From NCBI GenBank assembly GCA_963736005.1, contig CAVTNB010000001.1, forward strand, positions 1,952,001 to 2,016,000: a stretch of DNA of 64,000 nt. Direction: 5' to 3'. Under the pieces are notes generated by a model that worked only from the letters and a program-made list of their open reading frames with translations, was not told where the DNA came from and searched no databases. Within the stretch, counting starts at the first letter, position 1, and the number at the start of each line of letters is the position of its first letter. Source of the DNA: an uncultured Pseudomonadota bacterium (GTDB lineage: Bacteria; Vulcanimicrobiota; Vulcanimicrobiia; Eremiobacterales; Eremiobacteraceae). Shown piece after piece: positions 1 to 64,000 of this stretch. Made by a program: the position numbers and the translations under genes.

Positions 1-743
1 GATCCGATGGCGCTGCGTCATTCGGGCGCGCAGGGTTTCCCGCGCTCTTTGCCGTCGGCTTGTGCTTTGCACTCGTCATGCGCGAGCCCGACCTCGGGAC
101 TGCCTCGCTCTATCTCATGACGACCTTCGTCATGCTCTTCGTCGCCGGAGCGCCCCTCATGCAACTCGCGCTCGAAGGTGCAATCGCCGTGCCGGCGTTG
201 CTGGCCTTCATCTATTCCAGCGCTTATCGCCGAACGCGTTTTCTCGCCTTCCTGCATCCCTGGAAAGATCCGCAGGGGACGGGTTATCACATCATCCAGT
301 CGCTCTATGCGCTGGGTTCCGGCGGGCTCTTTGGGTTGGGTCTCGGACAGAGCCGTCAGAAGTTTGGATACTTGCCCGCTCAATATACTGATTTCATTTT
401 CTCGATCATTGGCGAAGAGCTCGGATTCGTTGGGGCTGTCGCCGTCCTATTGCTCTTCTTGCTTTTTGCGTATCGAGGCGTGCGCATCGCCATGAGAGCC
501 GAGGATCGTTTTGGATTCTACCTTGCAATCGGCCTGACTGCCTCGATCACGCTCCAGGCGCTCGTCAACATCGGCGTGGTGACCGCCTCGTGGCCAGTCA
601 CGGGGGTGCCCCTTCCCTTCATTAGTTATGGCGGAACGTCGCTTGTGATCACCCTCTTTTCCGTCGGCCTGCTCGCGAGCGTTTCGCGGGGACGACGCAG
701 AGCCGCGGCTTCACTGCCGACATCGCGGGCAAAGGTGTCGTAG
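1..743 (+). CDS. ftsW: Cell division peptidoglycan polymerase FtsW (SEDS family), 5'-truncated by window edge
   Basis: EPDLGT, GYHIIQSLYALGSGG, LPAQYTDFIFSIIGEELG and GVPLPFISYGGTS motifs; directly upstream of murG. Confidence 0.93.
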   Translation, partial: SDGAASFGRAGFPALFAVGLCFALVMREPDLGTASLYLMTTFVMLFVAGAPLMQLALEGAIAVPALLAFIYSSAYRRTRFLAFLHPWKDPQGTGYHIIQSLYALGSGGLFGLGLGQSRQKFGYLPAQYTDFIFSIIGEELGFVGAVAVLLLFLLFAYRGVRIAMRAEDRFGFYLAIGLTASITLQALVNIGVVTASWPVTGVPLPFISYGGTSLVITLFSVGLLASVSRGRRRAAASLPTSRAKVS

Positions 744-745
744 CG

Positions 746-1933
746 ATGCGCGTCCTTTTTTCGGGCGGTGGTACCGGAGGCCACCTGTATCCTACGCTCT
801 CGCTCGCGCAAGCGCTCTTGCGTGGGCGCGAAGGGGTTTGCAAGCCCACGCAAAGCGAGGGAGCGCCGGTTGGCAACGGCAGCGCTTCGCTGCACGCGGT
901 CCTCTTTGTCGGCGCACAGGGGAATATCGACGAACACCTGCTGACGCGCGACGATGTTCCTTACAAAACGGTGAGCAGCAAGCCGCTCTCTGGGCTGTCG
1001 AACGTGCGGGCAGCGCTGAATCTCGCAGGCAATGCGGCGGCGCTGGTGCAGGCAGTTCCGATCGTTTCGCATTTTCGCCCAGACGTCATCGTCGGTAGTG
1101 GCGGTTATGCATGCGCCCCCGCGATTCTCGCCGGCGCGATGTTACAGTCAAGTGGTGCTTTGCCGAATCTGCGTGTCATGCTGATGGAGCCCAACGTCAC
1201 GCCGGGTTTGGCCAACCGGCGACTGGCTCGCTATGCCAACCAAGTGTGGGGCGCTTATCCAGACTCGGACACGTCCAAGCACTTTGGGGAGAAGTTTGTG
1301 CTCACCGGGATTCCGGTGCGAGCCGATCTCTACACGCCCATGTCCAAAGCGCAAGCGCGCCAGAGCCTCGGCTTGGACCCCAACCGTTTTACCGTACTGA
1401 TCTTCGGCGGCAGCCAGGGCGCGCGCAGCATCAACGTTGCGACGAGCGGCATGGTGGCACGGCGGCGGCTGCCGGGGGATTGGCAGATCTTACACCTCAC
1501 CGGGGAGCGAGATTACGAATGGATGCTCGCGGAGCGAAAAACCGAGCCGAACGAAAACCGGTATATGGCAAAGGCGTATTTGGATAACATGGCGCTCGCG
1601 TACTGGGCGGCCGATCTCGCTGTCAGTCGTTCCGGAGCATCAACGTTGGCCGAAATCTGCACAGTCGGGCTGCCGGCGATTCTTATACCGTACCCGCACT
1701 CGAGCGAGAACCATCAACGCGCGAATGCGAAGTACTTTGTCGATCGAGGAGCTGCTCACACCATGCAAGATGGGGCGCTGACCCCCGATTCGCTGTACTG
1801 GATGCTCGTCGACGTCGCCGATCCTGAGAAGCTTTCCGCGATGACCGAGAAACTGCGACGGCTGGCACACCCGCAGGCGGTGGAAACCATGCTCAATCGC
1901 CTCCTCGACAACCATGTAGCGGCGGATCGATAA
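746..1933 (+). CDS. murG: UDP-GlcNAc:lipid I N-acetylglucosaminyltransferase MurG
   Basis: SGGGTGGHLYP, GGSQGA, SRSGAST and HQRANA motifs; dcw context. Confidence 0.96.
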   Translation: MRVLFSGGGTGGHLYPTLSLAQALLRGREGVCKPTQSEGAPVGNGSASLHAVLFVGAQGNIDEHLLTRDDVPYKTVSSKPLSGLSNVRAALNLAGNAAALVQAVPIVSHFRPDVIVGSGGYACAPAILAGAMLQSSGALPNLRVMLMEPNVTPGLANRRLARYANQVWGAYPDSDTSKHFGEKFVLTGIPVRADLYTPMSKAQARQSLGLDPNRFTVLIFGGSQGARSINVATSGMVARRRLPGDWQILHLTGERDYEWMLAERKTEPNENRYMAKAYLDNMALAYWAADLAVSRSGASTLAEICTVGLPAILIPYPHSSENHQRANAKYFVDRGAAHTMQDGALTPDSLYWMLVDVADPEKLSAMTEKLRRLAHPQAVETMLNRLLDNHVAADR

Positions 1934-1938
1934 TGCAT

Positions 1939-1963
1939 GTAGAGGGCGACTGTAAAGTCGCCC
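1939..1963 (+). repeat. REP family C/D
   Basis: GTAG-A-GGGCGACT-GTAA-AGTCGCCC between murG and murC. Confidence 0.8.
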
Positions 1964-2011
1964 ACCTTCGGAAAGGGCTCGTCAACACTTGAGCCAAAAG
2001 CGGATATCGAC

Positions 2012-3433
2012 ATGATGCGTTCGCACCGGCACGTTCATTTTGTTGGCATCGGCGGCATTGGCATGAGCGCGATCGCGCGCGTCCTGCTGGCGCTGGGTGT
2101 GGGCGTGTCCGGCTCCGATCTCAAGATGAACGGAACGCTCGAGAAACTGCGCGGCTTGGGTGCAACGGTGACGTTCGGCCACGCTTCCGAAAACATCAAG
2201 GGCGCGGACGCCGTCGTGATTTCATCGGCCATTCCCAGCGACAATCCCGAAGTCATCGCCGCTCAAAAAGCCGGCATCCCAGTCATGCAGCGCGCCGAGA
2301 TGCTGGCGGAAATCATGGCAGACAAAAAGGGCATCGCGGTCTCAGGCACGCACGGCAAGACGACAACGACCTCGATGATCGCTTCGGTGCTCGATGCCGG
2401 GGGCATGGCGCCGACGGTGCTCATCGGCGGGGAAGTCAACGATCTCGGTGCCAACGCGCGTTTGGGGTCCGGCGACATCGTCGTGGCAGAGGCGGACGAA
2501 AGCGATGCCTCGTTTCTGCGGCTGCGCCCCACCTGCGCCGTCGTCACGAATATCGAGAACGATCATCTCGGCTACTATCGCGATCTCGAGCATCTCATCG
2601 AGACGTTCACGGCCTTCATCGAGCGGGTGCCGCCGGATGGCTGCATCGTTGCCTCCGCCGACTGCGCGGCTGTGGCAGAGCTATTGCGCAGATTCCGTCA
2701 AGCACCGAGTTTACTTGGCGATCCCACGATAGTCACCACAGGTTTTGATGCTGCCGCGGACATACGGGCTGTCGACCCCGAGCTTGCGGATTTTGGTTCG
2801 TCTTTTAGCGTTGTTACCGGAAACAAAACGCTGGGGGAGATCGTGCTGCGGGTGCCTGGCCTTATCAACGTGTCGAACGCGCTGTGCGCGGTGGCTGTAG
2901 GACTGCGCTGCGGTGTCAGCTTCGACGTGATCGCGCGGGCGCTTGCGCGTTTTCGCGGCGTGGCGCGGCGCTTCCAAGTTCTGTACGAAAGCGGATCGCT
3001 GATGATCGTCGACGATTACGCGCATCACCCCACCGCCGTCCAAGAGACGATTGCGGCGGCGCGGGCGTACTGGCCGGGTCGATTGGTTGTCGCTTTTCAA
3101 CCCCACCGCTACAGCCGCACGGCGTACCTCGTGCGTGATTTCGCCCGCGCCTTGTTGCGCGCGGACGAGATCGTGGTCGCTGATATTTACCCAGCGGGCG
3201 AACTTCCGCTGCCGGGCGTACGCGCCGAATCTATCGTCGATTTCATCGCCGACCTCGATCAACAAAAAAGCGCAATTCATCTTCCCAAACCCGCTGATGT
3301 CCTGGCCTACCTGCAACGAACGATCAAGTCAGGCGACCTCGTGCTGACGCTCGGAGCAGGCGACATTGGCGGCGTTGCGCACGAACTTGCGGCGGGTCTG
3401 TCTGCCGCCGATGCCGGCGTCGCAAATCTCTAG
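2012..3433 (+). CDS. murC: UDP-N-acetylmuramate--L-alanine ligase
   Basis: HFVGIGGIGMSAIA, GTHGKTTTTS, EADESD, DDYAHHPT and FQPHRYSRT motifs. Confidence 0.97.
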   Translation: MMRSHRHVHFVGIGGIGMSAIARVLLALGVGVSGSDLKMNGTLEKLRGLGATVTFGHASENIKGADAVVISSAIPSDNPEVIAAQKAGIPVMQRAEMLAEIMADKKGIAVSGTHGKTTTTSMIASVLDAGGMAPTVLIGGEVNDLGANARLGSGDIVVAEADESDASFLRLRPTCAVVTNIENDHLGYYRDLEHLIETFTAFIERVPPDGCIVASADCAAVAELLRRFRQAPSLLGDPTIVTTGFDAAADIRAVDPELADFGSSFSVVTGNKTLGEIVLRVPGLINVSNALCAVAVGLRCGVSFDVIARALARFRGVARRFQVLYESGSLMIVDDYAHHPTAVQETIAAARAYWPGRLVVAFQPHRYSRTAYLVRDFARALLRADEIVVADIYPAGELPLPGVRAESIVDFIADLDQQKSAIHLPKPADVLAYLQRTIKSGDLVLTLGAGDIGGVAHELAAGLSAADAGVANL

Positions 3434-3445
3434 CGCGGCTGTCGA

Positions 3446-4366
3446 ATGAGCACCGCATCCTCGATTCCAGGTCTGGCGGTACGCGCATCTGACCGCGATC
3501 GGTTGCGAACCATGCTTGGTGATTCGGTAAGCTTCGACGAACCGATGGCTCCCAAGACCTCCATGCGAGTGGGCGGCAACGCGGCGGCATATGCCGGCGT
3601 TTCGAATACCAAAGACCTCGTGGCCTTGCTGCAGCTGTGCAGCGCGGAGCGAATTGCCTGGACCGTTCTTGGTCTTGGCAGCAACGTTGTGGTGCGCGAT
3701 GAGGGCTTTGCCGGCGTCATTATCCGTCTCGTCGGCGACTTCACGCGCATTGCCGTCGATGGAAACCTCGTTCGAGCCGGTGGTGCGGCTCCGATCGTTT
3801 CGCTGTGTCGAGAAGCAGCGAAGGCAGGGCTCGAAGGCGCCGAAGCGCTCGTGGGAATACCGGGGACCGTCGGTGGAGCAATTCGCATGAACGCGGGAAC
3901 CAAGGTCGAAATCGGTGCTCTCGTGCGCAGCGTCGAGGTTGTTGTGGCCGGTGAAAACGTGCAAACCTTGACCCTTCCAGAATTTGCCTACCGCAGCTCG
4001 ACGCTCGACCGCACGGCCGTCGTGTGTTTCGCGGAATTGGAACTTCAAGCAGGCGATAAGGCGGCCGTGCAGGCACGTCTGCGCGAATACATTGACCGCC
4101 GAAACGCGACTCAGCCTCTCGAGTTGCCAAACTCGGGCAGCATCTTTCGGAATCCACCGGGCGACTTTGCGGCCCGGCTTATCGAGACTGCCGGATGCAA
4201 AGGCATGCGCATCGGGGGCGCAGAGGTTTCAAGCAAGCACGCGAACTTTATCGTCAATCGGGGCGGCGCGACCAGCGCGGACGTCGTTGCTCTCATGGCG
4301 CGCGTTCGCGAAGCGGTCAAGAACAAGCACAGCGTGGACTTGGAACCCGAAGTTCAAATTCTCTAG
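3446..4366 (+). CDS. murB: UDP-N-acetylenolpyruvoylglucosamine reductase
   Basis: GLGSN, GIPGTVGGAIRMNAG, QPLELPNSGSIFRNP and KHANFIVN motifs. Confidence 0.96.
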   Translation: MSTASSIPGLAVRASDRDRLRTMLGDSVSFDEPMAPKTSMRVGGNAAAYAGVSNTKDLVALLQLCSAERIAWTVLGLGSNVVVRDEGFAGVIIRLVGDFTRIAVDGNLVRAGGAAPIVSLCREAAKAGLEGAEALVGIPGTVGGAIRMNAGTKVEIGALVRSVEVVVAGENVQTLTLPEFAYRSSTLDRTAVVCFAELELQAGDKAAVQARLREYIDRRNATQPLELPNSGSIFRNPPGDFAARLIETAGCKGMRIGGAEVSSKHANFIVNRGGATSADVVALMARVREAVKNKHSVDLEPEVQIL

Positions 4367-4372
4367 CCTTCC

Positions 4373-5308
4373 ATGACCAAACCAACGATCGCTGTGCTCA
4401 TGGGCGGCAACTCCGCGGAACGCGAGATTAGTTTGCAAACGGGTGCCGGGGTGAGCGAGGCCCTTGCGTCGCTTGGTTACCCTGCAAAACACTTTGACTA
4501 TGACGGCGGCCTTGTGGAGGCATTGCAGCGCGCCAAGCCAGCGGCGGTTTTCAACGCGCTTCACGGAGGAGCCGGCGAAGACGGCACGGTGCAAGCACTG
4601 CTCGATTGGCTAGGCATCGGTTATCAAGGATCGGGTGTGCGCGCGTGCGCCGTCGCGATGGATAAGTGGCAGACGAAAGCCCTCTTGGTTGCAGAGGGCC
4701 TGCCCTGCCCGCGCGGGATACGATTGCGCGCTGCCGATGCTGCATCGTTTCCCGTCCTGGAGAAATTCGGTTTGCCGTGCGTTGTCAAACCAAGCGCGCA
4801 AGGTTCGGCAGTTGGGGTGGGCCTAGTGCGCGCGCCGAGCGACTGGCCCGCAGCGGTCGCAAACGCTTCAATCGGCGCCGCTGACATTCTCGTTGAGGAG
4901 TATATTGAAGGGCGAGAATTTACGGTTGCGATTTTGGGCGACGAAGCGCTGCCCCTCGTCGAGATCACGCCGCACGACACATTTTACACCTATCGCGCCA
5001 AGTATACTGTGGGTGGTAGTACGCACACCGTGCCTGCCGCGCTCGAGCCTGCTTTGGCAACATCCATGCAACGCGATGCGCTCGCGCTCCACCGCGCGCT
5101 CGGAGCAAGAGATTATTCTCGCGTCGACATTATGTTGAGGACATCCGGCCACTATGCGATATTGGAATGCAATACGCTCCCGGGTCTCACGCCCTTAAGT
5201 CTCTTCCCGGATGCCGCTCGCGCTGCGGGAATCCCGTATGACACTTTGATCGAACGATTGCTCTTGTGCGCGTTGTCACGCTCATCGGGTCGCTTCAGCG
5301 TTCTTTGA
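4373..5308 (+). CDS. ddl: D-alanine--D-alanine ligase
   Basis: MGGNSAEREISL, LHGGAGEDGTVQ and ECNTLPGLT motifs. Confidence 0.96.
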   Translation: MTKPTIAVLMGGNSAEREISLQTGAGVSEALASLGYPAKHFDYDGGLVEALQRAKPAAVFNALHGGAGEDGTVQALLDWLGIGYQGSGVRACAVAMDKWQTKALLVAEGLPCPRGIRLRAADAASFPVLEKFGLPCVVKPSAQGSAVGVGLVRAPSDWPAAVANASIGAADILVEEYIEGREFTVAILGDEALPLVEITPHDTFYTYRAKYTVGGSTHTVPAALEPALATSMQRDALALHRALGARDYSRVDIMLRTSGHYAILECNTLPGLTPLSLFPDAARAAGIPYDTLIERLLLCALSRSSGRFSVL

Positions 5309-5335
5309 CACCCCCGCCTCCTGCCGAAGTATAGT

Positions 5336-5360
5336 GTAGGGGGCGATTGGAAAATCGCCT
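5336..5360 (+). repeat. REP family C
   Basis: GTAG-G-GGGCGATT-GGAA-AATCGCCT. Confidence 0.85.
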
Positions 5361-5382
5361 CACGCTCGAGGTGTAACAACAG

Positions 5383-6117
5383 ATGCTGGGCGAGTTTTGG
5401 TCGGAACTTTTCAAAAGCGTCGGCGGCGTCCTAGGTGGCAGCCAGCGCGAGTTTGTCTTTACCGATCAAGGGGATCTCTCGCCTGAAGCGTTCGCCGAAC
5501 AAGCGGCGAGTCAAACGGGTACGCTCGCGGCGCCTCCGATGTGGGTCCAGGCCAAGACGCAAATCGAGGCGCTGCAAAAAGCTGATCCGAACTTCATCGA
5601 ATCAGACTTTTTAGTGCAGGCGTCAAAAACATTTGGCGCAGCGCTTGCGGCTGAGGGGGCCATGGATGCCTCGCCAATCACGGCGCTCGTCACGCCAACA
5701 TTCTTGCAATCTTTCCAACAGCGCATCGATCATTGGCGTAGCGGTGGGTTCACAAGAACCGTTGGTGACGTCAAGCTCGATCCGCCAGCGACCCTCAAGG
5801 TAACAGTTGGCGGCGAACAGGAAGCGATCACCGTTCGATTCACCGGCAGCGCGAAGCGGTTTACGAAAGAAGACATGACCAATCTTCTGACCGAGGGAAG
5901 CGCCCAGTCCGATTCATTTACCGAATTTGCAACCTTTGTGCGGCCGGCCGGTTCGACGACGCCGCAGAGCACGGCGGTTGGGGCTCCGAGCCACTGCCCC
6001 TCCTGTGGCGCGCCAGTCGACAGTGGCGCAATGAAGTGCGCGTTTTGTGGCGCACCGCTGACCGGCACGGGTGGCACGTGGTTGCTCGATAAGCTGAGCG
6101 CCTCCGCATACACGTAA
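5383..6117 (+). CDS. Tim44-like domain protein with double zinc ribbon (CPSC...CAFC)
   Basis: ADPNF..SDFL and FTEFATFVRP resemble the Tim44 fold; C-terminal CxxC-x10-CxxC. Confidence 0.7.
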   Translation: MLGEFWSELFKSVGGVLGGSQREFVFTDQGDLSPEAFAEQAASQTGTLAAPPMWVQAKTQIEALQKADPNFIESDFLVQASKTFGAALAAEGAMDASPITALVTPTFLQSFQQRIDHWRSGGFTRTVGDVKLDPPATLKVTVGGEQEAITVRFTGSAKRFTKEDMTNLLTEGSAQSDSFTEFATFVRPAGSTTPQSTAVGAPSHCPSCGAPVDSGAMKCAFCGAPLTGTGGTWLLDKLSASAYT

Positions 6118-6162
6118 AGCCCAGGTATTCGCGCGTAAGCCCAAAAAGACCGAAGCTTCCCA

Positions 6163-7290
6163 ATGCGCATTGGTAAAATCTTCGGCATTGACATCGTCAT
6201 CAACCTCAGTTGGCTGTTCATTTTTGCATTCGTCGCTTGGGCGCTCGCAGACGTCGGACCATTCCGTGGCATCAGCCTGGCGCCATTCCAACGCGTTACC
6301 CTCGGCATCATCACGGCGCTGTTCTTTTTTGCCAGTGTCCTCGTGCATGAGCTTGCGCACTCGTTGGTCGCGCGGAAGCGGGGCATACCGATAAAGCAGA
6401 TCACGCTCTTCATGTTTGGCGGCGTCTCGAGCTTGGAAGGCGAACCGAGCACCGCACCCGTCGAAGCATGGATTGCCTTTGTCGGACCGTTGACGAGCAT
6501 CATCATCGGCGTGGTTTTCTTCGCGTTGAGCCTCCTTATGGGGCCAGCGTCGCCGCTTGGTCTGGCAACCGAATATCTCGCCTTCGCAAACTTCGTCCTG
6601 GGCGTTTTCAACTTGCTCCCCGCGTTTCCGCTGGATGGCGGACGCGTGCTCCACGCGCTAGTTTGGCGATGGACAAAAAGCCGTTATCGTGCAACCCAGA
6701 TCGCTGCCACCACTGGACGAATTGTTGCTTGGCTCTTCGTCATCTACGGTGCATTTGTCGTACTCTACTACGGCATGAATTCTGCTTTCTCTGGGCTATG
6801 GCTCATCTTCATTGGATGGTTTTTGCTGCAAGCCGGCGGCGCAGAGCGAATGCACGCCGAACTCGTGCACGCTCTCGCTGACCTGACGGCCAAAGATATC
6901 GCTGAGGCGCCTCCGCAGGCGCTTGCGGCCGATGCAAGAGCTGACGCCGCGCTTCAGTTGATGATGAAGACAGGCCATCGGGCGTTTCCCGTCATGCTCG
7001 GGGACCAGCTCCTCGGCATTCTGAGCATGAGCGATTTTGCGAAGCTCGGCGACCGCGGGCCGGCTGAAGCCTATGTCACCTCGTTGATGACCCGCGTCGA
7101 AGATCTCAAGACAGCGTCGCCGACAACCAAAGCCACCGAGGTCTTGAAAATGCTCTCACAAACGGGTCTCGGTCAGATTCCCGTGATGGATGAATCAGGC
7201 GTCCTGCTCGGCTTCGTCACAAGAGAGAATATTCTGCGGCGGCTTCCGTTGCGCCGCGAACTCGATCGCGTGCAACCAGCCCAAATGTAG
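6163..7290 (+). CDS. Site-2 protease (M50 family) with CBS domains
   Basis: HELAH and NLLPAFPLDGG motifs, multiple TM helices, C-terminal CBS pair. Confidence 0.92.
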   Translation: MRIGKIFGIDIVINLSWLFIFAFVAWALADVGPFRGISLAPFQRVTLGIITALFFFASVLVHELAHSLVARKRGIPIKQITLFMFGGVSSLEGEPSTAPVEAWIAFVGPLTSIIIGVVFFALSLLMGPASPLGLATEYLAFANFVLGVFNLLPAFPLDGGRVLHALVWRWTKSRYRATQIAATTGRIVAWLFVIYGAFVVLYYGMNSAFSGLWLIFIGWFLLQAGGAERMHAELVHALADLTAKDIAEAPPQALAADARADAALQLMMKTGHRAFPVMLGDQLLGILSMSDFAKLGDRGPAEAYVTSLMTRVEDLKTASPTTKATEVLKMLSQTGLGQIPVMDESGVLLGFVTRENILRRLPLRRELDRVQPAQM

Positions 7291-7345
7291 CAGCGGACCT
7301 TTAGGTCCGCTTTTTGGACAAGCGCATCTAAAGATGCGCTGCTAC
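7287..7345. repeat. Inverted REP doublet, family B
   Basis: GTAGCAGCGGACCTTTAGGTCCGCT plus inverted copy (rc GTAGCAGCGCATCTTTAGATGCGCT). Confidence 0.88.
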
Positions 7346-7384
7346 ACAAGATCGCGAGCTGTTACACGAGAGCTAGATATGATT

Positions 7385-8968
7385 CTAGTGTGGCTTGACC
7401 ACCGCAGGCGGCATCACTGGGCGTGACGGACTAAGAACCTGCCACTGCGAGAACGGAATCGCCGGTGCGATCACCTGCACCGGACGGATGACGGGTGCAG
7501 GACGAAAGACCGGTGCCGGACGCGTGACTCCTGGCAGGTGCGTCAGTACCGGAAAATGCGGGCTCATCGGCGTGTGCGGAAGAATCGGCAGATGGCTGCC
7601 TTCGACCAAACCGGCGCGAATCGAGGTCGTGCCCAGAGATGTCGGCGCAGGCATGCGCGAGTCTTGGAACGAGCGCGGCTCGGTGCGCGCGAACACAACC
7701 AAATGCTCGGGTGATGACGGGCGGTTGACCAATCGCGGCAAAACAGCATAGCGGAGCGAGGATGGCAATGATGTGCGCTGTCCTTCGATCTCCACCGGAG
7801 CCGTCGCGCGAACAAGCACTTGGCGCCCGTCGGCCATCGTAAAGTGGGCAGCAATCATGGCGTTGTGCGCCGTCATACCAAACGGCACTTGCATGAAGCC
7901 CCAAAAGAATCCGGGGTTACCGACCCACGGCGTCAGAGCAAATTGCCCCGGGCAGCCGGTAATGGTAAAGAATCCATTGCCGAACGGGAAAAAACGGCTC
8001 ACGAAAATGACTTCTATGACACCGCCCGACACGAAGAAGAGCGGTCCAGGCGTGAAGACGGAAAACCCCGGTGGGGAAAAATGGAACCGAGGAAACCAAG
8101 GCCAGCCAAAGCCCAAATCAGATGATCCGAACCCAGCTCCCCCATACGAGCCAAAAGTGTAGTCCGAACTCGAGCCTGCGTCGACCCGAAACAACCAACT
8201 CTGCGTGAACGGCGTCCCATCCTCGGCTTGGCCCGTGACATACACGTTGTGCAGCCCCGACTGCAACGCCGTGAGCGGCGTGTATGAAATGTATGCGGTG
8301 GAAATCGTGGCCTGGTCCGTGACATCGATGCCGTCAACTTGCATCTGCACCGTCGAGGGATTGACAGCCGTCGTGCCTCCATTGAAACGGGCGTAGATCG
8401 ATGGATACTGCGAGCCAATGATTTCGCCCGATGCGGGCCGCATATTCTCAACAGAAGGCGCAACTCGCGAGGCAACCGTGTACACGGGACCGCCAGCATA
8501 TGCAGCGAAGCTTCCTTGCTTAAAGCCGCTGACAATGACCACGGTATTGCTTTGCAAGTCATAGTCGACGGAAACGCCGAGCGCTTGGGCGACAAAGCGT
8601 AGCGGAATCATGACGCGGCCCGCGACTTCGCGCGCGGCCACGTCCATCGTTTTGGGTTCGCCGTTTATCCGCGCATTGCGAGAACCGACCGCAACCGCGA
8701 CCGTCGTTCCATTGAGCGACGCGGTTGCCCATCCCGACGCTTCATCGAAAGAAACCAGCGCCCCGAACTGCTCGAAGACCCCTCGCAGCGGAACCAACAC
8801 GTGGTCCCCGCTGACAAGCGCGGGCACGTCTGAGGGCAGCCTGGCCCCGTCAATGACGATCGAGGGAGAACTGTCCGGAGAGGCCGCGACACACAGCGGC
8901 CGAGCAAAGAGCAAAGCAAGAAAAAGGCAAACGGCGAGGGCATTTTTGGGACGCATGGCTGCCACCAC
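7385..8968 (-). CDS. Secreted copper-amine-oxidase N-terminal (stalk) domain protein with Pro-rich tail
   Basis: Signal peptide; LVPLRGVFEQFGA and MIPLRFVAQALG stalk motifs; start may be ATG at 8956. Confidence 0.75.
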   Translation of the reverse strand: MVAAMRPKNALAVCLFLALLFARPLCVAASPDSSPSIVIDGARLPSDVPALVSGDHVLVPLRGVFEQFGALVSFDEASGWATASLNGTTVAVAVGSRNARINGEPKTMDVAAREVAGRVMIPLRFVAQALGVSVDYDLQSNTVVIVSGFKQGSFAAYAGGPVYTVASRVAPSVENMRPASGEIIGSQYPSIYARFNGGTTAVNPSTVQMQVDGIDVTDQATISTAYISYTPLTALQSGLHNVYVTGQAEDGTPFTQSWLFRVDAGSSSDYTFGSYGGAGFGSSDLGFGWPWFPRFHFSPPGFSVFTPGPLFFVSGGVIEVIFVSRFFPFGNGFFTITGCPGQFALTPWVGNPGFFWGFMQVPFGMTAHNAMIAAHFTMADGRQVLVRATAPVEIEGQRTSLPSSLRYAVLPRLVNRPSSPEHLVVFARTEPRSFQDSRMPAPTSLGTTSIRAGLVEGSHLPILPHTPMSPHFPVLTHLPGVTRPAPVFRPAPVIRPVQVIAPAIPFSQWQVLSPSRPVMPPAVVKPH

Positions 8969-9078
8969 TCACCCTGAGGACGTCGCCCGGTTGGCGACAA
9001 AAGGTACGCCCAGCCGGGTTTGATTCCTCGGTCGCCCTAGTGCTACCCGCCTCAAGTCGCCAAGGTCGCAGGAACGCC

Positions 9079-9107
9079 TTGTCAGACCCTCGTAACCCCG
9101 CTATAAT
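9079..9107 (+). promoter_or_regulatory. Sigma70-type promoter of groESL
   Basis: TTGTCA (9079-9084), 17-bp spacer, TATAAT (9102-9107). Confidence 0.8.
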
Positions 9108-9111
9108 GCAA

Positions 9112-9138
9112 TTAGCACTCAAGTGCTAAGACTGCTAA
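9112..9138 (+). promoter_or_regulatory. CIRCE element (HrcA operator)
   Basis: TTAGCACTC-N9-GACTGCTAA, one mismatch to consensus TTAGCACTC-N9-GAGTGCTAA; between promoter and groES. Confidence 0.9.
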
Positions 9139-9279
9139 GTCCCAGAAACTAGCCCGTTTCAGGCGTATTTTCGAGCCACAAAGACCGTTAGCGCGCTCCC
9201 CGAGCAGCCGCGTGGCACCGGGTACGCTGCTGGCACGGCTCCGCACACCTGAGACAATTCCCAAGGAGGATCAAGATCC

Positions 9280-11268
<1,989 letters not shown>

Positions 11269-11269
11269 T

Positions 11270-11294
11270 GTCGTCTCGCGAATGTATTCGCGAG
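11270..11294 (+). repeat. REP family A variant
   Basis: GTCG-T-CTCGCGAA-TGTA-TTCGCGAG just after the groEL stop. Confidence 0.7.
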
Positions 11295-11305
11295 CTGCGA
11301 TACGG

Positions 11306-11334
11306 GGGCGCGATTCACTCGCGCCCTTTTCTTT
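11306..11334 (+). terminator. Intrinsic terminator after groEL
   Basis: GGGCGCGA-TTCAC-TCGCGCCC followed by TTTTCTTT. Confidence 0.75.
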
Positions 11335-11345
11335 ATGACAAGGAC

Positions 11346-11836
11346 TTACTTGGGTCGCGGCAACTCGAACAACGCCCTGACGGCAAGTCGAAATCTCGGG
11401 GGAGCTGAGTGGGTGATGACCTTCTTGTCGCCGAGTTTGGATCGACCCCTCGAATCGCACACCGTGACGGATCGGGTTTTGGGATCCACAAGAAAAACAA
11501 CCTGAGTGCCGGCTGCGAGATACACGCGCAACTTTTCTTCGATATCTGCTCGCCGATCGACCGGCGACTTCACTTCGACCTCGACGTCGGGCGCCACTAA
11601 GGGTTCCTCAGTGGTCTCCATCAGGAGGACGACGTGCTTCACCTGGCGGGCGCACCCGAAAGCACCACTCCGTGGCTACGACGCCCGCCCGCTCTGATTG
11701 CGCCCAGCGGTCGAGCGCTGCGAAGAATCTGCCCTGGGCGAGCCCGTGCTTTTGCTTTGGACTCACCTTTTGCAGGACGCGTCCATTGACCCCATTCGAA
11801 CGCGGGCTTACCCTCTGGAACCTTGATCTCAAACAT
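11346..11836 (-). pseudogene. Uma2-family (DUF820) endonuclease-like gene, disrupted
   Basis: KPAFEW / VNGRVLQKVSP..KHG and APDVEVEVKSP..EEKLRVYLAAG..LVDP in three frames; the usual PDV segment looks deleted. Confidence 0.7.
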
Positions 11837-11908
11837 ATTACGCTCACGAGGATTCTATCACGGGTGGCCGCGTGCCGGTCAAGGGGGCGCGACGGGAGTC
11901 GCCAATGA

Positions 11909-12484
11909 ATGCACGACATGCACTGGTCATTTGAAGTTTTCAACGCGGCAGCCGCTATCGGCACGTTCTTTGTTATTTTGGCAACGGCAATTGCAGCCGT
12001 GTACGAATTGCGCCACATTCAGGCCAAGACGCAACTGCAAGCGCTCGTCGCCATCCTCCAGGATTTTCGCAGCGAAGAGCTTCAGGAAGCCTTGCGCTAT
12101 GTGCAATCCTATTTAGATCAGAAGATGCACGACCAGCGATATCGCGAGGAGCTTGCGGCGATAGGTTTCGTTGATGCTCGGGTCCATCCGGAAATGACGG
12201 TGTGTAACTGGTTCAACGAAATGGGCACGCTCGTGAAGAATGAGATCGTGGCCTCCGATGTCTTTTTGGATCAGTTTGCCAGACTCATCAATCAATATTG
12301 GAAGATCCTCGCTCCGACCATCGCCATATTGCGCCGCCATCGCGGTGATCTGCAGTATCAGAATTTTGAGTACCTTGCGGCCCTCTCGATGCGATGGGTC
12401 ACGCGACATCCTCAGGGAATCTATCCACAACGCGTCCCTCATATGCAGATCCAAGACATCTGGCTCGAGGCTGACAAAAACTGA
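11909..12484 (+). CDS. Membrane-anchored hypothetical protein, DUF4760-like
   Basis: N-terminal TM helix; CNWFNEMGTLVK and YQNFEYLA motifs; family call is from recall only. Confidence 0.55.
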   Translation: MHDMHWSFEVFNAAAAIGTFFVILATAIAAVYELRHIQAKTQLQALVAILQDFRSEELQEALRYVQSYLDQKMHDQRYREELAAIGFVDARVHPEMTVCNWFNEMGTLVKNEIVASDVFLDQFARLINQYWKILAPTIAILRRHRGDLQYQNFEYLAALSMRWVTRHPQGIYPQRVPHMQIQDIWLEADKN

Positions 12485-12530
12485 GCCTACGGGAAGCTAG
12501 GCCACACTTCGTGAACTAAAACAGGACACC

Positions 12531-12647
12531 ATGGATACCGTAGGCCAGGCGCCCAAAGCGCTACCAACCGGTACTGTAGCCTTTTTGTTCACCGACATCG
12601 AGGGGTCGACCGAGAACCTTGCGATCGAGGAGGTCGCGCGTGTCTGA
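12531..12647 (+). pseudogene. Collapsed remnant of a cyclase-STAND-TPR gene (38 codons)
   Basis: MDTVGQAPKALPTGTVAFLFTDIEGSTE-NLAIEEVARV*: N-terminal cyclase motif fused directly to the family's C-terminal motif. Confidence 0.85.
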
Positions 12648-15400
12648 AGCTATAGCCGAGCGCAAGCCGCTCCCGAGCGGCACCGTCACCTTCCTTTTTA
12701 CGGACATCGAAGGCTCGACCGAGCGCTGGGAGCGTTATCGCGAGCCGATGAAGGCTGCCGTTCGCGAGCACGAAGAGCTCATCCGCTCAGCCGTTCGCGC
12801 ACACAACGGTTACGTCTTCAAGACTATGGGTGACGCTTTGTGCGCTGCCTTCTACAACGTCGCCGATGCGATCGCTGCGGCGCTCAAGGCCCAACTCGCT
12901 TTAGTTAAAGAAGACTGGGCGAACGTTGGTGGTCTGAAAGTTCGCATGGCTATTCATACTGGCCACACAGACGAGCGACAGGGCGACTACTTTGGCCCGG
13001 CCGTCAATCGCGTTGCGCGCTTGCTTGCAATCGGTCACGGAGGTCAAATACTCGTTTCAGGCGCGAGCGCCGATCTTTCTCAAGGAGAACTTCCCCCGCA
13101 GGCAGCGCTCCGTGACTTGGGGGCTCACAGGTTAAAAGATTCTCACCCATCCGGAGCAAGTCTATCAACTTGTTTCTCCCGATCTTGCGCCCGAATTTCC
13201 GCCGCTCCGATCCCTCGAAGCGCTCCCCAACAATTTGCCGCTCCAGATCACAAGCTTCGTCGGAAGGGAGCTTGAGCTTCTGACCGTATCGGAAGCGCTC
13301 GCGAAGCATCGGCTGGTCACGCTGGTTGGTGCGGGTGGCGTGGGAAAAACGCGGCTCGCGTTGCAGGCGGGTGCGGATTTCCTTGATCGTTACGAAGATG
13401 GTGTCTGGCTCGTCGAGCTCGCGCCAATCTCGGACCCGGCGCTCGTTCCGAGCGCCGTCGCATCGATCTTTCACGTTCGCGAGGGCGAAAATCGCACCGT
13501 CACAGAGGCTCTTCTCCACGCTCTCAAGCCGCGTCGGGCGCTGATTATCTTCGACAACTGCGAACACGTTGTCGAAGCAGCGGCGCGCCTGATCGATGCT
13601 ATTCTTCGAAACTGCCCACATGTTCGCATCATTGCCACAAGCCGGCAAGGCCTGAGCATCGCCGGTGAAGCCGTGCATCGGGTGGCGTCCCTTGCCGTTC
13701 CGGAGGCACAAAAGGAGCTCACTGCCGAGCAAGCGATGCAGCATGGCGCGGTCGCTCTCTTCGTCGAGCGAGCGATTGCGGCGACCGAGTCATTCCGCTT
13801 GACTGACCAAAATGCATCGATTGTCGCCCGCTTATGCCAGCGCTTGGACGGGATTGCCCTCGCCATCGAACTGGCTGCTCCGCGCCTCAAGGCCCTCAGC
13901 GTCGAGCAGCTGGAGAACAAACTCAACGAGCGGTTTCGCATTCTTACAGGCGGCAGTCGCACGGCTTTACCCCGCCAGCAAACGATGCGCGCGCTCGTGG
14001 ATTGGAGCTACGAGTTACTCACCGAAGATGAAAAGACTCTCTTCCGTAGAGTAGCCGTGTTTGGCGGCAGCTGGACCCTTGATGCCGCGGGCGCGATCTG
14101 TGCTGATGACAAGCTCGAAGAGTGGGCTGTCCTCGACCTCCTGCAATCCTTGGTCGACAAGTCCATGGTGGTCGCAAAGCTGTCAGGTTCGGAGCAGCGC
14201 TACCGGCTGCTCGAATCAACGCGACAATATGCGCACGAGTTGTTGGAAAAAAGCGGCGAACTCGAACCGATGCAAATCCGTCACGCTGCCTTGTACCTTG
14301 ACCTAGCAACACGTGCGGAGTCACTGTACTGGTCGACGCCGACTCGCGCATGGGTAGCTCTGCTCGAGCCAGACAATGACAATCTTCGCGCCGCACTTGA
14401 TTGGGCACTTGGGGAAAAGCGCGACATCGAGCTAGGAAGTGCCCTAGCGGCCAAGCTAGCGAGATATTGGCACATCACAGTATACGAGGCTGAAGGCAGA
14501 GCGCGCATTGAATCTGCGCTTGCCTTAAGTGATGATATCAGCTCAAAAGAAACGATTGCTACCCTATGGTTAGGGCTCAGGCTTCTTGTCAGCAATGCAG
14601 GGAGTGCCTGGGACGCCCTCGGGGAGATCTCGCAACGAGCATTTGAATTAAATCGAGAGCTCGGCAATGAGGAGGGCATGACGGTAGCGCTCACGGGTAT
14701 CGCTGAGAGACATATTCGGCAATTTAGACACGATGAAGCAAAAAAGCTATTGGACGAAGCCCTCGCGCTTGCTCAGAAAATCGAAAATCGTCGTCTGATC
14801 GGAACTATAAAATCAGCGATGGCACGAAATCTTCACTTTGGTGGTAGAACTGATGAAGCACGCAGCTATTATGCGGAGGCGCTCGGCATTGCGCGCGCTC
14901 AGGGGGACGACCGGCTCCGAAGCACGATTGTCGGCAACCTCGGCGAGGTGGAGTTTCAGCAAGGCGACGCTCTTCGAGCGCTGGAGCTAGGCCGCGAAAG
15001 CGCTGAGTCGATCGGAGCCAACCAGTATATTCCTTTCAACAATATCGCCGCGTACTTGCTGTTTCTTGGCCGATTCGATGAAGCACGCACCGCAGCGCGC
15101 CAGGCGCTGCGGCTGGCCCGGGATTCCCAGGTGAGTGGTCACGTCGCCATCTCCACGCAAAATCTTGCACACGTCGCTACGGCGAAAGGCGATCCTAGGC
15201 TTGCTGCGCGCCTTCTGGGTTATGCAAACAAAGCTCTCGTCCGGCATAACTTTGCCGTTGAATATACCGAGCAGACTACGAATACGAAACTGACCGAGCT
15301 TCTGAAGGAGGCACTTGGTGGAGATGGGCTTGCGCAATTGCTCAAGGAGGGCGAGGGGTTGACTGAAGATCAAGCTGTCGAAGAAGCCCTCAAAATCTAG
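12640..15400 (+). CDS. Class III adenylate/guanylate cyclase + STAND (NB-ARC/AfsR-like) ATPase + TPR protein, copy 1 (one +1 frameshift near 13140)
   Basis: FTDIEGST, KTMGDA, DYFGPAVNRVARL; Walker A GAGGVGKT, Walker B FDNCEH; AAAGATTCTCACC has one extra T relative to paralogous KDL. Confidence 0.9.
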
Positions 15401-15433
15401 CATGCTAGTGCTCATCGCGCAATTGGGTCGCGC

Positions 15434-15527
15434 GTCGCGAATAAATTCGCGACAACTACATTGATCTTGGAAGTAGTCGCGCAAATTTATTTGCGCAAGA
15501 ATGTCGTCGCGCAAATTTATTTGCGCG
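15434..15527. repeat. Cluster of three family-A REPs between cyclase copies 1 and 2
   Basis: One inverted copy (15434-15459) and two direct copies (from 15473 and 15503). Confidence 0.88.
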
Positions 15528-15543
15528 GCATGCGAGGGATCTG

Positions 15544-18309
15544 TTGTCTGAAGCCATAGCCGAACGCAAACCGCTGCCAAGCGGCACCGTCACCTTCCTT
15601 TTCACCGATATCGAAGGATCGACCGAACGCTGGGAGCGTCATCGCGACAAGATGCAAGTGGCTGTGCGCCGCCATGAAGAGATCTTGCAGTTAGCCATTG
15701 CGGCGCACGATGGCTACGTCTTCAAGACCGTGGGAGATGCGTTTTGCGCTACCTTTCGAACCGCGCCGGACGCAATCGGGGCGGCGCTCGACGCTCAGCG
15801 CGCGCTGGCGAAGGAAAATTTCTCGACAGTTGACGGGCTGAGCGTACGGATGGCCGTCCACACCGGTCTCTCATACGAGCGCAGCGGTGACTACTTCGGT
15901 CCAACCGTCAACCGCGTTGCGCGTCTGCTTTCTATCGGCCATGGCGGCCAGGTGCTTGTCTCAGGCACCGCGAGCGATTTAGCGCAAGGCGAATTGCCGC
16001 CGCGAATCACTTTCCGCGATCTCGGCGCACAGCGGCTCAAAGATCTCGCGCAACCCGAGCAAGTATATCAGCTCGTCGCTCCCGACCTGCCACAAGAGTT
16101 TCCGCCGCTGCGCTCCCTGGACGCGCTGCCGAACAATCTACCATTGCAAATCACGAGCTTTGTCGGTCGCGACGAAGAAATCAAAACGATTGAGAAACGT
16201 CTCCAACAGGCGAGACTCTTGACGCTCGTGGGTTCAGGTGGTGTCGGAAAAACAAGGCTGGCTTTGCAAGTAGGTGCGGACCTACTCGATCAATACGAGG
16301 ACGGCGTATGGCTCGTGGAATTCGCGCCGCTCACAGACCCAGATCTCGTCCCAAGCGTGGTTGCGGGCGTTCTCGGCGTTGCTGAAGTCGCGAATCGGTC
16401 GCTCGTCGATTCGATCGTGTACTGGCTCAAACCAAAGCATGCGTTGCTGATCCTCGACAACTGCGAACATGTTGTCGAGGCGGCAGCCAAAATCGTCGAT
16501 GCAATCTTACGCGGCTGTCCTCAGGTACGCCTCATGGTCGCAAGCCGCCAAGGCTTAGGCATGGATGGAGAAACGGTTCACCGCGTTGCGTCCCTCAGCG
16601 TCCCCGAAGGCCAGGATGGGCTGAACGCTCGCGACGCGTTGCAATACGGTGCCGTTGCGCTCTTCCTTGAACGCGCCGCTGCTGCTGTGGAAAACTTCTC
16701 CCTAACCGACGACAACGCAGAGACGGTCGCTCAGATCTGCCGGCGGCTTGACGGCATTGCGCTGGCGATCGAACTCGCCGCGCCTCGCCTCAAGGCGCTG
16801 ACCCTCGATCAACTTTCGCAACGGCTCAACGAGCGCTTTCGCCTGCTGACCGGGGGAAAACGAACCGCTCTTCAGCGACAGCAGACGATGCGAGCCCTCA
16901 TCGACTGGAGCTACGATCTCTTAGCTGACGCAGAGAAAAGGCTTTTGTGGCGTGTCGCCATTTTTGCTGGAGGTTGGACGCTCGACGCCGCCGCGGACGT
17001 TTGCTCGGATGAAAATATCGAAACATGGGATGTCATCGATCTTTTGACCTCACTTGTCGACAAGTCGCTCGTTGCCGCAGAGCTTCACGGTACGTCGCCG
17101 CGCTATAGACTTGGTGAATCGACCCGCGAATATGCTTTGGAGAAGCTTGATGCAAGCGGCGAGCGCCAAAAAATTGCGCGCAAGCACGCAGAATATTTCG
17201 CCAAAGTTGCAGAGAAGGCTGATGCCACGTTCAACACCATGCCACTAGGTACGTGGATCCCGCCGCTGCTTGTCGAGGTAGACAACTTCCGCGCCGCTCT
17301 CGACTGGACGTTAAGCGAAAACCACGACCGTGCTCTCGGTGGAGGTCTGGCCGGCGCGCTTGAAGGCCTCTGGGTCGAGGGAGGCATGGAAGCCGAGGGA
17401 GCCCGCTGGGTGGGAGAGGCGCTTTCGGCAGACAACAGCGAGCTATCCAAAGACATAGTGGCCCGCCTATGGCGAACGCTCTCAGCAATACGCGGCTATG
17501 AGGGGGAGCCGGCGTGCGCCGCAGCCGAGCGCGCATGCGCTCTTTACAAGAGTCTAGGCAACCAGCGTGGGCTTGCACAGTCGCAACTAGCCTTGGCAAA
17601 CGGTCTGTTCCGCATGGGGCGCAACGAAGAGATGAAACAACCCTTACGCGAAGCGACTGCAACCTTCCGCGAACTGGGCGACACGTGGTGGCTCGCCCGA
17701 ACCTTGGACCGCGGGGCTACCCTCGCGCTCATCGAGGGCGACATCGAAGCCGGTCGTAAGGGTTTCAAAGATTCTCTCGCCTTCTATAAGGCACACGGAG
17801 ACGATGCGGGTTGGGATCGCACCCTCGCCAACCTTGCCGAAGTAGAGTTTCAAGCCGGCAACATCGAGCAAGCCATTGCCTACGCAACGGAGGCCAAAGA
17901 GATAGACGAACGCCTCAAACGGAAGTTGCCTCTCGGAGTTACCCTGTGCAATCTTGCCGCGTATCGAATCGCGCTCGACCAAATAGACGAAGCGCGCGCC
18001 GACGCGCGTGCCGCGCTGCGGGCGGGACGCGAAGCGCAATCGACCCAGCATATCTATATAGCCGCGCAGCACCTAGGTCTCATTAGCGCGCTGCGAGGTG
18101 ACCCGCGCGTGGCCGTCCGTCTTGCCGGGTTCGCAAACAAAGGATACAAGGGCTACGGGAATCAGCGCGAGCCAACGGAGCAAATTGCCTACGATAGGCT
18201 TATTTCAACGGTGAGCGAGCACCTAAGCGAAGAAGAGCTGACGGCGCTACTGGCTGAGGGAGCTGCCCTATCAGAAGATCAGGCAGTCGAAGAGGCGCTG
18301 CGTGTCTGA
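15544..18309 (+). CDS. Class III cyclase + STAND ATPase + TPR protein, copy 2
   Basis: 921 aa; same catalytic, Walker A and Walker B motifs; TTG start with GAGGGA RBS. Confidence 0.93.
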   Translation: MSEAIAERKPLPSGTVTFLFTDIEGSTERWERHRDKMQVAVRRHEEILQLAIAAHDGYVFKTVGDAFCATFRTAPDAIGAALDAQRALAKENFSTVDGLSVRMAVHTGLSYERSGDYFGPTVNRVARLLSIGHGGQVLVSGTASDLAQGELPPRITFRDLGAQRLKDLAQPEQVYQLVAPDLPQEFPPLRSLDALPNNLPLQITSFVGRDEEIKTIEKRLQQARLLTLVGSGGVGKTRLALQVGADLLDQYEDGVWLVEFAPLTDPDLVPSVVAGVLGVAEVANRSLVDSIVYWLKPKHALLILDNCEHVVEAAAKIVDAILRGCPQVRLMVASRQGLGMDGETVHRVASLSVPEGQDGLNARDALQYGAVALFLERAAAAVENFSLTDDNAETVAQICRRLDGIALAIELAAPRLKALTLDQLSQRLNERFRLLTGGKRTALQRQQTMRALIDWSYDLLADAEKRLLWRVAIFAGGWTLDAAADVCSDENIETWDVIDLLTSLVDKSLVAAELHGTSPRYRLGESTREYALEKLDASGERQKIARKHAEYFAKVAEKADATFNTMPLGTWIPPLLVEVDNFRAALDWTLSENHDRALGGGLAGALEGLWVEGGMEAEGARWVGEALSADNSELSKDIVARLWRTLSAIRGYEGEPACAAAERACALYKSLGNQRGLAQSQLALANGLFRMGRNEEMKQPLREATATFRELGDTWWLARTLDRGATLALIEGDIEAGRKGFKDSLAFYKAHGDDAGWDRTLANLAEVEFQAGNIEQAIAYATEAKEIDERLKRKLPLGVTLCNLAAYRIALDQIDEARADARAALRAGREAQSTQHIYIAAQHLGLISALRGDPRVAVRLAGFANKGYKGYGNQREPTEQIAYDRLISTVSEHLSEEELTALLAEGAALSEDQAVEEALRV

Positions 18310-21067
18310 AGCAGTGGCCGAACGCGCGCCGCTCCCCACTGGAACCGTTACCTTTCTCTTCAGCGACATCGAAGGTTCAACCGAGCGATGGGAACGCCAC
18401 CGCGAAGATATGAAAGCAGCCGTCGCATGGCACGATACGATCATGCGAAAAGTTCTTGAGGCACACGGCGGTCATATCTTCAAAACCATGGGTGATGCAT
18501 TCTGCGTTGCCTTCAAGACGGCCCCTCAGGCGGTTGCCGCCGCGACCGAAGCGCAACGCGCCATAGAAAATGAAGATTGGTCGAAGGTCGGCGGCATCAG
18601 TGTTAGGATGGCAATCCACACTGGTCTCGCTGACGAGCGCGACGGAGATTACTTCGGTCCAACCGTCAATCGTGTCTCCCGGTTGCTGTCTATCGGTCAT
18701 GGTGGTCAAGTACTCGTCTCCGGTGTGAGCACGGAACTCTCGCAGGGCATGATGCCATCTCAAGCAACGCTGCGCGACCTCGGAGCCCATCGTCTGCGCG
18801 ACTTGATCCAGCCCGAGCAAGTGTATCAACTTCTCGCACCTGGACTGCCCGCAGATTTTCCAGCCCTGCGCTCCCTCGAATCGCTGCCCAACAACCTGCC
18901 GCTCCAGCTGACGCAGCTCGTCGGTCGCGAAAATGATTTGGCTGAGATCGAAGGCCTGCTCGCAAAACACCGGCTCGTCACGCTTGTCGGCGCCGGCGGC
19001 GTCGGGAAGACCAGGCTCTCCTTGCAAGTGGGCGCCGAGGTGCTCGACCGTTTCGAGGACGGCGTTTGGTTTGTCGATCTGGCGCCCCTAAACGATCCGG
19101 CCTTCATCCCGAGCAGACTCGCAGGCGTGTTCAACCTCGGCGATGCGGGTGGGCGGCCGCTGGAAGAAGTCGTGGCCCGTGCGCTCCAGTCTCGCCATCT
19201 GCTCATCATCCTCGACAACTGCGAACACCTCGTCTCCGCTGCAGCTCGCATGGCCGAGCTGCTCTTGCGCGGCTGCCCACACGTTCGCATTCTCGCCAGT
19301 TCCCGAGAGGGGCTCGGTATCGAAGGTGAGATCGTCTTGCGCGTGCCATCGCTCGCGGTGCCGGCCGCGGAGCGCGACATGACGGCGACCGAGGCCGCTC
19401 GTTTCGGTGCCATCGCGCTCTTCGTCGAACGCGCCAACGCCGCTGACCGGCGGTTCGCACTCAACGATAAGAATGCGCCGATCATCGCGCGGATTTGCGA
19501 GCAGCTCGACGGCATTCCGCTAGCCATCGAGATGGCTGCCGCGCGCGTCAAGGTGCTCAGCGTTGAGCAGCTCGCTGGTCGCTTGGAAGATCGTTTTCGC
19601 ATTCTCACCGCCAGCAATCGCACCGCCTTGCCACGCCAGCAGACGATGCGGGCACTGATCGACTGGAGCTACGATCTTCTTTCCGACAACGAGAAGACTG
19701 TCTTTCGACGTTTGAGCGTCTTCGCTGGCGGGTGTGCACTCGATGCCGCGTCGAGCGTGTGCAGCGACGCGTCGCTCGACCCGCTTGACGTGCTCGATCT
19801 GCTGACGGGGCTCGTTGATAAGTCGCTCGTCGTCACGGAGCTCGTGGGCTCCGAGCAACGCTACCGCTTGCTCGCCTCGACGCGCCAATACGCGACCGAG
19901 CTGCTCGAGAAAAGCGGCGAAGCCGACCTCGTGCGGGCGCGTCACGCTGAGTTCTTCAATGATCTCGCGCAAAGGGCCGAGGATGATTGGAGCACGACGC
20001 CGTCGCGAGTCTGGATGGAGCGTCTGTTGCCGGATATCGATAATTTTCGGGCGGCACTCGATTGGGCGGTTACCGCGCGCCACGACGTCGAGCTTGGCGC
20101 TCGCCTGGCTGCATCCCTCAAACTCTTCTGGGTGGGCGGCCCTCAGCCAGAAGAGGGCCGCCGCCGACTCATCGCTGCGGTGCAGGCGATTCCGGGTGCA
20201 ATCCAGCCGGAGTTGGAGGCAAAACTTCGGCACGCCGCAGCCCATCTCGAGATACGCGCGTGGCGCTACGACCCTGCGCGTGAGGCTGGCAACCGCGCGC
20301 TGGAACTCTATACCCAACTCGGAGATCAGAAGGGCGTCGCTTGGGTTTCAAGCATTCTCGGCGAGGCGCTCCTGCGATTGCGCCGACACGATGAGGCGGA
20401 GCGATTGCTTGACCACGCGTTGGATATATTTCAGCGATTGGGTGAATCGCGGATGATCGGCCTCGTTCTTACTCAGAAGGGGCGTAATCTGCATTTCCAG
20501 CAGCGCCACGAAGAGGGATTGGAATTCTATAATCGAGGCTTGGCCTACGCGAAGGACGCAGGCGACGCTGGACTTGTCGACTCCATCGGGAACAACATCG
20601 CCGAGGTCGAGTTCCGCCGAGGTAACGTCGAGAAGGCGCTCGACATCGCCCGCGGCATTCTGCCGAACTATCCGGCTTGGGAGCGCATCGCTCTTGCCCT
20701 TACCCGAGCAAATGTCGCCGCCTACCTCATTTATCTTGGGCGCTTTGATGAAGCGCGGGAAGTCGCACGAGCAGCGATCAAAGACGCGCGGCCCGCCGGG
20801 CCGGTAACCTTCGCCGAGTCAGTGCAACATTTCGCCGCGATCGCCGCGGGTCAACAGCACTGGGAGCAGGCCGCGCGACTACTAGGCTATTGCGATCGCG
20901 CCTATGCCGACCTTGGGACGCTCATCGACTACACGGAGCAGCAAGAACACGATAAACTCGTCGCGGCTCTCAAGAAGAACCTCAAGCCAGAAGTCCTCAC
21001 GACGTTGCTCGCCGAGGGCGCAAATTGGGGCGACGATCGGGTCTACGATGAGGCCTTGAAGGTGTAA
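18302..21067 (+). CDS. Class III cyclase + STAND ATPase + TPR protein, copy 3
   Basis: 921 aa; GTGTCTGA overlap with stop of copy 2; same motifs. Confidence 0.93.
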   Translation: MSEAVAERAPLPTGTVTFLFSDIEGSTERWERHREDMKAAVAWHDTIMRKVLEAHGGHIFKTMGDAFCVAFKTAPQAVAAATEAQRAIENEDWSKVGGISVRMAIHTGLADERDGDYFGPTVNRVSRLLSIGHGGQVLVSGVSTELSQGMMPSQATLRDLGAHRLRDLIQPEQVYQLLAPGLPADFPALRSLESLPNNLPLQLTQLVGRENDLAEIEGLLAKHRLVTLVGAGGVGKTRLSLQVGAEVLDRFEDGVWFVDLAPLNDPAFIPSRLAGVFNLGDAGGRPLEEVVARALQSRHLLIILDNCEHLVSAAARMAELLLRGCPHVRILASSREGLGIEGEIVLRVPSLAVPAAERDMTATEAARFGAIALFVERANAADRRFALNDKNAPIIARICEQLDGIPLAIEMAAARVKVLSVEQLAGRLEDRFRILTASNRTALPRQQTMRALIDWSYDLLSDNEKTVFRRLSVFAGGCALDAASSVCSDASLDPLDVLDLLTGLVDKSLVVTELVGSEQRYRLLASTRQYATELLEKSGEADLVRARHAEFFNDLAQRAEDDWSTTPSRVWMERLLPDIDNFRAALDWAVTARHDVELGARLAASLKLFWVGGPQPEEGRRRLIAAVQAIPGAIQPELEAKLRHAAAHLEIRAWRYDPAREAGNRALELYTQLGDQKGVAWVSSILGEALLRLRRHDEAERLLDHALDIFQRLGESRMIGLVLTQKGRNLHFQQRHEEGLEFYNRGLAYAKDAGDAGLVDSIGNNIAEVEFRRGNVEKALDIARGILPNYPAWERIALALTRANVAAYLIYLGRFDEAREVARAAIKDARPAGPVTFAESVQHFAAIAAGQQHWEQAARLLGYCDRAYADLGTLIDYTEQQEHDKLVAALKKNLKPEVLTTLLAEGANWGDDRVYDEALKV

Positions 21068-21119
21068 GTATGGAGCGCGCGGGGTTCGCGCCCGGAACCG
21101 TGGAACACTCAGGTAAACC

Positions 21120-23903
21120 ATGGACCACGCAGCTGAGAGCCGTCTAGCCTCCCAGGCATCGTCCCTTATACCTTCGGGGACGGTCACGTTTCTTTTTACC
21201 GACATTGAAGGTTCGACGGAGCGTTGGGAACACCACCGCGAAGCCATGAAGGCTGCGCTCAATCGGCACGACGATCTTCTTGGAAGCGCTATAACCACCA
21301 ACGGTGGGTACATCTTTAAGAAGATGGGCGACGCGTACTGCGCTGCATTTCGCACCGCGCCAGACGCCGTCAGGGCCGCGATCGCCGCTCAGCAAGCGCT
21401 GAGCAAGGAAGACTTTTCCGCGGTCAACGGTCTGCGCGTTCGCATGGCCCTGCACACGGGTTATGCGGAAGAACGAGACCACGATTACTTCGGGCCGAGC
21501 GTCAATCGAGCCTCGCGCTTGCTTTCCATTGGGCATGGCGGCCAAATGCTCGTGTCAGCCGCGGCAAGCGACCTCGTGCAAGGCGAGCTACCCGCTCAGG
21601 CGATTCTACGCGATCTTGGTGCGCATCGGCTCAAAGACTTGGCCCACCCCGAACAAGTTTTCCAGTTGGTCGCCGCGGGCTTGCCCACAGATTTTCCACC
21701 GTTGCGTTCGCTCGACTCGCTCCCCAACAATCTTCCTCTGCAAGTAACCAGCTTCATCGGCCGCGACGAAGACGTTGCGGAAGTCAAGAAGCTCCTTGAA
21801 AAAACGCGACTGCTGACCTTAACTGGGAGCGGTGGCGTCGGCAAGACACGCTTAGCTTTGCAAGTGAGCGCCGAGTTACTCGAACGGCACCCCGACGGAG
21901 TCTGGCTCGTCGACTTGGCCGGGTTGCAAGACTCCGACTTGGTCGCCAGTGAAGTCGCGTCGGTCCTCGGCGTTCGCGTGGGCGCCGACCGCTCGCTCGC
22001 CGACTCCATTATTTATGCATTGAAACCAAAACAATCACTCATCATCTTGGACAATTGCGAACATCTCGTGACGGCTGCGGCCCACATCGCTGGTGCGATC
22101 ATCAAAGGAGCGCCCAACGTTCGTTTGATGGCTACGAGCCGCGAGGGCCTCGGCATCGCGGGCGAAACGATATATCGCGTCAATTCACTTGCAATTCCGA
22201 AAACAAACACCGAGGTTACATCGGCAAACGCCTCCGGTTATGGCTCGATCGCGCTCTTTATCGACAGGGCAACGGCTGCAAACACCCGGTTCATGCTCAG
22301 CGATGCCGACGCAAAAATCGTGGCCGACATCTGCCGCAGTCTCGACGGTATTCCATTCGCCATCGAGCTCGCCGCTGCGCGAGTCAAACTGATGTCTGTG
22401 GCGCATCTTGCGGAGCGTCTGAAGGAGCGCTTCCGCATTCTCACCGGAGGGGATCGAACCGCGCTGCCAAGGCAACAGACCATGCGTGCTCTCGTGGACT
22501 GGAGCTACAACTTGCTGAACGAGCGGGAGAGGACAATCCTCAACCGCAGCGCAGTTTTTGCAGGCGGGTGGACGCTCGAGGCGGCAAGCGAAATTTGTTC
22601 AGACGATGAGATCGAAGCGTGGGAAGTCTTGGACTTGCTCTCCTCGCTCGTTGACAAGTCGCTCGTCGTCGTTGAAGTCGGCGGTACAAGCGAACGATAC
22701 CGATTGCTCGAGTCCACATGGCAGTACGCGCGCGAAAAGCTTGCCGAAGCCAAAGAGAACGAGCAGCTCAATCGCAAGCACGCAGAATATTTTCTGCGCG
22801 TTGCTCAGGCTGCCGATGCGGCTTACGAATCGACGCCAAGCGACACATGGATTGCCGGACTCGAACCTGAGTTGGACAATTACCGTGCTGCCATGGGTTG
22901 GGCGTTGCTCAACAAGCATGACGTTGCTTTAGGAGCAGCGCTCGCCGCCGCTTTGCGAGATTTGTGGATCAGCGTCGGATCGCGAGTGGAGGGTTTGCGG
23001 TGGATCAACCTGGCACTCGACGCGCTGGGAGGCATGGAACCGAATCCAACGACCGCTACCCTATGGCAAGGCCTTGCCGTGACCAGCGAAGGTTTTGGAG
23101 AAGCAGCATTTGAGGCAAGCGAACGCGCGCTCAAGCAGGCCCAGGGACTGGGAGACGAGTCGCTTATCGCCTTGGCTCAGTCGGGCTACGGTTTTGCTCT
23201 CGACAGGCGCGGACGCTTCGATGAGGCGCAAGAAGTCTATACGAAGTCTGTCCCCCAGCTGCGCAAGACAGGTCGCACGAAGCAGCTAGCTCGAGTGCTT
23301 TCCTGGTGGTCCATCATCCATTTCATTCGTGGCGCGTCGGATGAGGCGCGCAAGGGGTTCAGTGAAGCGCTTGCGGTGGCGAGAACCCTGGCGGACGAAC
23401 AGCTCATGGCCACTGTCTTGGGCAATCTCGCCGAACTTTCGTTTGCGGAGGGCGATGTCGACAAGGCGATAGTGAGCGGCGAAGAGTCGCTCGCTCTACG
23501 GGTCAAAGCGAAAAATGCAACCGGCACCGCGAACGGATATACCAACCTCGCCGCCTACCATCTTGCTCGAGGGGAGGTGGAAAGAGCGAAGGCGCTCGCT
23601 CGCGAAGCCATCCGTTGGGCACGCGAAGGCCAGAGCCAGCTCATGTTAGTGTGGATCATCCAACATTTGACGGTTATCAGGGCGCGGGAAGGCGATCCAA
23701 AAGCCGCGGCACGCCTTCTGGGATACGTCAACAAGATGTTTCTCGAGTCAGGCTTTACGCGAGAACCAACGGAACAATGGAGCTACGAGCAGCTCATGGT
23801 AGCCCTTCACGAGCATCTTACAGACGACGAGATCGGCATGCTTGGGGCGGAGGGCGCGGCCTGGACCGAAGATCAAGCGGTCGAAGAAGCCCTTAAAACC
23901 TAA
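21120..23903 (+). CDS. Class III cyclase + STAND ATPase + TPR protein, copy 4
   Basis: 927 aa; FTDIEGST, GDAYC, DYFGPSVNRASRL, GSGGVGKT and LDNCEH motifs. Confidence 0.93.
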   Translation: MDHAAESRLASQASSLIPSGTVTFLFTDIEGSTERWEHHREAMKAALNRHDDLLGSAITTNGGYIFKKMGDAYCAAFRTAPDAVRAAIAAQQALSKEDFSAVNGLRVRMALHTGYAEERDHDYFGPSVNRASRLLSIGHGGQMLVSAAASDLVQGELPAQAILRDLGAHRLKDLAHPEQVFQLVAAGLPTDFPPLRSLDSLPNNLPLQVTSFIGRDEDVAEVKKLLEKTRLLTLTGSGGVGKTRLALQVSAELLERHPDGVWLVDLAGLQDSDLVASEVASVLGVRVGADRSLADSIIYALKPKQSLIILDNCEHLVTAAAHIAGAIIKGAPNVRLMATSREGLGIAGETIYRVNSLAIPKTNTEVTSANASGYGSIALFIDRATAANTRFMLSDADAKIVADICRSLDGIPFAIELAAARVKLMSVAHLAERLKERFRILTGGDRTALPRQQTMRALVDWSYNLLNERERTILNRSAVFAGGWTLEAASEICSDDEIEAWEVLDLLSSLVDKSLVVVEVGGTSERYRLLESTWQYAREKLAEAKENEQLNRKHAEYFLRVAQAADAAYESTPSDTWIAGLEPELDNYRAAMGWALLNKHDVALGAALAAALRDLWISVGSRVEGLRWINLALDALGGMEPNPTTATLWQGLAVTSEGFGEAAFEASERALKQAQGLGDESLIALAQSGYGFALDRRGRFDEAQEVYTKSVPQLRKTGRTKQLARVLSWWSIIHFIRGASDEARKGFSEALAVARTLADEQLMATVLGNLAELSFAEGDVDKAIVSGEESLALRVKAKNATGTANGYTNLAAYHLARGEVERAKALAREAIRWAREGQSQLMLVWIIQHLTVIRAREGDPKAAARLLGYVNKMFLESGFTREPTEQWSYEQLMVALHEHLTDDEIGMLGAEGAAWTEDQAVEEALKT

Positions 23904-23936
23904 AGGTAGCGTCGCGAATTTCCTCGGGGATACCGA

Positions 23937-23961
23937 AGCGGACCTAAAGGTCCGCTGCTAC
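23937..23961 (-). repeat. REP family B
   Basis: AGCGGACCTAAAGGTCCGCTGCTAC after cyclase copy 4; a decayed GTAG element starts near 23906. Confidence 0.85.
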
Positions 23962-24039
23962 ATTACGGCGCGCGCAACAAAAGAAATGTCCTGCCGATGA
24001 CAAATGGTAGGGCTTTAAACGCAATGAGACGACCGGTTC

Positions 24040-27000
24040 ATGCTCACTAAGCTTTTTGTTTCACGGCCCACGCTTGCGGCCGTGCTCATCGCGGCGCTGA
24101 CTATCGGCGGCCTGCTCGCCATTTGGACCTTACGCGAGCAGGAGCTCCCAAATGTCGGCCTGCCCGTCGTCAACATCATCATTTTTTACCCGGGTGCTTC
24201 GCCCGCTGAGATGCGCGACAGCATCGTGCGGCCAATCGAAGATGAGCTGGCCGGCGCGCCCTACTTGGACCACACCCAATCGCAAATCCAGCAAGGCTTC
24301 GCGACCATCAACACGCAGTTCAGCCTCAATTCCTCGCGCACCGAGGACCTTGTGGAAGTGCAACGGCGCATGCAAGCGGCCCAATCGCAGCTCCCGGGCG
24401 ATCTGCCAACGCCGCGCATCGAAACCTTCGATCCAGGCGAATCCGCCGTCGTGAGCCTTGCCGTCAATTCGCGCACGTTGAACGCGGGCGATCTCTCAGC
24501 CATCATCCAGAACCGCCTGATACCGGCGCTCGAGCAAGTGGCCGGCGTCGGTTACGTCCAGGCAAATGGTATCGTGACTCCCTCAGTGCAAGTTGAGGCC
24601 GACCCGAAGAAACTCAAAGCAAACAATCTCACGATCAACGATATCATTGACGCGATCGCCATCAACAACATTCGGCTGCCTGGCGGCATTCTCTATGGCA
24701 GCGAGCGCGAGACCGGCATTAACATCCGTGGCGACATTAGCGGCCCAGATTCCATCGGGGCTCTCCAGATTCCGCAAAAAAATGGTGTGCGCATCAGTGA
24801 CGTTGCCCGAGTGCTCGACAGTTATGCACCCGAGCGCATTTACTCGTATGTCGATGGCGAGCCGAACTTCTTCCTGACCGTTCAAAAGTCGATTGGTGCC
24901 AACGAAGTCGATACGGCCAGAGCGGTGATCAGCGCACTGCCGGATCTCGAGCAGCGCTTCCCCGGCATTGAATTGTCCACCATCGACGACCAATCAGCTC
25001 GCACTGCAGCGCTACTCAGTGGCGTGCTGCGAACGCTCATCGAAGGCATCGTGCTCGTCGCGATTGTGATGATTTTCTTCTTGCGCTCGTGGCGTAACGC
25101 CGCGGCGGTCCTCATCGCGATCCCGACATCGCTCTTCTCAACCCTCATTATCATGCGCGTGCTCGACTTTACGCTCGACACGGTGTCGCTGCTGGCCATG
25201 ACCCTCATCACCGGCATTCTTGTCGACGATTCCATTGTTGTCTTGGAGAACAGCGAGCGTCATCGAGAAGCCGGAGAGTCAGCTCTTCGCGCCGCCATCA
25301 ATGGCCGGCTTGAGATCGGCCTTGCAGCCATCGTCATCACGCTGGTTGACGTCGTCGTCTTTTTGCCGATCGCCTTTCTCCCAGGCATGGTTGGCAAGTT
25401 CCTGGGGGAGTTCGCGCTCGTCGTCGTCGTTGCGACGCTGTCATCGCTGCTGGTTTCTTTTACCATTACCCCGGCGCTAGCAGGCAACTGGTCGCTCCTC
25501 TCGAGCAAGCGCACCTTACGCATTGTTGAAGAGTTTTCAAAAGGGTTCGAACGGTTCCGCGACTGGTACGCCGAGCGAGTCCTTCCGTGGGGTTTGGCGC
25601 ACGCATGGACCGTCGTCGGCATCGCAGCGGGGACGCTGGTTGCCGCCATCGCTTTGATCTGGCCGCTTGGGATCATTGGATTCGAATTTGATCCGGCGCA
25701 GGATGAAGGCGAGATCTTTATTCAGCTCGATTATCCGAGCGGTACGCCACTCGCCGTCACACGCCAGGCCGTGCAAGCAATCGAGCGCGAGGTTAATCTC
25801 ATTCCTGATTTGCGCACCGAGACGTCGCTCGTGGGCGCGGCGCAATCGCCAGTGGGTGGGTACATCATCGACGGCGGCGTGGGTCAGATCGACATCCGCT
25901 TGCGCAGCGATCGACGGAATTCGACCGACTATTGGGTCGAGTACGTTCGCACGCTGGCCGAGCGTCTCGCGCCCGCCGCAAACCCAGTGGTGATTCCAGC
26001 AACGAATACGTATGGCGGCAACTGGCAGCCCATTGACTATTTGGTGAGCAATACGTTGGGCGATCCAACGCAGTACGCCAAGCAAGTGTACTTGGCGCTG
26101 CAGCAAACACCGGGCGCGGAAAATGTGCTCAGTTCAGCGAGCAGTCTGGCGCCACAGCTGAACGTCTCCTTTAATAAGGATGAAGCACGCAAGCGCAACG
26201 TTGACATCGGAACAATGGCCACAGCCATTCGCGCAGCCTTCGGTGGGGTGCGTGCGACCCAGTTCGTCACGCAGGATGGCTTAAAGGACGTGCAAGTGAC
26301 GTTCCCGTTCGCTTATCAACACACGGTCAACCAACTCCAGGATATCAGAGTGCGTTCGAACACTGGGGAGATCGTCCGCATTGGGGATCTTGCGCGCATA
26401 ACGTTTGAGAACAGCACGCGCTCGATCGATCGGGTCGACCGTCAAACTGTCGTGCACGTCAGCGCCAACGTTGCGCCCGGCGCGACGCTCTCCGGCGTGG
26501 AGAAGGCGTTTGCCGCCAAGCTCAACGACCTCGGCCTGCCAGTGAGCGTGACGGTGGCTGCGAGCAGCACCGGCACGCAGCAAAACCTCAGCGATACGGT
26601 TCGGGGTATGGCCGTGGCGCTCGGCATGGGGATGGTGCTGGTCTTCTTGCTCATGGTAGCGCTCTACAATAGCTACCGGTCGCCGTTTATCATTATGTTC
26701 TCGGTCCCTGTGGCAGTCGTCGGAGCCTTAAGCGCGCTCGCGCTCACCGGCGAATCGCTCAATGCCTTCTCGCTCATCGGCACGGTGTTGCTCATCGGCC
26801 TCGTCACGAAGAACGGAATCTTGCTTGTCGACTACGCGAATCAGCTGCGCGAACGCGGCATGGAACGACTCGCTGCGATCAAAGAAAGCGCTCGCGTCCG
26901 TTTCCGACCCATCGTGATGACGACCGCGGCCATGGTTTTCGGCATGCTGCCACTCGCGCTCGGACTCGATCACGCGGTGCAATCGCGCAAGTCGCTGGGC

Positions 27001-27159
27001 ATTGTGGTCATCGGCGGCTTGATCAGTTCGCTGATGCTCACGCTCATTCTCATCCCCGTCGTGTACGTGCGCTTGAGTCCGCAGCGGTTGCGCCAAAAAC
27101 CGCGTTGGGTGACGAGCGATCTCTATCCCGTGGTCGAAGAAGAAGCCCGCGGCAGATAA
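24040..27159 (+). CDS. RND efflux transporter permease (AcrB/HAE1 family)
   Basis: 1039 aa; GILVDDSIVVLEN, GLVTKNGILLVD and RFRPIVMT motifs. Confidence 0.93.
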   Translation: MLTKLFVSRPTLAAVLIAALTIGGLLAIWTLREQELPNVGLPVVNIIIFYPGASPAEMRDSIVRPIEDELAGAPYLDHTQSQIQQGFATINTQFSLNSSRTEDLVEVQRRMQAAQSQLPGDLPTPRIETFDPGESAVVSLAVNSRTLNAGDLSAIIQNRLIPALEQVAGVGYVQANGIVTPSVQVEADPKKLKANNLTINDIIDAIAINNIRLPGGILYGSERETGINIRGDISGPDSIGALQIPQKNGVRISDVARVLDSYAPERIYSYVDGEPNFFLTVQKSIGANEVDTARAVISALPDLEQRFPGIELSTIDDQSARTAALLSGVLRTLIEGIVLVAIVMIFFLRSWRNAAAVLIAIPTSLFSTLIIMRVLDFTLDTVSLLAMTLITGILVDDSIVVLENSERHREAGESALRAAINGRLEIGLAAIVITLVDVVVFLPIAFLPGMVGKFLGEFALVVVVATLSSLLVSFTITPALAGNWSLLSSKRTLRIVEEFSKGFERFRDWYAERVLPWGLAHAWTVVGIAAGTLVAAIALIWPLGIIGFEFDPAQDEGEIFIQLDYPSGTPLAVTRQAVQAIEREVNLIPDLRTETSLVGAAQSPVGGYIIDGGVGQIDIRLRSDRRNSTDYWVEYVRTLAERLAPAANPVVIPATNTYGGNWQPIDYLVSNTLGDPTQYAKQVYLALQQTPGAENVLSSASSLAPQLNVSFNKDEARKRNVDIGTMATAIRAAFGGVRATQFVTQDGLKDVQVTFPFAYQHTVNQLQDIRVRSNTGEIVRIGDLARITFENSTRSIDRVDRQTVVHVSANVAPGATLSGVEKAFAAKLNDLGLPVSVTVAASSTGTQQNLSDTVRGMAVALGMGMVLVFLLMVALYNSYRSPFIIMFSVPVAVVGALSALALTGESLNAFSLIGTVLLIGLVTKNGILLVDYANQLRERGMERLAAIKESARVRFRPIVMTTAAMVFGMLPLALGLDHAVQSRKSLGIVVIGGLISSLMLTLILIPVVYVRLSPQRLRQKPRWVTSDLYPVVEEEARGR

Positions 27160-27175
27160 ATTCACTCGTTCATAC

Positions 27176-29509
27176 GTGATTAGCCGCAGCATCAAGCAAC
27201 AGTCGCTCCTCAACGCCTATTGGATTCCGATCAACTTTCAAAACTCCGCAATTCTTACTATTGCGGTGCCGGCTGCGCTTCTCCACCTGGCGGGCACACA
27301 TCACACCGCAGTTCTCGCCATCCTTATTAGTGTTGCTGGTGTGCTTTCAATGCTCGTGCCGCCGGTGGCGGGCGCGATGTCCGATCACTTGCGGCGCAAA
27401 GGCGGTCTGCGACGACCCTTCATCTTGGCTGGCGCGGTCGTTAATGTGATCGGATTGTTCTGGTTGAGTCGAACGACTTCGATCGAACACTTTGCCATTG
27501 CTTTGCTGGTTGCGGTGCTCGGCCAAAGCATCAGTTTAGCCGCCTATCAGCCACTCATCCCCGAAGCAGTGGATCGTTCAGAATGGGGATTGGCATCCGG
27601 CTACCAGGGGATCGCTACACTTGTTGGGACCGTCCTTGGCCTCGCCTTCGCTGGACTTTTCGATCCCGATACCGTTTTTATGTGGGCCGCGATCATCGTG
27701 CTGGCCGGCGCGTTCGCGGCCGCATTGACTCCGGAACGTTCGTTTGTCGACCAGGGCGAGCACGCGCATATCGGTTCTTGGTCCGACTTCATGATTGCGT
27801 TTGTGTCTCGAATGTTTATCAACTTTGGGTTGATGCTGCTGATGACATTCGTGCTTTATTTTTTTAACGACGTCCTCAAAGATCCGAATCCCTCGTCAAC
27901 GACGAGCATTTTTGGCGCGCTTTCTCTTGTGGGCGCGGTGCTGACCAGTTTTTGGATGGGGCAACTCTCGGATCGCGTGCCACGCAAACTGATGGTTGCC
28001 CTCGCGGGGGCCCCCATGGCCCTGGCGATCTTTATTTTTGCGACAGCGCCTGGCATGCACAACCTCGTGCTCATTGCGCTGCTCTTCGGCTTGGGATACG
28101 GAGCATTTGCGTCAACGGGATGGGCGCTCGCCATGGATTCCGTACCGCAGCTGCGAGACGTCGCGCGCGATCTCGGCATCTGGGGACTCGCCAGTGGCTT
28201 GCCCGGCATCATTGCGCCCGCCTTTGGCGGATGGCTGCTCGCTCAGTATGCGAGCCCGCTTGCGGGATATAAGACCCTTTTTTTTGTGGCGGCCTGGTGC
28301 TTCGTGATCGGATCGTGTGTCGTTCTCCTGGTCGGCTACGGTAAAGGACGCTTCGGTATCTCCTTTCAAACCGTTGCTCTCGGGACGATCTATCCATATT
28401 ACTGGAGCGTGCACCGCATTCGTAGGTGGGGCAGGTTGCCATGGCGCCGTGGCACGACGATCGTGTATTGCAATCATCAAAATGATCTCGACACTATCGC
28501 GGGCCCCGTTCAGTTGCAACTTGATGGCCCATGGAACCGACCAATTTACGCGAGCGGCTCCCGTCGTATGTTCGAACCCGGCTTCATGGCAGTGCGCTTG
28601 CCCTGGGCTCGCTCGCTGTTGCGAAACATGACGGCGACCAGGCTCTTTAGTGCCATTGGCATCATTCCGATCGAGAACGAACTGCGCACTCGCACGCTCA
28701 TGAGCCTTGCTTGGAATGTCTACACTCGCCATGGCAACCTAACGCTGGGCGCTATTTTCGGTCACGATACCCTCGCCACGTTTGACGTTCCAGAGAGCTT
28801 GACGATCGAAGCGCTGTTCACAAAGCGCTGGTTTGGGGCATCCCAGGAGATGCTCGTTCCCATCAAGACCATGCTCGAACCATATCGCGGCGAAATCTTT
28901 GCCCAGACGCGCGCAAATCTCGAACGAGACCTCCAACAATTTGACCGAATTGCCCTGGCCGGAAACACGTTTTTCTTGACCCCCGAAGGCCGCCATACTC
29001 GAAACGGCCGACTCTCTCCCTTGCTCGCGATTTTGAAACGTCTCGAGCCATTTGCCGAAACCGTTTGGGCGGCGGCGATGTCCTACGACGTCTTCGTCGG
29101 TAAGCGCCTTTCGTTGCTCGTGCGCTACGTTGAGCTCACCGATCGGAGCAACCTTGCAAGTTCGCTCAAAGCCGCGCGTCCGGTCGTGGTCAGCCAACTG
29201 TTGGCTACGTGGATCATCGAGGGCGGACGCAAGGAGTTTGACGCCGCGAGTGCGCAGACCGCGGTCGTCGCGCAGCTTCAGTCACTGCCAAAGAACGCGT
29301 TTGTGGATCCGGAATTGTTGCGCAATCCGCAAGCCATAACCGATCGAGCACTGGCCGGGATGCGCCAGCTCCACATGCTGGCGTACGAGGGCAGCGTGTT
29401 CAAACTCATGGAGCAGCGAAAGCATCCGCAATTCCCCTTAGTCGATGATATGCTCGCATATCAGACGAATTTTTTTAACGAAACAGTCGAAGCATTGCGT
29501 CAAGTGTAG
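27176..29509 (+). CDS. MFS transporter fused to a lysophospholipid acyltransferase-like domain
   Basis: About 12 TM helices with GAMSDHLRR/GQLSDRVPRK MFS motifs, then HX4D (NHQNDLD) and TPEG. Confidence 0.75.
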   Translation: MISRSIKQQSLLNAYWIPINFQNSAILTIAVPAALLHLAGTHHTAVLAILISVAGVLSMLVPPVAGAMSDHLRRKGGLRRPFILAGAVVNVIGLFWLSRTTSIEHFAIALLVAVLGQSISLAAYQPLIPEAVDRSEWGLASGYQGIATLVGTVLGLAFAGLFDPDTVFMWAAIIVLAGAFAAALTPERSFVDQGEHAHIGSWSDFMIAFVSRMFINFGLMLLMTFVLYFFNDVLKDPNPSSTTSIFGALSLVGAVLTSFWMGQLSDRVPRKLMVALAGAPMALAIFIFATAPGMHNLVLIALLFGLGYGAFASTGWALAMDSVPQLRDVARDLGIWGLASGLPGIIAPAFGGWLLAQYASPLAGYKTLFFVAAWCFVIGSCVVLLVGYGKGRFGISFQTVALGTIYPYYWSVHRIRRWGRLPWRRGTTIVYCNHQNDLDTIAGPVQLQLDGPWNRPIYASGSRRMFEPGFMAVRLPWARSLLRNMTATRLFSAIGIIPIENELRTRTLMSLAWNVYTRHGNLTLGAIFGHDTLATFDVPESLTIEALFTKRWFGASQEMLVPIKTMLEPYRGEIFAQTRANLERDLQQFDRIALAGNTFFLTPEGRHTRNGRLSPLLAILKRLEPFAETVWAAAMSYDVFVGKRLSLLVRYVELTDRSNLASSLKAARPVVVSQLLATWIIEGGRKEFDAASAQTAVVAQLQSLPKNAFVDPELLRNPQAITDRALAGMRQLHMLAYEGSVFKLMEQRKHPQFPLVDDMLAYQTNFFNETVEALRQV

Positions 29510-29563
29510 TCGCGCAAATTTATTTGCGCGTGATCGAGCGCGTCGCGCGAATTTATTCGCGCG
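29506..29563 (+). repeat. Two family-A REPs
   Basis: GTAGTCGCGCAAATTTATTTGCGCG and ..TCGCGCGAATTTATTCGCGCG. Confidence 0.88.
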
Positions 29564-29659
29564 GGTCCATGCAATCGGTCTAAAAGTCAATCTAGACCGC
29601 TCGGCAGGTACCTTGGCGACACGTCGCGCAACTGTCCCCGTCGGGAGGAGCATGAGATC

Positions 29660-32600
29660 ATGACACATTCGTCATGTCGTTTTCTTTTTGTCTTGTTGCT
29701 TGGCTTCATTCTTGCCATTGCAATGACGTCAACGACGCTCGCTGGCACGACAGGGACCCTCGGTGGCTATGTGTTCGCCAAAACCGGCGGCCCGCTGCAA
29801 GATGCGAAGGTTTCCGCTGCATCACCATCCCAGTCGGCACAAACGCAGACAGATGCCACGGGGCATTTTCTCTTTGCTTCCCTGATCCCAGATACGTATA
29901 CCGTCACTGCCTCCAAAGACGGCTATGAAACGTTGTCGCAGCCGGGTATTACGATCCTTGCCGACAACACGCAGAACCTCGAGCTCGTGCTTCAACAGCA
30001 GGTGACGACGCTGTCAAAGGTCATCGTGTCGGCATCGGTGCTCGGTCTGTTGAGCCCAGGGACGACACAAAGCGTCTACAGCATCTCGCCCAACACCGCG
30101 AACAAACTCTCTGCGCTTGGCGGCGGCTTCAACCTCAACCAAGCGTACTCAGCCATCTCCGCAGTCCCTGGCGCATTTGTGCCGCCGTGGCAATCCGGTT
30201 TCAACCAACCAATCTTCTTGCGCGGCGGCGACTTCAACGAGATCGGCTACGAGCTCGACGGCATTCCGCTCAACCGCGCCTTCGACAACGTCCCAACCAC
30301 CAATCTCTCCACGTTCGGCCAACAGCAGTTGCAGGTCTATACAGGCGGAGCGCCTGCCGACGCGGAGTCGCACGGCTTGGCCGGCTACATCAATCAGGTC
30401 ATCAAGACGGGTACCGTACCAGGGTTTGCGAACGCGAGTATGGGTGTGGGCAGTCCCGCGCTCTACAACAAGTTCTCTTTGGAGGGTGGCGGCGCCACTA
30501 CCGATCGCCGACTCACGTACTACTTTAACGTGGGAGGGTTCAATCAGGCTTTTCGCTATGGCGATCAGTTCAATGGCGCTGCGCTCTCGCAGCACTTTGG
30601 CCAAGCCTTCGATCTCGGTAACGCGGCGTTCGGCCCCTTAAGCCCACTGCCCATTGCAGGCCCGGGCTGTCCAGCCATTCCAAACGGCTCAAACTATGCC
30701 GGTTGCTATTCGAATCATGCGTTCTTTGGTCAACTCCCGGCCGGACCGGGTGGGTACATCTTGGGTCCTTATCAGTTGGGACAGAATTCGTCGGAAGCCG
30801 ACCGCGAGAACATTGTCAATCTCCACTACTCGATTCCGCACGAGCGAGCCGGCATCAGCGATGACGTCCAGCTCCTGTACGATGTCTCGCAGATTTATAC
30901 GTATGTCTATGGTTCGTATAGCGACTGGGGTGGCCAAAGTTTATGGACGACCGCGGAGTCGCAGACTCCGGGATTGCACGCTCCCGGATCAGTTCCGGTG
31001 TTCGTGTCCGGATTTCAGTACACGGGTGCGCTCGGGCAACCGGTTGCGGGTGCGCCGTTTGGTCCCATCACCGGCATGGAACCGTATCTCTTTCCGAGCC
31101 AAGACTCGTACGGCGTGAATGGACAGATCCCCATCGATCAACGCGATGCGAGCTCGAATGGCCAAGCGCTCGTCAAGGTGCAGTATCAACACGACTTCGG
31201 CGCCGACGAGTACGTGCGTGTGTACGGCTACAGCGCGTACTCAAGTTCTTTTTTCCACGACCCGAACTTCACCAATCAGATTTTTCCGACAGCCCGCGTT
31301 GCTAATAGCGATCAGGAATTGTGGACGCACACGTATGGCGTTTCGGGCGAATACGCGGCGCAGATCAACCCGGCTCATCTCTTGAGCGTGTCAGCATCGT
31401 ACTTGACATCCAATAACGTTAGCTTCAACAATGAACAGATGACCAACTCAACCCCGGGCGTGCCATTTTTTCCGCCATCGCAATCAGTTTTTGCGGCCCT
31501 CGTGAGCTCAGCCAACCCGAAGAACGGCACGTGCTACTACTACGACCCAGTAACATTCTCAGCGCCAACGCCAACCTCGTGCGAACCAACGACACCCGTG
31601 CCGACCGGAGGGCCGCTGCCGCTCTTCAACACGAAGTTTCTGACGTTCGGCGGCCCGTACTATCCAGCGCCTCCAGGCTTCGAGTGGCTGGCGGTCGAGA
31701 GCGGCCCAAATGGCGTGACCAACTCTGTGACCCCGAAGTTTCTCGCGTTTTCCATCCAAGATCAATGGCGCCCAATCAATCGCGTGCATATCAACGTTGG
31801 CGTTCGCGTTGACCGCTTTCAATACAACCTGCCATCGACAAGTGGCGGTCCAATGACTCCATTTTGGTTCAATGAGTGGAACACGGTCATGTGCGCCAAC
31901 GCGGGCGTCAATGGGGGTGTGCCCGTCGACGAGACAACGCCGACCAGTTTTGGTGGTCCCGGGCTTCCGCCGGGCACGCCGTGCTCGCTCTTAGGAGCGG
32001 GCTGGCATAGCGCAACGATCGCCAACACGTCGCCAAGCTCGCTCGCGCACACAGTTGTCGAGCCGCGCCTGGGCGGCACGTATCAAGCAGACGTCGATGA
32101 CGTGCTCCGGCTCTCGCTTGGCAGTTATGCCCAGCCACCGCAAGCGCAATACGAGCAGTATAATACGCTACAGCAAAACTTGGCAAACTACATTGGCGGC
32201 TTGTACTACTCGATCGGCTATACGACGCCCGCACACGATCTCACGCCATCTGTTTCGAACAACTACGACTTTTCGTGGGAGCACCGTTTCCATCGGACCG
32301 ACGCCAGCTTCAAACTGACGCCGTTCTATCGCAGTACGCAAGATAAAACGCAACAGTTCTTTATCAATGCAACCTCGGGCACGGTTTCCGGTGTCAACGC
32401 GGGTAAGCAGACCGCCTACGGTGCTGAGTTTCTCTTGCAGTCTGGTTCGGAGGAGAAGAATGGCTTCTCCACGCTGCTCTCTTACACGTATACCTACAGT
32501 CGCATCAAATATGGCGCGCTGCAGAACGGATCGACGTTGCTCTCACCCATCAACAGTGCGATTCAACTGTACAACTCCTATACATCTGCGTGTAAAGGCG

Positions 32601-33361
32601 TTGCGCCCTCGACCAACCCAAACGCCCCGTGTGGAGTCTTCGGCAGTGCCAACGCAAATGCAACCGAGTCATTGTCGGGCGTCGCAAACCCGTATTACAA
32701 TGCCCCGATGCAGGCGCTCATAGATGTCAACGGTTCGTATCCGACCTACGACGTCGTACCGACTGGCACGCAGCTGTCAACCGTGAGCTATGGCGTTCCG
32801 AACAATGCGACACTCGCGTTGACCTATCATCACAATCAATGGAGGTTCACGCCACTGCTGCAATACATCACCGGGAGCCGCTACGGCGCACCCGAGCAGC
32901 AGCTGGGCGTCGATCCCGCAACGTGCGCCCCGCTGGCAGGCTCGGTTTCGGGAGATCCGCGCTACCCGCATGGTGGCACTGGACTTCCCTACGACGCCAC
33001 AACCTGCGTCAACACGATTGTGATTCCCGATCAAATAACGGGCAAGTTCGACGCGATAGGAGCATTCCTCGAACCTTCCTATATCGGTCTCCACGCCCAG
33101 CTTTCGTATGACGTGTCACCACGCACCACCATCCAAGCAACCTTCGCGAACATTCTCTCGTCGTGTTTCGGTGGTTCGAATGAGCCGTGGGTGATTGGCG
33201 TGCATCAGTGCGGTTACGATGTCGTCCAGGGTCATATACCGGCCGTCGGCAACATCTATAACCCTGGCGACTCGATACAGCGGCTCGTGCAGTATCCGTA
33301 CGGCAATCTATTTTCAACATCGCCGTTCAACATGTTTGTCAACGTGAATTTCAAACTCTAA
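29660..33361 (+). CDS. TonB-dependent receptor-like outer-membrane protein with N-terminal carboxypeptidase-regulatory-like domain
   Basis: Signal peptide, TDATGHF..LIPDTYTVT, plug-like LRGG..YELDGIP, EPRLG, C-terminal NVNFKL. Confidence 0.8.
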   Translation: MTHSSCRFLFVLLLGFILAIAMTSTTLAGTTGTLGGYVFAKTGGPLQDAKVSAASPSQSAQTQTDATGHFLFASLIPDTYTVTASKDGYETLSQPGITILADNTQNLELVLQQQVTTLSKVIVSASVLGLLSPGTTQSVYSISPNTANKLSALGGGFNLNQAYSAISAVPGAFVPPWQSGFNQPIFLRGGDFNEIGYELDGIPLNRAFDNVPTTNLSTFGQQQLQVYTGGAPADAESHGLAGYINQVIKTGTVPGFANASMGVGSPALYNKFSLEGGGATTDRRLTYYFNVGGFNQAFRYGDQFNGAALSQHFGQAFDLGNAAFGPLSPLPIAGPGCPAIPNGSNYAGCYSNHAFFGQLPAGPGGYILGPYQLGQNSSEADRENIVNLHYSIPHERAGISDDVQLLYDVSQIYTYVYGSYSDWGGQSLWTTAESQTPGLHAPGSVPVFVSGFQYTGALGQPVAGAPFGPITGMEPYLFPSQDSYGVNGQIPIDQRDASSNGQALVKVQYQHDFGADEYVRVYGYSAYSSSFFHDPNFTNQIFPTARVANSDQELWTHTYGVSGEYAAQINPAHLLSVSASYLTSNNVSFNNEQMTNSTPGVPFFPPSQSVFAALVSSANPKNGTCYYYDPVTFSAPTPTSCEPTTPVPTGGPLPLFNTKFLTFGGPYYPAPPGFEWLAVESGPNGVTNSVTPKFLAFSIQDQWRPINRVHINVGVRVDRFQYNLPSTSGGPMTPFWFNEWNTVMCANAGVNGGVPVDETTPTSFGGPGLPPGTPCSLLGAGWHSATIANTSPSSLAHTVVEPRLGGTYQADVDDVLRLSLGSYAQPPQAQYEQYNTLQQNLANYIGGLYYSIGYTTPAHDLTPSVSNNYDFSWEHRFHRTDASFKLTPFYRSTQDKTQQFFINATSGTVSGVNAGKQTAYGAEFLLQSGSEEKNGFSTLLSYTYTYSRIKYGALQNGSTLLSPINSAIQLYNSYTSACKGVAPSTNPNAPCGVFGSANANATESLSGVANPYYNAPMQALIDVNGSYPTYDVVPTGTQLSTVSYGVPNNATLALTYHHNQWRFTPLLQYITGSRYGAPEQQLGVDPATCAPLAGSVSGDPRYPHGGTGLPYDATTCVNTIVIPDQITGKFDAIGAFLEPSYIGLHAQLSYDVSPRTTIQATFANILSSCFGGSNEPWVIGVHQCGYDVVQGHIPAVGNIYNPGDSIQRLVQYPYGNLFSTSPFNMFVNVNFKL

Positions 33362-33362
33362 T

Positions 33363-33387
33363 GTAGTCGCGCGAATTTATTCGCGCG
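33363..33387 (+). repeat. REP family A
   Basis: GTAGTCGCGCGAATTTATTCGCGCG. Confidence 0.9.
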
Positions 33388-33393
33388 TTCACT

Positions 33394-35451
33394 CTAGGTG
33401 CCGAACGCTGGCAACGATGTTGTCTGCGCGACTCGTTCGCCGAGTCTCCCGACCGAAGAAACCTGCACGGTTAGGAAACCGTGGAATCGCCTTGGGAGGT
33501 ACAAAAGCGCGGACTGACGACTGCCGTGCACAAACGTCGAACTGACGGTGGTGCCGTGCTCGTCGATCAGCGCGACTGAGGCAGACGCCTGCTCTGCAGC
33601 ACTCCACAACACTCGCACCGCGTGACCGCGAGGACCGTAGAATGCCTCGATGCCACCAAGGGCGACAACCGATCCGCTTGCCGGTTGATAGAGTTGCTGA
33701 TGCCGGACCGTCGCCCCGCCCGCCGAGGTCGCCTTATGCTGCGGAGGCGCGGCGGCGATCGGCTTGGGCGTTGCAGGTTTCGGCGTTGCGGGCCTCGGGG
33801 TTGACGGCGCAGCGGTTGTGGCGGGCGTCGGCTGCGCCGTCGCCGTCGGGCGTGCAGCGGGAGTGGCGGCCACCGTCTTCGGCCTGACATGTGGGGCCGC
33901 AAGAACCTTGTGCGTGACGAGCGGTTGCGCCGCTTGCGTTGGCGCTGTCTGATTCAATCCCACCATCGGCGTGGCCACAGCGACCGCACTCGTTGTTGCG
34001 GGCGTTTTTGTGGTTAGGCTGGCGGGTTTGAAAAGAATTGCGGCGACGGCGATCGATGCAACTGCGAGGCCACCGATCACAATGCCCGTTGGCACTCCCC
34101 ACTTGCGAGGCTGCGAGGCGGCCGCCTTTCGGCTGCGCACCGTCGCTGCGGCGATCGTCATCGGTGGGACGATTGAAATGTCTTGTGGTTGCGCGGGTTG
34201 AGCCTGCGGAATGGGTTTGACAACAGCAGTCGGTGTTTTTACCTCTGCACCAAATCGCGCTGGGCTATATGGGGTAAGCTTCGGCCCAGAAACAACTGAT
34301 TCTGTCGGCGCAGAAGGTGTGGCGGGAGCTGCCGGTGGCGCCTGTGGAGCTGCCACTGACATTGCGGGAGGCGCTGGAGAAGGTGGAGGTGGGGCAACTG
34401 GCGCTGCTGCGGCTGCGAGGGTCGTTGCGGGCGCAGAGGGCTCAACTTTCTTCCCGTTGCTTGATGGTGGCAACGGCTGAGCTACGTTTGCCGCAAGATC
34501 TGGGAAAAGCGATAGAGCCGTCGCCTCACGGGAGACGGCAGGCGTTGCTATCGAGGCTGTCGCCGCTGCATTGATCGCGCTACCGCTCGCTGGCGCCAAT
34601 GGGTTTGGCAAGAACTTCAACGCGACGTGGCCATTGAGCATCAAAAGCGGGACTAGTGGCTTTTCGACTGCGGCGCGCCGTGGTGGAGTCTGAGTTCGCG
34701 GAGCTACGCTCGCAGCTCTTGCAGTCGCGGCGATCTTTTGTGCTGCGGCCTGCAGCTTCTCGTCAATGATATCCCAGCGAATACGAGTCGTTCGTTTACC
34801 GTTCGAAACCGGGACTGAAACCTCGAGCATTCGCGGATGATTCAAACCTGAACTATCTTTAATATTGCGATCCCAGCGAACGGGAATGTTGACTTCGCCG
34901 CTCTGACCCGGCTCGAGCTGCAGCAGAGGCAAACTGGCGACCGAAAATGCGGGGTGCGACGTGAACGACACCTGAAACGCCGCGGGCGCTTCGCTTTGAC
35001 TGCGAATCGCAGTGGCCATGGAAAAACCGCACAACTCGCCTTTCTCAACGATGACATCCTTGAACAAAAGCGTGATACTGCAGTCGGTGCCGCCGGTGAC
35101 GATCAGTGGATGTTCAAACGTGGCCAATTCTGCGCCCGAATCGTCGCGCAGCGTCATAAGCACGCGCTGCCCGCGCGTTGGATTGGCATTTTCGGAGAAC
35201 AGGACTGTGACCGTTCTCACTTCGTGCCCGCGGAGAGTAAACGTCGGCGGGTCAACGGTGACACCAGAGGCCGGGTCCTCGACGACGAGCGAACAATCCG
35301 CCGCATTCTTCGTGTCGTTTCTGACGCGCAGATCGTAGATGCACCGAGACCCAGGCGTAAGGTACCACCTGCCGGAACGATCCAGCGTTTCAATTCGCAA
35401 ACTTTGAGCCAACGAGCGCGCCTCCGCATCATCATTATCGGAAACTGGCAT
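33394..35451 (-). CDS. Hypothetical bitopic membrane protein with Pro/Ala/Thr-rich linkers
   Basis: Long ORF, one TM (IVIGGLAVASIAVAAILF); ATG at 35451 chosen to avoid overlap with hsp20. Confidence 0.65.
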   Translation of the reverse strand: MPVSDNDDAEARSLAQSLRIETLDRSGRWYLTPGSRCIYDLRVRNDTKNAADCSLVVEDPASGVTVDPPTFTLRGHEVRTVTVLFSENANPTRGQRVLMTLRDDSGAELATFEHPLIVTGGTDCSITLLFKDVIVEKGELCGFSMATAIRSQSEAPAAFQVSFTSHPAFSVASLPLLQLEPGQSGEVNIPVRWDRNIKDSSGLNHPRMLEVSVPVSNGKRTTRIRWDIIDEKLQAAAQKIAATARAASVAPRTQTPPRRAAVEKPLVPLLMLNGHVALKFLPNPLAPASGSAINAAATASIATPAVSREATALSLFPDLAANVAQPLPPSSNGKKVEPSAPATTLAAAAAPVAPPPPSPAPPAMSVAAPQAPPAAPATPSAPTESVVSGPKLTPYSPARFGAEVKTPTAVVKPIPQAQPAQPQDISIVPPMTIAAATVRSRKAAASQPRKWGVPTGIVIGGLAVASIAVAAILFKPASLTTKTPATTSAVAVATPMVGLNQTAPTQAAQPLVTHKVLAAPHVRPKTVAATPAARPTATAQPTPATTAAPSTPRPATPKPATPKPIAAAPPQHKATSAGGATVRHQQLYQPASGSVVALGGIEAFYGPRGHAVRVLWSAAEQASASVALIDEHGTTVSSTFVHGSRQSALLYLPRRFHGFLTVQVSSVGRLGERVAQTTSLPAFGT

Positions 35452-35554
35452 TTGTAATGAAGGAAGCGGCGTCGCTCGCTGCGTGCTTTGGGGGGTGGCC
35501 CAGCTCACTGTGACGAAGATACCAATTCCACCAAGTTCTTGGAGTCGAGAAACA

Positions 35555-35995
35555 ATGTATCCGGACGATTTGTTCCGCGAATTCGATAGGTTGTTCGCCG
35601 AACTGAGCCTGCCGGCGGGGAGCCACGCGCGCAGAGGCTCATTTAACCCCAATGCCGACGTGTATGTGGCCAATGGCGGTTCGATGATCTTCGTGCAGAT
35701 CGAACTCGCTGGTGTCGATCGAGATAATATCAGGCTCGTCGTGGAAGGTCGAACGCTCTATCTCGCTGGCGTGCGAGCCAGCGACGCTCACGGCTGCGAG
35801 TCCGTGATGCAAAAGGAGATCGAGCGCGGCTATTTTTTTAAGAGGATTCAATTACCGGTCTCGGTGGAGGTCGAAGATGCCCGCGCTGAATACAGCTCTG
35901 GGATGCTCACCGTGAAATTGCCTGTCGCCCAACAGTCGTCGGTGCTTCCCGTGGACAGGACTGAGATTCGCATGGTTGTCCGAGGCCGAAGCTAG
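35555..35995 (+). CDS. Hsp20/alpha-crystallin small heat-shock protein
   Basis: FNPNADVY, ELAGVD, EIERGYFFKRIQLP and AEYSSGMLTVKLP motifs; abuts lon. Confidence 0.9.
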   Translation: MYPDDLFREFDRLFAELSLPAGSHARRGSFNPNADVYVANGGSMIFVQIELAGVDRDNIRLVVEGRTLYLAGVRASDAHGCESVMQKEIERGYFFKRIQLPVSVEVEDARAEYSSGMLTVKLPVAQQSSVLPVDRTEIRMVVRGRS

Positions 35996-38413
35996 ATGGC
36001 CGAAAAGACGATCGCTTCTCCAACTCCGGGAAGTGCCACGATCCCCGCACAGCTTGCGATCTTGCCCCTGCAAGAGGCAGTCTTGTATCCGAACACCGTC
36101 ATGCCGCTGGCGGTCACCAAGCAGCACGGTATCAAATTGGTGGAAGATGCGCTGCGATCGAGCGCCCCGGTGGGTGTTGTTGCGTTGCGAGACCGCGACG
36201 CTTCGCCGCCAACGCCAGATGACGTGTACACTGTCGGTACTGTTGCCATAATTCAGAAGATGATCAAGGTGCCGGATGGCACGCTGCGCTGCATCATCTC
36301 GGGGACCGTGCCATTCAAAGTTGTCGAATTTACGCAAGCCGCGCCGTACCTTGTCGCAAAGGTCGAGCAGCTGGAAGAACTGACCGTTGAGAGCGATGAG
36401 CTCACGGCCATGTCGCGGAACCTCGCGTCGCAGTACTCAAAACTGCTTTCGTTCCTGCCGTCCGCGCCGCGCGAGCTCGAGTTGGAAGTCAATAACATCA
36501 GCGACCCCAACATGCTCTCCTACTTTATTGCCTCAACGATGCGACTCGACACACCGGACAAGCAGGCGATCCTTGAAGAACGTGACACGCACGCCCGCTT
36601 GCGCATGCTCACAGCGTTCATGGCGCGCGAGCTTGAAGTGGTCGAGCTCGGACATAAGATTCAGACTGACATCCAAAAGGAGATGGACAAGAGCCAGCGC
36701 GAGTATTATCTCCGGCAGCAGCTCAAAGCCATCCAAGAAGAACTGGGCGAGACCGATCCCGCGCAAGCCGACGTCAACGAGCTACGCGAAAAGATCGAGG
36801 CGGCCAAAATGCCGGAAGATGCCAACAAGGCAGCGCTGCGTGAATTGGACCGGCTCGGGAAGATTCCGTCGGCCAGCCCAGAGTATTCCGTGATCCGCAC
36901 CTACCTGGATTGGCTGGTCACGCTGCCGTGGTCGGTGACGACCGAAGATTCGCTCGACATCGATAAAGCGCGCAAGATCCTCGATGAGGATCATTACGAC
37001 CTCGAAAAAGTCAAAGACCGGATCCTCGAATACTTGGCAGTGCGCAAGCTGCGCAATACACTGACTGGGCCGATTCTGTGCTTTGTTGGACCACCCGGAG
37101 TGGGCAAGACCTCTTTGGGCAAGTCGATCGCGCGAGCCATGGGGCGCAAGTTCATTCGCCTATCGGTTGGCGGCGTGCGCGACGAGGCCGAAATCCGCGG
37201 TCACCGGCGCACGTATATCGGCGCTATGCCGGGCACCTTCATACGCGCGATCCGCGATGTGGGCTCAGCCAACCCGCTTGTTATGATCGACGAGATCGAC
37301 AAAGTGGGCGCCGATTTTCGCGGCGATCCATCGTCAGCGCTCTTAGAAGTGCTCGATCCAGAGCAGAATAATTCGTTTCGCGATCACTACCTCGACCTGC
37401 CATTCGATCTCAGCCGTGTGCTGTTCATCGCCACCGCGAACCAACTCGACACGATTCAGCCGGCCTTGCGCGACCGTATGGAGATTATTCCACTTGCTGG
37501 GTACACGCAGGCCGAGAAAGTTGCCATTGCCCGCAAGTATCTCGTACCAAAGCAGCTGACGGCAAACGGCTTAACGACCAAGCAGCTCTCCATCAGCAAA
37601 GACGCACTCGATGAGATTGCGGCAAACTACACTCGCGAAGCGGGTGTGCGCAACCTCGAACGCGAGATTGCAACGATTGCACGCAAGGTCGCTCGCAAGG
37701 TTGCCGAACGTGCCAGCGTCACCGCGCACGTGACTGCCGCAAATCTTGCAGACTACTTGGGTAAACGGCGCTTCTATGGCGAGGTTGCCTTGCGAACGGC
37801 GGCTGAGGGTGTTGCGACCGGACTGGTGGTCACGCCGGTAGGCGGCGATATCGTTTTTATCGAGTCGAAGGTCATGCCGGGCACCGGCAAGCTCACCCTG
37901 ACCGGTCAACTCGGCGATGTGATGAAAGAGTCAGCCCAGGCGGCGCTCGCGTTTGTACGGAGCCGCTCGAGTGAACTTGGACTCAAGGACGATTATTTCA
38001 ACAAACATGACGTGCACGTCCACGTTCCCGCGGGTGCCGTGCCCAAGGATGGGCCGTCGGCCGGCATTGCCATTGCCACCTCGCTCGTGTCAGCGGTGAC
38101 CGGTAAAAAGGTTGACTCAAACGTCGCCATGACTGGCGAGATAACGCTCACGGGTCAGGTGCTGCCGATTGGCGGGGTGAAGGAAAAAGTGCTCGGGGCT
38201 CGCCGTGCTGGAATCAACCGCGTCATTCTTCCGGCGCGCAACAAGCCCGACATGTTAGAAGACGTTCCCCTTGATGTGCGCAAGTCGATGAAGTTCGTCT
38301 TCGTCGAAGAGCTGTCGCAGGTACTTCGCGAGACGTTGGGTGCGCGGATGATCTCGCCCGTTATGAGCACCAACGGCAAGCGCAACGGCCGCCTCCCCGC
38401 CGCCGCCCGCTAA
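35996..38413 (+). CDS. lon: ATP-dependent protease La
   Basis: GPPGVGKTS, IRGHRRTYIGAMPG, PKDGPSAG (catalytic Ser) and GGVKEK motifs. Confidence 0.97.
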   Translation: MAEKTIASPTPGSATIPAQLAILPLQEAVLYPNTVMPLAVTKQHGIKLVEDALRSSAPVGVVALRDRDASPPTPDDVYTVGTVAIIQKMIKVPDGTLRCIISGTVPFKVVEFTQAAPYLVAKVEQLEELTVESDELTAMSRNLASQYSKLLSFLPSAPRELELEVNNISDPNMLSYFIASTMRLDTPDKQAILEERDTHARLRMLTAFMARELEVVELGHKIQTDIQKEMDKSQREYYLRQQLKAIQEELGETDPAQADVNELREKIEAAKMPEDANKAALRELDRLGKIPSASPEYSVIRTYLDWLVTLPWSVTTEDSLDIDKARKILDEDHYDLEKVKDRILEYLAVRKLRNTLTGPILCFVGPPGVGKTSLGKSIARAMGRKFIRLSVGGVRDEAEIRGHRRTYIGAMPGTFIRAIRDVGSANPLVMIDEIDKVGADFRGDPSSALLEVLDPEQNNSFRDHYLDLPFDLSRVLFIATANQLDTIQPALRDRMEIIPLAGYTQAEKVAIARKYLVPKQLTANGLTTKQLSISKDALDEIAANYTREAGVRNLEREIATIARKVARKVAERASVTAHVTAANLADYLGKRRFYGEVALRTAAEGVATGLVVTPVGGDIVFIESKVMPGTGKLTLTGQLGDVMKESAQAALAFVRSRSSELGLKDDYFNKHDVHVHVPAGAVPKDGPSAGIAIATSLVSAVTGKKVDSNVAMTGEITLTGQVLPIGGVKEKVLGARRAGINRVILPARNKPDMLEDVPLDVRKSMKFVFVEELSQVLRETLGARMISPVMSTNGKRNGRLPAAAR

Positions 38414-38426
38414 TTTCCACGCGAAC

Positions 38427-38543
38427 TTAAGGGCCTAATGTAGTCGCGCGAATTCATTCGCGCGTTTGAGGGCTAAATGTAGTCGCGCGAATTCATTCGC
38501 GCGTTTGAGGGCTAAATGTAGTCGCGCGAATTCATTCGCGCGT
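38427..38543 (+). repeat. Three tandem 39-bp units each containing a family-A REP
   Basis: TTGAGGGCTAAATGTAGTCGCGCGAATTCATTCGCGCGT x3 (first unit slightly variant), directly upstream of the RAYT. Confidence 0.95.
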
Positions 38544-38579
38544 GTTGACACTTCACCACCCTGGTGGGAAACGAGCGGG

Positions 38580-39032
38580 GTGAGCTTCACGCCACCCCGC
38601 CTTCAAGGATTTGACTACACCGCGTCCCGCACATATTTCGTTACTTTCTGCGTGCTCGATCGCCAGCCGGTATTCCGACGAGAGGCCGCGGCAGATATCG
38701 CGCTATCAGCGATCTTGAATCTCAGAGCCAGGGAATGGTATTGGATTCGCGCGTATTGTATTATGCCCGATCACATACATCTGGTGTTTAAGAAAAACAA
38801 ATCCGCATCCTTACAGATTGTTGTATCCACCTTAAAGCGATCGATCCTCTTGCGTTGCCGGGCAGCCGGCATTCCGATGCGCTGGCAATCAGGATTCTAC
38901 GACCGGATCGTACGAGAACACGAAAAATCCGACGAGTTTGTCAAGTATATATTGCTTAACCCAGTTCGCGCTGGCCTTGTCGGCGATTTTCACGAGTACA
39001 AGTATTGTGGGCGCCTTGACCCGTGGTTTTGA
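38580..39032 (+). mobile_element. REP-associated tyrosine transposase (RAYT; Y1 HUH, IS200/IS605 superfamily)
   Basis: RLQGFDY..YFVTFC, AYCIMPDHIH (HUH), WQSGFYDRIVR and YILLNPVRAGL (catalytic Tyr); flanked by inverted REPs. Confidence 0.92.
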
Positions 39033-39043
39033 GTGCAGATACA

Positions 39044-39105
39044 CCCGCGAATAAATTCGCGGGACAACACAGGGGAGACGCTCGCGAATAAATTCGCGAG
39101 ACTAC
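39044..39105 (-). repeat. Two inverted family-A REPs downstream of the RAYT
   Basis: CCCGCGAATAAATTCGCGGGACAAC and CTCGCGAATAAATTCGCGAGACTAC. Confidence 0.9.
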
Positions 39106-39142
39106 ATACAAAATTTGCGGGGTTATACACCAATCCGAGAGG

Positions 39143-39880
39143 TTACTTTCGGAGTTTCGATGCTGCAGCTTTGTCCAGCAGCCAGGTGAGCGTGCCCGCC
39201 GGGATGATCCCTTGGGATGGCAGACGCTGCACATCACGCGGGCCATCGATGACTTCGGCCACGATGTTGGCTTTTGAGCCGCCTTCCACAAGGAAGAATA
39301 CCGCACGCGATGCGTTGAGCGCGGGATACGTCAAGGTCAACCGCCAGGGCGACGCGACGGGTTCTTCGACAAGGTTTTCGGTGCAGAGCTCATCGACAAC
39401 CGCGAGCGCAGCCGTGTGCGGAAACAAGGATGCGGTATGACCGTCATTGCCGAGGCCGAGGAAATTGATATCGAAAGCAGTGGGTCCTGCGAAAAACGCG
39501 CGCAGCTGTTCATTATAATCGACGGCCCCTTCGTGAGGCTCGAGCTCACCATGCATACGGTGAATGTTTTCAGCGGGAAGGGAAACTTTGCTCAGCAGCG
39601 CGGCTGCTGCCATACCATAGTTTGAGTTCGCATTGTCAGGGGGCACGCACCGTTCATCCCCCCAAAAGACATGCACCGCGCTCCAGTTGATATCTTCAGC
39701 GAAATCGGTTCCGGAGAGAAGCTCGAGCATGGCTTTGGGTGTGTTTCCGCCGCACAGCGCGACCGCAAAATGACCGTGATCTTTAATGGCAGCGTGCGAG
39801 CGAGTCTGGAACTCGATGGCTGCCTGAGTGGCGAGGACCTTAGTGTTCTCTAGTACGATAATGTTATGCGCACTCGTCAC
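39143..39880 (-). CDS. pgl: 6-phosphogluconolactonase
   Basis: GGNTP, FWGDERCVP, LGLGNDGHTASLFP and RLTLT motifs. Confidence 0.95.
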   Translation of the reverse strand: MTSAHNIIVLENTKVLATQAAIEFQTRSHAAIKDHGHFAVALCGGNTPKAMLELLSGTDFAEDINWSAVHVFWGDERCVPPDNANSNYGMAAAALLSKVSLPAENIHRMHGELEPHEGAVDYNEQLRAFFAGPTAFDINFLGLGNDGHTASLFPHTAALAVVDELCTENLVEEPVASPWRLTLTYPALNASRAVFFLVEGGSKANIVAEVIDGPRDVQRLPSQGIIPAGTLTWLLDKAAASKLRK

Positions 39881-39882
39881 AG

Positions 39883-40995
39883 CTAGCTCCCCAAAGAGGA
39901 TTCGAAAAGTGGATCCCGCCCGAGCGTTTGCAGGCAGCCGTCCAAGAGCTGCGCTTCCGTCAGTGTCGCTGCCCCGAAGTGCCAGCGGCGAAACGCTTTG
40001 CCGTTGCGGTCGTGGGCTTGCACCTCAATTCCCGTCGGAGAACTCTGCCGAACCAACAGAAGCGACGTCTTGCTGGCGCTCGCGCACAAGGTAATCGCAA
40101 CGATGCGGCCCGACGACAAGTTCGCCCATGCCGTGCCTGGCGCAATCATGCTGTGCTCTCGCAAGCGCGGTAAACGAGTCGAAAGCCAGCCGGCCATAAG
40201 GAGTGCCCGCGCCGAGGGCGGCTCGGCGTCGCTGGTGGCCGCAAACGTGATCGAACAACGATCGATGTCAGACAACAGCGAGAGCATCTCCCGATCGTCA
40301 AAACAAGTGGCGATGGCGCCACGCCACGGCGAGGTCCGTTCCCAATTTAGATCGCGAACGCTTGCCCGCTGCCCGCCTGCCTTCACCAGCTCGCGGAGCA
40401 CCTCGAGCGCAGAGGCGCCGTCACCGCGGGCGACTTTCCAGTCGCCCACCACATTGGCGCCGGCTTCGGTGCCAGCAACAACGAAGCGGTGCGAATCGAC
40501 GATGACCCGATCGCAGAGTGGTTGCAAGCCATTCCAGAGCGCGCTTCCCAGTGGCGCTCCGCCCCTCCACCACAACATCACCGGTAGATCTGAAACTAAG
40601 AGTCCACGAACCGCTGAAACCAAGCGATCGTCTGAGTCCGGGCCGGCTTGCAGGACGATTTCCTCGCTGCAAATTGCCGCGCTGCCCTCACCCTCGCACG
40701 CCGTGTTGACCCAGGCACGCACGGTATCGCGCTCTTTGTCGCTGCGACCGACCGAGATGACTCGAATCGGATACTTGCCCGACAACTGATCGATGATGTC
40801 AAGGGCGAAACGATTGTCGCCTTCCTCTTCGACGCAGATGATCAGCGTCATTACGCACGCATGCGATTGTGGCCGATCGAGCTTAGCAGCCATCGTTCGC
40901 CACCGCTCCGCGATCGTGTCTCCGATCTGCGCCACGCGAACCGGGGTGAGACCCCGTGTCGGCGCTTGCGCCATCCCATCACTGCCTGACATCAT
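39883..40995 (-). CDS. opcA: Glucose-6-phosphate dehydrogenase assembly protein OpcA
   Basis: CSEEIVL, LLVSDLPVMLWW, DRVIVDS and DLNWERTSPWR motifs; overlaps zwf stop. Confidence 0.88.
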   Translation of the reverse strand: MMSGSDGMAQAPTRGLTPVRVAQIGDTIAERWRTMAAKLDRPQSHACVMTLIICVEEEGDNRFALDIIDQLSGKYPIRVISVGRSDKERDTVRAWVNTACEGEGSAAICSEEIVLQAGPDSDDRLVSAVRGLLVSDLPVMLWWRGGAPLGSALWNGLQPLCDRVIVDSHRFVVAGTEAGANVVGDWKVARGDGASALEVLRELVKAGGQRASVRDLNWERTSPWRGAIATCFDDREMLSLLSDIDRCSITFAATSDAEPPSARALLMAGWLSTRLPRLREHSMIAPGTAWANLSSGRIVAITLCASASKTSLLLVRQSSPTGIEVQAHDRNGKAFRRWHFGAATLTEAQLLDGCLQTLGRDPLFESSLGS

Positions 40996-42539
40996 AAACG
41001 CCGCCAGCTCCGGCCGTCTCTTGCGAGGAGTTCATCGGCAGTCGCCGGACCCCACGTACCGGCGTCGTAATTGGGGAAGGCAACATTGCGATCAGCCTCC
41101 CAGGTCGAGAGCACGGGGTCGACCAAGGCCCAGGCCGCCTCAACCCCATCGGCCCGGTCAAAGAGCGTTTGATCGCCCTTCATGCAATCCAAAATGAGGC
41201 GCTCGTACGGTGACGCATCCTCGCTTCCAAAGGTCTCGCCATAGCCAAAGTCCATCTCCACTGCCCGAATCCGCATGCTCGGCCCGGGTACTTTGGCATC
41301 AAACTTTAGCGTGATGCCTTCATCTGGTTGAATCTGGAGCGCCAACACATTGCCACCGGGCGTCTCCAGCTGCGCCTTGCGAAACGGCAAGTGCGGCGCC
41401 TCCTTGAACTGCATGGCAATCTCCGTAATGCGTTTTGGCAGTCGTTTGCCCGAACGAATGTAAAATGGCACCCCCGCCCAGCGCCAGTTGTCGATCCAGA
41501 GGTGCAGCGCCGCGTACGTAGGCGTCATCGATTGCGGGTTGACGTCCGGTTCCTGGCGGTAGCCGACGACCCGCTCGCCAGCGACGCTGCCCGGGCCATA
41601 CTGCCCGCGCACGGCAACCTTCGATACCTCGGACATCTCGATCGGATGAATCGCCTCAAGCACTCGAATCTTCTCGTCGCGAAAGTCACGTGCGTCAAAG
41701 GACACCGGCGGCTCCATTGCGACAAGCGACATCAACTGCAGTGCGTGGTTTTGTATGACGTCGCGCACGACGCCGGTCTCTTCGTAAAAATTGCCTCGCC
41801 CTTCAATGCCTAAACTCTCCGCTACCGTAATCTGCACCGAGTCAACGTAGCGCCGGTTCCAGATGGGCTCGAAGATGCCGTTGGCAAAGCGAAGAACCAA
41901 AATGTTTTGAACGGTTTCTTTGCCCAAGTAGTGATCGATGCGGTAAATCTGGTCTTCGCTCATATACGTCAGCAGCTCGCTGTTGAGCGCTTTTGCCGAC
42001 GCAAGATCTCGCCCGAAAGGTTTCTCCACGATCATCCGCACGAAGCTTTGGGGGCTCTCGGGTTTGACCAGCCCAGCCCCAGCCAGCTTGGCAGTAATAT
42101 CTCCGTACAGACTTGCCGGCGTTGCAATGTAGAAAATGCGATTGCCGTTTGTGGCATACTGCTTGTCGTAGAGGTCGAGTTTTGTTTTGAGCTGTCCGTA
42201 CGCAGCTGCGTCGTGAAAGTCTCCCGCGACGTAGTGCACCCGCTCGCAGAGGTGCTGCAACACTGCGGGATCGCGCACGCGCACTTCCTCCGAAGCGGCC
42301 ACGGCGTTGGTCAAGACTTTTCGGAAATCATCATCGCTCATGGGCTGGCGCGCGAACCCGATCACCGAGAACGCCGGCGGAGCAAGCGCCGCTTGCGCTA
42401 GGTTGTAAATAGCAGGGAGCAGCTTGCGTTGGGTGAGATCGCCGGAAGCACCGAAAATGCACAGTTGCACCGGCTGCGTAGCGCCTTCGAGCGACATGCC
42501 TTCGCGGAAGGGATTGACCAGCGGTGCTGCGGTTGCCAT
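40992..42539 (-). CDS. zwf: Glucose-6-phosphate 1-dehydrogenase
   Basis: FGASGDL, EKPFG and YRIDHYLGKETVQN motifs. Confidence 0.97.
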   Translation of the reverse strand: MATAAPLVNPFREGMSLEGATQPVQLCIFGASGDLTQRKLLPAIYNLAQAALAPPAFSVIGFARQPMSDDDFRKVLTNAVAASEEVRVRDPAVLQHLCERVHYVAGDFHDAAAYGQLKTKLDLYDKQYATNGNRIFYIATPASLYGDITAKLAGAGLVKPESPQSFVRMIVEKPFGRDLASAKALNSELLTYMSEDQIYRIDHYLGKETVQNILVLRFANGIFEPIWNRRYVDSVQITVAESLGIEGRGNFYEETGVVRDVIQNHALQLMSLVAMEPPVSFDARDFRDEKIRVLEAIHPIEMSEVSKVAVRGQYGPGSVAGERVVGYRQEPDVNPQSMTPTYAALHLWIDNWRWAGVPFYIRSGKRLPKRITEIAMQFKEAPHLPFRKAQLETPGGNVLALQIQPDEGITLKFDAKVPGPSMRIRAVEMDFGYGETFGSEDASPYERLILDCMKGDQTLFDRADGVEAAWALVDPVLSTWEADRNVAFPNYDAGTWGPATADELLARDGRSWRRL

Positions 42540-42546
42540 GTAAAGC

Positions 42547-43476
42547 TTAGCTCTTGCGCTTGCCGTCGGAGGGCGCTTCCGCCTTCACTGCATGGCCGCC
42601 AAACTCGTTGCGCAGTGCCGCGATAACTTTTGCGGAGAACGAATCAGTTTGACGCGAGCGAAAACGCATGAAGAGCGACAACGCGAGCGTCGGCACCGGC
42701 ACGGAAAGATCGATCGCATCGATCACCGTCCAGCGGCCCTCGCCCGTGTCGTCCACATACCCTGCAATCTTCTCGAGTTTTGGATCCGCTGCAAAGGCAA
42801 GCTCCGCCAGCTCGAGCAGCCACGAGCGAATGACGCTGCCTTGGTTCCAGAGATGCGATATCTTTTCCAAGTCGAGTTCGTTGCCGAACTCAGACGCTTC
42901 AAGAACCTCAAATCCCTCACCATACCCTTGCAGCATGACGTATTCAATGCCGTTGTGCACCATCTTGACGAAGTGGCCCGATCCCACGGGCCCCACGCGC
43001 AGGTAACCATCCTTGGGAGCCAGCGTCAGAAAAATCGGTTCGAGACGCTTGCAAACGTCCACCTCGCCGCCGACCATCAAGCAATATCCCTCCTTCAAAC
43101 CCCAGATGCCACCCGATACGCCCGCATCGACAAACGAGATTCCCTGAGGCGCCAGGGCTTTGGCGTGCTGCTGTGCTTCTTTCCAATACGAATTGCCGCC
43201 GTCGATGATGACATCGCCACGTTCCAGCAGCCCGCTCAGCTCGTCGATCGTGCTGTTCGTTGGATTCCCAGAAGGCAGCATGATCCACACGTTGCGCGGC
43301 GGGGCAAGGGCCCGGACCAGATCGGCGAGGGTGGAACAACCCTTGGCCCCCATCGCCGTGGTGGCGGCAACCGCTTGCGCATTGCGATCGAAGGCCGCGA
43401 GATCATGACCCCCCTCGCGCAAACGCTCCACCATGTTGGCGCCCATCCGGCCCAACCCCACCATCCCGAGTTGCAT
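42547..43476 (-). CDS. gnd: 6-phosphogluconate dehydrogenase (short, decarboxylating)
   Basis: GLGRMG, DGGNS, GHFVKMVHNGIEY and RNEFGGH motifs. Confidence 0.95.
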   Translation of the reverse strand: MQLGMVGLGRMGANMVERLREGGHDLAAFDRNAQAVAATTAMGAKGCSTLADLVRALAPPRNVWIMLPSGNPTNSTIDELSGLLERGDVIIDGGNSYWKEAQQHAKALAPQGISFVDAGVSGGIWGLKEGYCLMVGGEVDVCKRLEPIFLTLAPKDGYLRVGPVGSGHFVKMVHNGIEYVMLQGYGEGFEVLEASEFGNELDLEKISHLWNQGSVIRSWLLELAELAFAADPKLEKIAGYVDDTGEGRWTVIDAIDLSVPVPTLALSLFMRFRSRQTDSFSAKVIAALRNEFGGHAVKAEAPSDGKRKS

Positions 43477-43481
43477 CGTTT

Positions 43482-46301
43482 CTATCCCTTCGTCGAAGCG
43501 GAAACTGCAATCTGCGATGCGACGTTGCGGAGCGCGCGCGCAACCGCCGCAAGCCCAGCATCGATGTCGTCGCCCAAGTCAATGCGCAACACGCGGCGCC
43601 CGTGCGTTTGCAACGATTGATAATCCCCAAGCGCCTGAGCATTTTTTAAAGTGCCGAAGTCAAATGGCTGCCCAGGTATGGCGAGCGCGATCGAATCACC
43701 ACCAACGAGTTGCAAAAAGACGCCTGTGTTTGGGCCGCCTTTGTGCAACTGCCCAGTGGAATGAAGGAAGCGCGGACCGTAACCAAGCGTTGTCGCCGCT
43801 TTGGTTGCATCGCGCACGAGCACGCGCATGGCTTGCAGCACTTCGTCGCGCTGTGGCGTCTGCTGAATGAATGCGGCGAAATCCACGTAGTCGCCCGGCT
43901 TCACGCTGGCGATCAGCTTCGCGAGCGCTGTCTCGTCCGTTGGCTGCGAACCTTGGGCCTCAATTTTCCCGTTCCCCGTCCCTGCGAGGATGCGCTTCGT
44001 GTTGTCCTTGCTTTCCTGCACGTTAGGTTCGTCGAACGGATCGATGCCAAGGAGCGCACCCACCGTTGCGGTTGCAAACTCCCAGCAGAAAAACTCCTCA
44101 GCCACGTCGAGTGCGTCGCGCAAGGTGATGAGGACAACTGGATGACCGGCCTTCTCGAGCGCCTCGCACCGAGCCGCCGATGCAGCGTCGCCATCAAGCG
44201 CCAAAGACACGAAGACTCGATCGTTTCCATAAACGCCCGGATCGCCTACCGGCTCGCCGGCGACGGGTATGAGCCCCTTGCCTTCTTTCCCCGTGCTTTC
44301 GGCGATCAGTTGCTCGAGCCACAAGCCCAGTGTTTCGATTTGGCGCGAGGCGAGAAAGGTAACCTTATCACGTCTGTTCAGCAGCGCCGCTTGCGCGAGC
44401 GCGACCCCAAGTGAAACGCCCGGGTGTTGCGCGGCAGGAACGCCCGCCGCGCACGCCTCGACCATGCGCTGGGCTCGATCGAGCAATCCGCCAACGTCGA
44501 ATCCGGCAACGGCTGCGGGCACGAGTCCAAAATACGAGAGGGCAGAATAGCGTCCCCCGATATCCGACGGGTTGACGAAGACTCGCCGCACGCCACGCTG
44601 CGCTCCGAGTTTGGCCAACGCTGTGTCCGCATCGGTAATGTACACGAACTGACGAGCAGCCTTCTTGTCATCACCCACCGCAGCTTTGACTTTTTCGAAG
44701 AAATACTCCCCGAAGCTGCGGCTTTCAAGGGTTGTTCCAGACTTGCTCGCCTCGATGAAGAGCGTGCGCCGCAGATCGAGCTTGCGCTCCAGCGCGGCAA
44801 TCGCTTCCGGTACCGTGCTGTCCAAGATCAAGAGTTCGGGATGACCCGCTCGCTCGCCAAAGGTTTCACGCAGCACGATCGGACAAAGACTGCTGCCACC
44901 CATGCCCATGAGCACGGCGTGGGTGAAGCCGTCGCGCGCGATGCCCTCGCCAAAATCGCGCAGCTCCTCAATCCGGCCCTCCATGGTTTGCGCCACCGTC
45001 AGCCAACCCAAGCGGTTTCGGATGACGGCCGCGTGGGCCGCATCGCCTTTCTTCCACAGGTCCACATCGTGCTGCCAGACACGCGGCACAAAGCGTTCCG
45101 AGTCGAACTGCTGGAGCGTTTGATAGTGCGCCGCCTGATCAAAATTGCGCAACTGACGCCGATCCACGCCATCCGCACGCAACGATTCGACTTTTTCGCG
45201 CAAGACGTCGAACAGCTGGTTATAGGATGTCTCAAAGATCACGAGACCATCGGCGAGCAGCTTGTCGGTAATAGCCTTGAGCGAGATCCCCGCGGCTTCA
45301 AGCGCCACCAGCGCTGCGTCCCAGCGGTCGAAATCCGAGTCGAGCGTGCGCGCGAGCTTGCCGTGGTCGCGAAAGGCATCGATCGTTGCCGGCGGCATCG
45401 TATCGACCGTATCCGGACCGATGAGCGCCTCCACGTAATACGTGTCTGGATATTTTGGATTCTTGGTCGATGTGCTGGCCCACAGCGGGCGTTGACGGCG
45501 CGCGCCGGCGGCCGCAAGCTTGCGGAAGCGCTCGCTTTCAAGCGACGCCAAGTAGACACGATACAATCGCTTGGCGTTAGCGATGGCCGTCTTGCCGAGC
45601 AGCGCCTCAAGGGCGGGCCGAGCAGACGCGTCAGCTTTTTCTATGGCTGCCGTCAGTCGCTTATCGGCTTCCGTGTCGACGCGGCTCACGAAGCACGATG
45701 CAACCGAAGCGATGCGATCGATCGGCTGTTTGCGCGCCAGACGATCCTCGAGGCCAGAATAAAATGCGTCGATCACGCGCTCGTAGTACTCTGCGCCGAA
45801 CATGAGCGTAATGTTGACGTTGATGCCTTCTGCGGTGAGCGCGCGGATCACCGGCATGCCCTCGTCAGTTGCGGGCACCTTGATCATAACATTGGGCCGC
45901 CCTACGGCCTTCCACAGCCGCTTGCCCTCGGCGATCGATGACCCCGTCTCCTTGGCAAGATCGGGGGGAAGCTCGATGGACACGTAGCCATCCCCGCCAT
46001 CGCTTGCTCGATACAGATCGGCGAAAACGTCGCACGCTTCCCGAATATCCTCGATCGTGATGATGTCGTACATCTCTCGGGCAGACGTCACGCCGCGGTC
46101 CACAAGTTCTTTGATGCCTTCATCGTAGTCGTGGCTCTCTGAAACTGCTTTTTCGAAGATCGTGGGATTGGAGGTGACACCTCGCAAGCCATCATCGTCT
46201 ACCATCCGGCGTAGCTCGCCCGAGCGAGTAAACCCGCGTCGAATGTTATCGAGCCAGAAGCTTTGACCGAAGTCGATCAAGCGCGCAAGTGGATTAGCCA
46301 T
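43482..46301 (-). CDS. Bifunctional transaldolase/glucose-6-phosphate isomerase
   Basis: GVTSNPTIF, MIKVPAT and WASTSTKNP (Tal); GMGGSSL, SKSGTT, IGGRYS and EQLIAESTGK (Pgi). Confidence 0.95.
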   Translation of the reverse strand: MANPLARLIDFGQSFWLDNIRRGFTRSGELRRMVDDDGLRGVTSNPTIFEKAVSESHDYDEGIKELVDRGVTSAREMYDIITIEDIREACDVFADLYRASDGGDGYVSIELPPDLAKETGSSIAEGKRLWKAVGRPNVMIKVPATDEGMPVIRALTAEGINVNITLMFGAEYYERVIDAFYSGLEDRLARKQPIDRIASVASCFVSRVDTEADKRLTAAIEKADASARPALEALLGKTAIANAKRLYRVYLASLESERFRKLAAAGARRQRPLWASTSTKNPKYPDTYYVEALIGPDTVDTMPPATIDAFRDHGKLARTLDSDFDRWDAALVALEAAGISLKAITDKLLADGLVIFETSYNQLFDVLREKVESLRADGVDRRQLRNFDQAAHYQTLQQFDSERFVPRVWQHDVDLWKKGDAAHAAVIRNRLGWLTVAQTMEGRIEELRDFGEGIARDGFTHAVLMGMGGSSLCPIVLRETFGERAGHPELLILDSTVPEAIAALERKLDLRRTLFIEASKSGTTLESRSFGEYFFEKVKAAVGDDKKAARQFVYITDADTALAKLGAQRGVRRVFVNPSDIGGRYSALSYFGLVPAAVAGFDVGGLLDRAQRMVEACAAGVPAAQHPGVSLGVALAQAALLNRRDKVTFLASRQIETLGLWLEQLIAESTGKEGKGLIPVAGEPVGDPGVYGNDRVFVSLALDGDAASAARCEALEKAGHPVVLITLRDALDVAEEFFCWEFATATVGALLGIDPFDEPNVQESKDNTKRILAGTGNGKIEAQGSQPTDETALAKLIASVKPGDYVDFAAFIQQTPQRDEVLQAMRVLVRDATKAATTLGYGPRFLHSTGQLHKGGPNTGVFLQLVGGDSIALAIPGQPFDFGTLKNAQALGDYQSLQTHGRRVLRIDLGDDIDAGLAAVARALRNVASQIAVSASTKG

Positions 46302-46316
46302 CAACAACCCCTTTAT

Positions 46317-46341
46317 GTAGCAGCGGACCTTTAGGTCCGCT
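46317..46341 (+). repeat. REP family B overlapping the tkt stop codon
   Basis: GTAGCAGCGGACCTTTAGGTCCGCT. Confidence 0.9.
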
Positions 46342-48358
46342 CCTTTTTCAACAACCCTAGGGCGCGCTCGGCCACGCGCTCCGGAGTAAAGCCAAACTCG
46401 CGGAAGATAACCTCAGCCGGGGCGGAGGCGCCAAAGTGGTCGATGCCGATGGCCAGACCCCGGTCGCCGATGTAGCGTTGCCACCCAAACGTCGCGGCCG
46501 CTTCAACGGACACGCGCGCGGTAACAGCCGGTGGCAGCACTTCATCCCGATATTTTTGCGTTTGACGCTCGAAGACGCTCCAGCATGGTAAGCTGACGAC
46601 GCGGGTGGCGACGCCTTGCTGTTCCAAAAGTTTTGCCGCCTCCATGCACAGCGAAACTTCTGACCCGGTTCCAATCAAAATGAGGTCTGGATTGGCGCGG
46701 CTCTCGCGAACCAAAATGTAGCCGCCGTTGCGCGCTCCCGTGGTTGCCTCTGCATCAAAAATCGGGATTTTCTGTCGTGTCAGCGCCAGTCCGACCGGCC
46801 CTCCCTCGTGTTCCATGGCGAGGCGCCAGCAAATTGCTGTTTCGTTGGCGTCTGCAGGGCGCATGATTGTCATGTGCGGCATGGCGCGCAGCGACGCGAG
46901 CTGCTCGATCGGCTGATGCGTCGGCCCGTCTTCCCCGAGTCCAACGCTGTCGTGCGTCCAAACATAGATTGGACGAATCTCCATGAGGGCGGCCAAACGC
47001 ACCGGTGGCCGCATGTAGTCGGAGAAGATGAAGAAGGTTGCGCCGAAGGGGCGCAATCCGCCATGGAGCACCATACCATTGAGCGCAGCACCCATCGCAT
47101 GCTCGCGAATGCCGAAGTGAAAGTTGCGACCGCCGTAAGAGTCACGCTCAAAATCGCCCATGCCAGAAAGGTTGGTCTCGGTTGACGGAGCGAGGTCCGC
47201 GGACCCGCCGAGGAAGTTTGGGACCACTTGGGCGATCGCGTTCATGACCTTGCTCGAAGCGATGCGCGTGGCCATCGGGCCATCTTGTTGTTTGAAGCTC
47301 GGAATGCGATCTGCCCAACCATCCGGGAGCTGGTCGCTCTGCTCGGCTGCGAATTGCCGGGCAAGATCGGGGAAGCTCGCCGCGTAGGTGTCGAAGCGGG
47401 CGCGCCACTCCGCTTCGAATGATTCTCCTCGTCCGATCGCCTCGCGCGTGTATTCGAGTACCTGATCGGGCACGAGAAAGTGCGCGTCCTCCGGCCATCC
47501 GTAAAAGCGTTTTGCCGCCCGAACCTCGTCTTCTCCGAGCGGCGCTCCGTGCGCGGCTGCAGTGTCGTGTTTGTTCGGCGCGCCATAGGCAATGTGGCTG
47601 CGCACGCGAATGAGCGATGGCCGCGGATCGGCTTTGGCGGCAATAATCGCTTTGTCCAAAGCGTCGAGGTCGTTGGCATCCTCGACGGCTTGCGTGTGCC
47701 AACCATACGCATCGAAACGCTCGCAGACGTCCTCGTCGAACGCAAGCGACGTATTGCCCTCGATTGTGATGTGGTTGTCGTCGTAGAAATAGATGAGCCG
47801 GCCAAGGCGCAGATGGCCTGCAAATGATGCAGCCTCTGAGGCGACGCCCTCCATGATATCGCCATCGCTGCAAATCGCATACGTATAATGATTCACGACA
47901 TCGAAGCCCGGCTTGTTGTAGCGCGCAGCCAGCGAGCGCTCGGCGATTGCGAACCCGACGCCATTCCCAAAGCCTTGGCCGAGCGGCCCGGTCGTCACTT
48001 CGACGCCTGGCACGACACCATACTCCGGATGCCCCGGCGTCTTGCTTCCCCATTGACGGAATTGCTTGATGTCATCGAGGGTGAGATCGTACCCAGTCAA
48101 AAACATGATCGCGTACTGCAACATACACGCGTGACCGGCTGACAGCACGAAGCGATCGCGGTCGGGCCACTGCGTGTTCCGGGGGTTGAAGCGCAGATGC
48201 CTCGTGTAGAGCACGTAGGCCAGCGGCGCGAGCGCCATCGGCGTTCCTGGATGGCCTGAGTTTGCCTTTTGGACGGCGTCCATGGCCAGCGTGCGGATCG
48301 TATTGATGCACAACTGATCGAGTGCTTTGGAATCGAGCGCCGGGGAGGTCTTGGCCAT
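46331..48358 (-). CDS. tkt: Transketolase
   Basis: [25 protein letters not shown] and GEDGPTHQP motifs. Confidence 0.97.
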
Positions 48359-48391
48359 GGTACTCCTTGTTCAGGTTGGCAATCTAGCCAT

Positions 48392-48416
48392 GTAGCAGCG
48401 GACCTTCAGGTCCGCT
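48392..48416 (+). repeat. REP family B
   Basis: GTAGCAGCGGACCTTCAGGTCCGCT between tkt and selD. Confidence 0.9.
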
Positions 48417-48444
48417 CGGTTACCTTGTCTTTTTATACCCGCTG

Positions 48445-49521
48445 TTACCTGTCGCGTACCGAGAACGTGGCTTCCGCCGTGAGGGCACCGATGAACGATA
48501 CGATATCAACGCCATGGTGGTTCAACGCCGCGCGCAGTTCATCCGCAAATTGTCGCGAGACGGCGATGAGCAGACCACCGGACGTTTGAGCATCGCACAG
48601 CGTGAGCTGCAGCGCATCCGGAATCGACGGCTCGAAGGAGACGCCCGATGCAAGCGCATTTTCGAGGTTCGAGCGCGTTCCGCCCGGTACGACCTCATGA
48701 GCGGCAAGATCGAGGACGAGGTCGAACACGGGAACGCTGCGAGCCAAAAGTTCGAAGCCCAAACCACTTCCGCGCGCCATCTCGAGCAGATGGCCTACGA
48801 GGCCAAAACCCGTCACGTCGGTCGCGGCGTGCACGGGTGGATCGCCGTGTTTGGCATTGAGCTCGACCATAGCGGTTGACGCTGCACGGTTGAGCGTTTC
48901 CATAGCGGCGATCGCAGGTGCTAGATCCTTTTCAGGAATAGCGTCTTTGCGCTGTGCGGTGGTCAAGATTCCAGTTCCAATCGGCTTTGTTAAGAGAAGC
49001 ACGTCACCCGCTCGCCCCGTCGAGTTGCGGACGATTCGTTGTGGATGCGCGATGCCCGTGACTGCCAAGCCATATTTTGGCTCGGGGTCCTTGACCGTGT
49101 GACCGCCGATGATGTGGATCCCGGCCTCGTGTGCTTTTTCGACGCCCCCCGCGAGGATCTCAGCGAGAATCGTGGGATCGCGATCCGCCGGAAAGCAAGC
49201 AATCGCGAGCGCGCACAACGGCGTGCCACCCATCGCGTAAACATCGGAGAGCGCGTTTGCAGCAGCAATCCGGCCAAAGGTTTTCGGTTCATCGACAATG
49301 GGCGTAAAGAAGTCAACCGTCACAACGAGCGCAGTTCGGTCGTTGAGTCGGTACACTCCAGCATCATCCGCCGTGGACGTGCCGACGAGGACGTTGGGGT
49401 CGTCGATCGGCGGCAATCCGGCCAGCACCTGCGCGAGCACGCTCGCGTCGGCTTTAGAGGCTCAACCCGCGCAGCTTGAAAGGTGGGTGAGCCGAAAAAT
49501 GTCGGTCCGTGTCACTCTCAT
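48445..49521 (-). CDS. selD: Selenide, water dikinase SelD, selenoprotein form (in-frame UGA at codon 20)
   Basis: ATG at 49521 gives MRVTRTDIFRLTHLSSCAG-UGA-ASK, in frame with DDAGV, TVDFFTP, DVTGFGL and DAQTSGGLL. Confidence 0.93.
49432..49447 (-). promoter_or_regulatory. Putative bacterial SECIS hairpin of selD
   Basis: CGCGAG-CGTG-CTCGCG hairpin starting about 15 nt downstream of the UGA. Confidence 0.55.
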
Positions 49522-49686
49522 TGACTTTCCTGAGTTTTGGGGATGGCCCTGGTAACGCGTGATGGCCAACTTGTCCCCTCATGTGGACCTATAGTAAGGT
49601 ACGCGGGAGCCGATAATAATGAAGAGGGGATCGCATCCACATAGTGGTCGTCTTCGTTATCCCCTTTGTGAGGAGTTCAAAGGGTC

Positions 49687-50970
49687 GTGAAAGGACTTTC
49701 CTTTTCGCTAATTTTCTGGCGACTCGCCATCGTCGCCGCGATCTTTGTGATCGCGGACCTCGCCTCAGCTCCGCCGGTTCTTGGTTCTGGCCCAACAGTT
49801 GCCGTTACCGCGTTTGCGAACGGCGCTGGAGCGCCCGCCGGCACGGTGAGCGCTCTGAGCTCGGCCCTCTACCAGTCGGTGGACCAGTCGGGCAAATATA
49901 GCGCTGTCGGCGGCGGCCCACTTACGGTACAACCGGCACTCGATGGCAGCATTCTCGGCCCAGCCATCGATGCCGCATCGAAAGCCGGCGCCGAGGAAGT
50001 TGTCGTCAGCGAGCTCGTCAGCGCGTCAGGCGGAAGTGTGGTGTACCGGCTGAGCGCCTACCGTGTTGCCCCGCTGATGTTCATTCGCACGCAGATTTTT
50101 TCGCAGTCGTCGCTTGCTGGCCCATCGCTAACCGCAGGCTTCGTGACCAACCTGGCTACCCTGCACCAGCCCCGCTCCGCAATCGGCACGATTTACTCGC
50201 TCGAAAATGGCGTCCATGCAGACTTAGGATCAGTCTACGGATTCCAACTCGGTCAGCAGTTCAATGTGATGCGCAGCGGCCAAAAGATGGCGCAAGCACA
50301 GATCAATGCGATTGAGGACGACTCCGCCACGGTCGAAATCACAAACCCAGCGAATGGGTACAAGCCACAAGTCGGCGACCAACTCATTGGACTTCAACCG
50401 CTTCCGGCACTCAATCCGCCGCAGAAGAGTTCTTCAAACACCTTCACCATTTGGGGATTGGTTGTGGCAACCGGAGTCGCGCTGCTTGCGATCGGCCACC
50501 ATGGCAACGCGGCAACGGCCAACACTGGACCCGCAACGTCACCGAGTCCAATTGGTGGATTCGCGGTCACAGGTGCGCAAACAAGCGGCGTGCGACCGAC
50601 GGAAACCTTTACCTTCACGTTCAATCAGCCGGTCGATACAAGCACCGTTGACTTCACGGGCACAAACCAAGTGTACTACAACATCACCGGCCTGGGGAGC
50701 AATCAGCCGTTGACGAGTCTCGGCGGTGGAACACCAACGTTCGACCCAACCAACATGATCCTCACTGTCACCACCAATGGCGCTCCAACACCGGGCCAGC
50801 AGATCAATTTCTTCTTCACATCGTCTATCCTAGACACCCTCGGTATTGCGTTAACACCTGCAAATTTCTCGTTCACGTCATCTGCTCACCATCATCCAGC
50901 AACTCACGTCCATGCGCCGCAACCGACGCCAAGGCACGGCGGCGGCAGCCACAACCCCAACCCGAACTAA
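49687..50970 (+). CDS. Hypothetical exported protein with C-terminal Ig-like (Big_5-like) region
   Basis: Signal peptide, internal hydrophobic segment, FTFNQPVD..T motif, His/Pro-rich tail. Confidence 0.65.
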   Translation: MKGLSFSLIFWRLAIVAAIFVIADLASAPPVLGSGPTVAVTAFANGAGAPAGTVSALSSALYQSVDQSGKYSAVGGGPLTVQPALDGSILGPAIDAASKAGAEEVVVSELVSASGGSVVYRLSAYRVAPLMFIRTQIFSQSSLAGPSLTAGFVTNLATLHQPRSAIGTIYSLENGVHADLGSVYGFQLGQQFNVMRSGQKMAQAQINAIEDDSATVEITNPANGYKPQVGDQLIGLQPLPALNPPQKSSSNTFTIWGLVVATGVALLAIGHHGNAATANTGPATSPSPIGGFAVTGAQTSGVRPTETFTFTFNQPVDTSTVDFTGTNQVYYNITGLGSNQPLTSLGGGTPTFDPTNMILTVTTNGAPTPGQQINFFFTSSILDTLGIALTPANFSFTSSAHHHPATHVHAPQPTPRHGGGSHNPNPN

Positions 50971-50971
50971 T

Positions 50972-51033
50972 GTAGGGGGCGATTGGAAAATCGCCCAACC
51001 GCCTAAATGTAGGGGGCGATTGGAAAATCGCCC
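50972..51033 (+). repeat. Two tandem family-C REPs
   Basis: GTAGGGGGCGATTGGAAAATCGCCC x2, 37-bp period. Confidence 0.9.
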
Positions 51034-51038
51034 CATTA

Positions 51039-51079
51039 CAAAAAAGAGACGCGAAGCCAAGGCCTCGCGTTTTCTCTTT
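51039..51079. terminator. Probable bidirectional terminator between convergent genes
   Basis: AAAAAAGAGACGCGA..GCCAAGGC..TCGCGTTTTCTCTTT. Confidence 0.6.
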
Positions 51080-52760
51080 AGATAGACCATTCCCAAGGAT
51101 TCCAAAAGGTCGTGACCGCATGCGCGGGCTTATAGCCCCGAACGTCCGAGTTTGCGACGTCTTGTCTCACGTCGAACCACAGAACGATGATCGGGTCTTG
51201 CTGAGCTAAGATCTCCTGGATGCGATCGTAGGCGGCTTTTCGCTTTGCCCGATCGTAGACGCTTAGCGCGATATTTTCCGCAGCATCCAGGCGCCGGTCG
51301 CAGAAGCGGAAATAGTTGGACCCCCATGGCGGACGCTGATTGCACATAAAGATTTGGGAATCATCGGGGTCGACGCCGTTTGACCAGGAGTCAAAAAAAA
51401 CGTCAAACTTTCCGGTCCGGTAAATGCCGGCTGGACCTCCAAGCACATCGGTCGGGTATTGCTTGATGTCGACAACCGCACCGACCTTTTTCCAATCGTG
51501 TTGCACGAGCACCACCACGGCCGAGCCTAATGCGGCGCCCGTCGCGCTCACAAGCGTCAGCTCTAGGGGCTGTCCATTCTTTGAACGCACGCCATCGGGT
51601 CCAAGTTTCCATCCGGCATCGTCAAGCAATTTCGCAGCGCGAGCCGGATCGTAGGGATACTGCCTAACCTTTGGATCGAACGCCCACAAAAAAGGCGGCT
51701 GGTCGCTCCCTGCCGGCAAGTACCGTCCGTGCGTGAGGGCCGTTCCCATGCGCACAATGTTGGTTGCATAGTGGAGCGCCTCGCGCACGCGAGGGTCGCT
51801 CACGACGGGCCGTTCGGTATTAAAATCCAGCGACTCGAAACTTGTAAACGGAATTTGATAGACCTTGATCCCCGGCTCGCCGGTGAGCGCCGCAATTTGA
51901 TCGGCCGGCGCAGCAATTCGAAAATCAACTTCGTGCGTTCTGAACTGCGTCAAGATCGTGTCGTCATTTGGAATAATCTTGAAGATGATTTCTTTTAATC
52001 GCGGTGGGCCACGCCAATATGCGGCATTCGCGACCATGCGGATTTCTATGTCCTTTTCGTTCTCGATCACGCGAAATGGACCGGTGCCGATCGGCAAGTT
52101 GTTGAACGCCACCTGGTTGAGATCTGCGTAGCTCGAGAGCAGATGCTTGGGCAAGATGCTATACGTTGCATCCGCCGGCGCAAAGAAGGTCTCAACGAAG
52201 GGAGCGAAGGGCTTCTTCAAATGCACTCTGATGGTGAAGGCATTGAGTTTCTCGATCGACGCCACCGAGTCATAACCCATTCTGCTTTGGACGTTGTTGC
52301 GCGGGTTGAGCACCTGCCGCCACGAGAAGATGACGTCGTCCGCCGAAAACGGTGCGCCATCTTGCCATCGCACGCGCGGACGTAAATGATACGTGATGGT
52401 CAAACCGTCTTGGCTGATGCCTCCGTCTTGCTGTGTCGGCACCTGGGTGGCTAGTTCGGGGACGAGTTCGCTACGATCGTTCCAGCGAAAAAGATAAGCG
52501 CCCCAAAACATCGAGAGGTCGGTTGCCACTTGCCCGAAGGAGAGCATCGGATTGAGGTTATCTGGTTGACGCGTGTCCGCGATCCGAAGCACTCCGCGCA
52601 CGGTCCACGGGTTTGTTCCCGATCCAACGGCCGTCTCGTGCGGCCCGACCCGCGTGCAAGCAACCAACAGCACAAGCACAACCAAATGTAGTCGCGCGAA
52701 TTTATTCGCGCGCCCTTTCGCATGTAGCCGCGCGAATTTATTCGCGCGCCCTATCCTCAC
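51078..52760 (-). CDS. Peptide/nickel ABC transporter substrate-binding lipoprotein (SBP family 5)
   Basis: Lipobox LVAC; VPELA, WQDGAPFSADDV and PIGTGPF motifs; GTG start overlaps cvpA TGA. Confidence 0.92.
   Translation of the reverse strand: MRIGRANKFARLHAKGRANKFARLHLVVLVLLVACTRVGPHETAVGSGTNPWTVRGVLRIADTRQPDNLNPMLSFGQVATDLSMFWGAYLFRWNDRSELVPELATQVPTQQDGGISQDGLTITYHLRPRVRWQDGAPFSADDVIFSWRQVLNPRNNVQSRMGYDSVASIEKLNAFTIRVHLKKPFAPFVETFFAPADATYSILPKHLLSSYADLNQVAFNNLPIGTGPFRVIENEKDIEIRMVANAAYWRGPPRLKEIIFKIIPNDDTILTQFRTHEVDFRIAAPADQIAALTGEPGIKVYQIPFTSFESLDFNTERPVVSDPRVREALHYATNIVRMGTALTHGRYLPAGSDQPPFLWAFDPKVRQYPYDPARAAKLLDDAGWKLGPDGVRSKNGQPLELTLVSATGAALGSAVVVLVQHDWKKVGAVVDIKQYPTDVLGGPAGIYRTGKFDVFFDSWSNGVDPDDSQIFMCNQRPPWGSNYFRFCDRRLDAAENIALSVYDRAKRKAAYDRIQEILAQQDPIIVLWFDVRQDVANSDVRGYKPAHAVTTFWNPWEWSI
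52688..52748 (+). repeat. Two tandem family-A REPs inside the SBP 5' coding region
   Basis: GTAGTCGCGCGAATTTATTCGCGCG and GTAGCCGCGCGAATTTATTCGCGCG, 36-bp period. Confidence 0.9.
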
Positions 52761-53287
52761 AGATGGTGCCTAGCCAGAAACCACCGCTCCCATGGCCGCG
52801 CTCGACCGGGAAGCGAGGCGTCGATCATTGCATAGGCAGGGCTGTTGAGAGATTCAATCAGCGTCACCGTCGGCGAGTGACGGAGCGTCGTTCGAACATC
52901 CGGCGCCATTGGAAAGAACAGGCCGATAAACAAGATCAGCCACAGCGCAAGCACGGCCTTGGCGCACGCGACAATGCCGCCGCCCACACCGCTTGCCGCC
53001 TTCAAGACTGGCCGAGCAATGGTTCGTTCGGCTGCCCAACCCGCTAGTCGAGTCAACCCAAACGCAAACAAAAAGAGAAGCCAAAAGCCCGCAAGGTGCG
53101 CCGACGCTGGAGGAAGGCCAAAGCTGTGTTGGAGGCTTGGAGTCATGGTGCCGGCCAGCGCCCCGGCGATGACCCACGCCACGATAATGGATACCAAGCC
53201 AATAGCCTCGCCGACGAGGCCCACGCGATAGCCTCCCCAAAACGCGACCGCCAGAGTCAAGATGACGAGCCCGTCGGCCCAGGTCAC
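52757..53287 (-). CDS. cvpA: CvpA family membrane protein
   Basis: MTWAD..GYRVG..E pattern, 4-5 TM helices, downstream of pheT. Confidence 0.8.
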   Translation of the reverse strand: MTWADGLVILTLAVAFWGGYRVGLVGEAIGLVSIIVAWVIAGALAGTMTPSLQHSFGLPPASAHLAGFWLLFLFAFGLTRLAGWAAERTIARPVLKAASGVGGGIVACAKAVLALWLILFIGLFFPMAPDVRTTLRHSPTVTLIESLNSPAYAMIDASLPGRARPWERWFLARHHL

Positions 53288-53290
53288 AGA

Positions 53291-55740
53291 CTATTCACGA
53301 AGCGTAGCGCCAAAGCGATCCCGCAGGATCGCGACGATTGCATCCTTTGAAGCATTGGCTTCTTCATCCGTGATGGTTGCATCTGGTTTTCTCAAGGTCA
53401 CCGTCAACGCAATGCTTTTTTTCCCAGGTCCGATCTGCGGCCCTTGGTACTCGTCAAACGCGCGCACGCTCTCACAATATGGCGTACCACTGGATCGTAT
53501 GGCGTTCATGAAATCCCCTGCGGCAATGCTGGCGTCGACGACCACGGCGATATCGCGCTTGGTGGCCGGGAACTTCGGCAGTGGTCGATACTGAACCACG
53601 GGCTTGTATTGCGCCATATTCTCAAGATACAAAGCAAACGCATACGTGGTCTGCGGTAACTCGAATGCGCGCGCGAGTTTCGGGTGCACGCGTCCGAACT
53701 TGGCGACAACGCGATCCCCCGAACGCAACACCCCGGCCGCACCCGGATGAAAATACGCGCGCTCGCGTTGCTCGGTCAAAAGTTCGCCTTGTGTCAGCGA
53801 GTGCACAATTGTTTCGACGTCACCCTTCATTTCGAGCAGGTGTCGATCCAGCGCAGACTCCGAATCGTCTTCTCCAAACGCAACCAGACCGGCGAGCGAC
53901 GGCCACTCGATCACGCCGTTGTCGGTGTAGACGCCGGCGTGCGGCTTCGCGGCGGGTGAGTCGCCCGGGGCAATCGGATGGAAGATGTGACCAATTTCAA
54001 AAAGCCGCAACTCACCTGCAGCGCCTGGCCACCATTTCGCAGCGGCCACCAGCAGACCGGGCAGCAAACTGGGCCGCAAGAAGCGTTGGTCTTCGGAGAG
54101 TGGGTTTCTCACCGTCACCACGTCGCTCCAATATGGAAGGCCGGAGCGTTCCCAAGCTGCAATCGTCTTGGCGCCTTGGAGCGGGATGCTCACGATCTCG
54201 TGATAACCCAGTGCGGCAACGCTTCTCGAAAGCGCGGATTCTTGGTCGTAGAGACCCTCGTCGACTACCTGCGGTGCCGCCAGCACGCGCACCTCGGGAA
54301 TCGCATCGTATCCAATGCCTCTGGCAATCTCCTCGATCACGTCAACTTCTTCGCCGACATCGGGGCGCCAGTAGGGCACCGTTACCTCGAGTTCCGCGTC
54401 ACCTTGTGCTTCCAAGTCGATGGCGCGCAGTGCTTCTTTCATTTGCGCAACTGAGAAGGCTGACCCGAGCAGACGATTGACGCGCGAGGCTCGGGCACGC
54501 ACGCGGCGCAGCGGCCCCGGTTGCTCGCCTACTTCGAGAACTCGGCTGGGCTTTGCACCGGCTTGGATGAGCAATTGTGCCGCACGCTTTCGACCGACTT
54601 CCGGGAGTTCGAGTGGGAGATCTTTTTCATGCCGAAGGGCGCCTTCTGTGCGCAAGCCGAGCGCGATCGAGGCTCGGCGCACGCGCTTTCCGACGAAGTT
54701 GGGAGACTCCACGACAAGCTCTTGCGTCTGCATCGTCACGCCAGAGTCCGCTCCGCCCATGATACCAGCGATGCCAATGGGTCCTTCGCCGTCAGCGATG
54801 ACCGGCGTCCCCACCGGGAGCATGCGCTCCACGCCATCGAGCGTCACAACTTTCTCACCATCCCGCGCAGCGCGCGCCACGATCTTTCCGCCACGGATTT
54901 TCGCGGCGTCGTAGAAATGTAGTGGCTGTCCTGTCTCGATCTGGACGAAATTTGAAATGTCGACGAGCAGGTTCAAGCTGCGCACGCCCGCAGCGGCCAA
55001 GCGCAGCGCCATCCACATGGGTGCCCGACGGTTCGATATCCCTGAAAAGCACTGTCCGAGCAGCCGCCGGCAGATTGCTGGATCCTCGATGGCAACGGTA
55101 ATCGCGCACGGCGCGTCGCCGGTTCCCTGATCGAGAGCGAGCGGCCGAAACGGAGCGCGCAACCCGGCTGCCGCTTCCCGCGCAAGGCCAACGATCGAAA
55201 GTCCGTCTGGACGGTTTGAGGGAACGTCCACGTCCAAAACGGCGTCACCAAAGCGCGCCACGTGCCAAAAATCTTTACCCACTGGCGCGTCATCTTCCAT
55301 GATCAGAATTCCATCGTCGTAGTCGCCTGGCAACGCGAGCTCGTCGGGCGAGCACATCATGCCGTTTGACTCGACTCCCCGCAGCGTGCTGCGTTCGATT
55401 CGTTTGGTCTCGGTGGGGACACCGTCCCCCGCCGCGCTCCACGCGCGTAGACGACCGAACCAACAACGGCAATGGGCACTTTATTGCCCACGGCAACATT
55501 GGTTGCGCCCGTGACGATTTGGAGCTTCTCGCTCCCGATGTCGACCGTGCTGAGCAGCAGTCGATCGGCGTTAGGATGCCGGGCGAGCTTCTCAATTTTG
55601 CCGACGACAATCCGCTGCGGCGTTGGCTGAACTGCCATGCCGTCGACCGCAAAGCCGCGCTGCGTCAGCGCACTGGCAAACGCGTCGGGCGCCGCGTCGG
55701 TTTCAATGAAATCGCGCAGCCACGAAACGGGGACGCGCAT
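53291..55740 (-). CDS. pheT: Phenylalanine--tRNA ligase beta subunit (frameshift near 55400-55440)
   Basis: MRVPVSWLRDF, HPNADRL, NRPDGLSIVG, ETGQPLH and KFPATKRDIA motifs across two frames. Confidence 0.95.
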
Positions 55741-56762
55741 CAGGCAAATTGCTCCACAAAGCCGGGATCGTTATCCGTGAACAGACGAATGTCATCGATG
55801 CCATTGCGCACCATCGCGATGCGCTCGATACCCAAGCCGAAAGCCCAACCCGTGTAGATCTCCGGATCGTATCCGGCGGTCTTGAGCACGTGCGGATGGA
55901 CCATGCCGCAGCCGCCCATCTCGAGCCAGCCTGAGCCGCCGCAGGTGCGACACCCCGCTCCATCACACACAGGACACGAGACATCAACCTCCGCTGACGG
56001 TTCCGTGAACTGAAAATACGAGGGTCGAAAACGCGTCCGGCGCGAGTGACCGTACAGATGGCGGCACAGGTCGCTGACAAACCCCTTGAGGTGACCAAAC
56101 GTAATGCCGCGGTCGATGTGCAATCCTTCGAACTGATGGAAAGCAAAAGCGTGCCTCGCATCCAACGCATCGCGACGGTACGCCCGACCTGGCACCAAGA
56201 TAGCGATGGGCGGCGGATACTCGAGCATCGCTCGCACCTGCATAGGTGAGGTGTGCGTTCGCAGCAGCGCCTCCGACGATAAATAGAACGTGTCCATGGC
56301 ATCGCGGGCGGGGTGATCGGCTGGTATGTTCATGACCTCAAAGTTGTAGTACTCGGTTTCAACTTCGGGGCCCATGACGATCGCAAACCCTCGGCTGCGA
56401 AAAAACATCGCGACGTCATCGAGGGCCTGGCGCAAGATGTGCAACGAACCGCGCTTGGGTTCGCTGCCTGGGAACGTCACGTCGAAGCGTCGGGCGAGCG
56501 CTTTCTCGAGGGCGGCATCAGAGAGCCGCAGCATCAGCCGTTCGAAGTGCTCCTCGATGCGCGCCTTCGTCTCGTTGGCTCGCCGGCCAAACTCGGCCCG
56601 CTCTTCCTTTGGGAGCTTGCCGACCCCAGACATAATTTGGGAAAGCCGGCCGCCTTTGCGGCCTAAAATGTCGGTTCGCAGCGCCTCGAGATCTTGCGCC
56701 GTCCGAACCTCGGCAGCTCGGCGCTCGACTTCGGCTTCCAACGCCGCTAGTTGATCGTCCAC
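55740..56762 (-). CDS. pheS: Phenylalanine--tRNA ligase alpha subunit
   Basis: HPARDAMDTF, LLRTHTSPMQ, FQFTEPSAE and GWAFGLGIER motifs. Confidence 0.97.
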   Translation of the reverse strand: MDDQLAALEAEVERRAAEVRTAQDLEALRTDILGRKGGRLSQIMSGVGKLPKEERAEFGRRANETKARIEEHFERLMLRLSDAALEKALARRFDVTFPGSEPKRGSLHILRQALDDVAMFFRSRGFAIVMGPEVETEYYNFEVMNIPADHPARDAMDTFYLSSEALLRTHTSPMQVRAMLEYPPPIAILVPGRAYRRDALDARHAFAFHQFEGLHIDRGITFGHLKGFVSDLCRHLYGHSRRTRFRPSYFQFTEPSAEVDVSCPVCDGAGCRTCGGSGWLEMGGCGMVHPHVLKTAGYDPEIYTGWAFGLGIERIAMVRNGIDDIRLFTDNDPGFVEQFA

Positions 56763-56777
56763 ACGCGCTCCCAGCCC

Positions 56778-56815
56778 AAAAAAAGAAGAAGGCCGCGTTC
56801 TCTGCGGCCACTTCC
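56778..56815 (-). terminator. Intrinsic terminator immediately upstream of pheS
   Basis: Minus strand GGCCGC-AGAGAAC-GCGGCC followed by TTCTTCTTTTTTT. Confidence 0.75.
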
Positions 56816-56852
56816 TATTAAAGCCCTCGCGCGCCCTGCACCGGTGTAGGTG

Positions 56853-56954
56853 CTAACGCGAATCTTGGGGTGCCATCCGCTTATAAAGCAAATAAGCCTT
56901 GATCGAACCAGTTGTAAGAAAGAGTTTCCAGAACAGTGCGGGAGAGAGTAGCAG
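56853..56954 (-). CDS. YqzL-like small protein (33 aa, CTG start)
   Basis: AGGAGG RBS 9 nt before CTG; MLLSPALFWKLFLTTGSIKAYLLYKRMAPQDSR matches the YqzL pattern W.F..TG.I..YLL.K. Confidence 0.7.
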   Translation of the reverse strand: MLLSPALFWKLFLTTGSIKAYLLYKRMAPQDSR

Positions 56955-57047
56955 TGTCGCCGACCTCCTTATGTTCCTACTAGTTCACCGGGCATTAGTA
57001 TATCATAGGAGGCGAAAAGGAAGCAAGGTCGCTTGGGGGCTTGACAT

Positions 57048-57880
57048 TTACGTATCATTCGTTCTCGCATGTGCGGGTCCAAGGAGCCCATGCGCACGAG
57101 CGAGCTCGTAGAGTAAAATCGCGCCGGCAACCGATGCGTTCAAAGACTCAACGGCAGTCGTTTGCGGGATAGCCAGGATACGTTCGAAATCGCCAACGGG
57201 AATTTGTGCCAAGCCACGCCGCTCTTGGCCGACAACCAACGCAACGCGTGCGGGCAATGTGACCGACCTCACATCCACCCCATCGGTCCCACTGCCAACA
57301 ATGGCAAGATGCGCCGCTCGGGCTTGGGTAGCTAGCGCCTCCCAGGACGTAAAACCCACGATGGGAACGCGAAAGATCGAACCCATGGATGCCCGCACGA
57401 CCTTGGCATTGTACGGCTCGACTGTGTGGGGTCCAAAGCAAACCGAGGCTGCCCCGAAGGCCTCGGCCGCACGGATCGAGCGTGCCGGCATTGCCGGGAT
57501 CCGATAGGTTGGGCAAGACGAGCACGGTGGTTGGGTTGCTCGCGGCGACGAGGGCGGGGAGCTCCGCGATATCATGGTGGAGGAACCCGGCAACCGCGAC
57601 GATTCCCTGGGGGGCTTGCGTCTGCGCAAGTGAATCGATCGTCCGTCGATCGACAACGTGGATTGGGACTTGGGCCTGGTTCAGCCGCGCAAGCAGTTCG
57701 TCTGAAAGTTCATCGCGCAGGGCAAAGACCCGTTCGACCCCCGTGCCAGCGTCGAGCGCTCGCCCAGCAGCTGCACGCCCTCAATGAGAAAGCACCGTCG
57801 TTCGTGGCGGTGCTTTTTTTGTGCAGTAGGCGCGCGGCGCGGACCGTGCGTGCTGTGAAAGCCGCGCTCGCCTCGGCCAC
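57048..57880 (-). CDS. TrmH/SpoU family RNA methyltransferase (frameshifted)
   Basis: LSDPGNAGTL, KVVRASMG, GQERRG and ESLNASVA motifs across frames. Confidence 0.85.
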
Positions 57881-57887
57881 GAACCCG

Positions 57888-58260
57888 CTACGCGCCGCGG
57901 CGTTCGCGGGCGGATGCTTCTTTGCGATCTCGAGCAACGCGGTGAACGCTGCATGGTCATTGATTGCGAGATCGGCCAGCATCTTGCGGTTGAGGTTGCA
58001 GTCCCTCTTTGCGTAGACCGCTCACGAGCCGGTTATAATTGAGACCCTCGCATCGTGCCGCTGCGTTGATGCGCGTGATCCACAGCGCGCGGAAGTCGCG
58101 CTTGCGGACGCGCCGGTCGCGAAACGCGTAGATGAGCGAGTGCAGCAGCGCTTCGTTCGCGGCTTTGTACGTGCGGCCGCGGGCGCCGCGAAAATCCTTT
58201 GCCGCTTTGAGCACTTGCTTCGCTTCTTGAGCGCGATCACCCGCGTTTGACGCGTGCCAT
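57888..58260 (-). CDS. rplT: 50S ribosomal protein L20 (frameshifted)
   Basis: [33 protein letters not shown] and NRKMLADLA motifs. Confidence 0.92.
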
Positions 58261-58304
58261 GATCGTGCTCTCCTCGCACTTGACGCGCACGGCGAACTCG
58301 CCGT

Positions 58305-58499
58305 TCATGCGTAGGCAGATGGCTGACGTCGGTCGGTATTGTCGGCCACGACCTGCTTGCGGAACTTGCGGATCCGCTTGGGGGACTTCTTGGTCAAGAT
58401 GTGGCTGCATCCCGAGAACTGCCGCTCGCGCACGAACTTGCCGGTGCCCGTCACCTTGACGCGCTTCGCCGCCCCACGGTGTGTTTTCAGTTTTGGCAT
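58305..58499 (-). CDS. rpmI: 50S ribosomal protein L35
   Basis: [18 protein letters not shown]; 3' end appears garbled. Confidence 0.92.
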
Positions 58500-58507
58500 T
58501 CGTTTCC

Positions 58508-59079
58508 TCACGCTCGGGTGCTTCGGCCTGGGGCGAGCGCTGCTTTGCGCGGTCGCGCGGCGACGACTTCCTGCTTGGGCGAGAGGATCATGAACATGTT
58601 GCGGCCCTCAAGCCGTGGCTCGCGCTCGACGACTCGCGATCTTCGCGGTGTCGGCGACCACGCGGTCGAGCAGCCGTCGTCCGTGCTGTGAATAGGAGAT
58701 CTCGCGACCGCGGAACATGATCGTCACTTTCACCTTGTCGCCGTCTTGAACAGCAGCCGCTCGGCGGTGCGGAACTTCATTTGGTAGTCGTGCTCCTCGA
58801 TCTTCGGGCGCAGCTTGACTTCGTTGAGCTCCATGTTATGCGCTTTCTTGCGCGCCTCTCGGTCTTTCTTGTTCTGTTCGTAGCGTAGTCGTCCATAGTC
58901 ATCAAGCCGGCAAACGGGTGGCACTGCGGTTGGCGAGACTTCGATCAGGTCAACGCCCCGTTCGCGGGCGAGGGAAGGCGCTCGCAGGTGGACATGATGC
59001 CGAGTTGTGCACCGTCGTCCGCGATAACGCGGACTTGGGGCACGCGAATCTGCTCGTTGACGCGGAAATGCCGGCTAAT
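58508..59079 (-). CDS. infC: Translation initiation factor IF-3 (AUU start; frameshifted)
   Basis: ATT at 59079 with GGGAG RBS, then [35 protein letters not shown] and [14 protein letters not shown]. Confidence 0.92.
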
Positions 59080-59149
59080 GGGCGACGCGCTCCCGCTGCT
59101 ATCGGTTTAGGTAAGACTTCTCCCGGTAACAGCGGACCTTAGTCCGCGG

Positions 59150-59275
59150 CAAACAAAAAAGCCCGCAGACGCAGGCCCACACCTGACGAAACAAACGAAT
59201 GATTTCGCTGCCTTCGTCTTTCTAACCGAACTGGCAGCCGATGGATGCCGTCCGGTGCGAAGGGTAGTCGTTGCC
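59150..59275 (-). ncRNA. Putative L20-leader-type cis-regulatory RNA with terminator
   Basis: GCACCGGACGG pairs with TCGTCAGGTGT; terminator-like GCGGGCTTTTTT; lies upstream of infC-rpmI-rplT. Confidence 0.6.
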
Positions 59276-59279
59276 TCGG

Positions 59280-59307
59280 ATTATAACAAGGGGCCCCAGG
59301 CGGTCAA
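59280..59307 (-). promoter_or_regulatory. Sigma70-type promoter of the infC operon
   Basis: Minus strand TTGACC-N16-TATAAT. Confidence 0.65.
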
Positions 59308-59325
59308 GGCAACATCGCGCAGCAT

Positions 59326-59411
59326 GTAGCAGCGGACCTTCAGGTCCGCTCCGCGTGCTTGGCGCGTCAATTCGGGACACCAACAAGGCGGACCTAAAGG
59401 TGCGCCGCTAC
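59326..59411. repeat. Inverted REP doublet, family B
   Basis: GTAGCAGCGGACCTTCAGGTCCGCT ... GGCGGACCTAAAGGTGCGCCGCTAC; a decayed copy lies at 59126-59147. Confidence 0.85.
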
Positions 59412-59413
59412 AT

Positions 59414-60045
59414 ATGAGCGCCGATAAGCGCCAAAGGTCGGACTTGGCGGTGGCACGAAGAACGTCAGTAGTGGTAAAAGAAGACTATAACACGCCGCAT
59501 CCATGGCAAAAAAAGCGATCCGACGAGCGAAAGATCGGACTCGTGATGGTCAATACCGGGCCAGGGAAGGGCAAGACGACAGCAGCGCTAGGGGTCGCCC
59601 TGCGGGCCATCGGCCACCATGCCCCGTGAAGATGATTCAGTTCATGAAGGGCGATCCTTTTTACGGCGAGATTCTCATACGGGAGCGCCTGCCTGACCTT
59701 GAGTCGAGCAGTACGGCCTCGACCGCTTCGTGGATCCCAAGAACCCGGAACCCGAGCAAGTCGAGCGTGCACGCGGGGCTTTAGGGTGGCGAGCGAAGCC
59801 GTCATGTCGGGCCAGTACCATGTCGTGATTCTTGATGAAATTAACGTCGCGATGTCGTTCGGCTTGGTCGACACGAGTACCGTGCTTGACCTCCTCACCG
59901 CAAACCCGCGCATGTTGAAGTCATTCTAACCGGGCGCGACGTCCCTCCAGCGATCGCGGAGGTGGCCGACTATGTCAATGTCGTTAAGGATGTCAAACAC
60001 CCTTACGAAAAGAACGTTCCGGCTCGCGTTGGAATCGAGTTCTAG
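59414..60045 (+). CDS. cobO: Cob(I)alamin adenosyltransferase CobO/BtuR (frameshifted)
   Basis: NTGPGKGKTTAALG, IQFMKG, VILDEIN, LTGR and KHPY..GIEF motifs. Confidence 0.88.
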
Positions 60046-60057
60046 CCGATGAATAAG

Positions 60058-60115
60058 GTAGTCGCGCGAATTTATTCGCACGCAAGCCATGTAGTCGCGC
60101 GAATTTATTCGCGCG
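60058..60115 (+). repeat. Two tandem family-A REPs
   Basis: GTAGTCGCGCGAATTTATTCGCACG and GTAGTCGCGCGAATTTATTCGCGCG, 33-bp period. Confidence 0.9.
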
Positions 60116-60140
60116 GGTTCGAGGAAGAGCAGCAAAGCCC

Positions 60141-61850
60141 GTGAGTGTAAAAAAGAGCAAAACCAACGGCACGCCAGCCAACGGCGAAGCAAACCTAGGG
60201 ACCAAAGGCAAACTCGCCGGTAAAGAGCTATGGCAAGAGCAGTTCGACACCGCTCCAAAGCGGGCCGGCGCGAACGATCGCACGATTTCCGATCACCCCT
60301 CAAGCCGATGTACGGGCCCGAGGATCTCGCGGGCTCGACTACGATCGCGATCTTTCGTATCCAGGCCAGTATCCGTACACGCGCGGCATCCATCCGACGA
60401 TGCATCGCGGCCGGCTGTGGACGATGCGCCAGTTCGCAGGCTTCGGCAACCGCCAAACAGACCAACGAACGCTATAAGTTCTTGCTATCGGCAAGGGCAG
60501 ACCGGATTATCGGTCGCGTTCGACATGCCCGCGCTCATGGGATATGACTCCGACCATCCGCGCGCACTTGGCGAAGTCGGCAAGTGCGGCGTCGCGATCG
60601 CGACCTTGCAAGACATGCAAGATCTATTCGCCGGCATCGACCTTGGCTCGATCACGACCTCAATGACGATCAACTGCACCGCGCCCGTGGCGCTTGCGAT
60701 GTACATCGCGACCGCCGAGGCGCAGGGCGTGTCGCAAGAGCGACTCGGCGGCACCATGCAGGCCGACATGCTCAAAGAGTACATCGCGCAGAAGGAGTGG
60801 ATCTACCCGCCCGAGCCCTCGATGCGCATCATCACCGACATGATGGCGTATTGCGCCAAACACGTGCCGAAGTGGAACACGATCTCCATCTCGGGCTACC
60901 ATATCCGCGAAGCAGGTTCGACCGCCGCGCAAGAGCTCGCGTTCACCCTGGCTGACGGCTTCGCGTACGTCGAAGCCGGCATCGCGGCCGGTATGGACGT
61001 CGACGAGTTCGCACCGCGTCTGTCGTTCTTCTTCAATTCGCATTCGGACTTCTTCGAAGAGATTGCCAAGTTCCGCGCCGCGCGCCGCATCTGGGCGCGT
61101 CACATGCGCGAGAAGTACGGCGCCAAAGAGCCCGCGCTCGTGGGCGCTGCGCTTCCACACGCAGACCGCTGGCTGTTCGGCGACGGCGCAGCAGCCCGAG
61201 AACAACATCATGCGCACCGCCTTCCAGGCGCTGGCGGCAGTGCCTGGGCGGCACGCAATCGCTGCACACCAATTCGCTCGACGAAGTGCTCGCATTGCCC
61301 ACCAAGAAGAACGTGGCGATCGCGCTGCGGACGCAGCAGATCATCGCCTACGAGACCGGCGTGGGAACGTCATCGACCCGCTGGGCGGCTCGTACTTCGT
61401 CGAAAAGCTGACCGACGAACTCGAAGCGGCCGCCGAGGATTACTTCCGGCGCATCGACGAGCATGGCGGCGTCATCCCCGCCATCCAAACGGGTTCTTCC
61501 AGCGCGAGATCGCCGACGCCGCCTACGTCTACCAGCGCGAGATCGAAAACGGCGAGCGCATCGTGGTCGGGGTCAACGATTTCGTGGTCGAAGAAGAGCA
61601 GCAGATCTCACTGCTCAAAATCGATCGCGCCATCGAGATCGAGCAGTGCGAGCGGGTGCAGGCCTATCGTGCCTCACGCGACGCCGGCAAGGTCGAATCG
61701 GCACTGGCCGCGTTCAAGCGCGCCGCTGAAAGCGGCGAGAACCTGATGCCGCACTATCTCAACTGCGTCAAGAGCAAAGCGACGCTGGGCGAGATATCCG
61801 AAGCGCTCGTGCCGATCTTCGGCCGCTACCGCGAGCCGGCGTTCATCTAG
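60141..61850 (+). CDS. B12-dependent acyl-CoA mutase large subunit, isobutyryl-CoA mutase-like (frameshifted)
   Basis: [47 protein letters not shown] and DPLGGSY motifs. Confidence 0.88.
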
Positions 61851-61852
61851 CC

Positions 61853-62260
61853 GTGGCGCGCCCCATCCGTATCCTTGTCGCCAAAGCAGGGCTCGACGGT
61901 CACGACCGCGGCGCCAAGGTGATCGCGCGTGCGCTGCGCGACGCGGGCTTCGAGGTGATCTACACCGGATTGCATCAAACGCCCGAGCAAGTCGTCGAGG
62001 CGGCGATCCAAGAGGACGTCGACGGCATCGGACTCTCGATCTTATCGGGCGCGCATCTGACGCTCTTCCCGCGCATCAAGCAGCTGCTCGACGAAGCGAA
62101 CGCCGGCGACATCGTGCTCTTCGGCGGCGGAACGATTCCCAATGAGGACATCCAGCCGCTGCTCGACGCGGGCGTGGCCGCCGTGTTTACCCCCGGCACG
62201 CCCATCGCGACCATCGTCGACTTCGTGCGCCGCGAATGCGGCAAACGGGTCGAAGCGTAA
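61853..62260 (+). CDS. Cobalamin-binding small subunit of acyl-CoA mutase (IcmB-like)
   Basis: [10 protein letters not shown] (DxHxxG) and SILSGAH motifs. Confidence 0.93.
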
Positions 62261-62274
62261 AGGGCAGCGGGTTC

Positions 62275-64000
<1,726 letters not shown>

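Follow-up and report, generated by a model that had tools for sequence, protein, structure and literature searches.

Bacterial STAND ATPases that carry an enzyme at one end and a repeat sensor at the other can be read as immune receptors or as ordinary signalling proteins. The question is raised in an acute form by a locus in which class III cyclase, STAND and TPR domains are fused in several consecutive genes. A preliminary description of the window, by which we mean the whole 64,000-nucleotide stretch of DNA analysed here, took the genes for a diversifying NLR-like repertoire in which each TPR detects a different ligand and oligomerisation switches on cAMP synthesis. The array itself is real, and comprises three intact genes and a first copy, c1, that is interrupted in the assembly. 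As first described, the four paralogs are collinear, head to tail on the + strand, although c1 is not one open frame here. It occupies positions 12640..15400 and encodes a cyclase-NOD-TPR protein of 919 aa if an extra base at 13141 is skipped. The second copy, c2 (15544..18309, +), is intact and encodes 921 aa, and Pfam, an AF2 model, Foldseek and PDB profile matches divide it into a cyclase (about aa 13-180, nt 15580-16083), a NOD plus arm (about aa 196-590, nt 16129-17313) and a TPR region (about aa 591-921, nt 17314-18306). It is followed by c3 (18302..21067, +; intact, 921 aa), the GTG start of which overlaps the c2 stop by 8 nt, and by c4 (21120..23903, +; intact, 927 aa).

As assembled, c1 is represented by two ORFs (12619-13275 and 13235-15400) broken by the single extra base. 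This base is missing from all three of the public-run contigs that cover the site (X1, X3 and X4; four runs examined) and from the orthologue in the same-genus genome G002, and the groEL gene of the window is likewise ridden with about seven clustered frame-breaking indels when compared with the intact groEL of G002. The extra base is therefore likely to be an assembly error. On the same evidence, together with a c1 dN/dS of 0.07 against G002, a true pseudogene is unlikely; a strain-specific mutation is a lesser possibility, no public-run contig examined being identical to the window. The array had been taken to start with copy 1 at 12531, but the ATG there opens a 38-codon mini-ORF instead (12531..12647, +), which by sequence and translation is the relic of a fifth family member, c0. 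Its first 28 cyclase residues, as far as DIEGSTE, are fused directly to a C-terminal tail (NLAIEEVARV, then the stop), and the stop and the GTG with which c1 starts at 12640 overlap within GTGTCTGA. The relic is kept as an open frame in G002 (89% nucleotide identity), where the catalytic Asp has been replaced (FSAIEGST), and was not found in G003, G004 or G007.

Overlapping junctions had also been described, and these stand for relic/c1 and c2/c3, whereas c1 and c2 lie 143 nt apart and c3 and c4 52 nt apart. The octamer GTGTCTGA has two exact copies in the window, at 12640 and 18302, each at a gene junction; taken alone it is not rarer than chance, with at least two matches in 42 of 100 shuffles. 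The c1-c2 spacer contains three REP-like palindromes (CGCRAATnnATTYGCG, 15436..15525), which we considered as an operator of the array and rejected because the 16-mer is present 217 times genome-wide against 0.035 expected. Scans for sigma-70 promoters and terminators found no excess of sites over shuffled sequence. Directly upstream of the array is a DUF4760 gene (11909..12484, +; PF15956, E 1.9e-13), possibly the first gene of the array's transcription unit. Orthologues precede the array in G002, G003 and G004, and the unlinked paralog G000:C1:655962 is also preceded by a copy. As a conserved partner DUF4760 was nevertheless rejected, there being 18 copies in the genome and none at 80 distant loci searched with flanks of up to 6 kb, and its adjacency to the array is left as a lineage-specific association.

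Each protein consists of an N-terminal class III adenylyl cyclase catalytic domain, a central STAND module made up of a P-loop NTPase with an ‘arm’ of helical and winged-helix domains, and, at the C terminus, about 330 residues of TPR sensor, a three-part anatomy that Pfam, the motifs and Foldseek all bear out. In c1-c4 the Guanylate_cyc model (PF00211) scores 50-54 bits against a Pfam cut-off of 21.9 bits, and TPR_12 is found at E 5e-8 to 2e-21; Pfam matches to NB-ARC, AAA_16 and nSTAND are weak and mostly sub-cut-off, with NB-ARC in c4 reaching 29.5 bits against a cut-off of 23.5 bits. The motifs reported earlier are present in all four copies, both for the cyclase (F(T/S)DIEGST, FK(T/K)xGDA, DYFGP and VNR(V/A)(A/S)R) and for the NTPase (Walker A G(A/S)GGVGKT and Walker B (I/L)(F/L)DNCEH), while the landmark RAALDW holds for c1-c3 and reads RAAMGW in c4. 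The adenine-type catalytic set (D, K, D, D, N, R) is complete in 39 of the 39 cyclase-bearing family members of five genomes, and the Walker A K/T and Walker B D/E residues in 40 of 40 members. Across 52 homologues the conservation of the catalytic and Walker positions is complete or at least 90%, Walker A/B being invariant in 52/52. The roles of the catalytic motifs are textbook assignments, taken together with the alignment to GRESAG4: in class III cyclases the Lys/Asp pair selects ATP, not pyrimidines or GTP, and activity requires a dimer. Among cyclases, GRESAG4, Ma1120 and Rv1900c come closest to this domain, with PDB profile matches to GRESAG4.3 (E 1e-29) and Ma1120. A complex prediction for two c2 cyclase domains, run with controls absent, scored 0.00 and is neutral on dimerisation.

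The STAND fold proposed for the remainder of the protein was confirmed by Foldseek, the top match of the NOD-TPR part being PH0952 (6mfv; E 5.9e-13, 722 columns), with further matches to Apaf-1 (1z6t, 3sfz), CED-4 and plant NLRs/resistosomes, all at prob 1.00. The AF2 model of c2 has a mean pLDDT of 79.6, with helical repeats at residues 596-920 and TPR capping helices at the end of the protein; its cyclase half is poor, with pLDDT below 50 for residues 110-195. In profile searches the NOD-TPR part also matched AfsR (E 2e-24), and no GerE/LuxR domain was matched by Pfam in c1-c4 at E ≤ 0.01.

The sensors differ far more between the paralogs than do the domains that precede them. In 60-residue windows the mean pairwise identity of c1-c4 is 59-76% in the cyclase and linker and 50-66% in the NOD and arm, and drops to 26-42% in the TPR part, in agreement with the divergence noted earlier beyond RAALDW; taken by halves, the paralogs are 53-72% identical in cyclase and NOD and 31-38% in the sensors. 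Because synonymous sites between paralogs are saturated (pS 0.70-0.84 in every window), paralog dN/dS is unusable and orthologues were used instead. Against the orthologues of G002, dN/dS is 0.03-0.12 across all domains and 0.04-0.08 in the NOD. For the TPR, on whose concave face raised values had been expected, dN/dS is 0.07-0.09 against G002, which indicates purifying selection, and 0.11-0.16 against the more distant G003 and G004 where estimable, all of these being domain averages with which positive selection at a few sites remains compatible. Between orthologues the TPR is still the domain that changes most, 2-3 times faster than the rest, with 53-75% identity at the G003/G004 distance against 75-89% for the other domains, and in c1 its dN against G002 is 2-4 times higher than that of the other domains. 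A 40-row tree places c1, c2, c3 and c4 in four separate orthogroups (SH-aLRT 96-100), and the members of the array do not pair with one another as nearest relatives, the cyclase of c2 being 81% identical to that of the unlinked G000:C1:135454. The four paralogs are old and anciently duplicated.

Their positions have been kept as well. Synteny of c1, c3 and c4 extends to G004, a member of another genus, and an orthologue of c2 was found within the genus; c3 has orthologues in G003 and G004 and the corresponding locus of G002 lacks it, c4 has orthologues in G002, G003 and G004, and G003 and G004 still have c3 and c4 side by side. Comparison of copy number at the locus, as already suggested in the preliminary description, thus shows differences between close relatives; in our reading the array changes slowly, now and then losing a copy by unequal crossover within the conserved GTVTFLFTDIEGST box or by internal deletion. 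The array is part of a larger family with 11 members in the genome, 7 of them unlinked to it, and this family accounts for 10 of the 11 PF00211 matches and stands beside 12 HisKA matches. Family matches occur in 40 of 41 related genomes (1-22 each), or in 37 of 38 when the unpublished G008, G011 and G013 are set aside, and tandem copies are also found at 8 of 80 distant loci. One member, of 650-663 aa, is a TPR-less cyclase-NOD protein conserved in G000, G002 and G007. In another that falls within the family tree the cyclase is replaced by an N-terminal GerE domain, and this LuxR(GerE)-NOD-TPR protein is a predicted case of the same chassis carrying a non-immune output.

The surroundings of the array are those of core genes, with dcw genes and groEL on one side and RND/MFS transporters and pentose-phosphate genes on the other. 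PADLOC, in a version from 2023 that is blind to undescribed systems, returned marginal matches only for the array proteins, the best being to mad8 (E 3.8e-8, c4 only) and the others at E of 1e-4 or more; its PycC models reached E of about 1e-3 to 0.005 over about 70 residues. Among neighbours of the family members 31 of 32 had no match, and the sole exception was RecG, which is matched through generic helicase similarity. The ORFs on either side of the array yielded no cNMP-binding domain or effector. The genome encodes six cNMP-binding proteins, CRP-type regulators among them, and a regulator of CRP type is encoded 1.1 kb upstream of one paralog (G000:C1:77856).

On the strength of what was observed of anatomy, residue conservation, fold, age, selection, synteny and context, we consider that the locus probably encodes four vertically inherited, cytoplasmic, ligand-sensing signalling proteins in which oligomerisation of the NOD would pair the cyclase domains and so produce cAMP. 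The mechanism is drawn from the MalT/PH0952/Apaf-1 paradigm and the dimer-only rule of class III cyclases, and it is from these that we infer ligand-gated oligomerisation, the cAMP product, the cAMP receptors and a physiological role. According to this model, each protein would rest as a closed, ADP-bound monomer held shut by contacts of the arm and TPR. Binding of a paralog-specific ligand to the TPR would allow ATP to replace ADP and the NODs to multimerise, whereupon the N-terminal cyclase domains would meet as catalytic dimers and make 3',5'-cAMP, to be read by the genome's cNMP-binding proteins, including the CRP-type regulators. Each of the four genes would then serve the organism's main family of cAMP producers as a separate, conserved input channel.

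Several known systems share parts of this design. In PH0952 and MalT an ADP-closed monomer is reported to be converted by inducer into an ATP-bound multimer, with double autoinhibition and a TPR sensor, in the available text of PMC6468293. The order of NOD, arm and helical-repeat sensor is the same here, and no structure matches the NOD-arm-TPR part better than that of PH0952 (6mfv), even though sequence identity is only about 14%; MalT, however, has a C-terminal LuxR DNA-binding output where the array proteins have an N-terminal enzyme. By profile the nearest solved full-length relative is Streptomyces AfsR (8k60 and 8jke, E 2e-24 and 1.5e-23), matched by the NCBIfam AfsR model at E 1e-11 to 7e-14, far below the model cut-off. 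AfsR likewise has an N-terminal output domain, a NOD and a TPR, but its output is a SARP DNA-binding domain. A close parallel in domain order is offered by the mycobacterial Mclx proteins (Rv0386, Rv1358 and Rv2488c; cyclase, AAA/NB-ARC or MalT-type ATPase, in some descriptions TPR, and LuxR HTH), in which a STAND-type ATPase comes after a class III cyclase homology domain at the N terminus, as set out in the consulted part of PMC4452763, and Rv0386 is there and in a preprint also reported with TPR (PMC4452763; 10.1101/2024.03.06.583649). Loci of Mycobacterium align with the query profile over residues about 12-590, at 41-44% identity, and in the text available the Mclx family too is multi-copy, with frameshifted copies reported. 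Unlike Mclx proteins, c1-c4 have no C-terminal LuxR/GerE domain, and the cyclase is therefore their only output. Mclx2 and Mclx3 are described as being without catalytic residues, in the same portion of PMC4452763, whereas here all 39 of 39 are complete, and Rv0386 is reported with Gln/Asn as its substrate pair, where the array proteins have Lys/Asp, and with guanylyl side activity, which the available preprint text credits to Rv2488c (10.1101/2024.03.06.583649).

Resemblance to antiphage systems is one attraction of the immune reading, in which the TPRs would bind phage or damage ligands and cAMP or another cNMP would bring about defence or dormancy. The array shares with Avs an N-terminal effector enzyme, a NOD of NB-ARC-type fold and a C-terminal TPR-like sensor, a layout found also in NLRs, and with Pycsar and Pucsar a class III-like cyclase as signal generator; cNMP cyclase domains are named as messenger generators of predicted conflict systems in the accessible part of PMC7159879. 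The TPR is moreover the fastest-evolving domain, the family is multi-copy with tandem copies elsewhere, and copies gained and lost at the locus together with a relic are what a birth-and-death receptor family would present. Unlike Avs, however, the array lacks a significant PADLOC match or a defence island and is vertically inherited, in synteny across genera and between core genes, and its effector makes a messenger, being no nuclease, NADase or protease. Unlike Pycsar, it has only a weak PycC match and no cNMP-activated effector gene beside it; its Lys/Asp pair points to ATP, and fusion to STAND is not among the features given for Pycsar and Pucsar cyclases in the sources as available. The TPR dN/dS of 0.07-0.16 and saturated synonymous sites between paralogs speak against a diversifying repertoire, as do the age and synteny of the array, its neighbours and the marginal PADLOC result, and two of the findings named beforehand as telling against that proposal, purifying selection in the TPRs and an orthologous array in relatives, are largely what we obtained. 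A 3',5'-cAMP immune signal would also collide with housekeeping signalling, because the family makes up 10 of 11 cyclases in a genome with CRP-type regulators, and the word ‘cyclase’ occurs 0 times in the available text of a 2026 survey of defence STANDs. Purifying selection is on its own weak evidence, since a pattern-recognition STAND with a conserved phage protein as its ligand has no need to diversify and can be under such selection (PMC12803255, in the part available); it is compatible with immunity of that kind and lowers the immune reading without eliminating it. We regard an NLR- or Avs-like antiphage cluster as unlikely.

Two further proposals concern how the proteins work. The paralogs might co-assemble through their NODs, giving heterodimeric cyclases that integrate inputs by AND/OR logic, as do sensor/helper NLR pairs, with the conserved TPR-less member as a common partner. 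The 8-nt overlap of c2 and c3, retained at the relic/c1 junction, the persistence of c3 beside c4, the alikeness of the cyclase and NOD halves relative to the sensors and the TPR-less member itself would all fit. The closest relatives of array members lie elsewhere, however, most family members are unlinked, and single copies have been lost in relatives while their neighbours stay, which argues against obligate partnership; we hold co-assembly to be distinctly improbable. A bolder variant, a long shot in our judgement, is a mixed ‘cyclase-some’ of conserved, germline-encoded pattern receptors, in which inputs from several TPRs, be they metabolites or proteins of foreign or damage-derived origin, feed one cAMP burst from a resistosome-like hub. 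If true, it would be an NLR-type oligomer with a classical second messenger as output instead of cell death, and might serve the Eremiobacterota as their main sensory logic, in number comparable to histidine kinases. It is harder still to credit that the cyclase is constitutive or otherwise regulated and that the NOD-TPR part is a scaffold, a localisation module or an inhibitor released by proteolysis. A TPR-less member exists, and Rv0386 has been studied for its cyclase only, the role of its ATPase and TPR being stated to be unstudied (10.1101/2024.03.06.583649, text available in part); but the invariance of the Walker and NOD positions (40/40 and 52/52) and the low NOD dN/dS argue for a working NTPase switch, and the fold matches a resting-state STAND-TPR structure.

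Ligand-gated cAMP signalling thus remains the reading that we favour for an array that, as a genomic finding, is ordinary: old, conserved and vertically inherited. Our literature search found no paper on cyclase-STAND proteins in Eremiobacterota or on STAND-gated cyclases, and in Rv0386 only the cyclase has been assayed, and not the ATPase/TPR switch, according to the available parts of the two sources (10.1101/2024.03.06.583649; PMC4452763). The lineage has about ten members that are catalytically intact by motif per roughly 3-Mb genome, a number similar to that of its HisKA histidine kinases, and so many intact members make it a good system for testing whether proximity of NODs can switch on a dimer-dependent enzyme. 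The answer would bear on the use of NLR-type machines in ordinary signalling before or beside immunity, on the function of the mycobacterial relatives, and on how an uncultivated phylum may sense its environment.

The four genes of the array, c1 to c4, lie in tandem on the forward strand, each encoding a cyclase domain, a STAND-type NOD and TPR repeats. According to the ORF listing and translation, c2 (15544-18309, 921 aa), c3 (18302-21067, 921 aa) and c4 (21120-23903, 927 aa) are intact, whereas c1 (12640-15400, GTG start) is assembled as two ORFs, 12619-13275 and 13235-15400. Reading all three frames over 13100-13250 and re-joining them traced this split to a single extra base at 13141, and once it is skipped c1 becomes a collinear paralog of 919 aa. 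The array of paralogs reported in the preliminary description is real, but one member is frameshifted here and the start assigned to it, 12531, belongs to a relic rather than to c1. The ATG at 12531 opens a 38-codon mini-ORF, MDTVGQAPKALPTGTVAFLFTDIEGSTE followed by NLAIEEVARV and a stop, in which cyclase residues 1-28 are fused straight to the C-terminal tail of the family; this is what is left of a fifth gene after an internal loss of about 2.65 kb. The relic is also present in G002, a genome of the same genus, at 89% nucleotide identity, with its frame open and the catalytic Asp replaced, and was not found in G003 (same genus), G004 (another genus) or G007 (a further relative). Its stop is located in GTGTCTGA, which also contains the c1 start. 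Since GTGTCTGA occurs in the window only at 12640 and 18302, there are two overlapping junctions, and the overlaps taken earlier as translational coupling are found at relic/c1 and c2/c3 but not at c1/c2 or c3/c4, which are separated by 143 nt and 52 nt. In a close relative's contig from a public sequencing run (X1), 55 nt of the c1-c2 spacer (15404-15460) are missing and two other letters differ; the length of this REP-bearing spacer therefore differs between strains.

The extra base at 13141 is not in the G002 orthologue of c1, and the public-run contigs spanning the position, three in all, lack it too (X1, X3 and X4, from three studies; X2, the fourth run compared, does not cover it). A single X1 contig crosses c1 with 81 differences from the window, and as no contig of these runs is identical to the window, they represent relatives and not its source. 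Against its G002 orthologue c1 has a dN/dS of 0.07. Compared with G002, whose groEL is intact at 547 aa, the groEL gene upstream (about 9600-11280) is interrupted by some seven frame-breaking indels, and its Cpn60 match is confined to a C-terminal 321-aa ORF; the 3.1-kb AcrB gene in the window has no such indels. The window groEL may be a decayed second copy, but its indels are probably a local cluster of assembly errors. A similar pattern is seen in G002 (10860-16384 of the locus L001, G002:C5:1156000-1175900), where the c2 and c4 orthologues have three and seven single-base insertions, yet dN/dS values of 0.05 and 0.09; the indels in these two genes are insertions without exception, and the c1 orthologue, groEL and AcrB are intact. 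Clustered single-base insertions in strongly constrained genes point to assembly errors, and for this reason c1 is probably intact in nature. On the minus strand, the PheT beta-chain body (53291-55360, 689 aa) and its N-terminal tRNA-binding domain (55357-55740, 127 aa) are separate ORFs with a 4-nt overlap, a split that is either natural or another frameshift.

Pfam searches identified Guanylate_cyc in c1-c4 at 50-54 bits, against a cut-off of 21.9 bits, and TPR_12 in all four; matches to NB-ARC, AAA_16, AAA_22, NACHT and nSTAND were weak, with only c4 above the NB-ARC cut-off. Each of the cyclase and Walker A and B motifs listed previously was found in the array proteins. All 39 cyclase-bearing family members of five genomes have the six catalytic cyclase residues, and 40 of 40 members have K/T in Walker A and D/E in Walker B; in a 52-sequence alignment, conservation at the catalytic and Walker positions is complete or at least 90%. 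Among solved structures, sequence search placed the cyclase domain closest to trypanosomal GRESAG4, M. avium Ma1120 and Rv1900c, and the family profile also matches AfsR (8k60, E 2e-24; 8jke, E 1.5e-23). An AlphaFold2 model of c2 built on the same alignment (mean pLDDT 79.6) is good for the NOD and TPR and poor at residues 110-195, which comprise the latter half of the cyclase domain together with the linker. Foldseek against the PDB returned PH0952, a STAND with a TPR sensor, first (6mfv, E 5.9e-13, 722 columns), followed by Apaf-1, CED-4 and plant NLR resistosomes, every probability being 1.00. Domain, motif, profile and fold evidence therefore bear out the tripartite cyclase-STAND-TPR anatomy first proposed, which we regard as almost certain.

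This architecture is already catalogued. At least 8000 proteins in a large protein collection match at E <= 1e-10, under source names that include 'predicted ATPase/class 3 adenylate cyclase' and from organisms that include Eremiobacteraceae, although no NCBIfam model names the family, matches to HaaT, LipJ, AfsR and FxSxx-TPR being far below their cut-offs. Within the class to which the source organism belongs, 40 of 41 genomes have family matches (1-22 per genome, E <= 1e-20), or 37 of 38 when the unpublished G008, G011 and G013 are set aside. In species-representative genomes, 578 of the 607 loci that match a sequence pattern encode relatives. The 80 best of these belong to Eremiobacterota/Vulcanimicrobiota, Actinomycetota (Mycobacterium among them), Chloroflexota, Armatimonadota, Dormibacterota and others; 61 of the 80 have a cyclase-domain match, and eight contain the NOD in two or three copies over the stretch covered. 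The source genome, G000 (2.84 Mb, estimated 84% complete), has 11 members, for scale against 12 HisKA matches. Ten carry the cyclase and supply ten of its 11 PF00211 matches, the last being a GAF-cyclase. In the other member an N-terminal LuxR/GerE domain replaces the cyclase, giving LuxR/GerE-NOD-TPR (L110 5099-7540 = G000:C3:329098-331540); it is nested inside the family tree, beside a cyclase-bearing G002 member. A further variant is a TPR-less 663-aa cyclase-NB-ARC protein (L109 15443-17434 = G000:C3:36442-38434), conserved with orthologues in G002 and G007. Six cNMP-binding proteins are encoded in G000, one of them a CRP-type regulator (cNMP_binding plus HTH_Crp_2; L105 6121-6729 = G000:C1:76120-76728) whose gene precedes the paralog G000:C1:77856 by 1.1 kb. 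A GGDEF-EAL protein (L105 2948-4225 = G000:C1:72947-74224) lies 3.6 kb upstream of the same paralog, and with the regulator makes up a small second-messenger neighbourhood.

Forty family members, drawn from G000, G002, G003, G004 and G007, were placed in a quick IQ-TREE phylogeny with SH-aLRT support alone. Two fragment ORFs were replaced by read-through versions, and a partial gene at a contig end (G003:C125), a G002 gene interrupted by TAG and some G002 and G003 matches stand outside the tree. The four array genes fall into separate orthogroups with support of 96-100: that of c1 contains G002, G004 and G007, that of c3 G003 and G004, and that of c4 G002, G003 and G004, while that of c2 is limited to the same-genus G002 and G003, all eight matches of G004 and all four of G007 being in the tree and none of them grouping with c2. 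Synteny and the tree give the locus order as relic-c1-c2-c3-c4 in G000, relic-c1-c2-c4 in G002, c1-c3-c4 in G004, and in G003 as DUF4760-c2 and onwards on one contig with c3-c4 on a second. The G002 gene that follows c2 is c3-like over its first 60 nt or so, including the overlapping start (76-88% to c3 vs 39-50% to c4), and c4-like from the GTVTFLFTDIEGST box on (86-97% to c4 vs 46-80% to c3); c3 was thus removed from G002 by an unequal crossover at the GTVTFLFTDIEGST box, where conservation is highest. Copy number thus varies among relatives by occasional loss, but c1, c3 and c4 have syntenic orthologues in G004 and the array is vertically inherited. Nor are array members one another's closest relatives: the c2 cyclase domain shares 81% identity with its counterpart in the unlinked G000:C1:135454, and the c2 TPR is 41-42% identical to three unlinked paralogs vs 33-37% to its array neighbours.

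In pairwise comparisons of c1-c4, the cyclase domains share 63-72% identity, the NTPase domains 53-66%, the arms 56-63% and the TPRs 29-38%. Synonymous sites show saturation throughout (pS 0.70-0.84), so that dN/dS between paralogs is uninformative, and the duplications that gave rise to c1-c4 are old. Against the close reference G002, which has 88-90% nucleotide identity, dN/dS is 0.03-0.12 across every domain, the TPR giving 0.09 for c1, 0.07 for c2 and 0.09 for c4. In comparisons with G003 and G004, where dS is near saturation, it is 0.11-0.16 for the TPR where estimable and 0.04-0.08 for the other domains, with TPR identity of 53-75% vs 75-89% for the remainder. The TPR is consistently the fastest domain, yet its average is far below neutrality. 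The strong TPR divergence described earlier is accordingly only moderate between orthologues (dN/dS 0.07-0.16), and the elevated TPR dN/dS that was expected is seen neither in these domain averages nor in 60-codon windows against G002, which never exceed 0.40.

The array lies among core genes. Upstream of it are FtsW-MurG-MurC-MurB-Ddl, groEL and a DUF4760 gene, and on the downstream side an AcrB-type transporter, an MFS fusion, Lon and genes of the pentose-phosphate pathway; neighbours of the unlinked paralogs include Ku/LigD, RecG, penicillin amidase, multicopper oxidase and GNAT. PADLOC gave only marginal matches for c2-c4 (mad8, E 3.8e-8, in c4; PycC, E 0.002-0.005), and 31 of 32 neighbours of family members had no match, the exception being RecG. 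DUF4760 (PF15956), a small uncharacterised protein with an N-terminal hydrophobic helix, is encoded directly upstream of the array (11909-12484) and of the unlinked paralog G000:C1:655962 (G000:C1:658919-659332), and at 16 other places in G000, making 18 copies. It also precedes the orthologous arrays of G002, G003 and G004, and was found neither in 14 control genomes nor beside 80 distant family loci. In the literature its name comes up in at least one paper. A 98-aa minus-strand ORF at 11346-11642 aligns to no more than positions 90-142 of the Uma2 profile (PD-(D/E)XK endonuclease-like, 172 positions), has weak PADLOC PDC-S03 matches (E 1e-6), and is probably a gene fragment. A motif scan located the 16-nt palindrome CGCRAATnnATTYGCG at 11277, 15436-15525, 29513-29561, 33370, 38447-38540, 39046-39098, 52695-52746 and 60098, with 15 occurrences in the window (none in 100 shuffles) and 217 in the genome vs 0.035 expected, often in tandem at 30-40 nt spacing in intergenic spacers. 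Palindrome clusters flank both sides of an IS200-type Y1 transposase ORF (Pfam Y1_Tnp; about 38631-38951, within 38466-39032), and together these look like a REP/RAYT system.

The closest described relatives of c1-c4 are the mycobacterial Mclx proteins (Rv0386, Rv1358 and Rv2488c), which, in the available text of two reports, combine a cyclase homology domain, an AAA/NB-ARC ATPase and a LuxR HTH, Rv0386 additionally having TPRs (PMC4452763; 10.1101/2024.03.06.583649). As Pfam finds no LuxR domain, the defining one of Mclx, in c1-c4, these are relatives of Mclx and not members. The ATPase of Mclx-type proteins is stated in the part of the later report available to be unstudied (10.1101/2024.03.06.583649). 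By Foldseek and profile, PH0952, MalT and AfsR have the same kind of NOD-TPR chassis. Searches for literature on Eremiobacterota and adenylate cyclase found nothing, those for 'Eremiobacter' and 'cyclase' found none on the subject among the matches listed, by title and abstract, and those for STAND and cyclase found no study of a STAND-gated cyclase.

The preliminary description saw in the array a diversifying NLR-like sensor repertoire with cAMP output. Cyclase domains of the cNMP type do serve as signal generators in predicted conflict systems, where, in the accessible text, they are joined to vWA/VMAP components (PMC7159879). The available portion of a 2026 survey of defence STANDs places defence clades interspersed with non-defence ones, such as transcriptional regulators, and contains no occurrence of cyclases (PMC12803255). 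With old and conserved TPRs, vertical inheritance, core-gene surroundings and marginal PADLOC matches, the array does not, from comparative sequence data, appear to be an arms-race repertoire. A non-immune role, in which the proteins are ordinary sensors of stable ligands, metabolites or endogenous proteins, is likely, because the paralog TPRs are old and conserved, the array is vertically inherited in a core region and a LuxR sister is built on the same chassis.

Class III cyclase active sites are formed across a dimer interface. A full adenine-type class III catalytic set, an intact STAND-fold P-loop NTPase and a TPR sensor are present in c1-c4, all three strongly constrained. STANDs with a TPR sensor are described, in the available text, as resting ADP-bound monomers, closed by arm and sensor contacts, in which inducer binding is followed by multimerisation of the ATP form (PMC6468293). 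By analogy, a ligand bound to the TPR of each paralog would lift autoinhibition, NOD multimers would draw the N-terminal cyclase domains together, and the cAMP made would be read by CRP-type and other cNMP-binding proteins; we somewhat favour such gated oligomerisation for the array proteins. The family is clean, catalytically intact and numerous, and is suited to asking whether an NLR-type oligomerisation switch gates a dimer-dependent cyclase.
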